The position numbers and the translations under genes are program-made. A stretch of DNA of 64,000 nucleotides from an uncultured Peptococcaceae bacterium. Lineage in GTDB: Bacteria; Bacillota; Dehalobacteriia; UBA4068. Below are positions 1 to 64,000 of the stretch, piece after piece. The stretch covers positions 9,999 through 73,998 of the forward strand of contig CAYJPF010000002.1 of the NCBI GenBank assembly GCA_964372025.1, given 5' to 3'. The notes under the pieces were generated by a model. That model made no database searches, had not been told where the DNA came from, and was given only the letters and a program-made list of their open reading frames with translations. Numbering within the stretch: the first letter of the stretch is position 1; each line of letters begins with the position of its first letter.

Positions 1-431
1 AACTTTGCGAATCTAAGCTAGATTATAAGGATCGTACCTTTATTCTTGAGACTGGTTCACGTGGTGCGGCATTGTTTAGTAAAGCTGTTCTTGACGTAGT
101 ATCAGGATGGTCAGCGGTTAATTTCCTTGGTGGAAACGCAGCTAATCCAGCCGTGATTAGTAAGACATCTAGCGAACTTCATGACAACGCACTTAGCGCA
201 GGATTCCAGTTTACAGAGTTTAAAGCTCCTATGGGAGTAACTCTTAAAGTTGAGGTGAATCCAATGTATGATGACCCAGTACGTAATAAGATTCTTCATC
301 CAAGTGGTGGTGTAGCCGAGTCTTATCGCTTTGATATCATGAGCATTGGTTCTACAGAAGAGCCTAATATTCAACTTGCTAAAGTACGTGGCAAGGAAGA
401 GATTCGCGGTTATATGTGGGGATTAGCGGCG
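1..431 (+). CDS. late/structural gene, exon 1 (5' end lies outside the window); interrupted by a group I intron
   Basis: Frame 0 is open from the window start to TAA at 432-434 (...KEEIRGYMWGLAA*). Coding-like composition; it lies at the head of the late-gene strand. An intron core follows immediately downstream. Confidence 0.5.
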
Positions 432-1251
432 TAAGCCTTTACACATTTCTCAGTTCCCAGGCCCTGACCAATATCAGAAGAGAGGGCATAAAAAACAAGG
501 TTAATTGCTGGAAACTCTTTAGAGCTTTTAGTACCCAAAACTTCAAACATTTAAATATGGAAGAAACATGGAAAGATATTGAGGGATTTGAACATAAATA
601 TCAAATTAGTTCCCTCGGAAATATCAAATCAGTTGATAGAATTGATACATTAGGTAGATTTAAAAAATCTGCTTTACGTAAAAAATCTTTTGAGAAAGAT
701 GGATATGAGTATATTACTTTAATCGGAAGTAATAGCAAAACAAGATCTTTCTTCGTACATAGACTAGTAGCAAATGCTTTTGTTAAAAAGCCTGATATTG
801 ACACACTACAAGTAAATCATATCGATGGCAACAAATTAAATAATGCTAGCTCTAATCTAGAGTGGGTGACTCCACAACAAAATACTAAGCATGCGCTCAC
901 ATTAGGACTTCGCCCATCCGGAGAAGATCATCCGAATGCTAAACTAACTAATGCTCAAGTATTAGAGATTCCTACATTATTAAATTTAGGATATTCTCAG
1001 AAAAAGATTTCTATATTATATAATGTATCCTATTCAACTATTAAAAATATTTGCCAAAAACGTAAATGGCAATTTTTGGGTAACAATCTAAAAGATTAGA
1101 CAATCAGCAGCCAAGCTTCGCAAGAAGAAGGTTCAACGACTATCCCGTTCGGGAGTAGGACTCAAGTGAGTTCGAAACGCCTTGAATTAGTTATTTATTT
1201 AACTAATTAAGATATAGTCTGAACTCTCTAGAAATAGAGAGAGAATACATG
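432..1251 (+). mobile_element. group I intron (IA-like core) carrying an HNH homing endonuclease ORF
   Basis: The canonical group I conserved elements are all visible: P AATTGCTGGAAA (503-514), Q AATCAGCAGCC (1102-1112), R GTTCAACGACTAT (1131-1143) and S AAGATATAGTCT (1209-1220). A P9-like GNRA hairpin CTCTCTA-GAAA-TAGAGAG sits at 1224-1243. The endonuclease ORF lies between P and Q. Exact splice sites are not determined. Confidence 0.7.
557..1099 (+). CDS. HNH homing endonuclease (NUMOD4 + HNH_3-like) encoded inside the intron
   Basis: ATG at 557, TAG stop at 1097-1099. Motifs: EGFEHKYQISSLGNIKS (NUMOD4-like), HIDGNKLNNASSNLEWVTPQQN (HNH) and AKLTNAQVLEI. The track ORF start at 416 is an upstream intron-sequence extension. 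Confidence 0.85.
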   Translation: MEETWKDIEGFEHKYQISSLGNIKSVDRIDTLGRFKKSALRKKSFEKDGYEYITLIGSNSKTRSFFVHRLVANAFVKKPDIDTLQVNHIDGNKLNNASSNLEWVTPQQNTKHALTLGLRPSGEDHPNAKLTNAQVLEIPTLLNLGYSQKKISILYNVSYSTIKNICQKRKWQFLGNNLKD

Positions 1252-1427
1252 GAAACGATGTATTCGTAACGTATAATGTGAGAAATCCGTTTAATGGTAG
1301 TTCAAATAATCCATATATGTCGTATGCAGAGGACTCTGCACAAATCCACAAGATGGCTACTCTAGGTGTCTTTATCCTAGATCCAACTCGTACAATGAGT
1401 TTGATTCCAAATATTCTTGTAGAGTAA
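1252..1427 (+). CDS. putative exon 2 (C-terminal ~58 aa) of the intron-split late gene
   Basis: A frame 0 ORF, the same frame as exon 1, is open from 1218 to TAA at 1425-1427 (…NDVFVTYNVRNPFNGSSNNPYMSYAEDSAQIHKMATLGVFILDPTRTMSLIPNILVE*). A plausible terminal intron G sits at 1251. The junction codon could be T|GA (Trp). Boundaries are inferred, not proven. Confidence 0.35.
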
Positions 1428-1438
1428 TATATATATAA

Positions 1439-1464
1439 AGGGGAAGATTTCTTCCCCTATTTTA
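1439..1464 (+). terminator. rho-independent terminator-like hairpin
   Basis: GGGGAAG-ATTT-CTTCCCC stem-loop followed by a T run (aaaggggaagatttcttcccctatttt), immediately after the split gene. Confidence 0.5.
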
Positions 1465-1475
1465 AAAATAAAATT

Positions 1476-2468
1476 ATGGGAGAAAAAATAGATAACTTAG
1501 ATTTTAATCTTGATGCACTAGATCAAGGTGGGGTGGCAGTGGAATTATCTGCGACTCCTTCAAAAACTAAAGTAAGGGGACGAACTAAGGCTGCCCCAAT
1601 TGATATGGAGGTAGACAATTGTCTCCTAAATGAAAAGATCATTGTAAGAAAAATACTCAAGCCAAAAGGGGAGATTACAAATACGGGACATGTGTTATAT
1701 GGCGGTATGGCCGATAATGCTGTTCAGTACATAACTCTTCCCATGAAATCTACGGGAGGGTATAAAAATGCGCTTACCAAGTCTGAAAAAGCTTTCCTAG
1801 AGGAAGCTATGGGACTAGAGGATAACGCGTTGTCAGTTCATCTTAAAAATGATAATTACTGGGAATCAGAGCATGCGATTGTTCGCTTAACTAAATCTGA
1901 CACAATTTTAGATTTATCTGATCCTACTGATTATATCAAGTATAAGATTCTTACGGCTAATTCTGGAATTATCGCAGATAGTCTAGGGACTATGCAGTCT
2001 AGACCTAAAGAGACCTACCAGTATGTAATTATTCGTACAGGGGAGGAGACTAAGTCTCTTAATGAAGAAATGACTCTTTCTATGCAAGCTTCTTTGGAAT
2101 TAGGCAAAGTTATGGAGAATAAAGATATTTTAAAATATCTCATTGAGACACTTGAAGGAAAGGCAGTATCAGACAATAGTTCTCTACAATGATTACAAGC
2201 ACAAGCATTTAAAAATATGAAGAGTAATACTAAATTATTTATTACTATTCTTCAAGATCCAGCAATTACTACAAAGGTTTTGATTAGAGAGGCAGTCAAT
2301 CACGGTCTTCTTCGTAAAAGAGGAGATTGGTATTATACCTCTGACAACTTACCATTGTCTGTATCAAATCAAGATCCTACTATGGAAATTGCGGCTAAGT
2401 ATCTTAATTCTCCAAAGAATCAAGAGTTTAAATTAATGCTTGATACTAAAATTAAAGCATTAAAGTAA
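1476..2468 (+). CDS. hypothetical late protein (~330 aa; one in-frame TGA at 2190)
   Basis: Track ORFs 1476-2192 and 2217-2468 share frame 0 and are separated only by TGA. There are no TAA/TAG codons in between. Stop is TAA at 2466-2468. Confidence 0.7.
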
Positions 2469-2469
2469 T

Positions 2470-3213
2470 ATGAATTCTAGCGAAATAATTCAAAAGTTTA
2501 ATTTGCATTATGATAATATTTTGAGTGCAGCTGCTCCAGGAATAAATGAATATGAAATGTCATTATTTCTTACACAAGCTCATTTGGAAATAGTATCTAA
2601 CTTTTTTACAGGAACTTCCCAAGGAAGATCATTGGATGTTACAGAATTTGAGAAGTCCTTATTCTCTAGATATATTCTAAAGGCTACTTTGGATTCTTCT
2701 ATAACACAACCTTTAGATGTAATTTTAGCTAAAGAATATACGGTGCCTTTAATAGAAGAGTGTATATTTATACTTAATGAAAAATGTATCGCTAATAATT
2801 CCTTTGTATTAGTTAAACCTGTAAGCCTTGATACTGAATATATTTGATTAGACAATCCCTTTAGGAGGCCATCTACTAGAAAGTATTGACGAGTAGACAG
2901 GCAATCAAAGGACTCTGTATATCGTAATGTAACACTGGTTACTCCGGTAGATTCTGGGCAATTTCAATACCAATATACGTATGTAAAGATGCCCGAGCCT
3001 ATCATAATAACTAGCCTACAAGAAGAGCCGTATAACTCCTTAGGGCTAAGCATTCGAGGAATAATCTCTAATACAGTAGACGGTGCTTTGGGCGAAGCTA
3101 TTTCTCCCATGCTATGAGAACTTATTATTAATAGAGCTGTTGAATTAGCTACTAGGGACTATAAAGAAAACACCTTAGCTAACATAGCAGCTATGAATCA
3201 ACGTAACGAATAA
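2470..3213 (+). CDS. hypothetical late protein (~247 aa; in-frame TGA at 2845, 2887, 3115)
   Basis: Frame 1 read codon by codon from 2470: only TGA interrupts, until TAA at 3211-3213. The stop lies 11 nt before the next start. Confidence 0.7.
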
Positions 3214-3224
3214 ATTAAATAAAT

Positions 3225-4244
3225 ATGGCAACATATAGTGAAAATAGTGTAAAACACGTAATTGTGGCAAATGCCGCAGACGCAGTAACTGTCGTGGATG
3301 TAGCTACTGGCAAACCAGTCGTAGCATCTGGCGCAACAGCTGCGCAAGTTAATGCTGCAGATGTAAAATCTTTCTACTTTAACTACCTAAACGCAGAGGG
3401 CCAAAAAGTATTCTCTGATATTATAGAGAAAGATAAGCTTCGCAAGTATTCTAAAGCTACTTACAAAGCGCCTACTCAACGCGCAGTAACAATTGATTTT
3501 GTAGAGGATGTACTAACTCCTAATACAGAATATATGCTCCGTATCCTCATTCGTGAAGTAATGTCTGGATCTGTAGAAGATACTTTGAACGGCGTAGCAT
3601 CAGTTGTTACATCTTCTTCTGCGGATGCCGCAACTCTGCTTAAAGATCTTACTTCAGGCTTTAAGAAAGACATCGAGCGTATGTATGGTGTAGCAGGCAA
3701 AGCCTTTAATAAAATGGATTGGCCTGTCCTAGAAGTAACAGAAACTGCTACGGGCATTGTAATTAAGGAGGTAGCTCCTGAGTATAAACCGTGGATTCTA
3801 GGCAAAGTGCAGTTGACTTCTTATAATTTTGAAGTGCTGCCGTCTCCACAAGCTACTCTCACTGCTACAGGTAATACTGCAAATGAGAGTTTTGATTGGG
3901 TAGTAAAGAAAGGTAATCTCTACAGCTCTGTAGTCGGAGGCTCGTTGGGCAATGGCTATGGTAAAGTAGCAGCAGACCAAGAATTCTTCTACCATGGAGA
4001 AATTGGTGATGTGTATCGTGGTGTAAATTATCCTTATAACATTACTACTATGTACATGATTGACCCTGCGAAGAATTATGACACAATTGATTTGTCATTC
4101 TACTTCCGTGGTGTAGGTACATCTCCACAAGCTTCGGAGAAACAATTATTGCTTTTCTGTGCACACGCAACTAGTGAGGCATCAGGTACTGAAGGTGCTA
4201 TTTCTTTAGACATCACAGAGGTTCTTGACGCTATTACAGCATAA
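3225..4244 (+). CDS. abundant virion structural protein (339 aa; putative capsid or decoration protein)
   Basis: Clean ORF with a TAA stop. Strongly biased, Ala/Thr/Val-rich composition typical of a highly expressed structural protein. All Trp codons are TGG and none are TGA. A hairpin follows the gene. Confidence 0.7.
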   Translation: MATYSENSVKHVIVANAADAVTVVDVATGKPVVASGATAAQVNAADVKSFYFNYLNAEGQKVFSDIIEKDKLRKYSKATYKAPTQRAVTIDFVEDVLTPNTEYMLRILIREVMSGSVEDTLNGVASVVTSSSADAATLLKDLTSGFKKDIERMYGVAGKAFNKMDWPVLEVTETATGIVIKEVAPEYKPWILGKVQLTSYNFEVLPSPQATLTATGNTANESFDWVVKKGNLYSSVVGGSLGNGYGKVAADQEFFYHGEIGDVYRGVNYPYNITTMYMIDPAKNYDTIDLSFYFRGVGTSPQASEKQLLLFCAHATSEASGTEGAISLDITEVLDAITA

Positions 4245-4285
4245 TTATATTACTTTTAATAGTAATAAAATATTACAATACTTCC

Positions 4286-4340
4286 AAAATCCTTGTAAAT
4301 TTAAGTTTAATCACTTATATTTACGAGGATTTTATTGTAT
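4286..4340 (+). terminator. possible terminator hairpin after the abundant structural gene
   Basis: Imperfect inverted repeat AAAATCCTTGTAAAT (4286-4300) / ATTTACGAGGATTTT (4319-4333), followed by a T-rich stretch. The loop is long (~18 nt), so confidence is low. Confidence 0.3.
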
Positions 4341-4369
4341 ATATACAATACGTAATTAAAACATTTATT

Positions 4370-5290
4370 ATGACTATTGAAAATTTATTAAAAGTATTTA
4401 TAGAAAAACCATATTTAGTAAAAATGGGTAAAGGCTCTTTGAGCAAAAGATTGCGCGCTACTCCGAAAGAAATAATGGCCGCTAAAAAAGCATATTATGC
4501 ACAGTATAGAAAAACTGCTCCTATGCCTAAAATATTAATTCTTGATATAGAGACCGCTCCCCATAAAGCTTTTGTATGAAGACTTTGGAAAGAGAATGTA
4601 GGGCTATCACAAATAATTAGTGATTGGTATATGATCTGCTGGAGTGCTAAGTGGCTTATGGGAGAAACGGTTTTTGGAGAGACTCTTACTCCTAAAGAAG
4701 CAAGAGAACAAAATGATAAACGTATAGTAGAGTCTCTTCGAGAGCTATTAAATTCCGCTGATATTATTATTACTCACAATGGTAAGCGGTTTGATGTCCC
4801 TAAAATAAACACTCGTTTGCTTCTCCACAATTTATCCCCAGTTGCGGGATACCATCACATCGATACGTGTGAAATTGCTCGTAGACAATTTGGCTTCTCT
4901 TCTAATAAATTAGATTTTATAGCTACTTCTTTTGGAATCCCCAATAAATTACATACTACTTTTGAGTTATGGTCTGGCTGTGTTGAAGGAAATAGAGAGT
5001 CTTTAGAAAACATGCTTACTTATAATAAAAGAGATGTGGAAATTCTAGAATCTGTATATCTTAGATTACGACCTTGGATTAAGAATCATCCTAATGTAGC
5101 TTTATATTATGAGAGTGATGAGATGCGCTGTCCTAATTGCGGTGGACAAAATTTAACTGAAGGAAAAATTTACTATACCTCAGTTCAAAAATATATGACA
5201 TACACTTGTGAATGTGGAGCCACTGCTCGTGTTCGTCAATCTATTCCAATTGAAAATGCGGATATATTACTAACAAATAATTTACGTTAA
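4370..5290 (+). CDS. DnaQ-like DEDD 3'-5' exonuclease with a C-terminal Zn-ribbon (one TGA at 4577)
   Basis: Track ORFs 4370-4579 and 4631-5290 share frame 2 and are joined across TGA. Motifs: ILILDIETAP (Exo I), ITHNGKRFDVP (Exo II), YNKRDVEIL (Exo III), CPNCGG…CECG. Confidence 0.7.
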
Positions 5291-5967
5291 TGATAACTTA
5301 TAGAGAATTAGTTTATATGATTCTAGATGAATGTAAGCAGACTTACGATGACTCCAGAATAGAACCTGAACATATTATATTTCTTATAAATAAATATAGA
5401 GCTATATTTATTAAACAAAGGTATGGAGGGATTAAAAAGAATGTTCCTAAGCCTTATTATCAAACATTTACAGTGCCAAGTTCTGCGTATGATAATTTAA
5501 TTTTAGGTGATTTTAAAAGTATAAAAACTTCTATACAAATACCTAATATTCTAAATGTTCATGGTACATTATTAGAAACAATAGTTTCATTCAAAGACGA
5601 CTCAGAACTTGATGCAATTCCGATTGCTTTCATTAATCCTGAGAGATTTAAGTTCGTAGGAAATAACCCTTGGCTAAAAGATTTTATATACACTACTATT
5701 AGTCATGATAATTATTTTTGCATCAAAGGATACGTTCAGAAATATTTTGGCAAAGCCCTCTTGATTAAAGCCATTTTTGAAAATCCAATGGAATTATCTA
5801 CGGAAGAGCCATTAGATGTAATTTGTCCGATAGAGCATGCATTGATACAGCCTATAGTGGAATCTGTGTTAAAAGAGTTATTGCCTATATTATATATACC
5901 GACAGATGTAAAAAATGATTCTGCGGACGACCTTTTAATAAGTACAACTAATGGCGTTGGGAAATAG
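5290..5967 (+). CDS. hypothetical late protein (225 aa)
   Basis: Uninterrupted ORF with a TAG stop at 5965-5967. TAG acts as a terminator here; TAA follows two codons later. Confidence 0.65.
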   Translation: MITYRELVYMILDECKQTYDDSRIEPEHIIFLINKYRAIFIKQRYGGIKKNVPKPYYQTFTVPSSAYDNLILGDFKSIKTSIQIPNILNVHGTLLETIVSFKDDSELDAIPIAFINPERFKFVGNNPWLKDFIYTTISHDNYFCIKGYVQKYFGKALLIKAIFENPMELSTEEPLDVICPIEHALIQPIVESVLKELLPILYIPTDVKNDSADDLLISTTNGVGK

Positions 5968-6481
5968 ACCTAAGTACGGTAAGTGAATTACTAAATCAAT
6001 TACTATAAAGGGGGCACTAACATGATATAGAAATCATAGGGGATTAAATAAAGAAAGCGTTATTCCGGAAGCTAAATATTATAAACTCATTAGGTTTATT
6101 AATAACTCAATCAAAGATAATTTATGTGAGGGAAAGGAGTTTGTATTCCCCTATAGATTGGGGAAATTATACGTAGACCAATACACTCCAAAAAATTATA
6201 TCACACATGAGGGCAAATTTAAATCCACATTCCCTATAGATTGGCCTACTACTAGGCAATTATGAGAAGAGGATGAAGAAGCTAGGTTAAATAAACAATT
6301 GGTTAGATATGAGGAAGACGCTCTATGCTGCGTACGTTATTCTAGACTGAGAGTAGGATATAAAAATTCAAATTATATTTCATTTAAGCCCCACCGTGAA
6401 TTACGAAAGTCTGTATTCGCAGCATTTCGAGAAAATAAATTTACACCATTTAAAAAACAAAAATATTATGGGAAGTTATAA
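5951..6481 (+). CDS. hypothetical protein (frame 2; in-frame TGA at 5984, 6023, 6263)
   Basis: Frame 2 is open from ATG 5951 to TAA 6479-6481 if TGA is sense. It fills an otherwise ORF-free 500-bp gap. The start codon is uncertain. Confidence 0.4.
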
Positions 6482-7187
6482 ATATACATCAGTAAAAACA
6501 GTGTTTGACCAAGCATTGAGGAATCCGTTATTAAATGGGCTCTCCTTCGAAGCTATGGTGGATTACACTATATCTTTCTTACATATTGTAGGAGTTCCTG
6601 CAGAGTTTGTAGATAAACTGTATACGGTTGATTATGACAATTATAGAGCACCTATTCCAGAGGATTTCGTAGAATGTAATCAATTATTAATAGATAATAT
6701 AGTGGCTAGATGAGCGACTGACACAATGCATACTTTTTACGCAGACCTTCCCTCAGATAATAGTTATATTAATGCTACAAATTTCTATCGTCCGACGGAC
6801 CTAACTTTTTCTATAAATAATAGTTATATATTTACTTCTAAAAAGAAGGGCACTATTAATATGTCATATAAAGCAATTCCAGTGGGGGAAGAAGGGCTCC
6901 CAATGATACCGGACGATCATGTATTTTTTAAAGCGCTCCGCCTCTTCATTGAAAAAGAGCATTGTAGGATATTATATTTAAACGATAAATTAGCAGGAGA
7001 TAAATTTAATAAGATCGAGCAGGATTATTACTGGGCAGTAGGTCAATGAGAAACTTCTTCTAGACAATTAAATCTATCTAAGGCAGAGGCCCTATTTAAT
7101 TCTTTTCGCACTCTTATTGTTCGAGATTCTGAATTTAAGAATAGATTTAGGAATGACGGCGCAAAAGAAAAATTATTAAATCATTAA
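6468..7187 (+). CDS. hypothetical late protein (~239 aa; TGA at 6711 and 7047)
   Basis: Track ORFs 6396-6713 and 6726-7049 are in frame 0 and joined by TGA. The frame continues through TGA 7047 to TAA at 7185-7187. ATG at 6468; an alternative GTG start is at 6396. Confidence 0.5.
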
Positions 7188-7188
7188 T

Positions 7189-10100
7189 ATGGAAATTAAA
7201 TCATCAGCTCCTTATGTTATCCAAGGGATGAATCAAGATCTTGGAGAAGCAGTCTACAATCCACAATTTTCATTTGAGAATCGAAATATTAAGATTGTAG
7301 CAGATAAGGATAATACAGCCTTTACAATAACTAGTGAGCAGGGCAATGAACGCATTTATTTTGATAGGGACATAGAAGGCGTGTGTATAGGCTCTGCTAC
7401 ATTATCGAACTATATAATTATATTTACACATAGCGACCTATGAGGAGGAACCGATCGAATCTATAGAATAAAAGACTTAAAAGAGTTAAATCTATTATAT
7501 GAAGGAGATTTAAATTTTTCTTTTGATAATTTATTAGAAGTTTTGTCAGATTATGAATCTGAGTCCACTCAGAAATTATATTGAACAGATGGAGTGAATC
7601 CAGTGAGGATGCTTTCTATATTAGGCGACATCCCTAAAAGTGCTTGGGAAGATCCTACTTATTTCGACTTTGTCCCTAATGTACAATTATATGATATATG
7701 TAGTATTACTAAGAACAATTATGGAGGACAGTTTGCTCCAGGAGTTATTCAATATGCATACTCATATATACGAGAGTGGCAAGGAGTAGAAACTAATATA
7801 ATTAATACATCGGATCTTAATTATATTTCTTATACTAATTTAGCTGGTTCTCCCGAAGACATTTGTTCTAATAGTTTCTCATTAAGACTCTCCGGCTTAG
7901 ATACAGATTATAAGTACGTGAGGATTTATTCTATACACAGAACTTCTTTGGATGCAATTCCCACTATAAAAAGTGTAGCAGAATTGGAGATATTGCCCCC
8001 TAATAATACTTTAGAGGGATTGTCAGACATGTCTTTTGTACAATTTATAGAATCTTTCCAAAGTACTATAAGGAATAATGCCAGTTTACCACAACAATAC
8101 ACGGCTGCTACGTTAACTACTGAGTTAGTTAAACTAACTTCTGAATATGAACAACTTGTCGCTTTTATTATTCATAAATATCAAATAGATATCACCGAGC
8201 TGAATAACAGCTTATTTACTCTCAAGGAAGTAGCAGAATTAATTTGAAGTACCTACACACCATATGTAGTATGTACAGACACCGGCATTGAGGGATATCC
8301 AATTGATCCTACTTCTTTGCTATATAAAAATATTAATTCTATTGTAGCAGAAACAATCTCTAGTAAAGATTCTACGCTATTTTTAGGAAATTATTCCATT
8401 CCCTCTGATGATATTCCCCCCATTACGCATTTAGCAGTAGGCACTAAAATAACCGCATCTGAAGTATTTGTAGAATCTAAATATTATTCAGATACACAAA
8501 GAGCATATTATTTTTACATAACTAATACCAATAAGCCTCCTACTAAGAACATAGTAATGGAGTTGGTATATAGGGATCTATCTGGAGATACGGTGCATAC
8601 AGAAGTTATACAGGCAGGCAGTTTTAAGTCTAATGATATAATTATTCCCACTGCCGGAGCAATAGTGGATATACGATTAGCCAACGATTCTCCTGTAACA
8701 GATGATAATTATGTTTATTACTACGGTACAAAACCAATTTTACCAGAGTCTAATAATATAAGTGCGTTTGAATGAGGTTATAGAAATTATATAAAAGCCG
8801 AAGATTCTACTTCAATTGATACATATACATATACTCCGTATTCATTGGAAAATGGCTCGGGGTATAGTAAACATTTTAAAAAAGGTCAGCCGTACCAGTT
8901 TGCGTTACAAGGACAATTTAATAATGGAAAGTGGGGAGACCCTATTCCTATAGGCGAATATACGGATACGGGTAATATAAATTACTATCTTACTCCTAAT
9001 AAATCATTTTTGTTAGATCCTGTCAGGACATCCAAATATACAATTCCGCATACGCTAACTGATCTCACGAATAACAATGGAGTACCCTCTATTTATTCAA
9101 ATAGTGATAAACAATTAACCTTAGAATATCCACTGTCTGATAATATAGCCTATAAACCCTCGTATTCAAGAGCAGACGGCTCCACTTCAGTATGGCCATT
9201 TATATACAAAGACTTTAATATAGACAATGCTAATCAATATTTAGCATACTATACTAAATATAAAGTTAATAATACATTTAAAGACTGCATGTGATTGGGA
9301 GATCCATCACAACCAATGGCTTCTACACAGCTGCTCTATAAAACTAATGAATATAATCTATCTTCTATTCCTACTAACATTGAGAACGTTACGTGGGACA
9401 CTGATTTTACTAAATTATATTTAAATAAATTACGCATACAGCTATCTTCTGCGCAATCCGAAGCACTATATAATTTAGGGTATAGAAAAGTTAGGCTATT
9501 ATATATTCCGCCTAATAAATCACAACGGAAATATCCTGCACAAGGATTTTTAACTAATACTATATTCTCGCCTAAGTTTAGAGCAACTAATGCTCCCTGG
9601 GCTGCTACGGATTATAGGGCTCGTCCAAAGGAAGTATATAGAATGTATAATGAAAATACTGAGGCATTTAAATATTGGTCTAATAATTCTATTACCGTTG
9701 AGGCATTGGATGATTCTGGAAGCACTATTTCTACACAGCGATATCACAGATCTCCGTACTTTGTGCCATTTGTAAATAAATATTTTTATAAAGATGGGGA
9801 TTCTATAAGTATATTACGTCATAATTATGGGCACCTTATGCCTATAAATAAAGAATTTGCGGCCCCCTCAATCAAAGAACAAACTATAGTACCTTTTCTT
9901 GAGACACCTGGCGCAGATGACAATATCGATTATAATGCGAAGAATCATTCGTATCAACCTGCATTAGTGGATTTATCCGATCAGCACTTCTACATGGATG
10001 AGAATATTGTAGACTTTTGGAGCCCTGATATAGAATTCCAAGAAGCAGAGCAACAATTTTATGAAAATGCTACTGCAAGAATAAAAATTAGGGGCACAAG

Positions 10101-12846
10101 TCACGTAGTAAGTACTACCACGTCTTCTACTATTACTAAACAAACTAATGATTCTTATAGTATAACTGGGTATTCTAGAGGAGCAAATTACAACCCTTAC
10201 TCTGGACTATCTAAGAATCATCTCCAAGACAATGAGTACCTAAAGCCTTTATCCAAAGAATTTCCTTTTATACCAGATTATCAGTATATTCAGGGAGAAG
10301 CGGGCATATCAAGATACCTGTTATTTCGTACAGTTGATTCCGATATAGGTTCTGCGGAGGGAATTTCCTCATACATTTGAGGAGCCAAGGATATAATAAC
10401 TTCATCCGGAGAAGAGCTTACCCATATTTCCAATTTAGATTCGATTTGCTCCTCTCAAAAGTATTGTTTGAATACATTATTATTTAAAGATTCTCCTGAA
10501 TTAATTTTAAATATTAATAAACCTATTTATTCCCAACAAACGGATACTATTCGACCTCTACAATATTATTCTACTACTATAACTGGCCCTACAGTTTCAT
10601 ATTCGTCTGGGTTAAATGAATTAATTATTGATGGAGAGTATTCATTGCCTGTAGTATATACAGCTAATAAACATTTAACATTTTCATTTGCCCCAGGAAA
10701 AAGACTGGGATTTGATGAAGTACTACAAAATGATATAGAGAGTGTAGTATTACCAACTATTCCAGAATTATCCGCCTATTCAGAGGAACTATCAGCATTA
10801 CAAAGTTCACCAAATTCGGAAATCGTAATGATTAGATCTGAGGTGACGTATATTGATAAGAATTTAGTGATTGTTAAATTAACTACTTCACATAATTTAG
10901 ATGGTAATATTAAATGTTTGGTAAAAGTTAGACTAGGATTTAATAGTTCCTCTAAGTCAAAGGAAATATCTTATTATATTACTATTCCTAAAGGAGGAAA
11001 TTCTGCAGAATTAGCATATCATTATGGAAGTGATTGGGTTCGAAATTACACTACTGCAAAAGTAGTAAGTCTCATAATCAGTGATTATGACACACAAGTA
11101 TATACAGTATCTCCAGAATTTGTTGGGACGCAATATAATACAGTTCTTATTGGAATTGATCCCGTCTCGAATCAACAAGTATTTGCTACTTTAGATGATA
11201 CGTGAGTAATTCCAGAAGAAGAAATTTCTTCATCTATATTTTATTTGCCTTCCAATAGTGTTTATGGAAAGACGTGGTTGGACCCAACTCAAAAGAATTT
11301 ATTAGCTCCTGAATATAATAACGTAGCCGCCACTTCTATTATACAGCATAGAAATTTACCATATTTTCTATTAGTAGACTTGGAGCAGGATGTTATAGTA
11401 AATGAAATTTCTGATGTGAATTCTAATGAATATTCAAAGTTATGAATTCCTTGTGGTAAGGCTGAAGTATTATATTCTCCACAATTACAAATACCGACCG
11501 TGGTAGAAGCCACAGAAGGAGATGTTTACGTAGGACGGTATGATTGTCTTCGAGTAGCTTCTGGAGAAGATCAAGTTATTAGAACAAATGATATTGTGTC
11601 AATAATTTGTGAATCATATACTAATCCAGATGGTCGGTATGACGTAAATAGATTTAATGCAGATACTCGTAATGTAAATTTTAATAATTATAACTTACGA
11701 AATGAAGTATATGATCAGACTAATAATTATTTTAATTACAATAGGACTGATTATAGAGTGATTGAAGAAAAGTCTACCTTTCCAACGCAGTTTACGTGGT
11801 CTTTGGCAAAATTGCCAAATAGTCTAACTGATCAGTGGACGGATATTACAGGAGCATCTACATATGCTTTATTAGGAGAATGTGGTAGTTTAAGCAGAAT
11901 AGTTAACTTTAACAATCAATTGTATGCATTTCAAAAAAATGGAGTATCTAACATTCTATTTAATAATAGGGTTCAAATACCTACTTCAGATGGAATGCCT
12001 ATTGAAATTTCTAATAATTATGATGTTAATGGAGTAAGGTATTTAAGCACTTCCCAAGGATTACAAAATAAATTTGCATATACTTCTACTAATAGGGCGA
12101 TGTATTTTATAGATGACCATCTAAAAACTTTAAATATTTTTGATGGGCAAAGTATCACAGATTTAAGTATTTCTAAAGGAATGAGTTCGTGGATTAAACG
12201 TAATACGGGAGATCCTTCTAATGCTACTTACACTGGAATATTATCTAATTATAAATTGAGTACTGATTACATTAATTCTAATGTATATATACATAATGAT
12301 AAGGATTGCTTAGCATATTCTGAATTACTTGGAGCATTTACTAGTTTTTATGACTATCAAAATACTTTAACTAAATTTAATGTAGATACGGAATTACTTG
12401 CTATTAAAAGCACTAATAATACTACTCAATTGTATAAACAACATTCTGGAAATAAATACAACACATTCTTTGGAGAACCTGCTAAGGAATCTTACATTCA
12501 TTACCTAGTAAATCCTAATCCTACTATGGATAAGGTGTTTAATAACATCGAGTTTAGAGGAGATTTGTTTAATAGTATTAATAATAAATTATTACTAACA
12601 ACTCCTTGGAATAAAATCCAAGTATGGAATGAGTATCAAGATTCTGGTGCAGTAGACTTAGTTCAATATAAAAATCTTCAAAAGAAGTTTAGAGTATGAA
12701 GAGCAATTCTTCCTAGGGATGCTTCTGAGTATAAACTAAACAGAATTAGAAATACTTGGACTAATATTAAACTCACTCATGTTCCAAATGAATCGGGTGA
12801 TACTAAGTTATCAGTACATGACTTAATAATTAATTATACAATATAA
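7189..12846 (+). CDS. giant late protein, 1885 aa, Asn/Tyr/Ser/Thr-rich (putative tail fiber or tail-associated protein)
   Basis: Ten consecutive track ORFs (7189…12699) all lie in frame 1. The gaps contain only TGA, at 7441, 7582, 8245, 8773, 9292, 10378, 11203, 11443 and 12697; every gap was read codon by codon. The first TAA is at 12844-12846. Confidence 0.75.
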
Positions 12847-15038
12847 TGAGTTGAAATAGTTTATCTATACGAGACCGCCATTCCTATATTAGGGATGGGG
12901 TCTCCAAAGGAATACATGATCTAAATGAGATTCAGAATTTATACAAAGAAGGAGGCAACTTAAAGAAATCCTATTCTTTAGATAATCTACACGAATTAGC
13001 AGTAGATAATCCTTCTAAATATAAAGAATATATGGGTAAATTACCTAAAGAATACCAAGTCAAAGTAATTGAAAATGCTAGTAGGGAAAGATACGGCTAT
13101 GAAGGATTAAATAGTTATATGATGGCAGCTACAGGAGGACTGCCTTCTGTAGCGGGCCAAGCTGCCGCTGAATTAATAGATTACAATGTAAATAAGGCTA
13201 CTAAAGGTAATAAGCAGTCTTGAGGAGAATTGTTTTATACTGGTAATAATCCTGTATTGTCTACTGTAGCTAGTATGACTAATCCAGGCAATATAATTGG
13301 AGGAATGGGCAGTGCTAGAGATATTACTAGTAGGGCTTTACCTAATAGTTCTAAAGTAAATATTGATTTAGAGAGGTTAGCTACTTCTGGTAAAAAACAT
13401 AGATTCGATAAAGAACTAAATAAAATCAGAGAATATGCACAAAAGCAAAAAGATAACAGTCCTTTAGTAGACATCAGTGGGCGAAAAAAGGAATTGAAAG
13501 ATAGTCAGACTTTAAAATCAATTAGAAAATTTGCTGCAGATAGATGGAAGACTCAAAAAGAATATGGCAGACATTATGCAGATCCACAATATCCGGCTGA
13601 AGAATTAAATGCTAATAGAGAATTTATATACAATAAATTAAATAGTGAGGATATTAATGATCCATTTGGCTATTCTCCTACGTTTTCTGATTATTCGCCT
13701 GAATTATTAGATAAGGCATATGCTATATATAATTACAGAAACCAATTAATGCGAGGTAAAGGGAATTTAAATATGGATAGTATCAGTGCTTCTGAGGCAC
13801 TGCAAATGGCTAGAGAAAATAAATTTCCAGTAAGAAGTTTTGAAAATACCTTGATCATGTCTGGTAAACATCGCACTCAAGAAAATGCCAGAAAATATAT
13901 AAACACTAAATTAGTTCCACAATTAGAGAAAGACTTAACGCAAATAGGGGTATCTCCAAGAGTTGCAGAAAACATTGCAATTATGGCGGGTCAATCTGAC
14001 AAAGTTCCAAACGTTGTTAGGGACAGTAAATATTGGAGATATACTATGACTAGTGATTTTTCTAAAGATTTTTTTGATTTGGATAACGAAAATATGGATT
14101 TCTGGAATAATCCCCCTACCGGAAAGGAAATACTATCATATAAACAACCTTATACATCAACTATTAAAAGGCATGATTCCTACCCAAATTTAAAAAAATA
14201 TGTCCTTTCTCAATCTAAAGACACTAATGTGGATAAGTTTTCAGAGTATCCTAGCCTACAAAAAATTTTACAACAATCTCCTGCATATATAGAAGATGCA
14301 AACATGCTGCTCTCTAAGTACAAAGATTTAGGTAGCGAGGATATAGAAAAGGACGTTTTATTAGATTTAATGGAACAGAGGCTTACTTTTGCTAGAGGAG
14401 TTAATATTGAATCTGGAGACGAGTATTTAGCTAGAAAAGCATTGAGCACAGTGCCTGATGAAACATATGGAGGAAGATCTGATCTTCCCAGGAATCTTGA
14501 AAAGGGACAAGATGCATTATATACTAGTAACTCTTTGCCTACCGCACTTTCATATTCTTATCCTACTCGTAAGGGAATCTCTAGAATAGGAATTTTAAAG
14601 CCATCACGAGAAAGTTTTAATCTCAATGGTCCTAGAGAAAATTGGTTTAAGGACAATTGGCCGAATATTGTTACAGCTTCATCTACCTCCTCAGGAAAAA
14701 ATATTAATTGAGATCAACTTCTGCCAAAAGAAATTCAAACAGGAGCCATTAATGAAGATCCTAAGTATTTGAATAAAGTGCGGTTGACAAACAGACTTTA
14801 TGATGACGATAGTGTAGTATCTCGCTTATCTTCTGTCAATCCCTTCAATCATTTTTTACATATAGGAGAGAGGAACAGTGTCCCTAACAATTTACAATTG
14901 GTAGAGTACCTTTCGCCTGCTGAACTGCCTAGGTTTAAGGAAGGAGTCACTAGAGCTCATGAAGGAGTGTACACTCCAGGGTTTTCTAAAGGATATCAAA
15001 ATGGAGGTAAATTAAAATTAAAAGAATATGGCTATTAA
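12846..15038 (+). CDS. late virion protein, 730 aa (TGA at 12852, 13221, 14709)
   Basis: Frame 0 from ATG 12846, which overlaps the upstream TAA as TAATG, through track ORFs 13032, 13230 and 14769 to TAA at 15036-15038. Confidence 0.7.
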
Positions 15039-16770
15039 AAATAAAAATATAGTACCAGCAGCATTAGGTGTAGCTACTTCAGCTACATCTAATTTGCTAG
15101 ATACAGGAGCAGACCCTTATAATATAAACTCAATAGGGCAATTTAATTCTAGGGAAGCACTCATAGGAGCTATGCAGGGGTGAGATCCCCAACAAGAAGT
15201 TTCTGTAGGAGGAACTGCCCTAAAAGGAGCTGCAGCTGGAGCGAGCGCAGGATCAGTAGCGGGACCTTTGGGAACATTGATAGGTGGAGTAGTGGGCGGA
15301 GCAAGCGGGTTCTTTGGAGGACAAGCTAAGAATAATTCCATTCGTCACCAAAATACTCAAATTCAAGATGCCTTCGCAGATCAAAACGACTATCTACGTT
15401 TAAAGCAGATCAATCAAACCATGGCTAATATCGCTAAGCATGGTGGTAAATTAAATACCCACGGAGGAACTTTTACATCAGATTTTACATCATTTAATAA
15501 CGGTGGGAGGCATGAGCAAAACCCCAATAGAGGTATTCCACAAGGAGTAGATCCACAAGGAATTCCTAATTTAGTAGAAGAGGGGGAGACTAAATGAGAT
15601 GATTATATATTCTCAGATAGCCTAAAAACTTCTCCAAAACTAAATAAACAGTTACATTTAAAAAATATAGATAATATGACTTTTGCTAAAGCTTCTAAAA
15701 AGATTACTAAAGAATCTGAGGAAAGACCTTTTGATAATATCAGTAAACGAGGCAAAGAGCGTATGCTAAATAGGTTAAAGGATGAACAAGAAGTTTTCCG
15801 CAAGCCTGTTAATAATATGTATAATGATGGAGGTCCTTTGGAGTTCTTTAAAAAATATATGGATACGCCGGATTTCTCGGGAGAAAGTAATCCATTAATT
15901 AATAAGATTCCGAGGTATAGTACAATGTGGAAAGGAGAAGATTCTGCAGATTTTACTTCAGAATACGCATTTAATGTTCCAAAGTTAAATTTAGACGTTA
16001 CGCAGACTCCGGAAATTACTTCTAGTAATTTAGATCAATATGATTTTATGCGTGGCAGAGATAGACTTCCTATAGTAGACACAGAGAATGTAAATATTAA
16101 TACACCTATTTTTCCTGATACCTCTATACAAAGTCGCTCTACTGCAGTAGTCCCCAATGTCTCTAAGACTTCCAACATAGATTGAGGAGAAGCGGCTATG
16201 TTCGCTCCCGCAATTACTAATTTAGGAAATGTTATAGCTGATATGACCAGTACTCCGGAAGTAGCAAGCTTTGGTAGAATGAATATTAGTGATTCTATTA
16301 AACGTAGGTATTTACCATATACTCCGGTTGATAGAGAATATTTAGCTAATAGATATAGAGCGCAGGCTGGGGCAGCTACGAGAGGAATTATAGATTCTTC
16401 TGGAGGAAATTCAGCAGCAGCTAGAGCATCACTAATTGCACAAAACTTCAATAGTCAAAATGCTTTGGGAGATATGTATAAACAATTAGATGACACTAAT
16501 AGAAATAGACTAATCCAATCTCTTACTTTCGATACTCAGCAAGATGCACAACGTGCACAACTCCTCGCACAAGAACAAGGATTTAACGCACAAATGGGTA
16601 TGCAAGAGTACGATATTAATGCTAGGAATAGAGCAGCTAAGCGCAATGCAGTTAGAGCGGGCATTAATACTGTAGGCAGAGATATTGGAGAAGTAGGAAA
16701 ATATATGAATAATACGGACATAGTAAATCTATTATATTCATATGATAAAAAAGGTAATTATAAAAAGTAA
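15028..16770 (+). CDS. late virion protein, 580 aa, with a Gly/Ala-rich N-terminal segment (TGA at 15181, 15595, 16183)
   Basis: Frame 1 from ATG 15028 through track ORFs 15268, 15676 and 16198 to TAA at 16768-16770. The gaps contain only TGA. Confidence 0.65.
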
Positions 16771-18437
16771 TGGCTGGTATAAGTGCTTATGATAAGATAG
16801 AGTATGGGGAGTTCAAGCTCCCCTCTCTTCAAGAAATGATGATTGTTCCTGAGTACCTTACTCAGCAGCATGAAATGACTAATGCTGAATTGATTAACAC
16901 TCAATTAGAAGCAGTTAATGTAGGATCATCATTGATACCAGGTATTGATGATGACCTTCTACAACAAACTAATGCTTTTCAACAAAACGTTGATAGCACA
17001 ATAGAAGAATTAGGAAGAACAGGTATTAATTCTACTATAAAAAGTAAGTTAATTGCTGCTAAAAAACAGTATAATACTAACATAGCTCCTATAGGGGTAG
17101 CTGCGCAATCCAGAGAAGCAGCTGCTGCAGAGATAGATGAAGCTCGTATTAAAAATCCAAATTTAATTGCTAAGGATCTTAGATCTATTAGATTATCAGA
17201 TTGAATTTCTAATCCATCTCTCCGTAATCCGGATATGATTGATCTTATGCAGGTGGAAGATAGTGCATATAAAGCTATGGAGCCTTTACAAAATTATGTT
17301 GCCTCCACTGCGCCCGAATTACTTTCAACAGGTCTTTTAGGTAAATATTTTACTAAGGTTCAACAAGGGGCTTCTGTTAATGATATTGCACAATCTATGA
17401 TTATGGATGGCGGGATGGCTCCAGAAAATGCTTCGGAGTTAAGTAAATTAATGCATCTAACTGCACAAAATTTATATGATCTTACTGGAGTAGCTTCTAA
17501 TTATGGTGCACAATCAGAGGCTTCTAACAGAGTATTAGGAATTATTCAAAATGCCTATAATTCAACTATAGGTTCTCCTACTTTTGGAACATTAACTGAC
17601 GAGTGGGCATTAGCAAAAGCGAGGAAAGGTCTAGAAGACTCTGGACAAGATACGCAACAAGGGTATCAATTTTTGACTACTTTGTCTGAACAACGTGATC
17701 CTAATGCTGCGCAAACTTACTCTGAATTATTAGCTCTTCATGCTGACCCAATGGGCACATTCACTACTACTCCCAATAATTCCCCCTCTACCTTTATAGC
17801 AACCGGCATGGGAGGAACTACTATTAAGAATCATGATGAATTAACAGCAAGGTTACGTAAATTAGGATGAGAGGTTACATCAGAGGACGTGCTTAATAAC
17901 ACTCCGTTAGTTCAGCAAGCGATGCAGCATGCACAAACTCAGCTTGCTCAGGCCTCCGAACAACAAGTAGAACTTAATCTTAATTATCCTGATTTTAAGA
18001 GTAATTTTAAAAATATGATAATGCCCAAGGCTTCTACAGGAATGATTAATATTTATAGTTCTACCGAAGATGCTAAAAACGGGACCTCTAAAATTAAGAA
18101 AAAGACCATTGAGGACTTGGCTAAATTAGAGTGATCCAATGATGTCACGGTAGATTTTCAAACTCACGACGGATTATTAGTAATTCGCACACCCGACTCT
18201 GATGATAAATTCTATATTAAACCTGAGGATATTAATACTACTTTAGTTAATACTATGCAAGAGTACAGAGCTCTGCGAGATATGTCGCAAAAAGATTTTT
18301 ACACACATTTAATAAGATTATCTCCTCAACAGGCTGCTTATCAAACAGCACTAAGAAATGATCCACAAGTTATAGGTAATATCATTTTTAATAACCTATC
18401 ATCGGAGAATCAAGGTACTCATTATAAATTAGAATAA
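16770..18437 (+). CDS. late virion protein, 555 aa (TGA at 17202, 17868, 18132)
   Basis: Frame 0 from ATG 16770 (TAATG overlap) through track ORFs 17235, 17889 and 18255 to TAA at 18435-18437. Confidence 0.7.
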
Positions 18438-21400
18438 TGGCAGAATACGATATAACAAAAATCAATGCTGCTCAGAATGAAGCAGATAAGCTTAATAGGG
18501 ATTCTGGATCTATCCAAGGCCTGAAAGGAATAAATACTGTTTCATCTAACGCATTAGATTACATTAGACAAGGACAAAAGGCTGCTCTCTTAGAGCAGTC
18601 TAGTCCGAACACAAGATTTACAGGTGAGAGATATGCGGAAGCTGTAGATTATAACTTTTCAAGATACGATGATTCTTCTGAGAATGTGGCAGATTTAACT
18701 GATATGAATGCAGTTAGGGCGGATGCTCAACCAGGTGTTCTAAAGGCAGGGTCCGCTATTATTGGAGGAGCATTGTCTGGATTAGCTACTGCAGTGGAAA
18801 CTACTGCATACACAACGGACTGGCTAACAGAATTTGCTAGAGCAGATGAAATAGACGAAAGTGTATTTTTACAACTAGCAGAAGCTATGCGCGAAAGTAA
18901 AGCTGCTATATCAAGAGAGATGCCAATATATGAGCGTCCTGGAGATAATGTAGCTGAACAAGTATTTAAATGGAATTCATTAAAAAGTATTATAGATTCA
19001 GCTATAGGATTTGCTATTCCCGGTGGAGCTATTAGTAAAGGCGCAGAAGCAGCCGCTTCTATGTTGGGGGCAGGCGCTAAGGCAGCCATTGCTTCTCAAA
19101 GAACCGCTTACATAATAGATAAGTTCATTACTCCATCCATAGGAGTAGGAGCATCTGCTCTTGCTACTAATTATGGCGAAGGAATGTCTATGGCTATGGC
19201 AGCTAGTGACGAAGTTTCTGAGGAGTATATTAATAATTATGCTGCTCAATATATACAAGCAGCTAAAGAAATGGGGCAACCTATTTCTTTACAAGATGCG
19301 AAAAAATTAGGTGCAGAAGTATTAGCCAATGATGAGAATGCTCAAATGCAATTGGAGTTACTTCAAGAAGACATTGTTAATAGAAATAAAATTATGGCAG
19401 TGTCTAACCTATTTGCTCTTAGAGGAATTATTAAAAATTCTAATTTTAGAAATTCATTATTAAAAAGCCCTACTGCTAAAAAAGCTTGGTTAGAGCAGTT
19501 TAATAAACTTAGCTCGGCTAATCCTATTCTTCAAGCTGCTACAGAAGGTCTTGAAGAAGGCACTCAGGCAGTCATGACTGAAGATGCTACTTTTGAGACT
19601 CGTAAGAAATTAGGATTTACATCTAATCTAGAGGAAGAGATTCCAGTAGATCTATGGGATAGGGTAGTAAAATATGCTGCTAGTAAAGATGTTTTGACAG
19701 AAGCTATCATAGGATTTGCATCAGGTCCTTTACAAAGTGCTGGCGCAAAATTAACCAGTAACGTTCTTTCAGGAGATCCTCTATCTAAGAAGTACGGAGA
19801 ACAATATGCGCAAGAGTATTCTACACAACAAGCTTGGGAAAGTCCTGTAGAAGAGGATGTGCGCAAGATAGCGCAAGGCATTATGTTGAAAGATTTGGCG
19901 GATGCTACTAATGATACTATAGCTTCTAATAAAATGCAGCGAGAGATGTTTGTGAATACTTACAAAAAAGCTGCTACCGAAGGACGTGCTCCATTATTCG
20001 TATCTCTAATGGAAGACGTTGAGCAAGCTACATCAGATCCCACCGAAAGAAATAGAATTAGTGATCTTCGTAAGTTAGCGGAAGCTGCTGAAAATAAGTT
20101 ATTATTTTCGATAGGAGACAAAGAAACAGGCGGACTACGGTTCGATAATGAGTTAGATAAACTTATTCATAGAGCAACTTTAGATGATATTCAAACTGCT
20201 CTCCAAGAAGTACCTTCTGAAATTAATGAGGAAATTAAAGACTCCGGAGAAACTGCATCATTAACTATTAATAAGGGCGAGGCTTTTTATGAAATTAAAC
20301 AGGGGGATAACACAAAGTCTCCAGATGTATCACCGGAGCTAAAAGCAAAGATAGTCGATTATACACAACGTTATGCTGATACTTATAGCGAGTTACAGGA
20401 AGCTAAGCAGGTAAGTAAAGACTTAAATAGTCCCACAAAGAGAAAGGCTATCAAAGAAGCTAAAAGACAAGCAGCCGCTAAAAAAGCTTATGAGGATTTT
20501 AAAAAATCTGCAGAACCTATGGTGGATGCAGACGTAACGTATTCAGACGCACCTGATAAAAAGGTTAAAGTTGTTAATGATGGGGGAGTCCTATATCTAA
20601 GAGAGTTTGACGAAGATTCTCAAGCATATATTACCCCACTGGTAACTAACTCTAAGGACGAAGAGTTACCCATGACCCAAGCCCAATTAGATAAGCTAAC
20701 CTTGACTCTTACTGCACCCCCTAGTTCTACTATACCTGTAGAAGAAGCAGCGGTATCAGAGGCAGTTACCCCTCCAATAGAACCTATTGCAGAACCTGTG
20801 ACTCCTTCTGCAGAGGCCTCTACACAAATTTTAGAGACCCCTTTGGAAAATCTCTATAGTGCTGTAGAGCAGGAACTAGGCAATACTCCGGTGGAGAGAA
20901 TAATTTCACAATTATCGGATAGAATAATCTTTGAATATAATTCATTATTAGAAACTAATCCTACTGAAGAGCAAATTAAGAATTTCTTTAACGCTATTGG
21001 AGGACAGTTGAATAATTTCCCAATGCTTCAGCAAGTACTCTCCCAATCAGACGATTTTCTTAATGTTTGGACTATTCTAAATACGAGTGCGGCAGAATTT
21101 AAGTCTTCAGGCACGTTACCTACAGTAAGTTTGCCTACAATTGCTAATGCTGCCCTTAGAGATAAATTAGAATCTATTAAAGAGGCATCTGCCACTACTA
21201 TAGCTGAGGAGGTCTCTAAGATTGATAGAGAGGAGTTAACTCCTGTAGAGGAGCAAGCTGTAGATGAAGCCATTCAACAAGCTGTTGAAACCATAGTGGA
21301 AGAAGCTGGGGATACTACTAATGAGACTGAGGAAACTGTAGATACTTTAACAGAGGCTATTTCTGAAGTAGATAGTACTACAGCAAAACAACTTATAGAC

Positions 21401-24400
21401 GGAGTTAATGATATAATAACTAAAGTTCCTTATACATTTACTACTCCGAAAGAAGTTAGGAATGAGTGGCAATTAATTTGGGATGCGGCTAATCAACTTC
21501 CCGTAATTCCTGAGAAGTCTATACAAGCATTATTAAACCAATTCGCTGATTTTTATAAAGGAATTATCGCTATGAATGAAGCTGATAGTTCTAAGGAAAA
21601 ATTAGTTACAGAGATTCGCGATTCTATATATGCATTAGTGGAAACTAAGAAAGGTAATTCTGCCCAACATATATCAGCAATAATGACGGAAGAGAATTAC
21701 CCGATGGAAATTGTATCAGCATTTTATAAAGAAACTTACGGCGAAAATACTTATAGAGGCACTAAAGGCAAGGCTCGAACAAATCCTACTATTGCATGGT
21801 ATGGCTCAAGAGGAGTAGAATATGATAGAAACGAGGTACGCATCACTGTCCCTAATTTAATAAGATGGTATGATTTCTTAAATTCCGGAGAGGCCCTTAA
21901 TTACAAAGGGGAGTTAAGTCCTATGATCTTTGAAGGAAAAACTGCCGTACGCATAGCTATCGTGGATGGAAATGGAAAATACCTTACTTCTGACGGTATT
22001 GTAGATACATTCTCTGAAGACACTTGTATTTGGTCTACTATGCCCGATATCACTAGTAATTCAGCTATAAAAGAAGATACTCAGGAGGTAGGTAAGGATT
22101 ATAAAGATAAAATCTGAGATCCTATAGCAGGCAAAGGAAATATTTTAACTGTGGAATTCTCAATGTTGACTGGAGGAGTACTTGATCTTAATAATAAATT
22201 TATTAATAACTCTGAGGTTCGTCCCCTAGGGGAAGCGTTCGCAGAAGGATCTACCATAATTGTTCCTCCCAATACGTCTTCTCCCAAAGAGTTTGATTTA
22301 AAGGTAGCCACACAAGATAATTTTGCGGCTGGAGAAGAAATACTAGCGGTGAAAAGGGGTCAATACATTCTATCTACTAAAGATAGACACTTTGTGGCAA
22401 ATACTGTTTTACCTAATGAGGATGACATTGACTTATTAGCACTAGCTTTGACTGACTTTTTAACAGGACGAGACACATTTAGAGACGCTGGTAATAAACT
22501 CACTTCTGCAGACGTACTAAAACATTTTATGCGTATTTTACCTATTGAATATACTACAGTAAAAGACGCTAAAAGAATAGCTGCTGTTAAAATATACATC
22601 AATGATGCTAGAAATCCAGTAGATAGATTTATTTCGATTAATAACGTAGATTATAGGGGAGACGCAGGAATAGAAGCTATTAAAGCCGCTTTGCCCACTA
22701 TGTATTATAATATACAAAGCCGATCTCTTAAAAGTACTAGTAAAATTGTTGTTCCAGAATTACACATAGATGGAGGGTTGGGTAACAAAACTTACAATAA
22801 TTTTAAAGAATTTGCTATAGATAAATTAGTAGGATTTAAAAATGCTAGCTTTGATGGAACTATTTCTAAAAATAAAAGATTAGTAGTAGATCCCAAATCA
22901 ATCCAATCCACGATAGTAAGCGAAGAAGCTGCAGAAGAAGTAGTAGAAACCGTTGATGAGTTAAACACTATGTTTTTTAAACGTAAATTAAACATTATTA
23001 ACGGCGTAGAAGATTTTGATAAAGCTAAAAAATGGTTTGAGAGTAAATTCCCAGGAATAGAGTATAGAGTTATCGCATCAGCAATGTCTTCTGGAGAATT
23101 CGGATCATTTGTGGATAATATAGTTACTGTATATGATAATGCAGAACGTGGTACAACGTATCACGAGGCGTTTCACGTAGTAATGAAGCATTATTTATCT
23201 CCCTCAGAAAGATTTAATCTACTTAATAAAGTTGCGGAATCTAAGGAATTCAAGGAAGTTAAAAAAGAATTATCTGCTATATATCCAGAATTAAAAGAAC
23301 AAGCACTTGTTGAGGAATATATTGCAAATCGATTCCAAGACTACATGCTTGAGCAAGAAGAATTGCCTAAGAAATCTTTATTTAAAAAGTTCTTTGACGG
23401 ATTAAAGAAATTCATAGAGAGTCTTAGAAATATATTATCTAAAAAATCTGGTAAACAAGATTTAGATAAATTATTTAAGCATATTAATTCAAATTCTTTT
23501 AAATTTATAAAATCAGCTTATCAGAATTATGATTATGTAGTATATAATAAAATAAAAAATCTTAATGCTGTTCAAACAAAAGACGCTTTAAATAGTATTC
23601 ATTTGTTTTTTATGAGTAATTTTAAACAGAATAGTAAAAGTTTCTTAGAGATATTGACAGCGGATAACGCGAAGCTAGTTGATGAAAGCTATGCTCACGC
23701 TAAAAACTTATTTATACGATACTCAAAGGCTTTTGAGAAGCAATTTAATGATTTAGCTGCCCAGTATCAACAAAATCCTTCCGAAGAAAATGATTTACGT
23801 ATGGGGGAGGCAGGAGATAAATGGTCTGTAATTGAATATGTTTTAGACACCTGGGATTCTCCCGATGGAATTGTGCAAAAACATAAGCAATATATTTTAC
23901 CTAGATATTCTTTATCCTCAGATACTATTCTTTTAGAGGAAGAGGTTGATGATGTAGATTCTGAAGACTCTCCAGGAGGAAAAGTAGTGGGAGATTATTT
24001 CCACGACTCACTTACTTATAGTGCTAAATTAAATGCAAATCGTTCGATCAAATTACTTCTTAGTGGACTACCTAAAAGAGTTGTAGGGCCGGGTAAACAA
24101 GTTCAGTTAGAGTTGAACTCACTCGGGCTGCCTCAACTAGAATCTTTTGGAACTATTTTTAATGCACTAGTCAATAAACTGGCTAATCTAACTGGAGATA
24201 TCAGTGCACAAGAATTATATGATAAACTAAATTCTATTGCTAAAGATTTTCCTACTATTATACCACTTATTCAAGATAGTGGAGATGGAGGAAGAGCGTG
24301 GTTAAATCTAAAAGAAGGAGAAAGTTGGTCTAAAGATGATACATTGTTGTTCACGCAATTTATGCAGTCTTTCACTAAGAATAGAAATGATTTCTATATT

Positions 24401-27400
24401 GCTAAGATGGGTAAAGGAAATGCTTCAACACAATTTAGTGCATCGAGGCATAGTAGTTATGGTAAACTTAGAACTAAGTGGGCACAAGCATTATCAGGCA
24501 AAATACTTAATGGAAATGCTACTATAAGTAAGTATTACATTAATAATGGAGGCAAAATTTCTTACAATAAAGAAGCATTTATTGCAAACTTTGCAACTGT
24601 GGCTAACGGGCGAATTGTATCTAACTTAGACTACGATAATCTATGAAGTGCTATGCGAGCGTTAGGAGTAGAAGAGGCGTATTTCCGAGAGAACCAAGAG
24701 GCACTGCATCGTAAAACTAATGCGATACTTGGACAAATTATGTCATCCTCATACTTTCCACCAATTCTAAGTGGGGACACAGAGACTCTAAATGTTTATT
24801 TTGATTCAGTCATAGATAATAAAATAGATTTTACTGAGAATAGTCATATTAATTTGGAGGACAAGATGATCTATGATGCAACATTACATAGTCATTTAAC
24901 AAAAACTATCTCGCAATTAATGCGGGTAACTACTCCTAATAGTGTAGAAGAGATATATGAAGTGATGCCCTGGCTTAATCCAGAGCACTGTGCTTACGTA
25001 ACTAATTCAAAGTGGTTAAAAGGTCTTCAAGAAGGCACTGTGACCAAGTTACATATGACTATATTGGAAGGTTCTAAAGAGACAGCTTCTGGAGTAGGCG
25101 TGCCATTTGATAAACTAAAGCCTGTTGATAAAGTAATCACTGTGCTTAATAGTATTCAATCTGGAATGTATCAATTAATGCGTCCTGCAGACAATGCTTC
25201 AGAAAGATTTATCAAAGTAGAAGGAGAGTTATTAGTACCTATTACTGCAGATAAGTCGGTGACTATATCTTTATTTAAGAATTATTTAATTGACGAATTA
25301 AATCGTACTCAAGAGGATAATACTGGGTATATTAATTTAGATAAAAATTCTAAAGAAGGATTTATTCTATCGGAATTATTAACCAAAGATCAACTATCAT
25401 ATTACGAAAATGAGTGGAAAAACTCGGGATCTCCACAAAATTTTGGGGAATGGGTAACATCTATGTACTCTGACGTTATTAGCAATAATATCTTGACATA
25501 TCTCAATAAACGAGTTAAAAGATTATTAAACTATCTTTCTGATAATAAAGTAATTTTTATATCAGGAGACCAAGTAGCTATTCGCGGATTACGTACTCCT
25601 AAAGCTACAATGGCTATGGGAGATTTTACTAGATGGTTGTTTAATACTGAGGCAAATTGAATGGCTGGGTTTATAGAGCAATCTAAATTATTCTTTGGTG
25701 ATCCAGCATATTATAAATCTCTTGCAGACGAGTTTAAACGACACTCTGGTGCAGTTGGTCCTAAAAAATATGCTAATACTTCTATTGAAGCTAATGTTGC
25801 TATACAAAAGCATTATAAGCGATTATTAGATGGAGCAGGCAATCTCATGGATAAAATCACGGGAACTAAACCTATTTATCGAACTGCTATATTTAACGAT
25901 GTTATGACTTACTCACAACAAATTGTATATATAGCGGATACTCTAGATAAAGATAATGCAGCCTACCAAAAAGCTAAAGCAAATAAAACTGACGACGCTT
26001 TGATAGAATGGATTATTTCTAATGCTAAGAAAGAAGGTTTAAAAAGTGCTGCGTACTTAGACATGACTGAAGGAGACGGATTCGGATATATATCCCTAGA
26101 TGCATATCGTGATTTAAAAGTTCGAGTAGGAGATTGGTCTGATGACGCTGAGAAACTATATCAATGGGAAGTATATGAATATAATAATACTCCTAAAAAG
26201 GACCGTACATACACAAATTCTTCGGGAGTAACAACATCGTTAAGATACGGAGATTGGGGAAAACAGGTATTTCATTCACTAAAGCCTCAATACTTTGGCC
26301 CTATGGCAGAGGTAGGATTTAGAACTACCATGTATAAAACTTCTTTGATGCCCTTATTGCCAAGTGTTATAAAGGGGAGAAACTTAGAGGCATTACATAA
26401 ACACATGGTGGATAATCAAGTAAGTATACTTACTCACTACTCTGCTAATAAAGGCGTTACTACTAAAACTAAGAATATAGACGGAGTTAATACTACTAAC
26501 TCATTCTATGATGTGCAAGGAAACTTTGGTATTCAAAATGGGTATTACTTGGGGGATCCTGGAGAATTCTTAACGCAGGATACTTATGTAGAAAACTGGG
26601 GTATTCAGGTAGACACAGGTGAGAAATCACACACTGATGTTATTACTGGTACTCAGATGATGGTGCATATTCTTAATGGCTTATTTGATGGAGGATCTAT
26701 TGCAGACGATGTTACTAAATCTCCTGAGGAAAAAGCATATATTCAAGATAGAGTAGATGAATATTTTGCTCTAAATAATGAACGCATTTCTTTAGGAGTA
26801 GAGAGGCTGAAGGATATATTAGGAGTAGATATAACAGGTTCTGAATATTCGTTCTCAAGAGAGGGAGTGGAGAAATTATTGGATATGCTCACTAATGACG
26901 CTATTACTCAAGACATGCCTGATAATTATTTTGAGGCGATTAATATTTTGAAAAAGCAGTCTCCAGAGAATGTTAAGTTAGACTTGCTTCCTAATAAAGA
27001 GGCTTTTGAAAGTACTTTATTGAGCATTGCTTCTAAGAATACTATCAAACAAAAGCGTAAAGGATTTGCAGCGCTTCAAGTAGCTGCTACTATGTGGGAA
27101 TCCGGTAGTCGTAAGAAGATAGGTGGGATGTTAGCAGGATCAGATCTTAAATTTGTAGTATCAACTTCTAAAGAGGGAGTTAGAACTTCTTCTATGGAAG
27201 TATATATACCAGATATTTATAAAGGCAAAATTAAGATAGGTGATGCAATAGACTCAAGATTACTCCAACTGATAGGATTTCGTATTCCTACACAGGGTTT
27301 ATCTTCTATTGATTCTATTATTGTTAAAGACTTCCTTCCTAAAGAAGCCGGTGATATTATAGTTCTTCCGACAGAAATTGTGGCAAAAGCAGGTTCTGAC

Positions 27401-29680
27401 TTCGATGCGGATAAAATGTATTTATATACTCCAAATTGGTTCTTCGATAAAGATGGTAATGTGGCTTATGTAGATTATGCTAATTGAGAAACACAATTTG
27501 AACAATTGTTATCTACAGATAGTAAAATTACTAGGGAAGAGTTTAAACAAATGGCTATTGAGAATAGGCTAGCTGAGATTCAGCAAGATTTAATTACTTT
27601 ACCGGGCAATACTTCAAATCTTATTGCTCCAGTGTCTTCAGATGTACTTGAGGACGCTGCTACAAAAGCAATGATAGCAGTGCATGGCGAAGATAATTAT
27701 GAGTCTTCTGCTGAATATTACAAGTCCAAATCACCGTTCTCAGCTATGACTGATCTTATTTATACTTCGGAAGTATCTGAAAATTATATGGCAGGTAAAG
27801 CTGAAGTAGGTATTACAGCATCTCAAGGTAAAATGGGAGTATACTGCTCTATCTTTGATTTAGGAGTAGTGTTATCGGAGAATGTCCCATCAAGAATAGC
27901 AGGAGTTCCCCAGGAGTCTTTGCCATTTAAAATAAATTTAGATGGAACTACTATTAAATTGGGTAATAAGTGAGATAATAGGGATAAGTATCCTATTGCT
28001 GAGATTATGAATCAGCTGATTACTATGGCGGTAGACGCTGCTAAGAGTCCTTTTGGTACTAACTTAGGAGCAGATCCTTCTACAGTAGGCATTCATACTA
28101 TGATGGCAATGGCAGGCGGAGATATGGAGCAACTAGCGTTATTTATGAATCAACCTATTATTAGGGAGTATCGTAAATTACAACAATTGCACGAGTCTCA
28201 AATGGCTCAAGAAAATTTTAGTTCCCCATTTGATCAACAGGCTGCTAATAAAGAGACTCGTTTGACTAAAGAGGGAATCGTTAAAAAATTAATGATTAAA
28301 TATGGTGCCAGCGAGAGTGGAGGTAAATTATCTGCGCCTATCACATTAAATCTAACTAATGAAAAACTATTAGACGGATTTAGCAAAGACGCTAAAGAGG
28401 CAATTAAGTATCAACCATTTATTCTGGATACATTCCTCAGATTATTAGACTACTCTAAAATTTTAGGAAAAGCTACTCAAGGAGCTACTTGGGATACGAA
28501 AGGAGGTGGCAAAACTTTATCAGAGACGCAAATTAAGCTACTTACTACTCAAGAGATTCTTGATAGTGGCGTGGTGACTAATTATGGTAAATTAGTAAAT
28601 TCTGGATACATTGCTCCATATAAAGAGGCTGCTGCAACTACGTTTAATATTTATAAAAATTTATTTGTAACATCTTCAGATGAATTACTTTCTGACTATA
28701 TTCTTAAATACGTTATGAGAAGACCTGGATCTACAGGAGACACTGTTAAACGTATGAATAAGTTAAAGAATGCAATATTAACTGCATTAGCATTAAACAC
28801 AGCTAATTCTAACGAAGTATATTTACGAGATAGACAAGAAGAATTGATGTTCGGGATCAATAATATCCCTACTTGGATTATGTCATTGAGGAATGATCCT
28901 AAATATTCAGGGAATGCATTGCTGTCACAATTAGTTCCAATACTATCTACAGGAGGAGAGTCTGATTTTAATTCTTTGAAGTTATTTGCAGACAAGGATA
29001 CTTTATCACAAAATGCTATTACGGAAGCATGGAGAGAACTACAAGTTATTTTTGGTAATAATAAAATGGATGATTTAATGGCGTTTGCCTTACTTCAATC
29101 GGGATTATCTCCTTCCCCACTAAATTTCTCAAAAATAATTCCTGCGGATAGATATTATAATATGCTTATGCCACTTATTCAGGGTGGTATAAATTCTGGT
29201 GTACATGCGGATATCCTTTATAATAATTTCGAGGTGGCAGTAGAATTAGCTTATTATAATGACCCTTTGTTTACGTCTAATCGTAAGTCTCCTATTACTA
29301 GCCTAAAGAAAGTATTTAATAAGGAGACGGGCCTCAATAATATTGTATATATGCCTCCTAAGGCGGATAATAAGCAGCCTGCTAATATATTTATTGATGC
29401 GGTGACTCATATAGATTATGCAAGAAATAAATCTTATGCATACTTTAATTATGCTCCTGGTAGTAAATTAATTGCTGCTCTAAATAAGTATAAGGAAGCC
29501 TTTGTTGAGGAAGTAAAAAGTACTCCTACGCAGGATGGCTCTACAAACAGTTCTTCTGTAGACCAAACTTCTTCTGAATTAACAGCAATTATTCAGGCGG
29601 ATCAAGTTACTTCTGAGGAGAAGGTGGAAAATAACGCACTAAATCCAGATAGCTCTATAGCTGAACAAAAATGTAAATAA
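18437..29680 (+). CDS. giant virion protein, 3747 aa; candidate virion-packaged RNA polymerase (two-barrel type)
   Basis: Six track ORFs (18437, 22151, 24653, 25661, 27506, 28007) are all in frame 2 and separated only by TGA, at 22115, 24644, 25658, 27485 and 27971. The stop is TAA at 29678-29680. It contains SDFDADKM (27398-27418), which resembles the universal beta-prime NADFDGDQM catalytic motif. There is an HEAFH zincin-like motif, and a Pro/Glu/Thr-rich linker near 20.7-20.8 kb. Confidence 0.65.
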
Positions 29681-29681
29681 T

Positions 29682-32600
29682 ATGAAATGTCCAAATGTAA
29701 AATCTACAGAGTGGAAAACTTTAGTAGATAGATTTGGAGAAAGCATTGCATGGTCGTTGTACGACGTGGTTGGGGATGTCCCCAACCTCCGTACAGCGTT
29801 ATCCATAGTAAAAGACAATGGTATCTCCTACTCTACATTATCTACAGAAAAATTACAATCATTGGGCGTGATTGATTCTTTAGGTAATATTAAAGTATTC
29901 ACTAATAAAACAAGTGTAGATAATAAAGTTGAAGAATTACGCAACTCAAATCGTAGACTACGGGTAGTGGCTAAGAAATTATCTTCTAAGGATAATTCAT
30001 ATACTATTGATGTAGCAGAGATTAAAACATCTCAAGAGATATTTAAAGCTACTCCCAAAATTAAAACTCCTACTAAATCTTCTACTATTTTAAATAGTGA
30101 AGATGCTGTAAAAGAGTTAGAAAAAACTATTGTAAAATGGTTAGATAATGTTGGAGTTAGTTATGAGAAAGTCTCTGAAATTAAAGATGCTTCTGGAAAT
30201 CCTATAAATGCCCTGGGAATAGCAGATATGCTTCAGAAAGTTATCAGGGTAGTGGAAGGTAAGGCTACAGTAGAGACGCTGTCAGAAGAGGCTGCACACA
30301 TGTTTGTGAGGATGCTGCCTAAGAATCACCCATTATATCAAAGAATGGCTAATTTAGCTGTTAATAGTGCTACTTATCAGTCTGTAAAGGATGAGTACTC
30401 TTCTATGTACGATTCTGAAGAAGCATTTGTTGAGGAGACTATAGGTAAGCTTATTGCCCAAGAGATTAGTAATGTTTGAGATAGTAACTCATCTAAATAT
30501 ATAGAGGAAACTTCTGAAGTCAAAGGGGGGGTAGCCAACCTATTTAATAGATTAGCTACTTGGTTTAATAATCTCTTGAATAAATTAGGATTATCTTCTG
30601 AGAAATTGCAAGAGCAAACTTCTCCATTTATAATGGCTGCAGATCAAATCTTATCCACTCAGACTACTGGATTAGATACTCTTAGGCAAGATGGGCAAAC
30701 TGTATTTTATAGTATGCCTCAAGATGCATTTGCCAACCGAGAGGAAATATTGGATTATCTAAATACTGTTCCTATCACATATGACTCTACTGGACAAGTA
30801 TATAGACATAATAATGGCAATGTAGTATCTAGGCGTGTCTCAGATATTCTTGATAGATTTTATAAAATTAAATTTAAATTCTTTAAAGAACGCCCTACTT
30901 CTCAGAAGAACACTTTATCTCTACATAAAGGATCTGCGATACATAAATACGCAGAGCTTATTATGAATGAGCTATTAGATGGAAATGATTCTCCGTCATA
31001 TAGTGCGATTACTTCTAAAGTATTAGTAGCATTTGATGATATAGAAGCAGGTGCAGAATCAGTGTTTAGATTAGATCCCCAACATTTTGAAATAATTGCT
31101 AACGGAGTTAAAAATATCTTTGCCGCTATTCAAAAGAATCAAGATCTTATTAATGAACAAACAGGCAATGTAGATGGAACTGTGTCTATAATGACTGAGC
31201 ACATGATTTATGATGAAAAGAGGGATTTGGCAGGAACAGTAGATGTATTGTGTGTATACTCCAATGGAACCATTGGTATATATGATTATAAGACTCATAA
31301 TTTTGTAACCAATGAGCAGGGAGAAGTACTAAGTACTATCTCACAGTCAAAAAGAGATATGTGGGGGGCACAAATTACTCAATATAAGAATATTATTACA
31401 GATTCCATTGTTAGAAATTCTAAAGCTAAAGGTAAAGTTGTTAAAGTTAGATTTGCAGAAACGCGTATGTTGCCTGTAAACATTCAATTTAACCCGTCTT
31501 TATTGAGGATAAAAGGTATGCCCTATAGTCCTGTAGGATTGGCATCATTAGAATTCCAAGATTACTCTAAAAGCTATCTTATGGATGTACCTGTAGCTGA
31601 AGAGCTTTCACACGTAGATTCTCTTAATAATAGTTTAATTAAACTATATAGTCTATTAAAAGCTCAGAAGAAAAAGTACTCACAAGAAAAAACTATAGCT
31701 AATAAAAATAAGCTTCTCCAAACTCAAAAACTCATTGATACTTATTTAGTACAAAAGGATTACTATTATTCTATAATGGAAATTAAGAATATCGACACTG
31801 AATTTCGAAAGAATGTACTTATTCATAGGGATAGTGGGGTAGGACTAACTGCGGAGAAATTAAATGATTATCGCACTCGCGTAGAAACATTGCTAGACTT
31901 TATGACTGCAATTGATACTACCATTCCTGAGGATTCTCCTGTACGCAAAGATATCCATGAAGCCGTAGGTTTGGGAGCTAGTCTTATAAACTCTATAAGT
32001 GAGAGCGCTGTGGATTTACTCAGAGAAATTACTGGCGTTGACATATCAGTAAGTGGAGAAAAGATGGGCTTTGTAGATAATGAGCTTACTGCTTTATTTG
32101 AGCAAAAAGGCCAATCTTTTAGAGCATTAAATAATTTAATCTCCGGAGTGATTAATAATACCCAAGCTGACTATAAAGAGTTTGGGGAGCAATTAACTAA
32201 ATATCACAATGAGTTATTAGAATGAGCCAAATCTAAAAATATTAATCTTCAAGATGCTTTTAATAAAATTATAGACACTTCTAGAGGATCGCTAATCAAT
32301 AGATTTAATAAAGATTTTTACGATCATCTTGCTACCATTCGAGGTAAGAAAAACTACGAGGCTGATCCGCAATTATTAAAATTATTCCAATTGACTATTA
32401 ATGCTGACACAGGATTTTATGAATATACAGATGACGCTTTAATAGACTACAATGATGCTGTTGCTAAATGGGAGAAGCAGCTAACTGATTCTACAGGAAC
32501 CCGTTTGGAGGAAGAGACTCGCACCGCTTATAAGTTATGGGATCTAGAGAATAATCCTAAATGGGCTTCAGCTCGTCTTTCTCCTAAGAATAAGTTTATG

Positions 32601-34763
32601 AGAGACAAGTATATTAGGGACGATGCTGTGATAGAGGCAGGATGAATGAATCCTGTGTATAAAGAGATTATTTCTGAGAAACCACTATTAAATTATTACA
32701 ATTTTTATGTGCGTTTTAACAGAATGGCAGAGTTACTAACGGGTTCTTCCATCTCATATAAATTTATTCCTAATATGCGCAAGACTCTTGTGGAAGGATT
32801 GCTCAACAATGGTGTGTCTGCATTTGGCAAAATGAGGTCTTTCACATTAGAAGCACTAGAGACTACTGCACAAGATGATGTGGTTTATAAGTTGAGTGAT
32901 GAGGAACAAGCACTAGATGCCCAAAATAAGCCTATTAAGAAGATTCCTGTGCATTTCGTAGACCCATTGAAAGATAGGCTCACTAAGGCAGAAGAAGAGG
33001 AAATTAAGGCCTCTATTACGGCAGAGCCTGGCAGTGCTGAATATAACGCAATATTTAATGCTAAAAAATTAGACTTAGCTAAACGTAAATTTAATGAGGA
33101 CTCTAAGTCGTACGATCTTAGTTATTTGTTAATGAAGATGGCAGAATCTGTGTACTCTTATAAACATACTAAGCAAGTAGAAGCTGCAGCACAGTTATTA
33201 TTAGCCACTGCTAAGACTGATAAAGTTAGTACTACCTTGGAGAAGAATAAAAATCCTTATATTGATGAATGGCGAGGAAGATTAAAATTCCATCTTGGAA
33301 TATCTTCAGAAGAGATTAGTGCTTTAGAAAGATCTATCAATCTCTATATCTATAAACAGCGCATTCAGAACGATACTACTTTTACAATAGGCGGCAAAGA
33401 ATATTCTACTGCTAAAGCAGTCACATCATTTATTAATTCTGCTACTATTGCTACATTAGGATTTTCCCCAATAACTGCGGCGGCAGCAGGTATTCAAAAT
33501 GCTATAAATGCTAGATTATTGGCTGTAGAGGGAAGGTACTATGATAAACAAGCTTGGAAGAAGGGCAATAAACTAAAGAAGCAAAATCCTAAAGTTTATC
33601 ATGCTTTACAAGAGTTATTAGGAGTGTCTAACATTGGATATTATCACGAAACTAGTATGCAATTTGCTGCCAATAAGATGAAAAAAATTATTTCAGGTGA
33701 TACCACTATGACTATGGTTAAAGGAGCGGATGATAGTGCGGATAGAGCCACTTTAGCAGCATTGGTACATTCTTGGGGATGAGATTCTTCAACAAATAAA
33801 ATAGTTAGTTTGCAAAAAAATCCTTCTGCTACTCCAATAGTAGACTTAATCTCTATAGATTCTAATGGAAAGCCCGTGTTAGAGGGCGTTACTCAGAAGG
33901 AGTTAAGTAGATTTAAACAGATTGTAGCCAAAGTAGGAATGGCGGTTAAAGGTACTATTCCTTCGGAATATGCTTATTTAGGAACTACTACTATAGCTGG
34001 TAGAGGATTAGCCCATTATAAATCGTGGATTCCAGGAGCTGTTAAAACTAGGTATAAAAAATTAGCGTATGACGCAGTTACAGAAGAATTTGATGACGGT
34101 AGATTACGAGTAATGTTCTCAGACTTAGTAGGAAGCACTGAGTATATGATTAAAGGATTCAGAAACGCAATTATACGGTCTTTGCCTATAATTGGTTATG
34201 TGTTCAGTGATAAACTAGGCACTAATGAAAAATACGCTCGTAAATTATATGAAGAGTATTTTGCAATGCGCCCTGATTTAAATGAAGCAGATTTTACTTT
34301 TGAGCAATTTATTGACATGCGTCTTAAAAAGTTAAAAGCTGCGGGTACTGAGATTCAATCTACTATATTATTCTTTCTAATAGCCCTAATGCTTAAAGCA
34401 ATGGCACCAGACGAAGATGAAGATGCTGTAGCAATTTTAGCTCATCAAAATCTATATAGATTACTGTATAAGAGCTATGTGGAGTTATCTTTCTTCACTA
34501 ATCCTCTTAGTATTAGTGAAATCTTAGAATCTCCCTTTCCCGCTATTAGTACTCTCAATAATATAATTCGAGCTATGAATAATACTTTAGATGAAAGTAG
34601 GGACATAGTGTTTGGAGAAGATTACAAAGGTAGTTTAATATGGGAGGAAGACAAAGACGATACCTCTCCTATAGGTAAATATTCTACAAAACTTATTCCT
34701 GGAGTAAACGCTGCTCTCGGTGTATTGGATGTATATGATACATTCTCTTATAATAATAGATAG
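29682..34763 (+). CDS. giant late protein, 1693 aa, with an internal RecB/Cas4-like PD-(D/E)XK nuclease domain
   Basis: Track ORFs 29682, 30576, 32391, 32646 and 33810 are all in frame 0 and joined across TGA at 30477, 32223, 32643 and 33780. The stop is TAG at 34761-34763. Nuclease motifs: GSAIHKYAE, MIYDEKRDLAGTVDVLCVY, IYDYKTH and GAQITQYKNI (QxxxY). Confidence 0.65.
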
Positions 34764-34773
34764 ACTGAAGTCT

Positions 34774-34816
34774 AAAAAAAAGTCCCCAATAGGTATTTAC
34801 CTACTGGGGATTTTTT
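34774..34816. terminator. bidirectional rho-independent terminator at the convergence of the two arms
   Basis: A-run, then GTCCCCAATAGGTA-TTT-ACCTACTGGGGAT (13-bp stem, 1 mismatch), then a T-run. It lies between the last + gene (ends 34763) and the last - gene (ends 34815). Confidence 0.6.
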
Positions 34817-35129
34817 AGTTTATAGGTATATCAATAACAATAGTATTGTGCCCGTATTTTGCGGGCTCTTTTGTTATGTAATATCCTACAACAGAGTTGA
34901 ACGTATGTACTCCTGAAGAAGCTTTTCTATATATATCAAATACATCAGGGCATTTGGTAGGAATTTGTTCATCATACACTGTCCAAATTCTACTATTATT
35001 TATCCCTAATGCGAGAAGCTTTGGTAAGTCTCCTCTGTGATATAATATGCCGTTATTGGGAGCATTTAAGAAGAATTGATTTATAATAGGTTCATATTCT
35101 TCTCTCCACTCGTTATACTTAATCTCCAT
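34815..35129 (-). CDS. hypothetical protein (104 aa)
   Basis: Clean ORF with a TAA stop. Confidence 0.55.
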   Translation of the reverse strand: MEIKYNEWREEYEPIINQFFLNAPNNGILYHRGDLPKLLALGINNSRIWTVYDEQIPTKCPDVFDIYRKASSGVHTFNSVVGYYITKEPAKYGHNTIVIDIPIN

Positions 35130-35691
35130 CTACACTCCGGTATTTAATTAAATCCTGCTGAAATGCTTCTGTTGAAGCGTATCCACAGGTATTGTCTACT
35201 TCTGGACAAAAACCACGATATATGCATTCCGGTTGACACTTACTAACAAGTATTGGATCAACTACATTAACCGCCTCTAATACCTTATTCCAAGCTGATC
35301 TAGTCTCCGAAGAAGCTAGTCTACAACATCTCTTTCTAGAGATGTTAATCATGGCTTGGGCATTAGCAGTCATGTCCATATTATTTAAAGTGCCTTGGGG
35401 CAAAGTATTTCTGTTAAACACTTCCTCATTACGATCTACCCGTTGAGTACGAACAAACTTCTCCGTTCCAACATGATGCCTTACGAAGTGGGCCGTCACC
35501 CATTGCGGGATGTTCTCCCAAGTTCAATCATATTCAACTAATCTAATAGGACTGTGTTCCGCAAGAAGCATTTTCCTCTTGAACCTATCAGAAGGTTCTT
35601 TCTCTAAAGGCTCTTTACCGACCGTTCTGCGGGCAGCATTAAGAGCACGTGTTCACGAAGTAACTTGGTTAAAGAATTTAATCTTGGTCAT
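35119..35691 (-). CDS. thyX: flavin-dependent thymidylate synthase family (ThyX-like), divergent, with a C-terminal Cys cluster (TGA at 35524 and 35653)
   Basis: The track ORF 35119-35499 extends upstream through two TGA codons to ATG 35689-35691. It shows ThyX-like patterns: AEHSP…W.W…P.WV…FVRHHVGTEKFVRTQRV against the ThyX motif RHRxxSxxxxSxRY. It also has TANAQAMINISRKR…AW, plus C-x2-C-x6-C-x6-C at the C-terminus. Confidence 0.5.
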
Positions 35692-35878
35692 TTACATCTA
35701 AATTACGTAGTTTATGCTTAGAAAAACGTCGTTCGCGACGTTTACCTTGCTCCATCCAAGTATCTACGGATGTAAATTTTCTCTTTCTTCGCTCCGTACG
35801 ATTACGTGCACGTTGTTCTTGCAGATCTTCTTCAGCAAATCCATCTGCGTATCTCAAAATCAATCGTTTACCTCTCAT
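35678..35878 (-). CDS. small basic (Arg/Lys-rich) hypothetical protein
   Basis: 66-aa ORF with a TAA stop. It overlaps the ThyX start by 14 nt. Confidence 0.4.
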   Translation of the reverse strand: MRGKRLILRYADGFAEEDLQEQRARNRTERRKRKFTSVDTWMEQGKRRERRFSKHKLRNLDVNDQD

Positions 35879-36122
35879 TATTCCAAATTAAAGTATCATC
35901 GTCTGTAAATAGCTCCACAGTTGCTTGGCAACCATTCTCCTCTACAGTAATATTTTCAGAAGATTCTATAATATAACCATTCTCTTCTTGCTCTTTAACA
36001 AAATCAAAATGAAGAAGAGCATATTCCAGCTCTTCTTTAGGTTTATTTAGAAAATCTTCTGGGAGAAGATCTTCGTCAATATGGTACCTATACCATATAG
36101 TTTGTTTAATATCTACATACAT
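35868..36122 (-). CDS. small acidic hypothetical protein
   Basis: 84-aa ORF with ATG 36120-36122 and TAA 35868-35870. Confidence 0.45.
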   Translation of the reverse strand: MYVDIKQTIWYRYHIDEDLLPEDFLNKPKEELEYALLHFDFVKEQEENGYIIESSENITVEENGCQATVELFTDDDTLIWNNER

Positions 36123-36712
36123 TTTATTATACCTTGTTTAATCATAATTTCTGTCACAGAATGAGCTAGCTCTCCTATAGACCCATTATTATTAATCACA
36201 TAATCCCAGTCTGAATAATCGTCTAATTCAATCTCGGAATCATGTGTATCAGTGGAAGTAGAGTTTCTATTGAGTCGAATCAAGATGCCGCCCCTTTGTT
36301 TAATTGCATCAGCTTCATTCTTATACCTAACATCTGTAATTATCCAATTTTGATGCTTATAATCATGAAATAATTTATTGATCCAATAACTTTCTCCAAA
36401 TGTTTTCCTTCCAAAAGTTCCTACTTTTTGCAACACTTCTCGAATTGTTATTTTTTCCTCAGCATACTTCACTTTCATAGCTTTTGTTGCCTCAAATTCA
36501 AATAATTCTATGGGAATCCCTGTGTATAGAGACGCAATTTCCTTAACTCCTTGGGCAAATGATTTGGGAGTAAAGGAGCCATTCGGAGAACTCGATCCTC
36601 GACCTTCTAATAAGGCTTCTAAACCATAATTTCGTTCCGCATCAATGGTGTTCCATATAGTTGCAACTGTGTTTTTACCAGACTGCTTTTTACCTGATAT
36701 TCCTACTAACAT
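36113..36712 (-). CDS. deoxynucleoside monophosphate kinase-like P-loop kinase
   Basis: Walker A GISGKKQSGKNT. Architecture resembles T4 gp1 dNMP kinase (…FGESYWINKLF…ITDVRYKNE…). Confidence 0.55.
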   Translation of the reverse strand: MLVGISGKKQSGKNTVATIWNTIDAERNYGLEALLEGRGSSSPNGSFTPKSFAQGVKEIASLYTGIPIELFEFEATKAMKVKYAEEKITIREVLQKVGTFGRKTFGESYWINKLFHDYKHQNWIITDVRYKNEADAIKQRGGILIRLNRNSTSTDTHDSEIELDDYSDWDYVINNNGSIGELAHSVTEIMIKQGIIKCM

Positions 36713-36724
36713 AATAAATTTATT

Positions 36725-38755
36725 TTAATGTACCCAATGGTCACTAATATTAGCCGACGCATCAAGGGGCACATGTCTGCAAAAAACCTTTCCTGAATTT
36801 CTCATACACTCGATTATTTTGTCTGCTACAACTTGCGCTAAGTGTTCGGGACATTCAACGTTTATTTCATCGTGCACCGGTACAGTATACTTAACAATAA
36901 ATTGTAGAGAATTATCTAATATTCATTTATAGAATGCAATTGAAGCCCTTTTAAAACATACTGCACCTCTCCCTTGTATCCTATAATTAATAGATTGCTT
37001 TTCTAATTCGGAGCGACGTTTAAAATACTGTTTGGCTACTTGTATTTCGTAAGTATATTCCTCGGCTGCTTTAGCTGCCTTATACTTATCCCAAAATCCA
37101 GGGGTATTCATTGTTCGTTTATAATTTTGTAATTCCTCAAAATCATACACAAAGGTTTTATGTCCATATTCTGGGCTATGCTCAATATAACCAAGTTCCA
37201 TTACTTCTTTTCTGCACTGTTTTTGGTAATTAGCCACCCCTTTAAATTTATTTAAATAACTATTGTAAGTCTCTTTAGCTTTGATAGGGTCATAGCCATA
37301 GGTTGTGACCAAAGTCATATCATTGCCGCCATAATTAAATAAAAATTCTGGACCCTTAGCCGCATTACGAAGATGTGGATAAAGTTTTTTAATATCCTTG
37401 ACCTCCACTGATTCTAATTCATCTGGATAAATAGCTTTTGCTACTAGGGAGTGCATATCCCCTGATCCATGTAAAAATTCCTCAATCATTTCGGAGTCAT
37501 TTGCCACATTTGCTATCAAAACAGACTCTTGTCCACAATAATCTACTGATACCCAAGAATTCCCTCCTTCGGAAATGAAGCAGCTCCTAGTTGCGGCATC
37601 GCTTGGGATATTCTGAAGATTGGGAATGGAATATCCCGTATCTTTATCTTTGCCTCCACCACTAGATAGTCTGCTTGTATCCATTAGCTGTGTAAAATTA
37701 GTGTGAATACGTCTAGACACAGGATTGATCGCATCTATAAAGTTTTGGCCATAAGTATTACAAACTTTTTCCCACTTTTTGTAAGTAAGGTACAAAGGAG
37801 CTACTGGAGATAACTCTTTTTGTGGCTTAATAACCTTAGCATCAACAGACTTTTTAAGTTGCTTAGTCTTTTTATCTAGAACGGATAAATTAAAACCAAG
37901 ATATTCAAATAAAGGTATAACTTGTTTAGAGCTTCCCCAATTAATTAAACATTCTGCTTCTTTAATATGAGTATCAAATAAAGACTGTTGAACGCACTTA
38001 TTTACAAACTTACTCTCACTTGAAAGCTCCGAAATAACCCAATTATTCAAGGCTTTCTCTGCATTAGTAAATTCTAAATAGTCCTCGAACATCTTAGCCT
38101 TTCACTTATTTACATCGAGTTTTACTCCACAATATTCAATATATGCCAACACTGCTACAAACTTATTCTCTAAACACACCGCATTAAAAAGCCGTTTCTT
38201 CATTACTTCTTTATGCTGTGCATGCATAATAGGAACCAAGTATTTAACATCTTCACAAGCATACACTAAGCCTTGAGTAGTTATTCCGCCAGTTTTAAAT
38301 TGTTCTCGAATACTCTTATTCAATTTAATTTTTAGATATTGCATACATATAGCATCTAAACTCAGCTTTTTAAGTCCTGGAGGGTATCCCAAATACAGCA
38401 GTTTTTCAACTAAATAGGTATCCCATACATACTTAACTGTAATTTTATGATGTAATAACCATTTCAAATCAAATTTAGCATTTTGCAATACCCATGTATA
38501 TCTGTCGTCTTCTAAGAATGGTTTAAGAAGATTAATATCTATGGTAGAGTCTAATACATATTGATTATATTCATCCCCAAATTGAATTAATAATAATCTT
38601 TTTGTGTATGGATCCAATCCACTTGTCTCAGTGTCTAAGCCAATATACTCATGATTAGCAAAATAAGTAAACATGTCTTGTAATGTACATCTAGTGGAAA
38701 TAGTATTATCTTCTTCAATAAGTAATTGCGGACAATTGGATATATAGTATCTCAT
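36725..38755 (-). CDS. polA: family A DNA polymerase (3'-5' exo + polymerase domains), ~676 aa, read through two in-frame TGA codons
   Basis: Exo I IGLDTETSGL, Exo II QNAKFDLKWL and Exo III YACEDVKYL, then TGA (38102-38104). Next come motif A VSVDYCGQESVL, motif B LRNAAKGPEFLFNYGG and IQGRGAV, then TGA (36923-36925). Motif C VPVHDEINVE follows, and the C-terminus …NLVDHWVH ends at TAA 36725-36727. The second TGA aligns with the Trp of E. coli Pol I …AVDAWLQ. Confidence 0.85.
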
Positions 38756-39033
38756 TATATCACTAAATAATACTGGCCATTATCAATATCTGATATGATT
38801 TTTTGCACCATAAAAGTACATAATCTCCCTTCTTCATCTTTGCATTTTATTCCTTCTCCCTCAAAAAAATAAGGAGCAGAATCTATAGAAAGGCCTAGTG
38901 CCCCATCAAACCTAATGTGGGAAGAAACTTTTTTAGTTACAGTTGCTTTTAAGACTTTTATAGTACTGGGATGTGTTAATGGAAGCAGTTCTTTTAATAT
39001 AATTTTAAATTTTTTACCATAATTATACTTCAT
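38755..39033 (-). CDS. hypothetical protein (92 aa)
   Basis: ORF with a TAA stop. Its start overlaps the upstream stop. Confidence 0.45.
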   Translation of the reverse strand: MKYNYGKKFKIILKELLPLTHPSTIKVLKATVTKKVSSHIRFDGALGLSIDSAPYFFEGEGIKCKDEEGRLCTFMVQKIISDIDNGQYYLVI

Positions 39034-39481
39034 GATAAATCTTTTTAGTTTTAAAATCCAATACCATTGAATTTTTTTCTAGGAATGGTGCTCCTAGAAT
39101 TCCTTGGACGATAAATCCATATTTATTAGTATACTGTTGGACATTAGACATACTTGATACTTTAAAAGTTTCTCTAAAAGATTTCCCAAATAATCTAATA
39201 GAAGCCCTAATTTGTGTAGCCACCACAGCGCCTTCTCCACATGTTACCAATGTGTCTGCTGCAGAATCTTCTATATAACTACCGTTAGACAAAGACTCTT
39301 TAAAAGTTTCATCTATAACATTTATAGTGGCGCCAGTATCAACTAAGAAATATACTCATTTATGATCTATCTTTATTTTGATAAAGGGCGCCCCTGATTT
39401 GAGGCGCTCTTTAAACGATATTGATCGTTTTTTAATAAGTTTTTCGCATAATTTATTTTTTAGGTTTATAAAATAATTCAT
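39023..39481 (-). CDS. retropepsin-like aspartic protease (~152 aa; one in-frame TGA at 39356)
   Basis: Extending the track ORF 39023-39292 upstream in frame gives MNYFIN…HK[TGA]VYFLVDTGATINVIDE…GFIVQGILGAPFLEKNSMVLDF. The DTGA active-site motif and the ILG…FL flap/dimer motif resemble HIV PR and Ddi1-like proteases. Start is ATG 39479-39481. Confidence 0.55.
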
Positions 39482-39490
39482 TACATTTAA

Positions 39491-42400
39491 TTATTGCAAC
39501 AATAATGTTGCACATAAAGAAGTTCCACAAGATTTACAAATCTTACAGCCTCCTTCCGAATGTAGTTTTTCACCACATTCTGGACAAGTAGCATGAGTTT
39601 CTTTCTCATACTTAGATAGTATTCTACAAATAGCGGAGGTAAAAGAAGTTACTAATGGATTAATTTTCTCATTAGTTTTAATAATTTCTTTTACGGGTGC
39701 GCCATGGCGTAATAGCATAGAAGTTAGTATAGAACTCATTCGCTCCTCATTCAATTCATTTGCCAATTGCAAATTAGGGATGACTAAGCCTGATTCTCCA
39801 ATAAATTTATAATGTCCTTTCTTTAACTTAATTACTTTCCCCGGACCCTCTGCAATAGGGTCTTCTCCTAATTTAAACGCAAATGTTTCGTATGGACGCC
39901 CTGCGTACAATCCCACAACTAATGCATAAGGGACTTTTTTAATAGACACTAAATGCAAATTGGCTTGTAATTCTTTAGGACGTTTTGGCGGCAATGACTC
40001 TTTAAAATCAGCGGGCTTATCTTCTTTAGTGACTAAGATTCCTGACCGCGACCCTTCTCTGTACACAGTAACCCCCTTTAGATTATGCTCCCAAGCCTTC
40101 ATATAAATAGTACTAATCTCCTCTACAGTAGTGCTTTCCGGTAAATTTATAGTACTGGAGATACTATGTGTTGTTCCCGATTGAACCGCTGATTGGGAGA
40201 TAATTCTATCAATAGGACGTATCTCTGGAGCAGTATTACCATAATAAACACTTTCTTTTACTATTTCATCTAATTCTTTAGTGGCCATCGAAGATAATTG
40301 AGCATACGCCTCTGCAATTGATAATTGTCGCTTAACTGCGTACTCTTTAATAACTCCCGGATGGATGACATTAAATTCTACAAAGGGTTCTCCATTAGGA
40401 TCTATATATGTAGGAATATCATCTGAACTAGCACGCTTTCGTCTAGTGTAATATAAGGAAAATACGGGTTCTATACCCGAAGAACATTGGGCGAGCAAAC
40501 TAATTGTTCCTGTTGGAGCTACTGTAGAAAAACTAATATTACGACGGGCTGAATCTACTGACCCCGGGCTTGTCCCAGTTATTAGACTGATGTGTCCTCG
40601 ATTTTCGTAATCAGGGTTGAACGCGGGAAATACTCCTCGCTCTTTACCTAATTTTTTAGATTCTTCGTACTCTGCCTTAAACTTATTTGTAGAAATTTCG
40701 TCCATTAGCATAACAGCTACTTCTGAACCATATTTTATACCTAATTGAGCAAACATATCTGCCCATCCTGTAGTACCTATACCACATCTACGCCCTTGTT
40801 GCGCAGTTTTCCGTACCTTTATCCATAGTTCGTGCTCTTTAGTCTTCTCCTCCACATTGGCGATAATAGTATCAATCGCTTCTATCTCAAGATCTATAAA
40901 ATTATCAGCTAATCGCATAGCTTTTGCACACAGAGCCATAAACTTCGTCATATTAAAAGATGCTTCCGAAGTATATGGAGCACTTACGCAATTACTTAGA
41001 TTAATATGTAATAATCTACATGCATCGTAAGGAGATAAGGGAATTTCTCCGCAATTATGCGCCACCATATTATTTACAATTAAACAATTGGTTCCCGGTA
41101 CTTGAATATCATATACATCGGTTTGTTCACCTTCCTCGATAGCAACTATTGCATTTTCAAATCTATTTTTAAATTTAGTAGCTAGATGCTCTGGAAGAGA
41201 ACTTGTATTTTTCCATGCAGGGGGATTGCCATTCGGAATAAATTTACCCTGCTCATCTCTACATTGATGTGTTTGAGGATTTTGAGTAGTAGCCGTAACA
41301 TAAGAATGTTCAGAGTGAGAAATACTTGAAAGGTTATTTATATTATTATTAAAAGTATCTCCATCTAAATGGTGTATATCCATATTAATAATATTTCCAT
41401 GAACTGCTTCGTACACTAACCTATGCTCCATCACATACTCTCTGTTCCCCTCAGTAGTTAATTTCACTCCTGCATAACGTCTTCCTCTACGACTGCGTAA
41501 AATATGAGCAATCCTATCACCTAATACTAAATTTCTAGCTTCGATAAATCCTTTGTTATGCACATACATTTTATGATCAGGAGTAACAGTAATACTCTCT
41601 CCTGTTCGTAATGTGATTTTTAAAGTTTTAGCATTCTTTTTAGTTAAAAATGCAGCGGAGGATTTTACTACGCATAATTTATTATTAGCATCCATGCTAT
41701 ACACATACGTAGGTTTTGTAATGTCAGCTATTCTTATCCTGCCCTCCACTGTCTCTACCAATGAGTCCGGGTGAAAGCAGGGATTAGTCGAGATCGGCCT
41801 AAATTCGGGATAGTTCCCATCCAAAGAATTTTCTAAAATAGTGTTCCAAAATAAAATCCCGGGCTCTGCGGAAGCATGTGCTGCTTGCATCATCTTATTC
41901 CAGATTTCTTGGGGATTTACTTTTTTAATATAAAAATGAGTAGAGGTGTTCGGTTGAATTAGCTCTACCCCCTCTTTATAATACTCATCGTACAATTTTT
42001 TTAGTTGTTCTTGGTCATACGTAGACGTAGTAGGAAATTTGAGATAATACTCAGTATTACCGTATTTAACAGCTTCCATAAATTCGTCAGACACCTTTAC
42101 TGAAATATTTGCACCAGTTATCTTAGATAAATCTTGTTTACTTAGGATAAACTCTAATATATCAGGATGATTGCCGTCCATAGTAATCATCAATGCTCCT
42201 CTACGTCCGTCTTGCGCAACTTCTTTTGTGCATGCAGAATCTACTTCCATGAATGAAGTAGCTCCAGAAGAAGTTTTTGCCACATTATTAACTTTTGAGC
42301 CCCTTGGGCGAAGGTGAGAAATATCTTTTCCAACGCCACCGCGTCGCTTCATAAGCTGTATTTGCTCTTCTCTACTACGCATGATTGCCTCGTAAGAATC

Positions 42401-42694
42401 CTTATTATCGCCAATTACAAAGCAGTTGCTCAACGATCCTATATGCTCAGTATTTCCTATTCCGGCTAATCCAGATCCTCCCGGAATAATATATTTAAAA
42501 TCTTTTAAAAGATTATAGATATCTTCCTCTGATAACTCGGGAGATGGATAAGATTGCTCAATTCTAGCGAATTCTTTTGCAATCCTTTTGTGCATATCAT
42601 CTGGAGTAATATCCGTAGATAATGCGTATTTTTCTGACCACACCTTAGCAGCCATTTCGTCGCCATGAAAATAAGACAATAATTTAGAATTCAT
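39491..42694 (-). CDS. nrdJ: class II (B12-dependent) ribonucleotide reductase NrdJ, interrupted by an intein
   Basis: MNSKLLSYFHGDEMAAKVW start. The extein motif STNPC|GEIPLSPYDACRLLHINL is split by the intein. There is a C-terminal Cys-rich Zn-ribbon. No TGA occurs in ~1067 codons. The track start at 42793 adds a spurious 33 aa. Confidence 0.85.
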   Translation of the reverse strand: MNSKLLSYFHGDEMAAKVWSEKYALSTDITPDDMHKRIAKEFARIEQSYPSPELSEEDIYNLLKDFKYIIPGGSGLAGIGNTEHIGSLSNCFVIGDNKDSYEAIMRSREEQIQLMKRRGGVGKDISHLRPRGSKVNNVAKTSSGATSFMEVDSACTKEVAQDGRRGALMITMDGNHPDILEFILSKQDLSKITGANISVKVSDEFMEAVKYGNTEYYLKFPTTSTYDQEQLKKLYDEYYKEGVELIQPNTSTHFYIKKVNPQEIWNKMMQAAHASAEPGILFWNTILENSLDGNYPEFRPISTNPCFHPDSLVETVEGRIRIADITKPTYVYSMDANNKLCVVKSSAAFLTKKNAKTLKITLRTGESITVTPDHKMYVHNKGFIEARNLVLGDRIAHILRSRRGRRYAGVKLTTEGNREYVMEHRLVYEAVHGNIINMDIHHLDGDTFNNNINNLSSISHSEHSYVTATTQNPQTHQCRDEQGKFIPNGNPPAWKNTSSLPEHLATKFKNRFENAIVAIEEGEQTDVYDIQVPGTNCLIVNNMVAHNCGEIPLSPYDACRLLHINLSNCVSAPYTSEASFNMTKFMALCAKAMRLADNFIDLEIEAIDTIIANVEEKTKEHELWIKVRKTAQQGRRCGIGTTGWADMFAQLGIKYGSEVAVMLMDEISTNKFKAEYEESKKLGKERGVFPAFNPDYENRGHISLITGTSPGSVDSARRNISFSTVAPTGTISLLAQCSSGIEPVFSLYYTRRKRASSDDIPTYIDPNGEPFVEFNVIHPGVIKEYAVKRQLSIAEAYAQLSSMATKELDEIVKESVYYGNTAPEIRPIDRIISQSAVQSGTTHSISSTINLPESTTVEEISTIYMKAWEHNLKGVTVYREGSRSGILVTKEDKPADFKESLPPKRPKELQANLHLVSIKKVPYALVVGLYAGRPYETFAFKLGEDPIAEGPGKVIKLKKGHYKFIGESGLVIPNLQLANELNEERMSSILTSMLLRHGAPVKEIIKTNEKINPLVTSFTSAICRILSKYEKETHATCPECGEKLHSEGGCKICKSCGTSLCATLLLQ
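41054..41779 (-). mobile_element. intein (242 aa) with an HNH endonuclease domain, inserted at the RNR catalytic NPC|GEI site
   Basis: Begins with Cys (CFHPDSLVETVEG…) and ends …NNMVAHN, followed by the +1 Cys. The internal HNH motif is HHLDGDTFNNNINNL…SHSEH. Confidence 0.8.
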
Positions 42695-43739
42695 GTAGTA
42701 ACTTTTTAATGTCGATCTCTCGCTCCCCTTTACAAGTAAACGTAGTTCGAGAGTAGGTAAATATGTCATTATCAAAATGCCATTTAGCATCATCTAATAA
42801 CATCTTTCAGTCTTTAAATCCGTGCTCTAAAAGCATTTGTTCGTTAGGATCAGTTATATTAAGCCCGTCTATTTGTAATGGATATTTCCATATAATAGGA
42901 GTTCTTGTAAATTTATTAATTACAATAAATTTAAATGGCAAAATAGTAAAATCTTTGTAATACTCATCACTAGAAAGTATATGTGCTAATATATATGTAT
43001 ACATATTCGCCTGAATATAATAATTCCAATGTAACACAGAGTCTTCAAATTTTTCCTCGGCCTTTCCAGTAGTCTTTAGATCAATAGGCTGAACAGTTTT
43101 GTTGTAATGATCCACAATAATTCTATCGAACATACATCTAATTAATGTCCCGTTATAATCTAGACTAAATTTTAACTGATTTAATCCTTCGGAATCATCG
43201 TCCAACTCGGTGAAATATTTTTTAGTAAACTCCGAATTAAATAATGTTTCAACGCAGGCTTTTGCTACGTCAAACTCTTCTTTAGAAATTAGCGTCTTAT
43301 CTTTAGTTTGTTGAAGTAGGTGGAAATAATGACTATGCTCAGCTAATTTTGATAACTTAGTAGCGTCTCTTCATGTAGGGCCATAATTAAATTCTACGCA
43401 TGCTTCCAGCTTAATTTCGTCTGGTAAAAATGTAAAAGATTTTACATCTGAGTACAAGGTAAATAAGTATTGTATGATTTTAGAAATTGCTGGAGGAGGC
43501 ATTACAAAAGATTGTATAAAAAATCTTTCGTCCAATAGCTCTGGCTCTGTCACTAGGCAATCTACTAAGGACCCAAATCTAAGTGCGTCCGACTCTTCTA
43601 TTTTAGAAGAAATAAGGCATTTTGGAGTGCCCTCCCTTAGAAAAGAGGACAACGTAGAATAAGAAAATCCTCCTAACTGCCTATATTCTGATTCCGTAAT
43701 AGGTAGACTAATCTTCTGTAGTGACTTCTTCATAACCAT
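42684..43739 (-). CDS. PD-(D/E)XK family nuclease (RecB/YqaJ-like exonuclease), ~351 aa, TGA at 43371 and 42807
   Basis: Track ORFs 43371-43739 and 42807-43205 are in one frame and joined across TGA. The motifs are …GSLVDC… and PIDLKTTGK, the D…(D/E)xK pattern. Ends at TAA 42684-42686, overlapping the RNR start. Confidence 0.55.
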
Positions 43740-44409
43740 TCAATTGTAAATAATCCAAAAGGGTTGTTTTTGCTATAGTTAGGAGTCTAAATTCTTCTAA
43801 CATATTATTCTTAATACCTTCTTCTACATCAGCTTGTATCGCTTGCTCCAATTTAAGTAGAGCAGCAGTATATATCTCTAAAATTTTTTCTAATTCCCTG
43901 TTATCCCACCATTCTAAAAACTTTTTATAGTCTTTTTCTGAAAATAATGAGCGAATAGAATCTAATATTTGGATTTTATACTTCATATTATTTAAAATAA
44001 TAACAGATTGTTGCACCTGTTTAACAGTATGGGGCTCGAAAAATAAATACTTAATCCCCATAGATTCTAGATGATGTAAAAATAACTTCCTTTTTACGGG
44101 ATATACATCATTAGCTTTTCCCTTAACTTCAAAAATAATTAATCATTCCCCTAAGTAAAAAGTAAAATCAGGAGTATAGGTCATACTTCTAATATTTACT
44201 ATAGGGGAAATTATTTTAGTTTTATTGTTGGGAATAAATGCATACCCTCTACCTAAAAAAAATTTAGGTAAGAGGGTAGCCTTATACTGTTCATAAAGAG
44301 GGGTGAATCCCGCTTCTAATAATAATCTATAGCACGTAGCTTCTAGCTTACTTTTGAAAATTATATTATTATACTGGGTGCTCGTGGCATTTTTTACTTT
44401 TTTATTCAT
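43708..44409 (-). CDS. DUF1064/VRR-NUC-like PD-(D/E)XK endonuclease (putative resolvase-type), TGA at 44143
   Basis: Track ORFs 44143-44409 and 43708-44061 share a frame and are joined by TGA. Motifs: FKSKLEATCYRLLLEAGF…YTPDFTFY…IFEVKG. TAG stop. Confidence 0.5.
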
Positions 44410-45874
44410 TAATTAATAAATTGTGTAGAAAAGTGATTTTACTATCCTCTTCTTGATCGATTCTTCCCCAAGTATCATTGTATTCGCATTCAGAATACCT
44501 ACGCATAAATTTACGCAAAATACAGTAAGAAATCATTTTTTCGGCTAAATCTTTTGAATACACTTTATTAAAAATGTATTCTAATATTCCGCCAGAAGAT
44601 GCTTTTGAGACAAGTGTGGCGATAGAATCTGTAGTAGTGCTAGCATATTTTAAAATAGCGTTACACAAGAACATCCAATACACGATCTTCTGATAATTAG
44701 TAGATGGTCCGTGAATTCTAAATTCTACTGTCTTGCCCGCGGGCTTAAACATTAGGTTTAATAGGTTTGCCCACATATACCGATACTCCATATTCCATTT
44801 CTGGCGGTCATTAGGATCGCCTGGATGAGCTTTTGTTAAGTCATCCTCGAAATTTAATGCTCCTCCTGAATAGTTTTTATACAGTTGTTCAAAGGAGGAG
44901 AATTTAGGCAATGGATTTGTGTAATTTTTTCTCTTAGCCTTATATTCAGCAGTTCTTGTAGCGAGTCGCGGCAAAATATCGAAAACACTAGATTGTATAT
45001 TATATAAAATATTATATAATTTAAAAATCTTAGTTTTGTCAATAGGAAATCCTCCCAAATGAACGTGAACAGAGCATTCTTTGTTGAATCGAGTTTTTTC
45101 GGATAATACTCGAAGTTGTTCATGGAGAAGTTTAAAGCCTTCTTCTCCAGCCATGGGTACAGTTGCATACTCAATTCCTTCTATAGACCCATCTCGTAAA
45201 GGAATCAGTCCTAATTCAAAACATTGTTGTTCTGGGATCACTCCCGCACAAGTCTCAAATTCAAGGCCAAAAGTAAATTCCCCAAATTCTGCTACTTCAG
45301 AACTATTAAGGGCTAGGTCTGGATAAACTTTGGGAAAATCCATAAACGCCTTTAGATGAGGGCCGCTAGAATACATTTGCTCTATTGAATAATTGTATTT
45401 TCCCGGCTTGATGAAGGACTCTTGAAGAGCCATAAAATGGGCATCCTCTTTAGGAATATTAGCACATTGTCTCCAAATGCGCTCATCTGGAAATTCTACC
45501 AAGTCTGGAATCATTTCTAAGACTTTTGCATTTGGAACGAATGTATTAATTTCGTATGTTCCTAGATAATAATTTAGATGCACTCTGATGGGGGAGTGGT
45601 CCTGTACCGCAAATCTTCCGTAGACATAAGAGCCTTCCTTCATTCCTATAATTCCGAAAACCAATTGTTTACTACCACGGAGTTTATAACTAGAATCAAC
45701 GTCGTCGAAAAAAATTCGTCTATCCCCCTTAACATACCAGTCTTTTTCTACAAGTACTGCGTCTACTTCTTTTAGGAAATAGGCTCCATTAATGAGTACA
45801 CAATCAATGGCTGGAGCAATGACTCCTGTATTTGTAATAATTGTTTTAATTTTTTGCATCATGTTCACTCTCAT
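44402..45874 (-). CDS. glutamine-synthetase-fold carboxylate-amine ligase (Amidoligase_2-like), 490 aa
   Basis: Motifs FGLEFE…(E-rich)…SVHVHLGG, typical of the amidoligase/GCS2 family. No TGA. Confidence 0.5.
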   Translation of the reverse strand: MRVNMMQKIKTIITNTGVIAPAIDCVLINGAYFLKEVDAVLVEKDWYVKGDRRIFFDDVDSSYKLRGSKQLVFGIIGMKEGSYVYGRFAVQDHSPIRVHLNYYLGTYEINTFVPNAKVLEMIPDLVEFPDERIWRQCANIPKEDAHFMALQESFIKPGKYNYSIEQMYSSGPHLKAFMDFPKVYPDLALNSSEVAEFGEFTFGLEFETCAGVIPEQQCFELGLIPLRDGSIEGIEYATVPMAGEEGFKLLHEQLRVLSEKTRFNKECSVHVHLGGFPIDKTKIFKLYNILYNIQSSVFDILPRLATRTAEYKAKRKNYTNPLPKFSSFEQLYKNYSGGALNFEDDLTKAHPGDPNDRQKWNMEYRYMWANLLNLMFKPAGKTVEFRIHGPSTNYQKIVYWMFLCNAILKYASTTTDSIATLVSKASSGGILEYIFNKVYSKDLAEKMISYCILRKFMRRYSECEYNDTWGRIDQEEDSKITFLHNLLINE

Positions 45875-47321
45875 TTGATATTAACCATTCAATAATACCC
45901 TTAGCAGTCAATTCTAATTCTTCCTTTGTTACCGCTACCGACTCTGACGCAACTGCCTGCTGGGTTTTTTCACATCTTGAGCATACAGAATCTTCTGTGT
46001 AAGTAGTAGGTTTTCCGTCTCTAATTTTGTAATATCTATTTTTAGTGTAAAAATAAACGTGTAGTACACCAGATCCTGGCTCTCCCTCCCCATTTTCCCA
46101 CAATTTAGTAAGTTCATTATAATATAAATCTTCACTTAGGCAGCGGATAGCTTTCCATAATGGGAATGTGGGATATGAAGATTCAATTACTTGCTCTATT
46201 GCACAAAGTAAGTTATAAGAATATTCATCAGTCAGTCGATGCCCCTTAAAGAAGAAGAAGGGCTTTGCCTCACTAGTTTTAGTTTGCGGAGAGTATCCAT
46301 AAGGAGTAATGAAATGTCTTCCAGACAGCCATTCTCCCATCATTTTATACTTACCGCCCTCCATCACAACTTTTCGAGAGGTAGCTCCATGAGATTGATC
46401 CGAGAGGGGAGTTAATACTGTAATGGCTCCATAAGTAACAGTTGATTTGTAGGAAGACTGTTTAGAATAGTTAGAAGTAGGATAATCATCATAATCAGAA
46501 TATCCATAATTGCCACCATAATTTGATCTATAGGGCGTTACTGCAGCACTTTTATGTTGATGGTTTTCAGAACGATCGTATACCACTGTCTTAGGATTTT
46601 CCCAAGTTTTACAATAGGAAAATAAAGTATTATGCTCTATATCAATTAGATCTTTAGAACTAAGTTGAATGAGTCCTAAGGACTCCTTAATAGAAGAAAA
46701 CCAAAATCCATTAGGAGTATTCACCATATAAAGAGGGCGTTCTTCCGTAGTCACTGTGGATGATTGATAAGATTTAGATTTTCCCTTAAATATAGAAATT
46801 ATTGGGGAAACTTGTCTATAATCTACAAAAACAAATGCTCCGGCTCCTTGATACTCTGTGAGCACATCAAAGCCTTGATAATATACAACATGTGCAAAAA
46901 TCTGAGAGTCTGTAAAGTCTGCAGGAACATTACGTAGGTACTTTTCACTCAATTCCGTGTAATTTACCAACGTACCGTTATGAATCATTACAAACTCTAC
47001 TTTGCCCTCTGCGTTAGTGATTACCACTGGCTGAGCTTGGTCCACAGTTAATTTCCCTACAGAAGCTTTTCTACAATGCCCTAATGCGACTTGCACTGTA
47101 GAGTCGTTAATATTTCTTACAAAAGAAGACGTCTCTGTGGTAACAAAATCTGCAAAAAGTTTAGTTGCCCCAATACCGTATTCATAATTTCCGTCGATGA
47201 ATGCTCCCGCACTGTCTCCACCACGTTTGTCATTGATAGATCCTAGTACTGCGTACTTTACTTTAGAAAAATCACTTTTTCTTGAAGGCGAGGTTTGGAT
47301 GTATCCAAAAATTCCACACAT
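45846..47321 (-). CDS. class II glutamine amidotransferase (Ntn hydrolase, N-terminal Cys) fused to an unknown C-terminal domain
   Basis: Starts MCGIFGY with the catalytic Cys2, which is the classic GATase type 2 pattern. The remaining ~240 aa are unassigned and carry a CSRCEK Cys pair. Confidence 0.7.
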   Translation of the reverse strand: MCGIFGYIQTSPSRKSDFSKVKYAVLGSINDKRGGDSAGAFIDGNYEYGIGATKLFADFVTTETSSFVRNINDSTVQVALGHCRKASVGKLTVDQAQPVVITNAEGKVEFVMIHNGTLVNYTELSEKYLRNVPADFTDSQIFAHVVYYQGFDVLTEYQGAGAFVFVDYRQVSPIISIFKGKSKSYQSSTVTTEERPLYMVNTPNGFWFSSIKESLGLIQLSSKDLIDIEHNTLFSYCKTWENPKTVVYDRSENHQHKSAAVTPYRSNYGGNYGYSDYDDYPTSNYSKQSSYKSTVTYGAITVLTPLSDQSHGATSRKVVMEGGKYKMMGEWLSGRHFITPYGYSPQTKTSEAKPFFFFKGHRLTDEYSYNLLCAIEQVIESSYPTFPLWKAIRCLSEDLYYNELTKLWENGEGEPGSGVLHVYFYTKNRYYKIRDGKPTTYTEDSVCSRCEKTQQAVASESVAVTKEELELTAKGIIEWLISNESEHDAKN

Positions 47322-47322
47322 A

Positions 47323-48120
47323 TTAAAGAATATTATATTTGTTAATTAATTTTTTAGCCAAGTCTGTATTATTAGTATTAATACATTCCATAATTGCATC
47401 CATATCTGCTTGAGGAGTCTTACCCTCATTTATGAAAGCTATTGCCTTCATTGTTTGTCGGTATACCCAACGTAGTGTTTCCTCACTGGTGATGAAATAT
47501 CCAGACAAAGTGCGATATTCGCATCCATAGGCAGTCATTCTAAAACAACCCGCTTTTCCATATAGTTTCCTACGTTCATTATCGTTGTCCATCAATATTG
47601 ATGGGACTCCTAGAAATAGGTCTAGAGTTTTAATAATGAGCAACGAAGTGGTTAGGTTATGATCGTCGTACCCCACGTGAATATGGCATCCTGTTGTTCG
47701 GAGATTAGTTGCTGCTCCTTCTGGAGTAGGATTTTCTGCCTCTAGCCAAGCGTTGAAATCTGGTTCGCAGCCAAACATCTTAGCTTCATCGGATTGAAGC
47801 TGATCTTCGTCAATAAAAGCACTTCCTTGACATAGTATATCTAATTTAGAGTCTTTAGATTTCACAAAATCTCTGATCCATTCTTTCATCGTCAACATGT
47901 TATTAACGAAATCGTCCTCGTTGTCTACAGGGGGAATATTGTACTCTGCAAGAATATTATCAATTTGCAATCCAAATCCACTGGGCATATTTTCAGGATG
48001 ATATGCATCCCCTTTTTGTCCCGGGATTAGTCCTATAGAAGAAACTACCTTATCAGTAGTTGTATTAACGATAAAAAGTTCTGGATCAGAACCAATTGTG
48101 ATGTTTTTTAATTTGCTCAT
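47323..48120 (-). CDS. second glutamine-synthetase-fold carboxylate-amine ligase (Amidoligase_2/GCS2-like), 265 aa
   Basis: IGSDPELFI near the N-terminus and GCHIHVGY in the middle, the GxExE / HxH pattern of this family. Confidence 0.5.
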   Translation of the reverse strand: MSKLKNITIGSDPELFIVNTTTDKVVSSIGLIPGQKGDAYHPENMPSGFGLQIDNILAEYNIPPVDNEDDFVNNMLTMKEWIRDFVKSKDSKLDILCQGSAFIDEDQLQSDEAKMFGCEPDFNAWLEAENPTPEGAATNLRTTGCHIHVGYDDHNLTTSLLIIKTLDLFLGVPSILMDNDNERRKLYGKAGCFRMTAYGCEYRTLSGYFITSEETLRWVYRQTMKAIAFINEGKTPQADMDAIMECINTNNTDLAKKLINKYNIL

Positions 48121-48129
48121 TTTGTGAGT

Positions 48130-48753
48130 TTATTTTAAATATGATAAAATAAGTTGATTAGTGTATTCTATATTGGCCTCATCTGAAGACCATTCTGGAT
48201 GTCCCTGAATACAAAGGGAATTTGTTTTTGGAAAGAAAGCATTTTCTACCTCTACGAACGCATTTGGAACCTCAATAGGACCATTTCCCATACAATATCT
48301 ATCAGAACGTGCTTCTTCGCTCCACGCCAATAGTTCCCAATTTTCTTTGGGCATATTCCATGGATACATCATCTGGTGATGTACAGAAGTAACATTGTAG
48401 ATCTCTCCCGTATTTGTTTGAATAGTGTGTCCCCCTCCTCCAGCATGTCTTCGAACATCTTGGATAAGCTTTCCGCCAGATAGTGCACAAAGAAGTTGAG
48501 CTCCCCTACAAATACCTAATTTTAGAGTACCTGCAGGAATCTTATTATATTCAGCTAACTCAAATGCATCTCTACGCCTATCAAAATACGTAGAAGGATG
48601 CTCTGTGTCCCCATATATTTCAGGATTAATGTCTGCCCCTCCTGTAAAAATAGCGATATCCGCTTCGTTTACATTATCAGTTAATGTAAATGGGAAATTA
48701 ATAAAACAAGTAATATTGTTCCAATCATTTCCTACAATATAAATTTTTTTCAT
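48130..48753 (-). CDS. class I glutamine amidotransferase-like / peptidase C26 (gamma-glutamyl hydrolase-like)
   Basis: GICRGAQLL (nucleophile elbow with Cys) and IQGHPEW (His-Glu). Resembles PuuD/gamma-glutamyl-GABA hydrolase-type enzymes. Confidence 0.6.
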   Translation of the reverse strand: MKKIYIVGNDWNNITCFINFPFTLTDNVNEADIAIFTGGADINPEIYGDTEHPSTYFDRRRDAFELAEYNKIPAGTLKLGICRGAQLLCALSGGKLIQDVRRHAGGGGHTIQTNTGEIYNVTSVHHQMMYPWNMPKENWELLAWSEEARSDRYCMGNGPIEVPNAFVEVENAFFPKTNSLCIQGHPEWSSDEANIEYTNQLILSYLK

Positions 48754-49520
48754 TATAGACTTTTTAAATAATTATGTGTTTTTTCAATAAAATCAGGTTC
48801 GCGTGTCCTACTGACCTCGTGGTAGGTAAATCCTAGATAATCTTCTGGCGAACTAGTTACTTTTAAAGATCGTGGAAAAGTTTTTATGAGCCATTGAGAG
48901 TTCTCATACATCTTACTCCAATCAGTTTCTTTAAAAGACTTTATTAATTGTTCAAAAGTTAATGGTACCCTAGGCAACGTATCTGTTGACCAACAATGAT
49001 TAATTCTTCGCAGCAAGCATAGTATCAATGAACAAATAGGATACTTTTGATATTCCTTATAATGCGCTCTTAATGCATATGCGGTTACTGCTAAATAATT
49101 ACCAGGAGCCTCGTTAGGTAATCGCATTAATCCCGCTAATAAAAATACACAATATTGGGGAATATTATTAAACGTGGCTGTAAGTTTGTATTTACAAAAA
49201 GCTATAGAAGAATTCTTTTCTACGTTTATATTAAAGGTAGGATCTAAAGATTGAAATAATGCAGTTAGTTCTTGGTAATAAGCAAGAGTTTCTTTCTTAT
49301 TAAGAAAAGAATGCGAAAGTACGTCTGAATATGCTTTTTTATCTGCTAAATAATAAACCAAAGCACCCGTAGCAGTATTTATTGTTTGGGTACGCATTCT
49401 ACCACTTCATCCCCCAAAACAAGCAGTTTCGGTTGCCTGTTTATTTATCCGGTCTACAATAGTTCCTTTATTAGAAACAATTGTTACATCTAAATGATAA
49501 TTACAATATAATCGTTTCAT
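48753..49520 (-). CDS. hypothetical protein (~255 aa; TGA at 49407)
   Basis: The track ORF 48753-49397 extends upstream through TGA to ATG 49518-49520. Confidence 0.45.
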
Positions 49521-49551
49521 ACTATAATTAACATTTTTTGGGATTCTTCTT

Positions 49552-50424
49552 TTAATTTGGAACATACTTCAATAGTGCTTTAATAAATGGTTTATAATAA
49601 GGGTGACTTCGTAAAGTTTTTTGTGGAGAGCCCAAAAGTAAGTCTAAATCTTCTCGGCCTGGATTTCTGCGAGAAGGTACAGAGGTAATTCCTTGATTAC
49701 GTAAATAGGTTTTGTATTGAGCTGAATACTCAAATAAATTATTTACTCGATTGTTAGTAGGAATTTTTGCAATTACCTTCGAAATATCACAAGGAACTAG
49801 GTTTCCTGAACTAAATCCAAAAGAATGGCTTCCTCCAGAATAAGACATACTCTCAATAAAAGTTACCAGCCAAAATAAACTCTTTCGACGATAATATAGC
49901 TGTTCTTTTAATTTAAAGGCATGTGCTAAATAATAATGATACGGCCACTCATAAAGGTATCGAATAGCAGTCGTTATAAATCTAAAGCTCATCTTAGATA
50001 ATTTGTCTGCTGCAAACTTTACCTCATAAATAGGAGTGTTTTGGAAACATTCTGGAATGATGTGCTCATCGTCGTCCTCATCTATAGGCATCGCATCAAT
50101 TTCTTGTACTGTTAGTCGCACATTTGTGTTTCCCAAGGAAGGGTGATTAGCAGCCTCCGCAATGATGTCTAGCCAAGCCTGAATCTGCTCTAATGAGCAC
50201 CATGTGTAATTACTCCAACGCTCTCCCGTAAGCAATACGTCCACATTTTTGTTAATGTAGATAGAGCTTTTCATATCCTTCATCACACAGGTTTCCTCAT
50301 TAAGGAGGCCCAGCCATGCTCCATAACATGCATATCTATCTAACTCTACAGTATTGGCGATACTATGACCATTGTATTCTTTTGTGAACTCTGCTGTATA
50401 AATTGAACAAATGTTTGTAATCAT
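49552..50424 (-). CDS. hypothetical protein (290 aa)
   Basis: Clean ORF with a TAA stop. It overlaps the ATP-grasp gene's stop. Confidence 0.5.
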   Translation of the reverse strand: MITNICSIYTAEFTKEYNGHSIANTVELDRYACYGAWLGLLNEETCVMKDMKSSIYINKNVDVLLTGERWSNYTWCSLEQIQAWLDIIAEAANHPSLGNTNVRLTVQEIDAMPIDEDDDEHIIPECFQNTPIYEVKFAADKLSKMSFRFITTAIRYLYEWPYHYYLAHAFKLKEQLYYRRKSLFWLVTFIESMSYSGGSHSFGFSSGNLVPCDISKVIAKIPTNNRVNNLFEYSAQYKTYLRNQGITSVPSRRNPGREDLDLLLGSPQKTLRSHPYYKPFIKALLKYVPN

Positions 50425-51206
50425 TATAGTCCTAATGTATTTAGTTTGTTGATATATTTAGTAATGGTGTAATCTCCCAATGATGGGGCTGAATTTGTTT
50501 CAAGAATAATAAATTTTGGATCCACCATATTGTCTTTTCCCTGAACTTTGATATCTACTGCGCCCACATCTATTCCTACAGCATTCATAGCTGCTACAGC
50601 CATATTGCAAATTTCTTCCCAATTGCCTGGTTTTGCAAATAATGGATTTGGTTGACCTGTTTCGGGATTATGTTCGCATATCCAAACACTATTATCGTCA
50701 TGACGATGCCATCTTTCTACAGCGTCCCTTTGCAACATTTTTCGATAGGAAATAACAGGTTCTCCCGCTATAATGTGGATTCTATACTCTTTACTATACG
50801 TATAGTATTTTTCAATAATATGTGTCTCGGGACTCTTGTCCTCCATACATTCCCTAAGTTCTTGGGCATTTTGAATAAGGTAAATTCCATTTCCCTTAGA
50901 CGAAGCTCTATGTTTTACAATGGCGGGAAAGGTATCCCAATCGTCCAATACCTCTCTAACTACTCCCCATTCCGCAGTAATTATCTCCGCAGAGTCAAAC
51001 GCACGCTTCATTAATACTTTGTTTCCAGAAATTTTACACGCTTCTACACTGTTGAGGATTGTGCAATTATTAGGAATACCGTTTGGGAAAATTTCTTCCA
51101 TAGGAGTAGTAGACCCTAATCTAAGTAACGCATGGCCGTTAGTACGAATTTTTCGTCTGAGGCCGTGAGCAGAATGGTTTCTACTCCTTATTTTCATATA
51201 TCTCAT
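50424..51206 (-). CDS. ATP-grasp ligase (RimK/glutathione-synthetase-like)
   Basis: FPAIVKHRASSKGNGIYLIQNAQEL (K…G.G loop), IIEKYYTYSKEYRIHII and IDVGAVDIKV…FIILETNSAPSLG (catalytic E/N), all in ATP-grasp order. Confidence 0.6.
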   Translation of the reverse strand: MRYMKIRSRNHSAHGLRRKIRTNGHALLRLGSTTPMEEIFPNGIPNNCTILNSVEACKISGNKVLMKRAFDSAEIITAEWGVVREVLDDWDTFPAIVKHRASSKGNGIYLIQNAQELRECMEDKSPETHIIEKYYTYSKEYRIHIIAGEPVISYRKMLQRDAVERWHRHDDNSVWICEHNPETGQPNPLFAKPGNWEEICNMAVAAMNAVGIDVGAVDIKVQGKDNMVDPKFIILETNSAPSLGDYTITKYINKLNTLGL

Positions 51207-51216
51207 ATATACAATT

Positions 51217-52227
51217 TTAAAATGGACAATCTATATAATTAATTGTCTTGGTTAATAATGAGTTAATAATAGTAATAAATTTTGTCTTGCCAACTTTTTG
51301 AAATAAATCGGAACTATCTTTAGCTCCAAATTCTTCTGGTAGAATTAATTGGGTTAATTCAAATGTTTTAGAAAATAGTTTTCCATACTTTGTTCCCCAA
51401 TTTTCTTTCTTTGTAAAATCATTATCATATAAAATATAGATGTTAGCAAATCTACTTTTTAATTCGTTGATAACAGATTCTTTGGGTAAATAGGATTCTG
51501 CCTGTAGACTTGTGGCCGGAATACCTGTGGAATTCCATATGCACATAGCATCCTTACGAGAAGAAGTAATAATTAATGTGTCTCCCTTTTGGGGGAGTTG
51601 TTCCCACATATCCCAAGTATCCCCACTATGTTTATTTAACCATTTAAATTTAGTGCTAAACGGCTGGTAAATTTTATATGTAGGAACACCATCTTTAAAC
51701 TCTATGTATGCATACGCATATTTTTCTGCGGGGATAATATGTTCTCCTAATTCAGTATATAAGAATGTATGACTGATAGGAACTACCTTACAAAATTCTA
51801 AAAACTTTTTAGATAATCCGTAGCTTCTCCAATATTCTTTATCCCATTCTGCCCACGCTCTTTGCCTAATTTTGATCTCAGAAACTCTAGGTTTAGGAGA
51901 ATATTTAGTCTTCGGCTGTGCAGAAGGAATGGAGGCTGTCTTAGTAATATCTGCGGAATCAATAGTATTTAGCACTTCTTGCCAAGGCTTATTTAGATAG
52001 CGCTGCAATAAGGTGAATAAGTCGCCTTTATCACCGGTAGCAAAATCAGTAAAATATACTTTTCCTTCTGCACTACATGTAAGCCCTAACGAAGGATTTG
52101 TATCAGAGCGGAGAGGACTACATATTACAGTAGGTAAATTGCATACTCCAAAATAATGATGGAGTATTTGCAATTCACTTACTTTTTCTAAGAGATCCTC
52201 TTTATAGGAGTTCCCCTTAGCAAACAT
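51217..52227 (-). CDS. DnaG-like DNA primase with a degenerate (ligand-less) CHC2 zinc-finger region and a TOPRIM-like core
   Basis: ICSPLRSDTNPSLGL…GKVYFTDFATGDKGDLFTLL parallels the DnaG CHC2 region, but lacks the His and two Cys ligands. The TOPRIM-like region is IITSSRKD…IYILYDND. Confidence 0.5.
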   Translation of the reverse strand: MFAKGNSYKEDLLEKVSELQILHHYFGVCNLPTVICSPLRSDTNPSLGLTCSAEGKVYFTDFATGDKGDLFTLLQRYLNKPWQEVLNTIDSADITKTASIPSAQPKTKYSPKPRVSEIKIRQRAWAEWDKEYWRSYGLSKKFLEFCKVVPISHTFLYTELGEHIIPAEKYAYAYIEFKDGVPTYKIYQPFSTKFKWLNKHSGDTWDMWEQLPQKGDTLIITSSRKDAMCIWNSTGIPATSLQAESYLPKESVINELKSRFANIYILYDNDFTKKENWGTKYGKLFSKTFELTQLILPEEFGAKDSSDLFQKVGKTKFITIINSLLTKTINYIDCPF

Positions 52228-52228
52228 T

Positions 52229-53092
52229 TTACCAATCGTCTTCTACATCTGTTGCCGCGGTAACTTCCGAAGGATTCGTTGGAGTTAAGGTAAAATCCCT
52301 AAGCTCAAAGTCTGATGGGCCAAAATTAGTATTTTTATACCCACCAAATTCTTGCACATTCGCAAGACGTTTAGCTACAAAATCTACATTTCGCGCCCCT
52401 CCTCGAATTGGAACATCAACAAACCAATCTTGAAATACTCGATTATCCTCTGTTATACGTGCTCCCGCTAGCATCTTAAAGATTTTCATAGAAGCCATAT
52501 AAGACTTTAGCTCTTTGATATTACCAGTTGTAGCCATCGCCTTAATATCATCCATACGAGATAGTGCGTCTTGCTTATTAGCAATAACATTTCCCTCAAA
52601 ATTAATTACTCTGGGGATGTTGATGGCTGTCTGGAGAAGCATCGTAAGTCTTTCTTCTCCCACAAAAGCAGGGCGAACGTCCTCCATTAAGAAGTTGGGA
52701 AAGTTTTCAGGAGGAGTATTAGTTTCCATCTGCTCCTTAGTAACCCAAGCAAATTGCCCATACGGGTTCACGACCTGTACCTTGGATTTATCTGCATTAA
52801 ATCTTTTCTCTGGAGTAACCCAGATAGCAAATTTACTAAGAACATCTACATCACTTTCTTTAGTAGATTGTACGTAGAAATCCAGCCTTAGACGAGCAGT
52901 ACCTGTATTAGGATCTTTGTCCAAATACACAAGATCTTTTTCAATGACCCTATTCTGTAACTTACCCAATTCTTCTTTTGTAGGATTAATGGCTACAATT
53001 TGAATTGGCATAATTCCCGTATACACAGGTTGTGGAGTGAAAGTAGCAGCTTCTGAGCCAGCTGCAAAGGCCATCATCAATAATTCTGACAT
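52229..53092 (-). CDS. putative ssDNA-binding protein with an acidic C-terminal tail
   Basis: ATG at 53090-53092 (MSELL…). The C-terminus is …TAATDVEDDW. It lies between the primase and a RecA-fold ATPase, the usual SSB position. The assignment is by context and composition only. Confidence 0.4.
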   Translation of the reverse strand: MSELLMMAFAAGSEAATFTPQPVYTGIMPIQIVAINPTKEELGKLQNRVIEKDLVYLDKDPNTGTARLRLDFYVQSTKESDVDVLSKFAIWVTPEKRFNADKSKVQVVNPYGQFAWVTKEQMETNTPPENFPNFLMEDVRPAFVGEERLTMLLQTAINIPRVINFEGNVIANKQDALSRMDDIKAMATTGNIKELKSYMASMKIFKMLAGARITEDNRVFQDWFVDVPIRGGARNVDFVAKRLANVQEFGGYKNTNFGPSDFELRDFTLTPTNPSEVTAATDVEDDW

Positions 53093-53108
53093 AATATAGT
53101 TATTTAAA

Positions 53109-53483
53109 TTAAATACCGTAATATTCACGGATAGAATTGTCTACTAAAGACAATGAATTTGGGATCAGCATGTCGTTAAACATACCAATAGGAGATTTTC
53201 CAGAACTTGCATTACATTGTGTCTCAAAGTAATACTTATTTCTTCCATCTCCTGATGCTTCTACCTTAGTAAATAACACTACAGGTAAGAGAGATTCTGG
53301 GAATACTTTTTTGAGTTTTCTACCAGAAGTGGCTAATACTTTACGCTCTTGTCCAGAAGCATCTGTAACAAGTTCAGGATGCCCGAATATGTAGCATATT
53401 TGGTCTTCCCTAAGAATAGTATTAGCAGTCTTAATAATATCTACTACATCAATAGCTAAATCCTTCCATTGCGTTTGTTTTCA
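53109..53483 (-). CDS. exon 2 of an intron-split RecA-fold P-loop ATPase (Sak4/AAA_24-like)
   Basis: The frame is open from just after TAA(53484-53486)/TGA(53481-53483) to TAA 53109-53111. It has no start codon of its own. It reads …DLAIDVVDIIK…ICYIFGHPELV…MFNDMLIPNSLSLVDNSIREYYGI. Confidence 0.5.
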
Positions 53484-54254
53484 TTAGGTTTTTTATCCTA
53501 ATCTCTACGCATTTCTGCGTAGTCCAGCATACATCATCGCTTCACAGCGTTGGGCACTCGTGGGGTAATTATTAGTGACTTCTTCATACCCTATGCGTTG
53601 AACCTTCTCCATACTAATTAGTCTTCAGGAGCTTGGCTGCTTTTAAGTGATTTTCCCTATAATAAGGTTTTTACCATCTAATAGGCGTTATCCTATCTGC
53701 TTCTAAATACTTTTCAGTAAGTAAGCGGTACTTATTATTTTACAGGACGTTCCAGCAATTCACCCAATTTTAATTCGACCATTATTTAAATTGCCACCTA
53801 AATCCATAGGCTGTGTTGTACTTAGGTAGATTGTTACAACACTTTTGAATAGGACTATATGCACTTTTGTTAATAGATCTCGCAGCTTCTCTAATCGCAG
53901 GGAATTCTGCTAATACTTTCCCAGTATAACGATCTATTTTTAATACTGTTTTACCACGACTATAGTGACTATTATATTTAGTACTGCACCACTCTAAATT
54001 ATCCACATTATTATTAATTTTATTTTCATCTTTATGATTTACTTCTGGATAATTTTGTGGATTGGGTAAGAAGGTAAGCGCTACAGCTCTATGCATAGAT
54101 AGGTGATATTGTTTGTAATTATTATTCAGGGTTACAAACTTATATCCACGGGAATCAGTTGCTTGTTTTAAAGGTACTCCCTTCAAACCAAGTATGACTC
54201 CTGTTCTAGATACTTTGTATCTTGGATCTATAGGCAATTCTTTAAATTCCATAA
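53484..54254 (-). mobile_element. group I intron (same family as the 432-1251 intron) carrying an HNH homing endonuclease
   Basis: On the - strand: P GAATTGCTGGAA (53750-53761), Q AAGCAGCCAAGC (53631-53644), R GGTTCAACGCATAG (53591-53607) and a GNRA hairpin CTACGCAG-AAA-TGCGTAG near 53500. The ORF lies 5' of P. Boundaries are approximate. Confidence 0.6.
53782..54252 (-). CDS. HNH homing endonuclease (NUMOD4 + HNH_3-like) inside the intron
   Basis: MEFKELPIDPRYKVSRTGVILG (NUMOD4-like) and HKDENKINNNVDNLEWCSTKYN (HNH). TAA stop. Confidence 0.8.
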   Translation of the reverse strand: MEFKELPIDPRYKVSRTGVILGLKGVPLKQATDSRGYKFVTLNNNYKQYHLSMHRAVALTFLPNPQNYPEVNHKDENKINNNVDNLEWCSTKYNSHYSRGKTVLKIDRYTGKVLAEFPAIREAARSINKSAYSPIQKCCNNLPKYNTAYGFRWQFK

Positions 54255-54601
54255 TCGAATGACATTTTCTTGCGATCTCCCAACTCTTTAAAAGTTAGGT
54301 AACTATTAATTGTATCAATAGCACAAGATTTGATGTTCTCATCTTTAGACCAAGCTTCTAGAGTTTTAATAATAGTTGCAATATTATCAGTCTCTCTATA
54401 ATTGCGATTCTCTGCATTCCATTGTTTAGTTAATGCCGCAGGGAAAGGCAATTTCTTTTGATCAATATTGATTATTCCATGATGTTTGGGATTGATTCCC
54501 AAATAGTTTTCTACAAAGTCAATTGATCCATCAGGATTAATAACTGTAGAAGTAGATTTTCCGTCCCCGGAGAACCCAACGATTCCGACAACCACGCCCA
54601 T
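54255..54601 (-). CDS. exon 1 of the split P-loop ATPase (Walker A/B part)
   Basis: MGVVVGIVGFSGDGKST (Walker A) and …SCAIDTINSYLTF (Walker B-like). Its frame terminates at TAA 54242-54244, just past the HNH start, so the 3' boundary is approximate. Confidence 0.5.
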
Positions 54602-55785
54602 ATTCGTATAAATTTAAATTTCATAGTAGTCTTTTGTTTAGGATCTACTAATAAAGTAGCCACAATAACTTTATTATTTTGCCTTATAGCATTAATTTTA
54701 TTGTAAACTACTTCTAACTTCGCCTCCTCAGTAGGAGGAGGTAATTCTTTAAAGAAATTAACGGCTCCGTCAAAGTATAGAGGACAAATAAATTTGCCTC
54801 CTCCTTCTCGGCCTCCAATTAACTCTAGAAAGCGTATATTATCACCAAATTTGGCAATATTATACTTTAGAAAGGTAGGAATATTGTATCTATGGGGAGC
54901 ATATAAGCCCATAAATATATCCACGTCTCTCCATGTTGTTTTGCACTCACCTAGTCCGTCAGCAGAGGGCTTCAGCTTATCAAGTTTGAAATTCTCCGTG
55001 CCTTCTTGGGAAGCAGCCTGTTGTTGTACAACTACAAATGTAAATTTATATCTATTTCGTAATTGCACTAAATATTTCGAAGATAACAATTCTATAGTAG
55101 ACCGTAGATCTAGTCCCTTTTCTTGGGTAAGTAAGGATATGTGGTCTATGATTACTATGTTATACAACTCAGGGTCATTAGGTTCATAATAATCAAAAAC
55201 TGATCTAGAGTACTCCTCATGGGTCTCATTATCTTTAAATATTTTAGATGTAAAATGCGTAGTTCCAACAGATGAAGCATATTTCTGTAAAAACTCCTTA
55301 ATACCTGTTGGGTGCCGCACATCGTCGATGAAAGTCACGTGCTCCTCAAAATACGTAATATATTTTTGATATTCCGGAGTTTGTAGTAACTCTATTGCTT
55401 CCTGAGGAAGTAACTTTTCCAAGTTAATAGAGCGCAGTTGTTGACTATCCAATCTAATCTTTTGGCCGGATAATTTAAATAATAAATAGCAGAGAAATTG
55501 TATATATTTTTGTTCTACACTCATCTCAAATGTAAAATAAAACCATCGCACATGAAGACCTTTATCAATAGCTTCAAATATAGGCTCATATACTGCCATA
55601 AAGTCTGTAATTTGGGTCTTACCTACTTTAGAATTAGCTGTAACTAATATATATTTACCCTTCTCAAATCCTGGAAATACTGCTCTAAATCTAGGAAACG
55701 GTGAGGGAATACAATTAGTTAAACCTTTTACGATTCTCTCTCTATAACTTATTAAATTATGGAATACGCGTTCAAATATAGCCAT
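54511..55785 (-). CDS. DnaB/gp4-like replicative helicase
   Basis: ILVTANSKVGKTQITDFMA (H1), FTFEMSVEQ (H1a), IVIIDHISLL (H2). TAG stop at 54511-54513. The 3' end overlaps the next gene by 91 nt. Confidence 0.75.
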   Translation of the reverse strand: MAIFERVFHNLISYRERIVKGLTNCIPSPFPRFRAVFPGFEKGKYILVTANSKVGKTQITDFMAVYEPIFEAIDKGLHVRWFYFTFEMSVEQKYIQFLCYLLFKLSGQKIRLDSQQLRSINLEKLLPQEAIELLQTPEYQKYITYFEEHVTFIDDVRHPTGIKEFLQKYASSVGTTHFTSKIFKDNETHEEYSRSVFDYYEPNDPELYNIVIIDHISLLTQEKGLDLRSTIELLSSKYLVQLRNRYKFTFVVVQQQAASQEGTENFKLDKLKPSADGLGECKTTWRDVDIFMGLYAPHRYNIPTFLKYNIAKFGDNIRFLELIGGREGGGKFICPLYFDGAVNFFKELPPPTEEAKLEVVYNKINAIRQNNKVIVATLLVDPKQKTTMKFKFIRIWAWLSESLGSPGTENLLLQLLILMDQLTL

Positions 55786-56342
55786 TATAGTAATCCTCCC
55801 TCCAATTCCATAGGAATAGTTTCTTCAATATTAGTATTCTCCAGTATACTAAGTAAATCAGATTCTTCGTTCTTTTCTATGAAGTAAGGGAGTGTTCGCA
55901 TAATTTGTAAATTATGTCTAAATGTATGAATATATTCCTCAGTGGCTGCAATAATTTGCTCATTAGTGTACTTAGGGTATTTAAATAAAAACCCATTGAG
56001 TTTTTTAACTAGGCTTGCAGTACTACCTCTTCAATACATCGCTGTTCCGGGCTTTCTTCCTGTAGGAAATAACTCCTTCATCTTCTCCATCAGCTCATGT
56101 ATTCTTTCTATATCAGTTTGCACATCAGTTGCTTTGAACATTATTGCACTGGCCACAGAATGGCCCATTCCTGATAATACTATTTTACCGTCTTTAGAAG
56201 TAATAAGTCCTTTATCCAAAAGATCATTAAATTCTTCCAAAGATACGCAAAAAGCCAGTGAAAATAAGTATGCAAATTGATTAAACGTTAATCCTTGCTT
56301 TAATACGGCATTATGTTTTATGTTTATATTCATATAAAACAT
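55785..56342 (-). CDS. hypothetical protein (~185 aa; TGA at 56031), positioned like a helicase loader/accessory factor
   Basis: The track ORF 56031-56342 continues through TGA to TAA 55785-55787, which overlaps the helicase ATG. Confidence 0.5.
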
Positions 56343-57471
56343 TATTTAAATTAAATTCATCCTTAGTATCCCGATAATAAAATATATATACTTCTGGATC
56401 ATCTGGATTTCTTAGGGCCCTACCCACTTTTTGGATAAAATCTAGCTCTGCTCTATCTAATTGAGTAATTACACAAGCCTCAATTCCTGGAATATTTACA
56501 CCCTCTTTTAGCATATTAACTACAAAAAGATTATTAATCTCTCCTTGTTTAAATGCTTCGAGAACCTGCTTTTTATTAGAGATCTTAGAGTGTAATATAT
56601 TAGGACTCAACTGATTGGCTTGATCAATGCTACCACAAAAACAAATGTATTTTTTAGCATTGACAGCGGCATCTTCAAAGAATTTCTTTATATGCCTTGT
56701 TTTCAAGGCAGACAAATATTTTTTCCGATCTAATCCCGTCTTTTTAATACTAAAATCCACTCTCTTTGTAAAACATTTCTCCGCTTGTTTTTTATAATAC
56801 TCTAAAGTATTACAAATCATATTATACTTCTCATACTCAGTGCACCAAATATTTAAATTAATATCTGGTTCCTTCATATAATCAAATCTATCTGGGTACA
56901 TACAATCTATAATAGGAAAAGTTCTATTCCTACGAAATTCGTACACCTGATTCCTTTTAGACTGATCGAGTACTAGCGGAATTAAATGTATATTTGGGGC
57001 GGTTAGTCATTTTTCTCTCACAGCATCTCGTAAAGATATAACGCTTTCCTTAAATTCCCCAAAAGTGCGAGTGAGTGCTTTTTTAATGTCATTCGATAAA
57101 GTAGCAGACATAGCGATTATTTTAGGCACTTTCACAGTAGCTAAATATTGTAATCGTAATGTAGAGCAATGATGGGCCTCATCTAAGCCAATTAGGTCGG
57201 CAGACGTGTGTTGTATATTTCGTAATGAAGCATAACACATAATTATAGTATTCTTCAGTAAATATTCTTTACCAAATTTCCTATACTCTGCTTCCCAATT
57301 CTCAATATGGGCCTGTTCACTAACGATTAGATAAGTAAGTTTGGGACCTAGATGTTCTTGAATTTTAATAAACCCAAGCGATTTGCCCACAGAAGTAGGC
57401 CACCCTAAATAAATTCTTTCGTACTTAGTGCTTCAAGAAACCACTTGATCTTGTAACTCGTCCCTAGTCAT
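56311..57471 (-). CDS. superfamily 2 (DEAH-type) helicase, ~386 aa (TGA at 57433 and 57007)
   Basis: Track ORFs 57007-57390 and 56311-56946 are in one frame, and the frame extends upstream to ATG 57469-57471. Motif I LGWPTSVGKS, motif II LIGLDEAHHC, motif III IIAMSATL, motif V/VI VVNMLKEGVNIPGIEACVI…QKVGRALR. Confidence 0.7.
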
Positions 57472-57883
57472 TAGTAAGTTCCTTGAGACTTTTAAAATCC
57501 TTTTTAGCGATTAGTACTTTTTTAATAAAGGCTTTAGGATTAATTTTCTTCGATGTTATATCAGGTTGTGGCAACCATTCTGAATTATACCCTACCCGAG
57601 CTCGTATACATTTTTTATATACCGCAGTATTTTTAGTAATGAGTTTTCCCAAAAATAATGCAAGAGCAGTAGAAGATTTATGGCTGAGTGCCAGTAATTC
57701 TTCACGAGTCCATTGAAGATCTGAGTTTAATACTTTACAAAGATCTTCTTCAAAAGATACTTTAATATACATGTACCCTTCCCTTGGGACGAATCCTACA
57801 TTAGGGCGAAAGAGATTAACATAGTTAATAGGCACAAGCATAGTACCTTGATAGGTTTTAATTGAATTATGTAAGTTGTTCAT
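57464..57883 (-). CDS. hypothetical protein (139 aa)
   Basis: Clean ORF with a TAG stop. Confidence 0.45.
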   Translation of the reverse strand: MNNLHNSIKTYQGTMLVPINYVNLFRPNVGFVPREGYMYIKVSFEEDLCKVLNSDLQWTREELLALSHKSSTALALFLGKLITKNTAVYKKCIRARVGYNSEWLPQPDITSKKINPKAFIKKVLIAKKDFKSLKELTND

Positions 57884-57891
57884 AGTAATAA

Positions 57892-58296
57892 TTATAAAGA
57901 TTTGACAATTTGTTTTAATTTATTGATATACTCAGGGTCTTCTGCGTAAGGCAGATTTTCCAAAAATATATAATAGTCTTCAATCGTATGATTTTCTTTA
58001 GTAAATTTATATTCAACTAATTGTTGATATTTCACTATTGAATACGACCAAGATTGTCCAGATCAATTATAATATTCCTTCTTGGAACTATTATATAATC
58101 CAAATAAATTATTTTTAGACTTAAAAACATTTGATGTAAAATGTCCTGTCTCTAAAATGGCTTGTGCTGTAACTACTTTAGGATATAGAATATTAAAATC
58201 AATACAAGCATTGTATACATCTCACTTAGTGAGAGGAGGATTTCCTAATACGGCTATAGCATAAGCGCATGTGATAAATTTAATCATATAAGTCAT
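57892..58296 (-). CDS. peptidoglycan hydrolase, glucosaminidase (FlgJ-C/GH73-like) domain; candidate endolysin (TGA x2)
   Basis: No ORF is listed in the track because of two in-frame TGA codons. The - strand translation is MTYMIKF…K[W]DVYNACIDFNILYPKVVTAQAILETGHFTSNVFKSKNNLFGL…, which carries the diagnostic AQAILE(T/S)G…NNLFG(I/L) motif. TAA at 57892-57894. Confidence 0.65.
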
Positions 58297-58615
58297 ATTT
58301 TTCTGTACAAAAAGAACAGTATAAATGATTGTGTAAAGCAATTCTTCCACAAATCTCACAAGTATTTTCCTCTTTAAAAGGCAATGTGGGTTGGTGCCCT
58401 TCCTTAGGTAATTTTCTTTCGATTTGGTGGATATCCGTCCATTCTTCTAAAAAATCTATTATTGCATAATAAGTTATTGTTAGATCCGGCGAAGAAAATT
58501 TACAATGTAGGCCGCCTTCACCCTCAATAACTGCAAATTCATAATAGTGTCCACGAATTAATCCTTGATAATCTGTGCTTATGTACGTTCCTGCTAAATA
58601 AATAGGTGCGTCCAT
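58280..58615 (-). CDS. hypothetical protein with a C-terminal CxxC…CxxC pair
   Basis: 111-aa ORF with a TAA stop. Confidence 0.45.
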   Translation of the reverse strand: MDAPIYLAGTYISTDYQGLIRGHYYEFAVIEGEGGLHCKFSSPDLTITYYAIIDFLEEWTDIHQIERKLPKEGHQPTLPFKEENTCEICGRIALHNHLYCSFCTEKYDLYD

Positions 58616-58616
58616 G

Positions 58617-58970
58617 TTACCACTGCTCTGGAGTTCGAAGTCTTCCTAAAATATCATTAGGAATTGTTGGAATTGGGGCAAATACGTTTGGAGCGCTCTT
58701 CAATAGCATATAAAGAGCTTCTTCTATGGTACTTGCTTCTCCTACTATAAGATCGCTATATCCTACTTGCCACTTTTTAGTGGCAGGATCTAAATCAACA
58801 TGGATTCCGATTGCATAGCAATTTTCTTGTTGTGGAGCCCTAACTAAATAGCTCTGTTTTTTACTCTCAACGTCCGCATACTCGTCTATATATAAAATAG
58901 GCATTTGTATTAGGGCGTCCATAATAGAAGTTGCTTCTATCTGTAAAATTTTATTAATTTTTTTTAACAT
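58617..58970 (-). CDS. hypothetical protein (117 aa)
   Basis: Clean ORF with a TAA stop. Confidence 0.45.
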   Translation of the reverse strand: MLKKINKILQIEATSIMDALIQMPILYIDEYADVESKKQSYLVRAPQQENCYAIGIHVDLDPATKKWQVGYSDLIVGEASTIEEALYMLLKSAPNVFAPIPTIPNDILGRLRTPEQW

Positions 58971-59494
58971 GTCATTCTATTAACAGTTTTAAAATAATTG
59001 TCTATTACCTCCATAGAAATTGGAGTAAAGTCGTGAAACTCTGTATTTACATTGAAATATTCTGGACCTAATTGAACTAGATTACCCAGCTCATCTATCG
59101 CACTGCCGTGCTTATGTATATGCCCATGTATATTTCCCTTAAAAAATTTCACTTCTTGAGGATGAATAGGTATGTGCGAAAGAATGTAGCCGTTATATTG
59201 CATACATCCTACAACAGGTATACCTAAGTAGTTTGCTATTTTTAAAGTCCTTTTTGTATCGTGGTTGCCTCCTATGATATATTTACTACCATTCAATTCT
59301 TGGAGCTTATACATCCAAGTAGGAGAATTCATTGTAATATCTCCTAGAATAAATACTGTATCATACTTAGTAACTACGTTATTCCAATTTTCTTTAATAA
59401 TAAGCCAATCTTCCGGAGCTTCTCTGCCCCTAATTCAATTTATTAAATTATTGTGACCTATATGAAGATCACTGGTAAAATAAACTTTACTCAT
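58964..59494 (-). CDS. calcineurin-like metallophosphoesterase (~176 aa; TGA at 59435)
   Basis: The track ORF 58964-59332 extends upstream through TGA to ATG 59492-59494. Motifs: SDLHIGH, ILGD, GGNHD, GNIHGHIH. Confidence 0.65.
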
Positions 59495-59542
59495 TAAAAA
59501 AAGAATTTAATAATTCACGCTTTGAGGAGAATACATCGATAA

Positions 59543-59902
59543 TTATTTAGATCTTAAATCTCCATCCCCCTCAATTACTCCTTCTACTTTACGCTTTCGG
59601 AGTTTTTCCAGGATTTGGAGAAGAATATGTTCCATATCTAGCCCTAGACACGAGCCTAATGAGAAATATTGCCAACCGATGTCACCTAATTCATATTCTA
59701 ATAAAAGTCGTTCTTCATCCGAGAGAACGCTAATATCAATATGGTTATCAGTAACTTTGATTTTATCCTTACGGATTCATTTAGCAATCTTACCACAAAA
59801 TTCTCCTACCTCAGATACTAGTCCTAGTGTCATGTATGAGAAATTAAAACTTGTGGGAAGGCAAGTGTCTAGAGCTTTTTTTTGGAATTCATTAATGTTC
59901 AT
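59543..59902 (-). CDS. MazG-like nucleoside triphosphate pyrophosphohydrolase (119 aa; TGA at mid-gene)
   Basis: There is no track ORF because of an internal TGA. Translation MNINEF…TLGLVSEVGEFCGKIAK[W]IRKD…ELGDIGWQYFSL shows the EExGE and ELGD MazG motifs. Confidence 0.6.
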
Positions 59903-59913
59903 TTAATTTAGTT

Positions 59914-60135
59914 TTACCATTTGGCTATGGATTTATCATAGCCTCTCTTTTGCAGAGTAATAGAGAGCCAAGTAATTAGGTACATCAAAGTTGCCCCCAA
60001 TGACCCGGCTAATAGCCCTACATATAATAAGCAATTCAATCGTGTAATTACTCTCATACAAATAATGTCAATTATAATTAGTATTAAATTAATAATAATA
60101 CCAATCACGTACAATGTTGTTAGCAAGTCAAACAT
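59914..60135 (-). CDS. small membrane protein (2 predicted TM helices)
   Basis: 73-aa ORF, highly hydrophobic (LYVIGIIINLILIIIDIICM…LAGSLGATLMYLITWL). Confidence 0.45.
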   Translation of the reverse strand: MFDLLTTLYVIGIIINLILIIIDIICMRVITRLNCLLYVGLLAGSLGATLMYLITWLSITLQKRGYDKSIAKW

Positions 60136-60497
60136 GATGATTTAAAAATTAAGTTTTTACCTTTTACTTCTTGACAGTGTTGTGTGGCTATATTCCTAAT
60201 CAAATATTTATACCGAGGCTCATTCTTCTTGTTAAAGTAAATAGATTCAGAGAGAACCTCCCATAGTATTTTAGGGTCTTTTCTAATCGCCACTATATCC
60301 CCAATTATAATGGCACTGTTCTCGGAGTTGTACCAATTATAAAAATCTTCCCAAGTATTTTTACCAGGAATTATTTTAGGGTCTTCTGCCATTGTAAATA
60401 GCCCTGCTCCTTTACAAAACATAGTTATTGCTAAATGAGCATTTTTGTAATATCCAATTTCGGATAAATGTTGATTAACTTTCTCTCTAGTAATCAT
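60120..60497 (-). CDS. hypothetical protein (125 aa)
   Basis: Clean ORF with a TAA stop. Confidence 0.45.
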   Translation of the reverse strand: MITREKVNQHLSEIGYYKNAHLAITMFCKGAGLFTMAEDPKIIPGKNTWEDFYNWYNSENSAIIIGDIVAIRKDPKILWEVLSESIYFNKKNEPRYKYLIRNIATQHCQEVKGKNLIFKSSCLTC

Positions 60498-60515
60498 AGT
60501 TACGTACGTTTAGAA

Positions 60516-60740
60516 TTATACAATAAATATTTTATTAGGCGACCATATACTTCGATAAACAAGTATTTGTCCCCAGATTGGAATAGCGGAAGAAACTACA
60601 AGAAATATTATTTTTTCATAGATCTTCATTAACGGAGTATCATTCCAGCTTTTGATGTTTTTTGTGAAAGCTATAGCTTGTCCTAATAATAGGATTATGG
60701 CAGTAATTACAGATACTACACAATACAGGATTAAAATCAT
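60516..60740 (-). CDS. small membrane protein (2 predicted TM helices)
   Basis: 74-aa hydrophobic ORF. Confidence 0.4.
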   Translation of the reverse strand: MILILYCVVSVITAIILLLGQAIAFTKNIKSWNDTPLMKIYEKIIFLVVSSAIPIWGQILVYRSIWSPNKIFIV

Positions 60741-60973
60741 TTTTTTAATAAATTAGTAATTTTTTTAAAATGTACCTCACTGAAATCGTCTCGATCCCGT
60801 TGATCACATTTTACATACTCAAAACACGCTCCCATAGGACTAAATTCGCAAATTTGACATGCGCAAGCAACGGCAGTACTGTCTAAAGTAACATAAAGGA
60901 TTCCCCCTATTGCAAAACACTCTCCTATAGCAGGTTGTGCTCTATAGTCTTCGTAAAAGTGCGAATCTCTCAT
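60737..60973 (-). CDS. small Cys-rich protein
   Basis: 78 aa with CACQICEF…GACFEYVKC. Confidence 0.4.
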   Translation of the reverse strand: MRDSHFYEDYRAQPAIGECFAIGGILYVTLDSTAVACACQICEFSPMGACFEYVKCDQRDRDDFSEVHFKKITNLLKK

Positions 60974-60974
60974 A

Positions 60975-61190
60975 TTAGTATAATTTTGTATAAATTATAC
61001 TAATGCCGTCGGTCCGTTCTCTTGCTAAACATCGTACATCAGTACACGATCGCCCCAAAGATCTTGCAGAACACCCATTACAGGCTCCTGCAGCCAATAT
61101 AGGCTTACGTATAACTTTGAATAATCCTAGCTTATGGGGAATTAATTTTCCCACTTTATCTTGGAATTTATTGTTGTTCTCCATAACCAT
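60975..61190 (-). CDS. small Cys-rich protein
   Basis: 71 aa with AAGACNGCSARSLGRSCTDVRC. Confidence 0.4.
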   Translation of the reverse strand: MVMENNNKFQDKVGKLIPHKLGLFKVIRKPILAAGACNGCSARSLGRSCTDVRCLARERTDGISIIYTKLY

Positions 61191-61647
61191 AGGTAAATAA
61201 ATGTTTATATGCCAAAGCTTTGCTAGTAAAAGTCATGCTTTGATTGTTTATTGAGAAATAGCCCTTTTCTCCAAGAGTTTTATTTGCAAGTAATAGTCGG
61301 TACTGAGTTGAACATAGTTTCCTATCAACGAAAGGATTCCCTTCGGACTCTGTCCTAACATAATGACTTCGTATTGTTACTACACGAGCCTTAGTTATTG
61401 TTTTGTTTATTACTACGTAAAATTCTTGCCCTAAAGAGTATTTAAATGTAGGCTTAAATGCGGGAGGAGTGCGAGGAAATAACATTCGCAATCCTATCAA
61501 AGACACTACAAGGTACGCAAGGGCTAACATAATTTTATCGATTAGTCCCATAAGCTGTAAATCCCATTCTACAATGTTGAAGCTTCCTAAACAAATGCTA
61601 GTGAGAATATATAGTCCCACATTAGTGCTAATAATATAGTATTTCAT
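61168..61647 (-). CDS. hypothetical protein with an N-terminal membrane segment
   Basis: 159-aa ORF with a TAA stop. Confidence 0.45.
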   Translation of the reverse strand: MKYYIISTNVGLYILTSICLGSFNIVEWDLQLMGLIDKIMLALAYLVVSLIGLRMLFPRTPPAFKPTFKYSLGQEFYVVINKTITKARVVTIRSHYVRTESEGNPFVDRKLCSTQYRLLLANKTLGEKGYFSINNQSMTFTSKALAYKHLFTYGYGEQQ

Positions 61648-62084
61648 TAAAAGTATTTATTTAGATTAGTGGTATTATCAATCTGAATGTAGTCTGAAAT
61701 AAATCCTGGTGCTAGTGAGAGAGCATTGTTGGTGTTTACGTAGTAAAACATAGTACAATCTTTTCCAGAGAGCCGTAGTGGATTCAGAACTCCCATATCG
61801 CCTAATTTTTTAATTAATTTAGGGCCTTTTATTACTCCTCCCCAGAATCCAATTTTCGGAGAAATACATTTAGAAGGAATTCTAGGATAGATAACCTTTT
61901 TTAAAAAGTCTTCTCCAGAAGAACGAGGATTATCTTCTAAAAATACTGACAAATCATCTATTAACTCGTCGAGGGGCACGATTTTAAACCATTCTTCTAA
62001 AGATTTTGGAGAAGGAGTAGGGGGAATAACAATTGGTTTTTGTAGAAGTTGTTTTGCCCAAAACTGGAAATTTATATTTTTCAT
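61647..62084 (-). CDS. hypothetical protein (145 aa)
   Basis: ORF whose ATG overlaps the downstream TAA. Confidence 0.45.
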   Translation of the reverse strand: MKNINFQFWAKQLLQKPIVIPPTPSPKSLEEWFKIVPLDELIDDLSVFLEDNPRSSGEDFLKKVIYPRIPSKCISPKIGFWGGVIKGPKLIKKLGDMGVLNPLRLSGKDCTMFYYVNTNNALSLAPGFISDYIQIDNTTNLNKYF

Positions 62085-62116
62085 AATATATATTTCTTAA
62101 TATTGTTAATTATACA

Positions 62117-62341
62117 TTACAAAATCCGCAAAGGAATACCTATTGTAAACTCATGTTCTGCGTAAACAAATTCTTTAGGTAAATCTGTTGTCAAAACTTC
62201 ATTCATAATTCTGCTACGAATAATTTGTTTAGCAGTAATAGGAGATGTTATTCCAAAATCTTGAATAGTTTCATCTATATGCATGTGCTTATAAAAATCA
62301 TCTTTTCTTCGTGCTACTATATGCGCTATAAATGTTCCCAT
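62117..62341 (-). CDS. hypothetical protein (74 aa)
   Basis: ORF with a TAA stop. Confidence 0.4.
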   Translation of the reverse strand: MGTFIAHIVARRKDDFYKHMHIDETIQDFGITSPITAKQIIRSRIMNEVLTTDLPKEFVYAEHEFTIGIPLRIL

Positions 62342-62342
62342 G

Positions 62343-62798
62343 TTAAAATTGAATTAAATTATTTACAGCCGCTTCGAAAAAATCTTTAGCTGGACAAATG
62401 GGATTTTGCTTATTAATATATAAGCGTATGAGAGGGTGTAATTTTGCCACTTCTCTATGAGAGACTATCTGAACGTCTACAGGCATGCCATATACATTCT
62501 GAGGAAGTTTATAATACAAAGTAGTAGGTTTATCTAAATTAAATCTACTTAGTATTAAAAAGATTTTTACTAGGATTTTCTCAGGAACACCTACTTTATT
62601 ACACTCAAATAGTTCCATATTTTTGAGAGTATTTGCGGGATTCATCCATATCTTCGACGATTCTCTTGACATAGTTACAACAAGAAATTCATTTTTAGGA
62701 AGATCCGGTCCAAATTTTTTTATACCATATCTCGATAATTTTCTCTTAGTTTTATTCCTAAGATTAATGCTCTTAATTTGAATAATAATTGTTTCCAT
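62343..62798 (-). CDS. hypothetical protein (151 aa)
   Basis: ORF with a TAA stop. Confidence 0.45.
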   Translation of the reverse strand: METIIIQIKSINLRNKTKRKLSRYGIKKFGPDLPKNEFLVVTMSRESSKIWMNPANTLKNMELFECNKVGVPEKILVKIFLILSRFNLDKPTTLYYKLPQNVYGMPVDVQIVSHREVAKLHPLIRLYINKQNPICPAKDFFEAAVNNLIQF

Positions 62799-63158
62799 AG
62801 TATTACTTAGTTAAAGACATATTACGAAATGATCGATACAAAAGAATAGGTAAACAAAGTGCTTTTATGCCTTCTAATATAGAAGAAGGTTTTTTAGATT
62901 CATTTCCTATATGCACAATTATGCATAAATATGCTTGTGCAAGCAGCCCCCATACTATTGCCAATAGTAACATTATAGGTATGGATTTTGGGAAATGTCA
63001 ACTATTTTTCCAAATACTGTACAAAGGATTGCTCCTTTTGCCACAGGCTTTACTGCCGGAGGTTTGGTTAAATAAATAACTTTGTCCTCTTTTTTAGAAG
63101 TGTAACATACTAAGATGTTATTAATACGTGGTCTCATGTCATGAATGATTTAAATGTT

Positions 63159-64000
63159 TTACTTAATTTTAACTAGTTTTTGATTAACTTCATCATAATC
63201 AAATCCTTTTCTTCTCAATGCGTCCAACAAAAGTTTTTCTTGCTCCTCTGTAGCAGGAATAGCGTCGTCCATATATCCCTTACTACATATTATTCCTAAA
63301 GTGCAATACCAATTATTGCGGTAAAAGCATACAGTAATTAAATTAGTTGCTCCTGTCCTCTTCTCAAGCTTCTTGAAGATAACTATCTCATTACGTTTGG
63401 GTAGATAATAAATTTCTCCTGGAATAAATTCAGACTTGGGAGAGTCCTTAACAGATTCAACGAGTGGTTCAAGAGCATTTAACTCTTTATTCCATTGCAA
63501 ACCTTCTTCTGCTAATTTTTTATGAAAATAATTAACAGCTGATTTAGGGGCTATCGTGAATCTTTGGCAAGCGTGTCCTCGATGCATTTCTGTACTTTTA
63601 GTCAGTGTGTTAGTACCATTGATTCCCGCCAGTACATATGCTCCGTCTTTAATTGGCGCCTTAATCACGAATGGCCACTTATCATTATCGCCACAATTAG
63701 TAGGAATATATACAACGCCTTTCTGCAATTCGTGTGATAGATATTTTCTAGTATATACTAACTCTTTATTAGTAGGATCATATCCCATATCTTTCTTTTT
63801 CAGAGCAGTGATAAGAGCCATTCTCTCTATAGGGGAAGCCCTCCTACAAACAGGAGGCTTTAAAAAGTAATTATTTTCTGTAATAATTACCTCAGAATAA
63901 TGAAAGGACCAGTTTGTACCAAGTATTGCTAAAATTCCTACATTACCCTTTGGAGTAGTCCCACTGTATATAAATACAGCTTGAGAATCTTTACAAGTAT
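63159..64000 (-). CDS. hypothetical protein, 5' end beyond the window
   Basis: The frame of track ORF 63159-63821 stays open upstream all the way to position 64000, with no stop and no TGA. The gene therefore starts outside the window. Confidence 0.5.
   Translation of the reverse strand, partial: TCKDSQAVFIYSGTTPKGNVGILAILGTNWSFHYSEVIITENNYFLKPPVCRRASPIERMALITALKKKDMGYDPTNKELVYTRKYLSHELQKGVVYIPTNCGDNDKWPFVIKAPIKDGAYVLAGINGTNTLTKSTEMHRGHACQRFTIAPKSAVNYFHKKLAEEGLQWNKELNALEPLVESVKDSPKSEFIPGEIYYLPKRNEIVIFKKLEKRTGATNLITVCFYRNNWYCTLGIICSKGYMDDAIPATEEQEKLLLDALRRKGFDYDEVNQKLVKIK

Follow-up and report, generated by a model that had tools for sequence, protein, structure and literature searches.

Inteins interrupt ribonucleotide reductases (RNRs) most frequently at a single position (Dassa et al. 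2009, PMC2677866). This is the site of the InBase 'RIR1' class, in which the intein immediately precedes the radical cysteine in class I and class II enzymes and that cysteine is the +1 nucleophile (PMC2677866). The nucleases that inteins carry are 'LAGLIDADG and HNH' (PMC2677866); inteins of the HNH type, whose first recognition is credited in PMC5050341 to Dalgaard et al. (1997), generally have the nuclease nested between blocks B and F of the Hint domain. In crAss-like phages, inteins, group I introns with HNH or LAGLIDADG nucleases and stop-codon recoding occur combined, according to the relevant passages of Yutin et al. (2021, PMC7886860), and the passages of that paper matching a term search describe no RNR intein. 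The DNA analyzed here, a stretch of 64,000 nucleotides (the window), belongs to a crAss-like gut phage that shares virus order and this combination with the phages of those passages. Its RNR carries an intein at the RIR1 point, but in contrast to the InBase RIR1 inteins the host protein is a crAss-like phage NrdJ and the nuclease is of the HNH type. At a probability of roughly 0.93, we read the locus as a class-1 intein that harbors an HNH (His-Me finger) nuclease in the NrdJ of a TGA-recoded crAss-like phage, placed immediately before the thiyl-radical cysteine.

The genome reads TGA as tryptophan, and its translation must use that assignment. The RNRs nearest to that of the window are from Steigviridae (crAss001-like phages; 46–49% identity). 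The open reading frame at 39491..42793 on the minus strand is open over 1100 codons, and its M34 (42694) aligns with the first residue of crAss001 Gp69, which upholds the start at 42694 used in the earlier note; an alternative ATG upstream, at 42793, was rejected, lying as it does within the tail that the PD-(D/E)XK exonuclease gene before it gains by TGA read-through. The stop codon is TAA (39491..39493), there is no in-frame TGA, and the gene is intact with an undisrupted frame. Its parts are as follows.

39491..42694, minus strand: NrdJ-type class II (B12-dependent) RNR gene including the intein; precursor of 1067 aa
41780..42694, minus strand: N-extein, 305 aa, C-terminus ...EFRPISTNP
41054..41779, minus strand: intein, 242 aa, from CFHPDS... 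to ...NMVAHN; residues 306–547 counted from M34
41495..41779, minus strand: N-terminal Hint half, intein residues 1–95; block A Cys1, block B T66-P-D-H69
41162..41494, minus strand: inserted HNH homing-endonuclease module, intein residues 96–206; absent from mini-inteins P0002 and P0003
41306..41431, minus strand: HNH_3 core motif MEHRLVYEAVHGNIINMDIHHLDGDTFNNNINNLSSISHSEH; H136-H137, N149, H155/H158
41054..41161, minus strand: C-terminal Hint half, intein residues 207–242; block F DVYDIQV...CLIVNN, block G MVAHN
41051..41053, minus strand: +1 Cys codon TGC; aligns with Thermotoga maritima C322
39494..41053, minus strand: C-extein, 520 aa, N-terminus CGEIPLSPYDAC
39512..39586, minus strand: Cys-rich C-terminal tail CPECGEKLHSEGGCKICKSCGTSLC; aligns with the crAss001, cr108_1 and DAC23 tails

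The spliced extein of 825 aa scores 470.8 bits against the NCBIfam model TIGR02504 NrdJ_Z (cut-off 399.95), and its best PDB match is T. maritima NrdJ (1xjk, E 3e-56, phmmer); by these matches the gene product is a class II ribonucleotide reductase, NrdJ. The phmmer alignment places the LSNCFV cysteine of the N-extein on T. maritima C134, the +1 Cys on C322 and the PYDAC cysteine downstream of it on C333, and the N-P-C-G-E motif falls on N320-C322-E324. In the T. maritima enzyme C322 is established as the radical cysteine, and C134 and C333 as the redox pair, findings reportedly due to Larsson et al. in 2004. As judged from this alignment, the +1 Cys is both the splicing nucleophile and the thiyl-radical cysteine of the RNR, and the location that the earlier note gave the insertion, at the thiyl-radical cysteine, agrees with it and with the position in Dassa et al. 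(2009, PMC2677866). A weak Pfam TSCPD match lies near the Cys-rich tail, and a C-terminal Cys-rich domain has been described for most class II RNRs (PMC5704485). Dependence on adenosylcobalamin would be expected of the window's RNR from its family membership.

The insertion is in frame: its Cys comes directly after STNP, it contains IHHLDGDTFNNNINNLSSISHSEH, and its C-terminal VAHN is followed by CGEIPLSPYDAC. Excision restores STNPCGEIP without a gap relative to crAss001 Gp69 and other intein-free homologs, and in the intein-free proteins of crAss001, cr126_1 and L010-L014 an STNP or GTNP runs directly into CGE(I/V)P. The insertion scores 52.9 bits with Pfam Intein_splicing (cut-off 35.8, E 4.8e-14) and 42.9 bits with NCBIfam intein_Nterm (cut-off 24.5; residues 1–73); its intein and HNH profile matches are far beyond chance. 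All of the class-1 splicing residues are present, namely C1, T66-x-x-H69, the block F D221, H241-N242 and Cys+1, and T66-P-D-H69, D221 and H241-N242 are invariant in an alignment of the intein relatives (A1). In the AlphaFold model, block-mean pLDDT is 70–93 over residues 1–90 and 211–242 and drops to about 51 over residues 91–100. The best 50 Foldseek matches of the model in the PDB are all inteins or Hint domains, the highest TM being 0.87 (relative to the target, NpuDnaB), with the NrdJ-1 intein (8ubs) also high; the modeled Hint core matches solved mini-inteins. Identification of the 242 aa as a contiguous class-1 intein, and not a native RNR insertion, is supported by the sequence and the model. 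The earlier note had proposed precisely these borders, a Cys after STNP and a VAHN end ahead of the Cys of NPCGEI, and they hold to the residue; its proposal that clean excision would give back an uninterrupted NrdJ is borne out by the TIGR02504 score and the ungapped alignment with Gp69, and its call of an intein by the continuous intein-free homologs, the block A and G residues and the likeness of the modeled core to solved inteins.

The nuclease is likewise of the HNH and not the LAGLIDADG type, as had been claimed. The insertion scores 38.8 bits with Pfam HNH_3 (cut-off 24.8, E 7e-10) over residues 119–159 and matches 13 PHROG HNH-endonuclease families (best E 1.7e-12), and its IHH(137)LDGD...NNINN(149)L...H(155)SEH(158) aligns with the free-standing HNH_3 ORFs of the window and with the P0001 and L007 inteins. 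The motif has the order H-N-H/N, with catalytic His, Asn and metal-ligand His/Asn. The module is modeled at pLDDT below 50 (residues 96–105 and 109–206), since the input alignment held only four sequences, and the HNH insert by itself had no meaningful sequence match in the PDB; support for its putative beta-beta-alpha-metal fold comes from sequence. Recent copying from the other HNH genes of the window, whether free-standing or intron-borne, was rejected as the origin of the intein HNH, since the similarity is weak and at the family level (E about 2e-3 to 5e-3). The two HNH group I introns that the earlier note listed besides the intein fared unequally, the first reaching the Rfam gathering score and the second remaining a sub-threshold candidate.

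1030..1241, plus strand: group I intron, Rfam 53.9 bits, at the gathering score; in the major capsid gene, adjoining a NUMOD4+HNH_3 ORF
53505..53829, minus strand: candidate group I intron, Rfam sub-threshold (22.5 bits, E 0.006); adjoining an HNH_3 ORF

No very close relative of this phage was found. A megablast of the RNR gene against 50,697 GenBank phages gave no match, which indicates a phage without a close sequenced relative, and no identical protein was present among about 15 billion sequences. IMG/VR and JGI metagenomes were scanned for versions of this phage that differ in having or lacking the intein, and no close relatives turned up, the best being 36–42% identical in full-length matches and at most 48% in short fragments. 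In all, the collections searched (GenBank phages, the roughly 15 billion sequences, IMG/VR and JGI) held no near-identical allele of this phage with or without the intein, and a literature search on the run accessions of related loci found nothing. More distant relatives of the intein are plentiful. A word-indexed protein search, which had yielded 3 and then 8 relatives, made the intein look rare, and that impression was overturned by an exhaustive HMMER search, whose best 150 matches include no fewer than 54 clusters of sequences interrupted by an intein at this NP/C junction; 31 clusters were found at E <= 1e-30. The borders of the window intein coincide to the residue with those of the 54 others among these 150 matches, and among the same 54 the +1 Cys is present in all, the penultimate His in 53 and TxxH in 52. 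The closest of the same-site inteins is 59% identical to that of the window.

The alleles at or near the site comprise an empty form, an HNH intein, a mini-intein with the HNH deleted, a LAGLIDADG intein and an adjacent group I intron, the last in cr108_1, two codons downstream of the intein site. Such empty, reduced and otherwise occupied alleles look like signs of a homing cycle at NP/C, and the set illustrates that cycle, together with the coincidence of introns and inteins, within one gene of gut Bacteroides phages.

If the class-1 reading is right, the gene would be translated into a 1067-aa precursor whose catalytic finger loop N-P-C-G-E is interrupted and which therefore cannot be active. 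Splicing, which the precursor probably undergoes, would begin with an N-S acyl shift at Cys1, helped by T66 and H69 of block B, and proceed by trans-thioesterification onto the +1 Cys; cyclization of Asn242, helped by His241, would then release the intein, and an S-N shift would form the native STNP-CGEI peptide bond, giving a functional NrdJ of 825 aa and a free intein of 242 aa. The HNH module, if still active as its motif suggests, should nick or cleave nrdJ alleles that lack the intein near ...TCGACTAATCCC^TGCGGAGAAATT... during co-infection, and recombinational repair would then copy the intein into the cut allele (homing). The reconstituted intein-less site, with the insertion point of the intein at ^, reads as follows.

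TTTAGGCCGATCTCGACTAATCCC^TGCGGAGAAATTCCCTTATCTCCT

It is possible, though in our view fairly unlikely, that the intein retains splicing but carries an HNH nuclease that is inactive or in decay; the element would then be a fixed, immobile passenger at a late stage of the homing cycle. The close relatives P0002 and P0003 lack the whole HNH module and keep both Hint halves (61–64% identity over these), which indicates that the nuclease is dispensable and sometimes lost; the collections searched held no intein-less target allele of this phage lineage, and the intein (GC 0.35) shows no compositional sign of recent acquisition, being fully ameliorated to the genome (0.348). Against decay, the HH...N...NL...H motif and the EHR(L/F)VYE upstream of it are intact and are conserved in relatives at 43–59% identity, and the HNH motif is retained in 51 of the 54 same-site inteins among the best 150 matches, suggesting that selection has maintained nuclease function throughout the family. 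Very unlikely, by comparison with a simple selfish element, is a regulatory role in which the intein acts as a conditional switch, redox-sensitive for example, so that RNR activation is delayed. Cysteines stand at both splice junctions, the +1 Cys being itself the radical site, and some Cys1/Cys+1 inteins are redox-trapped by disulfides; however, nothing in the sequence is specific to regulation, most related crAss-like phages have intein-free orthologs that function without one, and a scattered occurrence, with other selfish elements taking its place at this site, is in keeping with parasitism. That the 242 aa are a lineage-specific structural RNR insertion, or the gene a disrupted pseudogene whose product never splices, is extremely improbable, given that the sequence exceeds the cut-offs of curated intein and HNH models, the structure model shows a Hint fold, the borders agree to the residue with those of the 54 other inteins (best 150 matches), the splicing residues are all intact in an open frame, and an insert left in place between P321 and C322 (T. 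maritima numbering) would disrupt the catalytic loop in an enzyme that is otherwise well conserved.

The nuclease-bearing class-1 intein thus remains the preferred reading, and nrdJ should be annotated as a single precursor with an intein at 41054..41779 and not as a hypothetical or oversized protein. If still active, it would offer studies of homing in gut phages a compact, nuclease-bearing intein of 242 aa in a defined 'NP/CGE' context. A wider proposal is that the HNH-intein lineage is currently mobile across very large host distances and that NP/CGE is a contested 'landing pad' of crAss-like RNRs, on which elements of three kinds (HNH inteins, LAGLIDADG inteins, group I introns) would displace one another; the allelic family does occur in the NrdJ of crAss-like phages, in that of the RTPR-like type and in the GC-rich NrdJ of L005 with its spliceosomal-type GT-AG introns, but we consider the proposal distinctly doubtful.

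Among the closest systems are the uncharacterized NrdJ proteins P0009 and P0010 from metagenomes and some 50 other clusters, which have full-length homologous HNH inteins of 230–250 aa, at most 59% identical to that of the window, at exactly NP/C...HN/C(G/A/S)E and with the HH..N..NL motif in common; the host proteins include crAss-like NrdJ at one extreme and monomeric, RTPR-like NrdJ at the other, none has an annotation, and one same-site cluster, L005, is a eukaryote-type gene with GT-AG introns. The Bacteroides phages DAC23, DAC16 and SJC03 have a related NrdJ with an intein at the same STNP/C site, but theirs is a LAGLIDADG_3 intein of 321 aa that ends in Ser-Gln instead of His-Asn and is homologous to the window intein in the Hint core only. 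The NrdJ-1 split intein (GOS metagenome; PDB 8ubs), the second-best PDB sequence match (E 5e-4) and also a top Foldseek match, shares the NrdJ host and the Hint fold, but it is inserted one residue further C-terminal, has no HNH domain, and is divided over two genes that flank a free-standing endonuclease. The best matches from GenBank phages lie in the terminase of Lactobacillus phage CL2 and the DNA polymerase of RcKickapoo; both show about 31% identity, across the N-Hint and into the first part of the HNH module. HNH-type inteins in general, although found in other host proteins, have the nuclease nested between blocks B and F as here. As the site is also the commonest one in RNRs, this is a textbook case twice over; the window intein changes nothing in present knowledge of inteins or RNRs, its main value being annotation and illustration, and it is an ordinary member of a large and already recognized kind of selfish element.

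The nrdJ gene lies in an open frame of 1100 codons that runs from 42793 to 39491 on the minus strand, and its product matches the Ribonuc_red_lgC barrel (Pfam, E 6e-83, residues 89–878) with a long interruption inside the match. The first ATG of the table-11 ORF, at 42793, is the wrong start; alignment with crAss001 Gp69 begins at M34, which agrees with the start at 42694 in an earlier note made from the sequence alone. Before nrdJ comes a PD-(D/E)XK exonuclease gene whose frame continues through TGA codons, and its tail accounts for the 99 nt upstream of 42694. The spliced product (825 aa, after removal of 242 aa) reaches 470.8 bits against the NrdJ_Z equivalog model, whose cut-off is 399.95, and the window RNR is nearest to those of the Steigviridae (46–49% identity).

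By all tests applied the 242-residue interruption (41054..41779, minus strand) is an intein. It begins with a Cys directly after ...EFRPISTNP and ends with ...NNMVAHN, followed by CGEIPLSPYDAC; the earlier reading (Cys after STNP to VAHN, then the Cys of NPCGEI) was correct to the residue. The 242 aa alone match Intein_splicing (Pfam, 52.9 bits; cut-off 35.8) and intein_Nterm (NCBIfam, 42.9 bits; cut-off 24.5), and the canonical class-1 residues are complete: Cys1, T66-P-D-H69 in block B, D221 in block F, H241-N242 in block G, and Cys+1. A model built by AlphaFold2 from an alignment of four sequences has block-mean pLDDT of 70–93 over residues 1–90 and 211–242, and its 50 best Foldseek PDB matches are all inteins or Hint domains (for example the Ssp and Npu DnaB mini-inteins, the NrdJ-1 split intein 8ubs and the Mtu RecA intein; TM-score on target at most 0.87). 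The rival reading, a normal RNR insertion lacking block A and G residues, is contradicted by the presence of Cys1 and H241-N242 and by intein-free homologs: when the extein is aligned with them, as the note had proposed, STNP-CGEIP of the spliced product lies gap-free on crAss001 Gp69 (STNPCGEIPMGPFDSC) and on several IMG/VR phage NrdJs (GTNPCGEVPLSPFDSC).

A phmmer alignment of the spliced protein with Thermotoga maritima NrdJ (PDB 1xjk, E 3e-56) places STNPCGEI on S318–I325, with the +1 Cys (the first C-extein residue) on C322, the PYDAC Cys on C333 and the LSNCFV Cys on C134. From the structure (Larsson et al. 2004) we take C322 to be the thiyl-radical cysteine and C134 and C333 to be the redox-active pair. 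With the +1 Cys at C322, the claimed location at the radical cysteine is borne out; this cysteine would itself serve as the +1 nucleophile of the intein, and the unspliced precursor could not be catalytically competent.

The nuclease module separates block B from block F:

Intein residues 96–206, minus strand: segment matching HNH_3 and 13 HNH-endonuclease families of PHROG

The HNH_3 match scores 38.8 bits (Pfam cut-off 24.8) and the best PHROG match has E 1.7e-12; the motif EHRLVYEAVHG...DIHHLDGDTFNNNINNL...HSEH can be aligned with its counterparts in other inteins and in two free-standing HNH ORFs of the window, all of which upholds the HNH type first proposed. Since this module is modeled at low confidence (AlphaFold2 pLDDT <50), its fold is assigned from sequence evidence only. 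Similarity to the other HNH genes of the window is weak (E ~2e-3 to 5e-3), which rules out a recent copy of one of them.

In its parts and its site the anatomy of the intein is clear, and by family membership its splicing chemistry and homing most likely work as follows. After translation of the precursor, an N-S acyl shift at Cys1 would be followed by trans-thioesterification to Cys+1, cyclization of Asn242 and an S-N shift, giving native NrdJ and releasing the intein. The HNH module of the released intein would then act on nrdJ alleles that lack the element, near ...ACTAATCCC^TGCGGAGAA..., and repair would copy it in.

The site is empty in crAss001 and most Steigviridae, and has several alternative occupants in other related phages. 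The relatives P0002 and P0003 have an HNH-deleted mini-intein there (61–64% identity over the Hint halves), in which ∼95 aa are missing and the flanking KLTTE and ISIEEGE segments are kept. Bacteroides phages DAC23, DAC16 and SJC03 carry an unrelated LAGLIDADG intein; that of DAC23, whose NrdJ is annotated "hypothetical protein", ends in Ser-Gln and not the usual His-Asn. More distant NrdJs of IMG/VR phages (loci L007/L008, L016 and L017, L007 from a 405-kb contig) have 311–313-aa inteins at GTNP/C with an HNH-like motif IHHYDFNNKNDRPENL, no penultimate His (they end Lys-Asn), and a Pfam match to the Intein_splicing domain only. Loci with particular arrangements are:

L001, MT074142.1, 1483..5001: DAC23_177, NrdJ with a 321-aa LAGLIDADG_3 intein at STNP/C
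L002, MT774385.1, 1495..5103: cr108_1 RNR, annotated as two CDSs with a 308-aa LAGLIDADG_2 ORF between them
L004, Logan ERR11534794_273593, 323..7223: crAss001-like RNR gene with three inteins
L005, Logan SRR22347836, 4660..7656, and L006, Logan SRR22347834: host gene of the P0001 intein

In cr108_1 a sub-threshold group I intron match (Rfam, 2390..2607, 33.8 bits, E 1.6e-5) begins where the NPCG codons end, two codons past the intein site, a putative case of intron-intein site coincidence. The L004 inteins lie at LSN/CFVIG (the redox Cys), at STNP/CG (a mini-intein relative of the window intein) and at HSISS/T (with a LAGLIDADG domain); two further interruptions, one after GRR and one after NCG, contain ORFs and resemble introns that carry LAGLIDADG genes, and the locus has no Rfam intron match at E <= 0.01.

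The first word-indexed protein searches returned 3 and then 8 matches to the intein and suggested rarity, which was overturned by an exhaustive HMMER search over 1.84 billion cluster representatives (2664 matches at E <= 1e-3, 31 at E <= 1e-30). Identity in full-length relatives goes up to 59% (P0009 and P0010). Among the 149 matches listed, at least 54 are RNRs with an intein precisely at the NP/C(G/A/S)E junction (median length 237 aa, n=54); 51 of these 54 have the HH..N..NL motif, 53 the penultimate His and all 54 the +1 Cys. HNH inteins at this one RNR site therefore form a large allelic family in crAss-like NrdJ, RTPR-like NrdJ and others. The P0001 intein, the best full-length match of the first word-indexed search (43–46% identity), occupies the same site in an nrdJ gene of 59% GC with short GT..AG introns in it; in L005, for example, RRLGLGVMGFADMLYKMG is recovered once 6726..6773 (48 nt, containing a branch-like CTAAT motif) is taken out. 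These introns point to a host gene of eukaryotic or giant-virus origin for L005/L006, and to spread of this intein lineage across domains.

The window is crAss-like phage DNA, with Pfam matches to Crass_capsid, crAss_AuxCP and CrAss_Ring_3_4; no close relative was found in GenBank phages, IMG/VR, JGI metagenomes or a 15-billion-protein collection. Genes that bear on its code and introns are:

36700..38755, minus strand: PolA gene, in-frame TGAs at 38104..38102 and 36925..36923
42687..43772, minus strand: PD-(D/E)XK exonuclease gene, in-frame TGAs at 43373..43371 and 42809..42807
72..1476, plus strand: major capsid protein gene, Crass_capsid profile positions 337–449 in ORF 72..431
53785..54294, minus strand: HNH_3 (and weak NUMOD1) ORF, adjoining a group I intron match at 53505..53829

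TGA is read as Trp, as in code 4: the PolA and exonuclease TGAs align with Trp in homologs (cr108_1) or restore conserved sequence downstream (for example PolA motif C, VHDEI), and translation with code 4 merges many structural-arm ORFs into proteins of 1700–3750 aa (for example 7180..12843 and 18428..29677, plus strand). Neither nrdJ nor the intein has a TGA codon, TGG being used for all seven Trp residues, and an ARAGORN search of the window gave no tRNA gene. Of two HNH group I introns claimed earlier, the one in the capsid gene stands: a NUMOD4+HNH_3 ORF (416..1099) interrupts the gene and is followed by an intron core at 1030..1241 (plus strand, RF00028, 53.9 bits, above the Rfam gathering score). 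The second is probably 53505..54294 (minus strand), where ORF and intron match both lie downstream of a DnaB-like helicase ORF (54514..55785); its match is sub-threshold (22.5 bits, E 0.006) and did not confirm it. Separately, genes at 44405..48753 (minus strand) match Amidoligase_2, class-II glutamine amidotransferase (GATase_6/7), phiEco32-like COOH-NH2 ligase and Peptidase_C26/GATase; the run lies next to the replication genes and resembles a modification cassette of peptide or amide ligases.

The literature ranks the position just before the radical cysteine as the commonest intein site of RNRs, and Dassa et al. 2009 (PMC2677866) describe this position. Inteins are known to carry LAGLIDADG or HNH nucleases (Dassa et al., PMC2677866), those with HNH dating back to Dalgaard et al. 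1997 in the passage of PMC5050341 that cites it, and are biased to active sites of DNA-metabolism enzymes, RNRs included (reviews; PMC7765530). Yutin et al. 2021 (PMC7886860) report that crAss-like phages harbor inteins and group I introns and recode TGA/TAG. Since this literature already covers its features, the window intein, although previously unannotated, is of a well-known kind, and its value lies in showing by example which elements can take its site, and in the consequences for annotation.

Follow-up and report, generated by a model that had tools for sequence, protein, structure and literature searches.

Gene content and layout of the block

Within the 64-kb window, that is, the whole stretch of DNA that was analyzed, a block of ~6.8 kb is located in the replication arm, with the primase on one side and nucleases, RNR, and PolA on the other. 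Its immediate neighbors are the primase gene (51217-52227) and a resolvase-like gene (43708-44409), and the gene order is primase-AG-uB-uA-G1-CN-G2-AL2. The ORFs listed below encode the two paralogous proteins uA and uB along with five enzymes, of which three are ATP-dependent amide-bond ligases and two are of the glutamine-amidotransferase type.

AG, 50424..51206, minus strand: RimK-like ATP-grasp carboxylate-amine ligase, 260 aa (Pfam RimK, phrog_2599)
uB, 49552..50424, minus strand: 290-aa protein, paralogue of uA (without Pfam, PHROG, or NCBIfam match)
uA, 48753..49520, minus strand: 255 codons, of which one (49407-49409) is an in-frame TGA (translation, ACFG motif)
G1, 48130..48753, minus strand: class I GATase-fold/C26-type thiol amidohydrolase, 207 aa (Peptidase_C26)
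CN, 47323..48120, minus strand: phiEco32-like COOH-NH2 ligase type 2 of the GCS2/GS fold, 265 aa (PF14395)
G2, 45846..47321, minus strand: class II (Ntn, Cys2) glutamine amidotransferase with a C-terminal domain (GATase_6/7)
AL2, 44402..45874, minus strand: Amidoligase_2 (GS-fold) ligase, 490 aa (PF12224)

The seven co-directional genes described in a first-pass annotation of this DNA are all confirmed (7/7) on the minus strand with unchanged coordinates, and they are densely packed, with overlaps of 1-29 nt and gaps of at most 31 nt. The enzyme families had been named correctly throughout; profile searches agree for 5/5 enzymes, and the catalytic residues of all five are intact.

The COOH-NH2 ligase CN, which is the best-conserved gene of the block (63% identity to its counterpart in the uncultured phage cr108_1), matches PF14395 of Pfam (E 2.4e-11, 43.8 bits, cut-off 25) and phrog_3815 (E 3.8e-75); D12, E14, Q52, D54, N55, E59, H146, H148, R183, R194, E201, and R203 are invariant. 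In AL2, the match to the Pfam family Amidoligase_2 (PF12224; E 8.6e-11, 42.6 bits, cut-off 22) covers residues 233-407, the conserved residues being G203, E205, E207, D228, E235, H270, H272, E384, and R386, and phrog_2443 is matched with E 5.5e-20. An N-terminal extension of ~200 aa is confined to AL2 of crAss-like modules, and the short and long forms of the protein are related in hhalign with 99% probability over the catalytic part only. Neither CN nor AL2 has an NCBIfam match at E ≤ 0.01, the PuuA model included, or a sequence match in the PDB. AG matches Pfam RimK (E 1.5e-6, 28.4 bits, cut-off 21), R2K_2 weakly, and phrog_2599 (E 6.8e-27), and it retains all of the family-conserved residues K63, E140, R142, H144, K156, D218, E236, and N238. 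Assignment to the RimK alpha-L-glutamate ligase equivalog was rejected, the score with TIGR00768 (rimK_fam) being 38 bits, where the cut-off is 143.4; the predicted membership of AG holds at the level of superfamily and fold only.

Of the two amidotransferase-type enzymes, G1 matches Peptidase_C26 of Pfam (E 1.7e-14, 54.5 bits, cut-off 20.5) and, with E 2.3e-7, GATase, and its triad C82, H185, and E187 is conserved. The closest solved sequences are Lin1909 (3fij; 4e-7), 7d4r (1e-5), and PuuD (6vtv; 0.055). We take 7d4r to be SpuA, the hydrolase of the polyamine pathway of P. aeruginosa. The entry itself is deposited solely as 'Probable glutamine amidotransferase'. Overall, the proteins nearest to G1 are gamma-glutamyl-amide hydrolases of the standalone type (C26 family, 3fij, 7d4r, PuuD, gamma-glutamyl-CDP-amidate hydrolase), yet it reaches 15.7 bits with the PuuD equivalog of NCBIfam, for which the cut-off is 266. 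The analogy to PuuA/PuuD drawn earlier fails at the level of membership for the ligases; in the case of G1, the C26 family is matched and the PuuD equivalog is not. G2 starts with MCGIFG and matches the class II families GATase_6/7 over residues 1-210. Its GATase domain (1-250) is joined by a disordered linker rich in Tyr and Ser (269-291) to a C-terminal domain (292-491), which is lineage-specific, as is the N-terminal extension of AL2. Neither of these two regions could be assigned to a family. The glutamine-binding residues are retained, and an asparagine-synthase match is restricted to the glutaminase domain. Its fold would suit either a glutaminase or an amidohydrolase like EgtC and does not by itself tell the two apart.

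The remaining two proteins, previously listed as separate unknowns (48753-50424), are fast-evolving paralogues of one family with a conserved N-terminal cysteine and with no assignable fold. Neither 48753-49397 nor 49552-50424 has a match in Pfam, PHROG, or NCBIfam. Among the PADLOC defense and counter-defense profiles, none matches any of the five enzymes, and a single weak match concerns uA (PDC-M60A on 48753-49397, 16 bits, E 4e-4). The true start of uA is at 49520, whereas code-11 ORF callers report 48753-49397 only. Its translation reads MKRLYCNY...ETACFGG[TGA]SGRMRTQ..., where the 37 aa preceding the TGA include the conserved ACFG motif of the family. TGA is decoded as sense elsewhere in the same phage genome, and the in-frame TGA of uA is evidently read as sense by the phage. 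Identity of uA and uB to their cr108_1 counterparts is ~21-23%, in comparison to 38-63% for the five enzymes.

Conservation and distribution among phages

The gene neighborhood was compared over 84 loci, each containing a COOH-NH2 ligase homologue, and the module recurs with conserved adjacency. CN is accompanied by Amidoligase_2 in 84/84, by a class II GATase in 83/84, and by an ATP-grasp ligase in 79/84 loci, missing partners being due to contig ends; the association exceeds chance by far. Three sub-blocks are conserved, namely, GATase II with Amidoligase_2 (G2-AL2 adjacent in 82/82 loci), uA/uB followed by C26 and then CN (uA/uB-G1 in 26/26, G1-CN in 35/41), and ATP-grasp with GGACT (44/51). 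In all of these 26 loci uA is found directly upstream of the C26 gene, as it is in L085, a distant relative. Most type I modules contain CN and are devoid of G1.

The GGACT gene of the relatives (PF06094, E 9e-23) is present in 51 of the 84 loci and is, therefore, accessory rather than part of the core. Its family profile matched no ORF within the window, where C26 is present; the pairing of AG with GGACT is thus borrowed from relatives. A gamma-glutamyl-amine-cleaving enzyme, GGACT and/or C26, occurs in 75 of the 79 loci with a complete four-gene core, which supports the gamma-glutamyl/amide-bond toolkit with writer/eraser logic that had been proposed from the sequence.

The COOH-NH2 ligase is carried by 318 GenBank phage records, while among 185,579 species genomes its cellular occurrence amounts to four contigs, three of them from MAGs and the fourth a 1.1-kb scaffold from the assembly of an isolate. 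The module is restricted to phages, specifically to virulent ones, and is nearly absent from cellular genomes. That it is known and widespread in phages (the PF14395 'phiEco32-like' family) had been missed in the first-pass annotation. In 44/84 loci, from unrelated phage lineages, the module has a primase gene at a distance of up to 3.5 kb, a conserved site next to replication genes that is also compatible with a nucleic-acid-related role.

Proposed chemistry, acceptor, and alternatives

The block probably represents a phage enzyme set in which ATP, glutamine, and glutamate are used to form and trim amide bonds. Because it is encoded among replication genes, it is presumably expressed together with them. 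G2 would free ammonia from glutamine or, like EgtC, cleave a gamma-glutamyl amide; its product would pass to AL2, which would activate a carboxylate as the acyl-phosphate to yield a carboxamide or amide, and a second amide would be made by CN. AG would attach a glutamyl group to an amine, and this gamma-glutamyl group would later be cleaved off by the C26 hydrolase G1, the removal being catalyzed in most relatives by the GGACT cyclotransferase instead, with release of 5-oxoproline. Since it would be removed again, the gamma-glutamyl group would act as a transient handle or a reversible mark. Specificity for the acceptor or a partner would be conferred by uA/uB with their conserved cysteine, by the C-terminal domain of G2, and by the N-terminal domain of AL2. 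Beyond the presence of an intact enzyme of each family we infer every step, and the ligases are matched to their groups from family and adjacency only.

The substrate, as had been conceded at the outset, cannot be read from the sequence. Two kinds of acceptor are put forward tentatively and with equal weight, namely, a protein or peptide, and a small amine, a peptide metabolite, or a precursor of the cell wall; DNA or a nucleotide appears unlikely, and what is left of the weight falls on something else. In our view, DNA is a less likely acceptor than a protein, a peptide, or an amine metabolite from the infected cell, and nothing specifically indicates DNA. In directed evolution of a LUZ24-like phage, missense mutations arose in the amidoligase and GATase genes of both evolved lines (PMC11450229).

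Hypermodification of DNA or nucleotides, as suggested in the first-pass annotation on the basis of position alone, would imply that the ligases place a Glu- or Gln-derived group on a base or on a dNMP/dNTP and that the hydrolase trims it, shielding the genome from host nucleases. This is unlikely, in spite of the location of the block between primase and nucleases, RNR, and PolA, of the recurrent proximity of a primase in unrelated lineages, and of the similar size of known hypermodification clusters. A further point in its favor is the co-occurrence, in viral contigs, of Pfam amidoligase and glutamine-amidotransferase genes with 5-HMUDK/aGPT-Pplase (Lee et al. 2021, PMC8989533). However, the Pfam scan of 30 replication-arm ORFs detected ThyX and a dNMP kinase but nothing of the hydroxymethylase, 5-hmdU kinase, aGPT-Pplase, DpdA, or TET/JBP type. 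To our knowledge, hypermodified DNA has not been reported for the cultured carriers, i.e., phiEco32-like and LUZ24-like phages. A different arrangement results if G1 is taken for a true ammonia-delivering GATase partnering CN, as it could be; this would be a second amidotransferase-synthetase pair and would leave no eraser. G1+CN and G2+AL2 would then be two split glutamine-dependent pairs converting two carboxylates of one metabolite into carboxamides, with neither a gamma-glutamyl intermediate nor a writer/eraser. The strict or near-strict adjacency of G2-AL2 and G1-CN, the match of G1 to the generic class I GATase profile, and the glutamine-binding residues kept in G2 are in line with such pairs, which are nonetheless doubtful, since G1 scores better on Peptidase_C26 and is closest to standalone hydrolases, CN is kept without G1 in most type I modules, and neither GGACT nor AG would be explained.

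Two further scenarios concern polyamines and the cell envelope. In polyamine handling, putrescine or spermidine would be gamma-glutamylated and then hydrolyzed in a Puu/Pau-like manner, lowering or reshaping the intracellular polyamine pool. The closest solved relatives of G1 would fit such a role, as would the gamma-glutamyl-amine substrates of GGACT enzymes. In Pseudomonas, moreover, polyamines build up upon infection; in P. aeruginosa, their accumulation inhibits phage replication, and the infected host down-regulates polyamine catabolism (PMC9992862). Still, polyamine handling is quite improbable: a PuuA-type GS, an oxidase, and a dehydrogenase are lacking from the block, CN and AL2 have no NCBIfam match, G1 stays far below the PuuD cut-off, polyamine catabolism needs neither three ligases nor a glutamine amidotransferase, and lineage-specific accessory domains would be unexpected with a universal small substrate. 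If, on the other hand, cell-envelope precursors were the target, stem-peptide carboxylates would be amidated or given amino acids, so as to block superinfection or tune lysis. Known peptidoglycan amidations employ the same enzyme classes, with GatD (class I GATase)-MurT, AsnB1/LtsA (class II GATase), and an ATP-grasp D-Asp ligase. In PMC10580990 and PMC11706807, Iyer et al. 2009 are cited as the source for a role in modifying the cell wall or in immunity to superinfection in phiEco32. This role, too, seems decidedly unlikely, because the Pfam and NCBIfam searches revealed neither a Mur-ligase nor an AsnB synthetase domain associated with a GATase, signals for membrane insertion or secretion are missing, as is linkage to lysis genes, and the module lies beside replication genes.

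Comparison with known systems

The block resembles several known pathways in part. In butirosin biosynthesis, the ATP-grasp enzyme BtrJ gamma-glutamylates an amine as a protecting group, which is removed by the AIG2/GGACT-type cyclotransferase BtrG. The ATP-grasp and GGACT-family pair of the related loci would, by analogy, likewise gamma-glutamylate an amine transiently; unlike the butirosin cluster, the block contains no ACP, decarboxylase, or aminoglycoside genes, and a C26 hydrolase takes the place of the cyclotransferase. With the E. coli Puu and Pseudomonas Pau-Spu systems it shares a GS-fold ligase beside a C26 thiol hydrolase, but CN and AL2 are of the GCS2-like PF14395 and PF12224 types, not type I GS, and a Puu/Pau-type oxidase or dehydrogenase is not present. 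The ergothioneine pathway combines the gamma-glutamyl-cysteine ligase EgtA with EgtC, an amidohydrolase of the class II GATase fold by which the glutamyl group is cleaved off. G2 is matched slightly better by the glutaminase domains of PurF, GlmS, and AsnB than by EgtC and has a private C-terminal domain; EgtB and EgtD are absent.

The block is a crAss-like layout of the phiEco32/LUZ24-type phage amidoligase module and thus of a kind already known. In the literature searched, neither an experimental characterization nor a substrate of the phiEco32-type module was found. The module was reportedly first predicted by Iyer, Abhiman, Burroughs, and Aravind (Mol Biosyst, 2009). PMC10580990 and PMC11706807 likewise attribute the phiEco32-like module (PF14395) to Iyer et al. 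2009. Both layouts share the four-gene core (PF14395, PF12224, a class II GATase with C-terminal extension, and a RimK-like ATP-grasp ligase), the invariant G2-AL2 adjacency, the site by primase and replication genes, and the restriction to phages. In contrast to the type I order x-x-CN-f7-AL2-G2-AG-GGACT-primase, the genes are inverted and permuted here; AL2 has the additional ~200-aa N-terminal domain, the C-terminal domain of G2 is non-homologous to its type I counterpart, there is a C26 hydrolase but no GGACT, and the uA/uB family is detectable in the crAss-like subset only.

The closest counterparts, in which the module is already annotated, are found in cr108_1 and Cellulophaga phage phi14:2, both Steigviridae. 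In phi14:2 (gp048-052) the core adjoins the primase and includes GGACT, while G1 and uA/uB are missing. In cr108_1 (MT774385, gp_22626-22632) the same seven genes occur in the same order between primase and nucleases, albeit with a nucleotide similarity of only ~67% across 12% of the block and with a UDG adjoining AL2 that has no equivalent here. The in-frame TGA of uA distinguishes the present block from both clusters.

The seven-gene block and its enzymes

The seven co-directional ORFs proposed in the first-pass annotation between the primase gene and the recombination nucleases are real; they are closely packed on the minus strand, and all family assignments made there were reproduced by Pfam and PHROG searches. 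From the primase gene (51217-52227) to the resolvase-like gene (43708-44409), adjacent genes either share 1-29 nt or lie at most 31 nt apart, which, together with their common direction, fits a single transcription unit. Scans of the block for sigma-70 promoters and terminators gave nothing informative. From the primase side onward, the genes are as follows.

50424-51206, minus strand: AG, a RimK-like ATP-grasp ligase (Pfam, PHROG)
49552-50424, minus strand: uB, zero matches in Pfam, PHROGs and NCBIfam
48753-49520, minus strand: uA, zero matches in the same three collections
48130-48753, minus strand: G1, a Peptidase_C26/class I GATase (Pfam, PHROG)
47323-48120, minus strand: CN, a phiEco32-like COOH-NH2 ligase type 2, PF14395 (Pfam, PHROG)
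45846-47321, minus strand: G2, a class II GATase over residues 1-210 with the start MCGIFG; C-terminal half without family match
44402-45874, minus strand: AL2, an Amidoligase_2 (PF12224) over residues 233-407; N-terminal ~200 aa without family match

In G1, the triad C82, H185, and E187 is intact, while in G2, Cys2, R84, N115-G116, and D138 are invariant among 118 homologues. AG possesses the E236-x-N238 pair as well as the conserved Lys, Arg, and His residues; AL2 has retained G-x-E205-x-E207, H270-x-H272, and E384-F-R386. The invariant residues of CN are D12, E14, Q52, D54, N55, E59, H146, H148, R183, R194, E201, and R203. As judged from these sequences, the module encodes three intact ATP-dependent carboxylate-amine ligases (AG, CN, and AL2), one glutamine-type Ntn amidotransferase (G2), and one thiol amidohydrolase (G1).

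Distribution and layout of the module in phages

By tblastn, 318 phage records match CN, including those of Pseudomonas LUZ24-like and PA11-like phages, Escherichia phiEco32-like phages (Kuravirus), Salmonella phage 7-11, phages of Proteus, Vibrio, and Aeromonas, and Cellulophaga phage phi14:2. In UFV-P2, Escherichia phage 172-1, phi14:2, and Aeromonas phage LAh_9, CN is found beside the primase gene together with an Amidoligase_2, a class II GATase, and an ATP-grasp enzyme, and usually also with a gamma-glutamyl cyclotransferase of the AIG2 type (GGACT; PF06094, E 9e-23). The LAh_9 module (L092) is flanked by genes for RNA ligase 2 and ribose-phosphate pyrophosphokinase (PRPP synthetase) (1447-2370, 14009-14678), and it encodes four cysteine-motif paralogues and an 846-aa class II GATase. 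For comparison, 84 CN loci were assembled, 4 from GenBank and 80 from IMG/VR, the latter by an alignment-based CN scan, a single-sequence scan of IMG/VR having matched nothing. Iterated profiles detected AL2 in 84/84, G2 in 83/84, and AG in 79/84 loci, the absences being due to contig ends. Among 185,579 bacterial and archaeal species, each represented by one genome, only four contigs were matched, namely three MAG contigs and, from an isolate assembly, one 1.1-kb scaffold; the module, therefore, hardly occurs outside virulent phages. Its carriers, virulent phages that infect Proteobacteria and Bacteroidota, number in the hundreds and include candidates for phage therapy. The module takes up ~7% of the genome of the window's phage and ~15% of the 45-kb LUZ24-like genome of UFV-P2.

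Two layouts of the module are found, where x denotes the proteins upstream of CN, f7 a gene family, and UDG uracil-DNA glycosylase.

Type I, podoviruses and marine phages: x-x-CN-f7-AL2(short)-G2-AG-GGACT-primase/helicase
Type II, crAss-like phages including that of the window: primase-(GGACT)-AG-(uA/uB)-G1-CN-G2-AL2(long)-(UDG)-resolvase-exonuclease-RNR

Three adjacencies outlast all rearrangements. G2 and AL2 are neighbours in 82/82 loci; uA/uB lie immediately upstream of G1 in 26/26 loci, an order also seen in the distant relative L085 from an exhaustive search, and G1 in turn adjoins CN in 35 of 41 loci; AG adjoins GGACT in 44 of 51. When the 79 loci with a complete core are sorted by cleaving enzyme, 36 contain only GGACT, 24 only G1, and 15 both. 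With only four loci devoid of either, a gamma-glutamyl-amine-cleaving activity is nearly obligatory in the module, and the two enzymes, C26 hydrolase and cyclotransferase, seem able to replace each other in part. G1 is present in the window, and no GGACT was found in its 64 kb.

In several crAss-like relatives (L030-L032; L072, insert ~10448-11520; L074-L076, insert from 10430), inserts of 144-1073 nt break up the COOH-NH2 ligase gene after residue ~144-155; a LAGLIDADG homing endonuclease is encoded in the insert of 1 kb. Introns of this kind are usually found in highly conserved phage genes.

The two layouts also differ in the regions attached to the catalytic domains. The predicted structure of G2 (pLDDT 87) consists of three parts, including a disordered Tyr/Ser-rich linker and a C-terminal alpha/beta domain of 200 aa at residues 292-491. 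This domain has no credible PDB match and its conservation is limited to Gly and aromatic residues, for which reasons its interpretation as a synthase domain was abandoned. It is undetectable in the type I G2 proteins, which carry extensions of their own of 145-430 aa, and the type I AL2 likewise lacks the ~200 aa at the N-terminus. The conserved catalytic cores are, thus, decorated with lineage-specific non-catalytic parts.

Genome context, TGA as a sense codon, and the uA/uB proteins

The DNA-metabolism setting described in the first-pass annotation was borne out, with ThyX, dNMP kinase, PolA, an intein-containing RNR, a PD-(D/E)XK exonuclease, primase, and a DnaB-like helicase. At the nucleotide level, the block has one relative only in the GenBank phages, crAss-like cr108_1 (Steigviridae), which matches 12% of its length with 67% identity; the seven genes recur there in identical content and order between primase and nucleases. 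In cr108_1, phi14:2, and many other relatives, a uracil-DNA glycosylase gene (family f16) directly follows Amidoligase_2 (cf. L001, 5906-6544); in the window, no ORF matched the f16 profile (44402-44409 region compared). The large subunit of RNR (1100 aa; 39491-42793, minus strand) contains an intein with an HNH endonuclease, as seen from Intein_splicing, Hint, and HNH_3 matches in residues ~336-580. An ATPase gene (family f14, labelled "ATPase containing protein" in cr108_1; 53112-54613, minus strand) comes in two pieces, 53112-53480 and 54245-54613, with an HNH_3 endonuclease ORF (53782-54252) in between, which points to an intron or to the insertion of a homing endonuclease.

In-frame TGA codons are found at 43371-43373, 44143-44145, and 49407-49409 and within 36728-38779 (minus strand). 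The one in the PD-(D/E)XK exonuclease gene falls at a column occupied by Trp in 22 of 26 homologues, the single one in the resolvase-like gene lies upstream of the catalytic E-x-K, and that in uA follows immediately after the conserved ACFG motif. In the late arm (7180-34760, plus strand), 23 of 30 ORFs called with code 11 "end" in TGA; upon reading TGA as sense, same-frame fusions of 1888, 3750, and 1700 codons are obtained. The 3750-codon ORF aligns collinearly with two neighbours of cr108_1, gp_22606, a single CDS of 2967 aa, plus gp_22607, and its four confidently aligned TGA codons pair with W (one), Y (two), and E (one). The genes of the replication arm otherwise terminate in TAA (25/33). 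Evidently, the phage reads TGA as sense, most likely as Trp, and recoding of TGA to Trp is known in some crAss-like phages; tRNAs, including a suppressor tRNA, were not found within the window. The PolA ORFs for the 3'-5' exonuclease (38102-38755) and the polymerase (36923-38092) lie in a common frame, with a TGA between them and another at the end, and the DNA_pol_A match ends at profile position 316 of 381, exactly at the second TGA. PolA (36728-38779, minus strand) is probably one 684-codon gene reading through both codons. For ThyX (35119-35499, minus strand), the match is confined to the final third of the Thy1 profile (positions 138-190 of 191), and the TGA-permissive ORF at 35122-35691 is longer and includes two TGAs. 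This gene, too, is probably broken up by sense TGAs or fragmented in some other way.

With TGA used genome-wide, it is unlikely that uA is a pseudogene. uA and uB are paralogues: their iterated profiles have 41 of ~45 matches in common, and Foldseek pairs the uB model with each of the two copies in cr108_1 (E 2e-12 and 3e-8). At ~21-23% identity to cr108_1, as compared with 38-63% for the enzymes, they evolve far faster than these. Word-indexed homologue searches with uB and with the uA/uB alignment returned the window's own proteins only, an exhaustive HMMER search yielded only 10 relatives, all distant, and PADLOC gave a single 16-bit match at chance level. A papain- or transglutaminase-like Cys-His-Asn enzyme was considered and dismissed, since His and Asn are conserved in a subset only and fold matches were zero. 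The type I proteins encoded directly upstream of CN (260-400 aa; L002, 6441-8159; L003, 6421-8596) include UFV-P2 ORF19/20, 172-1 ORF107/108, LAh_9 gp052/053/056/057 (L092, 2595-4425 and 5234-6999), and the marine f13 family (e.g., L065, 1540-2442). Four of them belong to separate PHROG families of unknown function and five others have no PHROG match, and neither HMM nor hhalign comparison revealed similarity to uA/uB. Both groups have in common an N-terminal x-C-[FWY]-[GAS] motif and a central helix-Arg-Pro motif. Within the first 90 residues, C-[FWY]-[GSRAH] occurs in 38 of 52 type I upstream proteins, usually at residue 19-37, versus 4 of 67 other ORFs of similar size from the same loci, and uB has a borderline Foldseek match (probability 0.93) to a 284-aa Aeromonas phage protein. 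A cysteine-motif protein may, hence, be a universal fifth component of the module.

Predicted chemistry, acceptor, and relation to known systems

According to the proposed scheme, AG would attach a glutamyl group to an amine, CN would make a second amide, and G2 together with AL2 would make up a glutamine-dependent amidotransferase-synthetase split over two proteins. G2 could instead be an EgtC-like gamma-glutamyl amidase; its fold fits both. The glutamyl group would eventually be taken off by G1 or, in most relatives, by GGACT. BtrJ/BtrG in butirosin biosynthesis and PuuA/PuuD work on this principle, a glutamyl group being first added to an amine and then removed. The closest relatives of G1 are standalone gamma-glutamyl-amide hydrolases (3fij, 7d4r, PuuD); the best NCBIfam model is gamma-glutamyl-CDP-amidate hydrolase, with scores far below all equivalog cut-offs.

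Concerning the acceptor, both the domains specific to one lineage and the fast evolution of uA/uB hint at a partner that is macromolecular or lineage-specific; equally possible are a small amine, a peptide metabolite, or a cell-wall precursor. It has also been considered that nucleic acids might be modified by a pathway of a new kind, in which the GS-fold and ATP-grasp ligases would put a Glu- or Gln-derived amide adduct either on the DNA of the phage or on a nucleotide precursor for the primase and polymerase encoded nearby, the thiol hydrolase or cyclotransferase would then mature the adduct, and the cysteine-bearing uA/uB-like proteins would serve as lineage-specific carriers or specificity subunits. 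As a whole, this is improbable, though kept alive by the recurrence of the primase neighbourhood in 44 of 84 loci. DNA is the least supported acceptor: known hypermodification enzymes were not found among the scanned replication-arm ORFs, a nucleic-acid-binding domain was not recognised, and the enzymes are acidic to near-neutral. If the nucleic-acid reading were true, crAss-like gut phages and therapeutic phages of the LUZ24/phiEco32 type would have a DNA hypermodification not seen before; an acceptor that is either DNA or a host defence component would be an important result.

In PMC10580990 and PMC11706807, Iyer et al. 2009 are credited with predicting a role in cell-wall modification, superinfection immunity, or secondary-metabolite synthesis. 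The searched literature contained neither an experimental characterisation of the module nor a paper naming crAss-like phages together with amidoligase. What comes nearest to functional data is the directed evolution of a LUZ24-like phage, where both evolved lines gained missense mutations in amidoligase and GATase, at differing positions (PMC11450229). With a crAss-like phage among the carriers of the module, the question reaches into the human-gut virome, and cultured carriers would allow testing of the three conserved sub-blocks, the near-obligatory gamma-glutamyl-amine cleavage, the lineage-specific domains, and the possibly universal cysteine-motif protein.

Summarizing, the crAss-like layout is already in GenBank, partly annotated, in cr108_1 and phi14:2, and the window is at present a further, somewhat divergent instance of a known phage module, with uA/uB, the long AL2, and a C26 hydrolase replacing GGACT as variant features. 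AG is not a RimK at the equivalog level, membership in the Puu/Pau pathway is not established, and the module was assigned neither to a thymidine-hypermodification pathway nor to a peptidoglycan amidation system. With the phiEco32-type module, it has five of six defining features in common, the sixth being the accessory gene for GGACT.

Follow-up and report, generated by a model that had tools for sequence, protein, structure and literature searches.

Evidence for a mobile group I intron carrying an HNH endonuclease gene within a Sak4-like ATPase gene of a crAss-like phage

On the minus strand of the window, as we call the whole 64,000-nucleotide stretch of DNA analysed here, a short open reading frame (ORF) with a Walker A motif runs into an HNH endonuclease frame, beyond which lies a coding frame that has no start codon. 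The question raised by this locus is whether these frames are separate genes or the pieces of a single one. We conclude that positions 53109-54601 very probably constitute one gene for a Sak4-like P-loop ATPase, presumably of the RecA superfamily, with a 782-nt mobile group I intron inserted after codon 116. An ATPase gene split by an HNH-bearing group I intron had been proposed in a sequence-only reading of the same DNA, and the proposal is upheld by an exact exon junction, a U•G pair in P1, a terminal G, a covarying ribozyme core, orthologous introns and intron-less alleles.

The two exons and the host gene

The pieces described in that reading are present: the 119-aa Walker A ORF at 54242-54601 and the HNH ORF at 53782-54252 (both minus strand), with the ATG of the second overlapping the end of the first, followed by about 300 nt without a long ORF and then by the start-less frame. 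The last of these opens at 53480 and not, as had been given, at 53483, the triplet 53483-53481 being TGA. The features of the locus, as we read them, are the following.

54511..55785, minus strand: upstream neighbour, a DnaB-like replicative helicase (Pfam DnaB_C, PHROG 19; gene order as in crAss phage cr108_1)
54254..54601, minus strand: Sak4-like ATPase exon 1, 116 codons, with Walker A GFSGDGKS and the 3' end ...AAA AUG UCA UUC GAU
53472..54253, minus strand: group I intron, 782 nt, beginning U-AUG... and finishing ...AAACG, with the terminal G at 53472
53782..54252, minus strand: HNH homing endonuclease ORF, I-HmuI-like, 156 aa plus stop, filling the whole P1 loop
53472..53783, minus strand: ribozyme core (family model R1, Rfam RF00028, pair conservation)
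53109..53471, minus strand: Sak4-like ATPase exon 2, 120 codons plus stop, starting CAA UGG (QW)
52229..53128, minus strand: downstream 299-aa ORF, uncharacterised (annotated with 287 aa in the public record)

The exons match adjoining parts of one protein family. Exon 1 covers positions 1-101 of the PHROG 2872 profile (E 8.5e-11) and exon 2 positions 102-213 (E 2.6e-22), while the 236-aa protein obtained by joining them matches in a single stretch, residues 1-236 against profile positions 1-213 of 219 (E 5e-40). The family is annotated as a "Sak4-like ssDNA annealing protein". The spliced product is 70% identical to an uninterrupted protein of cr108_1 (E 4e-131) without a gap at the junction, and it is this ungapped alignment that fixes the exon junction. 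When all U...G junction alternatives were enumerated, 54254/53472 alone was found to fit the relatives without an indel. G53482, which lies 5' of AAAACAAACG, was considered as a 3' splice site and rejected, being out of frame with GAU|. The Walker A motif occupies residues 9-16, and G9, S11, G12, G14 and K15 are invariant in an 18-sequence family alignment. The 119-aa exon-1 ORF as such is absent from a large protein collection.

The host gene had been likened to a Sak4/AAA_24-type recombinase. The Sak4 half of this label holds, with PHROG 2872 matched end to end and phage proteins annotated as Sak4 matching the ATPase over its full length at about 30% identity. The AAA_24 half does not: no Pfam family, AAA_24 (PF13479) included, matches the spliced protein at E<=1, and AAA_24 is touched by only 4 of 18 relatives, at a best E of 0.0029. 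As for the RecA fold that had also been claimed, a Foldseek search of the PDB with an AF2 model of the spliced ATPase, itself of low confidence (pLDDT 56.8, pTM 0.62), returned RecA, RAD51, RadA or KaiC for all of the top 50 matches (TM 0.3-0.44, E 5e-5 to 2e-3); a sequence-profile search of the PDB with the ATPase family found nothing. The structural matches weakly suggest that the protein may have a RecA fold.

The gene lies in the replication/recombination module of a Steigviridae-like crAss phage. The phage carrying it is a gut crAss-like phage. The downstream neighbour had been called SSB-like, a description for which we found no support. Neither Pfam nor PHROG matches the 299-aa ORF, a fold search with its predicted structure gave no match either, and its only hint of an SSB is an acidic C-terminal tail with an invariant Trp as the last residue, seen in a family for which only 6 homologues were found.

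Splice sites and ribozyme core

The structural elements of the intron RNA are assigned as follows.

54251..54260, minus strand: P1 5' strand, exon AUUCGAU plus intron UAU (read from the sequence, with a complementarity check)
53773..53782, minus strand: internal guide sequence and P1 3' strand, AUGGUCGAAU, the first base of which is also the final base of the HNH stop codon
53767-53761 with 53556-53550, minus strand: P3
53758-53752 with 53650-53637, minus strand: P4
53748-53654, minus strand: P5 with an 88-nt extension
53632-53607, minus strand: P6
53598-53592 with 53531-53526, minus strand: P7
53591-53563, minus strand: P7.1
53549-53538, minus strand: P8, GNRA loop, CGCU-GUGA-AGCG
53522-53505, minus strand: P9, GNRA loop, CUACGCA-GAAA-UGCGUAG
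53502-53483, minus strand: P9.1
53482-53472, minus strand: 3' tail after P9.1

At the 5' splice site, U54254 pairs with G53779 in the canonical U•G wobble within AUUCGAU/GUCGAAU, and P1 has 7 bp, or 10 bp counting its extension. The guide GUCGAAU is found about 480 nt downstream of the end of exon 1, immediately 3' of the stop codon of the HNH ORF, which thus makes up the loop of P1; P2 is absent. At the 3' end the terminal G53472 stands directly 5' of the exon-2 sequence CAAUGG. G53780 and U53781 are able to pair with C53471 and A53470 of exon 2 in a weak P10, which has 2 contiguous pairs in the window as against 4 in most relatives.

The three core motifs quoted in the sequence-only reading each occur once on the minus strand (GAATTGCTGGAA at 53761-53750, AAGCAGCCAAGC at 53642-53631 and GGTTCAACGCATAG at 53604-53591), and in place of its one GNRA hairpin there are two, P8 and P9. 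Recognition by Rfam is less direct. Neither a scan of the whole window at the gathering threshold (50 bits) nor a permissive scan of the whole window gave anything at the 53.5-kb locus; a permissive scan confined to the local 1.7 kb gave a full-length alignment to Intron_gpI (RF00028) at 22.6 bits (E 0.0044). An Intron_gpI match thus exists here, under the cut-off, and the intron proposed in the plus-strand gene near the other end of the window, which encodes the major capsid protein (MCP), reaches 53.9 bits. The curated threshold overlooks the ribozyme at the 53.5-kb locus. R1, a covariance model built from 10 orthologous introns with the window sequence left out, matches 53470-53783 (minus strand) over its full length at 80.8 bits (E 9e-24), and the arrangement is far beyond chance (E about 1e-23).

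Pair conservation was counted in an alignment fitted to the model in every helix but P7; 97.2% of cells are paired across the family, against 35-44% with the partners slid, both partners change in 27 of 38 pairs, and the window copy retains all 32 pairs checked in P3, P4, P5, P7, P7.1 and P9, 13 of them by double (compensatory) changes. One such case in P7 is GACUA/UAGUC to GCAUA/UAUGC. The family covariation values were matched by none of 500 shuffles, and the covariation supports the core helices from P3 to P9 together with the P3/P7 pseudoknot. The window copy has its own peculiarities, namely seven additional nucleotides, ACUUAAA, in the 3' strand of P4, and the 88-nt P5 extension, which is absent in 9 of 11 relatives (L096 has a shorter, unrelated one).

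These results bear on a reading without RNA splicing, by which a free-standing HNH gene splits Sak4 into separately translated halves of a two-subunit protein. T4-like phages, where MobE-type endonucleases interrupt genes, would provide a parallel. Gene callers do treat the pieces as separate ORFs, the HNH ORF immediately abuts exon 1, and a standard gathering-threshold Rfam scan gives no intron here. However, exon 2 offers no ATG, GTG or TTG for 67 codons from the start of its frame, and these codons are conserved; a complete covarying ribozyme core lies between the HNH ORF and exon 2; and the guide pairs exactly with the end of exon 1, the U•G falling at the junction, while exon 2 is preceded by a terminal G. 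We find the two-subunit reading scarcely credible. Three other explanations, namely an intein, a programmed frameshift and a group II intron, were also considered and rejected, since the insert has an ORF of its own, bounded by stops and in a different frame, with a group I core after it. No group II match appeared in the gathering-threshold or permissive Rfam scans of the whole window.

We infer splicing of the Sak4 intron as follows. After transcription, the RNA would fold and an external guanosine would attack 3' of U54254; the terminal G53472 would then dock in the P7 pocket, and the exons would be ligated to ...UUC GAU|CAA UGG... (predicted surrounding sequence ...AUGUCAUUCGAU|CAAUGGAAGGAU...), yielding the 236-aa ATPase. 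The extended P1 helix takes in the start codon of the HNH ORF, at intron nt 2-4, as well as the final base of its stop codon, and the exon-1 reading frame terminates 8 nt past the HNH AUG, so that a single transcript can probably not form P1 while the HNH protein is being translated from it.

Related introns, homing and the capsid-gene intron

Twelve distinct introns, the one in the window and 11 others, are inserted at exactly TTCGAT|CAATGG. The 11 further introns share the insertion codon in Sak4 genes 48-74% identical, and 4 of them exceed the Rfam cut-off (52.1-64.8 bits). The guide GGUCGAA is kept in 11 of the 12 orthologues, the remaining one (L101) having the G•U variant GGUUGAA. The terminal G is replaced by A in 5 of the 12, and therefore not every member of the family is obviously splicing-competent, as judged from these termini. 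Scans with DNA patterns added little: in viral sequences, no contigs beyond those already found were recovered for the intron, and in metagenomes two chance matches within unrelated bacterial genes (L009, L010) were discarded.

Intron-less Sak4 alleles occur in L001-L004. All 12 intron-bearing alleles read TTCGAT^CAATGG, and the four intron-less alleles examined vary at the synonymous positions -1 and +3. Taken together, the shared insertion site and the fixed flanking exon bases provide a limited natural dataset on the constraints that P1/P10 pairing and homing place on host codons. The HNH protein matches PHROG 59 (E 1e-32), Pfam HNH_3 (25.8 bits, the cut-off being 24.8) and I-HmuI (PDB 1U3E) across residues 1-138 (E 9e-10), and its homologues inside the orthologous introns are 55-65% identical. 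In a co-infection, the I-HmuI-like enzyme would nick or cut an intron-less Sak4 gene near TTCGAT^CARTGG, and repair would copy the intron in; the intron-less alleles TTCGAY^CAGTGG, of the L002/L004 type, and TTCGAT^GCTTGG, of the cr108_1 type, are candidate targets of such homing. I-HmuI itself nicks one strand.

It should be considered whether the copy in the window is a decayed, non-splicing intron, Sak4 being effectively a pseudogene in this phage. The Rfam score of only 22.6 bits, the insertion in P4 together with the weak P10, and the five relatives without a terminal G, by which decay may occur in this intron family, would all fit. Against this stand the core pairs, all of those checked being kept and 13 by compensatory changes, which indicates continued selection on the fold. 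Furthermore, both exons are open, with every residue that is invariant in the 18-sequence alignment present (by definition, the window sequence being included in it), the HNH ORF is untruncated and shares 60% identity with its counterparts in the relatives, and the U•G pair and terminal G are intact. Decay is regarded as very unlikely.

A more adventurous proposal is that the family is unusual in two ways, with a translation-gated splicing switch and with members lacking the terminal G that use a conserved G 12 nt upstream or splice non-canonically. Were the switch real, ribosomes on the endonuclease ORF would have to melt P1; were the upstream G used, four codons would be added to the protein. 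We consider this combination unlikely.

The sequence-only reading had also placed the intron of the capsid gene in one mobile family with the Sak4 intron. Its features are listed here.

424..1278, plus strand: group I intron in the major capsid protein gene (Rfam RF00028 53.9 bits; R1 64.4 bits)
417-423 with 453-459, plus strand: P1, UGGGGAU with GUUCCCA
1279-1286 with 445-452, plus strand: P10, UGAGAAAU with AUUUCUCA
557-1099, plus strand: HNH ORF in the P5 loop

The motifs quoted for this intron were located at 503, 1105 and 1130 (plus strand), and in PHROG 11589 the MCP exons cover positions 315-448 and 451-494. A single element, recently homed into two unrelated genes and now present both at 53.5 kb and at 0.4-1.3 kb, could be argued for from the P, Q, R and S blocks common to both, with UGCUGG/CAGCA in P4 of each, from the match of the Sak4-intron model R1 to the MCP intron, from the HNH_3-type (I-HmuI-like) enzymes that both encode, and from a UAAC-like motif 3' of P9.1 in both tails. 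The shared blocks are, however, mostly general Rfam consensus, and the two cores are 53% identical over 178 aligned positions, where unrelated crAss introns show 46-49% and true orthologues 53-66%. The HNH proteins are 36% identical over 72 residues only, the guides are unlike, and the architectures differ, the Sak4 intron having its ORF in the P1 loop and no P2, the MCP intron its ORF in the P5 loop and a P2. A recent common origin by homing is thus improbable. The comparison does not support the two as the same mobile element, and the MCP intron appears to share only the core scaffold with the Sak4 intron.

Comparison with known systems

The T4 td, nrdB and nrdD (sunY) introns have an A/U-rich core with P/Q/R/S blocks, a further helix lies between P7 and P3', and their ORFs are of GIY-YIG or other types, in P6a or P9.1. 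The window intron is similar to them in its A/U-rich core, its P/Q/R/S blocks and the extra helix between P7 and P3'; it likewise has an endonuclease ORF looped from a peripheral helix, and splicing would restore an enzyme of nucleic-acid metabolism. It differs in that its HNH ORF fills the P1 loop, in contrast to the T4 ORFs in P6a or P9.1. The group I intron in the DNA-polymerase gene of SPO1, which encodes I-HmuI (PDB 1U3E), also combines a phage DNA-metabolism gene with an HNH homing endonuclease, but the host gene in the window encodes a Sak4-like ATPase and not a DNA polymerase, and the phage and host lineages differ.

Sak4 of phage HK620 (PMC5928155, PMC2896510) is a RecA/Rad51-like ATPase reduced to the core, about 230 aa long and bearing a Walker A motif, and the protein described here resembles it in length, in the motif and perhaps in the core fold. 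Unlike HK620 Sak4, the window protein has no Pfam AAA_24 match, and its annealing activity is only putative. HK620 Sak4 has an adjacent cognate SSB (PMC5928155), whereas the neighbour in the window has no recognisable SSB match in Pfam, PHROG or fold searches.

The closest precedent is the survey of Yutin et al. [quoted passage not shown] As in the window, these introns occur in the same phage order, interrupt ATP_43b and MCP and contain endonuclease ORFs. The replication-block map in that paper places ATP_43b, an AAA ATPase, between DnaB and primase, and this gene order matches that of the window. The survey detected its introns via their endonuclease domains, with emphasis on the Delta and Zeta groups, while the window is nearest to cr108_1 of the Steigviridae (Beta-group). 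The exact insertion site, guide sequence, ribozyme structure and ORF-in-P1 layout were not found in the searched passages of the paper and its supplements. Since introns in ATP_43b and MCP of crAss phages were already reported there in 2021, the window intron adds a further case; an HNH-bearing intron in Sak4 is, though well supported, a phage mobile element of an ordinary type, and existing knowledge of phage introns is unchanged by it. In gene calls this core recombination gene comes out in pieces or is dropped, and with the exact junction, the guide and the family-specific model it becomes possible to annotate Sak4 (ATP_43b) correctly in the genomes of crAss-like phages.

The split ATPase gene and its predicted splice junction

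The ORF listing bears out the layout described in the sequence-only reading, a 119-aa ORF followed by an HNH ORF and a start-less frame. The frame begins at 53480 rather than at the claimed 53483, because 53483-53481 is TGA. No long ORF is found between the HNH ORF and this opening, and each of the three core motifs proposed from sequence occurs once (53761-53750, 53642-53631 and 53604-53591).

Features of the ATPase region and the intron of the major capsid protein (MCP) gene
54601-54242, minus strand: exon-1 ORF, 119 aa, beginning MGVVVGIVGFSGDGKS
54252-53782, minus strand: HNH ORF, 156 aa, its ATG overlapping the last codons of the 119-aa ORF
53480 to the stop at 53109, minus strand: start-less open frame, first 67 codons without ATG, GTG or TTG
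52229-53128, minus strand: 299-aa ORF between ATPase and primase
424-1278, plus strand: MCP intron, splitting the major capsid gene; placement from P1/P10

In the PHROGs search, the 219-position profile of PHROG 2872 ("Sak4-like ssDNA annealing protein") is covered from 1 to 101 by the 119-aa ORF and from 102 to 213 by the start-less frame. The homologue in the crAss phage cr108_1 (Steigviridae) is uninterrupted at 238 aa (tblastn, phage genomes), and the order DnaB helicase, ATPase, hypothetical proteins, primase is common to cr108_1 and the window. Around the junction (slash), cr108_1 reads ...KMSFD-A-WRDMAID... versus ...KMSFD/YGI(stop) and (stop)(stop)KQT/QWKDLAID... in the window. All frame-preserving U...G junctions were enumerated and their products aligned to cr108_1. 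The sole indel-free junction joins U54254 at the end of exon 1 to C53471 at the start of exon 2, which leaves an intron of 782 nt (54253-53472). The spliced product of 236 aa is 70% identical to the cr108_1 protein (E 4e-131) with no indel at the junction, and it gives one continuous match to PHROG 2872 (E 5e-40). Conservation around the insertion site is very high: D116, W118 and D120 are invariant. The DnaB-like helicase ORF and the start of the ATPase gene share 91 nt (54511-54601, minus strand); the overlap at the matching place in cr108_1 is 44 nt.

Judged by PHROG, the "Sak4-like" identity of the ATPase holds, and phage proteins that carry a Sak4 annotation align with it over the full length at ~30% identity. 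The proposed "AAA_24-type" label has been dropped: Pfam AAA_24 is not matched by the spliced ATPase and is touched weakly by 4 of 18 relatives. The ATPase family profile found nothing among PDB sequences. The AlphaFold model is weak (pLDDT 56.8, pTM 0.62). A Foldseek search with it places RecA, RAD51, RadA or KaiC at every one of the top 50 ranks, at low TM-scores, which makes a RecA-like fold likely though not firmly established.

The 299-aa ORF has no Pfam or PHROG match and six homologues in 5.8 billion proteins, and a fold search with its low-confidence structure model gave no significant match. Its acidic C-terminal tail is conserved, with an invariant terminal Trp. Acidic C-terminal tails ending in Trp resemble those of phage ssDNA-binding proteins, and by this analogy an SSB-like protein is a lead.

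Structure of the intron and evidence for group I membership

No Rfam match was found at the Sak4 intron locus at the curated threshold or in a permissive scan of the whole window; the sole Intron_gpI match in the window at the curated threshold is the other intron (1030-1241, plus strand, 53.9 bits). A permissive local Rfam scan at the Sak4 locus yielded a full-length Intron_gpI alignment with 22.6 bits and E 0.0044. The covariance-model check suggested in the sequence-only reading was thus negative in the curated scan and positive in the local permissive one. Read literally, this came close to the refuting outcome of no covariance-model hit, and independent evidence was therefore sought.

With the spliced ATPase and the HNH protein as queries, searches of viral contigs and a large protein database revealed 11 further distinct contigs in which the Sak4 gene is interrupted at the identical codon by an HNH ORF and a core. 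Their Sak4 genes are 48-74% and their HNH ORFs 55-65% identical to those of the window, and four of the orthologous cores score 52-65 bits against Rfam, over threshold. All intron-containing alleles (12/12) have TTCGAT before the intron and CAATGG after it. R1, a covariance model from 10 of these relatives with the window sequence left out, finds the window copy at full length (53470-53783, minus strand; 80.8 bits, E ~1e-23).

Covariation was evaluated in an alignment guided by this model, with the P7 pseudoknot put in by hand. All 32 pairs checked in P3, P4, P5, P7, P7.1 and P9 are kept in the window copy, and in 13 of them both bases differ from the family consensus; P7 is GCAUA/UAUGC in the window versus GACUA/UAGUC in the family. 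Over all sequences, 97.2% of cells are paired versus 35-44% with the partners slid, in an alignment biased toward the helices of the model, yet P7, absent from the model, is 97.7% paired. Across the family, 27 of 38 pairs are altered on both sides, and 0 of 500 shuffles attain the observed values.

The last seven bases of exon 1, AUUCGAU (54260-54254), can pair with GUCGAAU (53779-53773). In this P1, U54254 faces G53779 as the canonical U•G wobble, and three further pairs, UAU with AUG, carry the helix into the intron. The final intron base is G53472. The first nucleotide of the guide sequence is also the last of the HNH stop codon, and UAAAA separates the guide from P3; the HNH ORF therefore forms the P1 loop and there is no P2. 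P8 and P9 are both GNRA hairpins, with GUGA and GAAA loops respectively, and P7 is followed by a further helix, P7.1, before the 3' strand of P3. In most relatives P10 spans 4 bp, CAAU of exon 2 pairing with AUUG of the guide, but the window copy has only two contiguous pairs.

P7 is not modelled as pairs in Rfam. The low Rfam score plausibly results from the P7 change together with an 88-nt P5 extension (53654-53748, minus strand; branched fold predicted) and a 7-nt insert, ACUUAAA, inside the P4 3' strand (53641-53647, minus strand). One relative, L096, has a 61-nt P5 extension unrelated to this one. Two other weak Rfam matches in the window, NsiR1 (34775-34837, minus strand, 28.1 bits, E 0.2) and PrrB/RsmZ (16720-16831, plus strand, 23.2 bits, E 0.29), are well under threshold and most likely chance.

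The junction, the P1 U•G, the terminal G, the orthologues, R1 and covariation all uphold the original claim of a group I intron with an HNH gene in one ATPase gene. That the Sak4-like ATPase gene carries a real group I intron with an I-HmuI-like HNH gene is well supported, and its splicing is predicted from sequence.

Intron-less alleles and orthologous introns

Four intron-less alleles (L001-L004) read TTCGAC/CAGTGG (two), TTCGAT/CAGTGG and TTCGAT/GCTTGG: position -1 is C or T, and the next codon either has G at +3 or is a different one. In all 12 alleles that contain the intron, -1 is T and +3 is A. These differing positions are synonymous. The pattern fits a constraint on both bases by P1 and P10 pairing when the intron is present; an alternative explanation is variation of the target site that resists cleavage.

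Five of the 12 orthologous introns (L011, L013, L097, L098 and L099) have A as the base immediately preceding exon 2 (CAATGG). Group I introns normally require G as the last intron base. In these five, the P7 guanosine-binding pair is unchanged, and 12 nt upstream, ahead of AUAACA, there is a conserved G. With this G as the 3' site, the reading frame would gain four codons in L011, L013, L098 and L099 but run into a stop codon in L097. The L099 intron (1476-2984, 1509 nt) contains two endonuclease ORFs, HNH in the P1 loop and LAGLIDADG_2 (2117-2731) inserted in the P7.1 region, and could be an intron within an intron. R1 also finds group I-like cores upstream of the Sak4 gene at L098 486-754 (37.9 bits) and L099 499-767 (30.2 bits). 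Since the L098 core adjoins a LAGLIDADG ORF, a neighbouring replication gene may be interrupted in these contigs too.

Comparison with the capsid-gene intron and known systems

The MCP intron is present as proposed, its limits corrected slightly at both ends from 432-1251 to 424-1278. In PHROG 11589, the exons of its gene cover positions 315-448 and 451-494. P1 pairs UGGGGAU with GUUCCCA (7 bp), and P10 is an unusually long, perfect 8 bp (UGAGAAAU with AUUUCUCA). The spliced C-terminus (...YMWG-L-RNPFNG...) aligns in a single piece with the uninterrupted cr108_1 MCP, at 83% identity (189 aa over 567 nt).

R1 matches the MCP intron at 64.4 bits, which indicates a similar scaffold. The P, Q, R and S strings common to both introns are mostly general group I consensus in Rfam alignments. 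Their cores are 53% identical over 178 aligned positions, compared with 46-49% for unrelated crAss introns and 53-66% for true orthologues. The HNH proteins are 36% identical over 72 residues, and the MCP intron differs in having P2 and in carrying its ORF in the P5 loop. These values argue against the suggestion of one mobile family; the two introns appear to have a broad type in common and not to be copies of one element.

The window gene has the same position as ATP_43b, an "AAA domain ATPase" between DnaB and primase in the maps of Yutin et al. (PMC7886860). Group I introns of crAss-like phages in this gene, as in the MCP, PolB and primase genes, are on record there at survey level. Added here are the exact insertion site, the guide sequence, a structure backed by covariation and the placement of the ORF in P1, along with two findings: that the intron occurs in a phage nearest to a Steigviridae (Beta-group) genome, and that it is missed at the curated Rfam threshold. 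The overall interest of the Sak4 intron is modest.

The HNH AUG occupies intron nucleotides 2-4 in the window; in relatives it is preceded by a leader of 15-35 nt. In the unspliced RNA, the exon-1 frame stops at UAA 54244-54242, 8 nt past the HNH AUG (54252-54250), and in relatives it likewise ends near the HNH start. This arrangement suggests that HNH is translated by termination and re-initiation, with translation and P1 folding in competition. Homing by the HNH protein may be expected from its matches to Pfam HNH_3 (25.8 bits, passing the cut-off of 24.8), to PHROG 59 (E 1e-32) and to I-HmuI (PDB 1U3E; residues 1-138 aligned, E 9e-10), the intron endonuclease of Bacillus phage SPO1.
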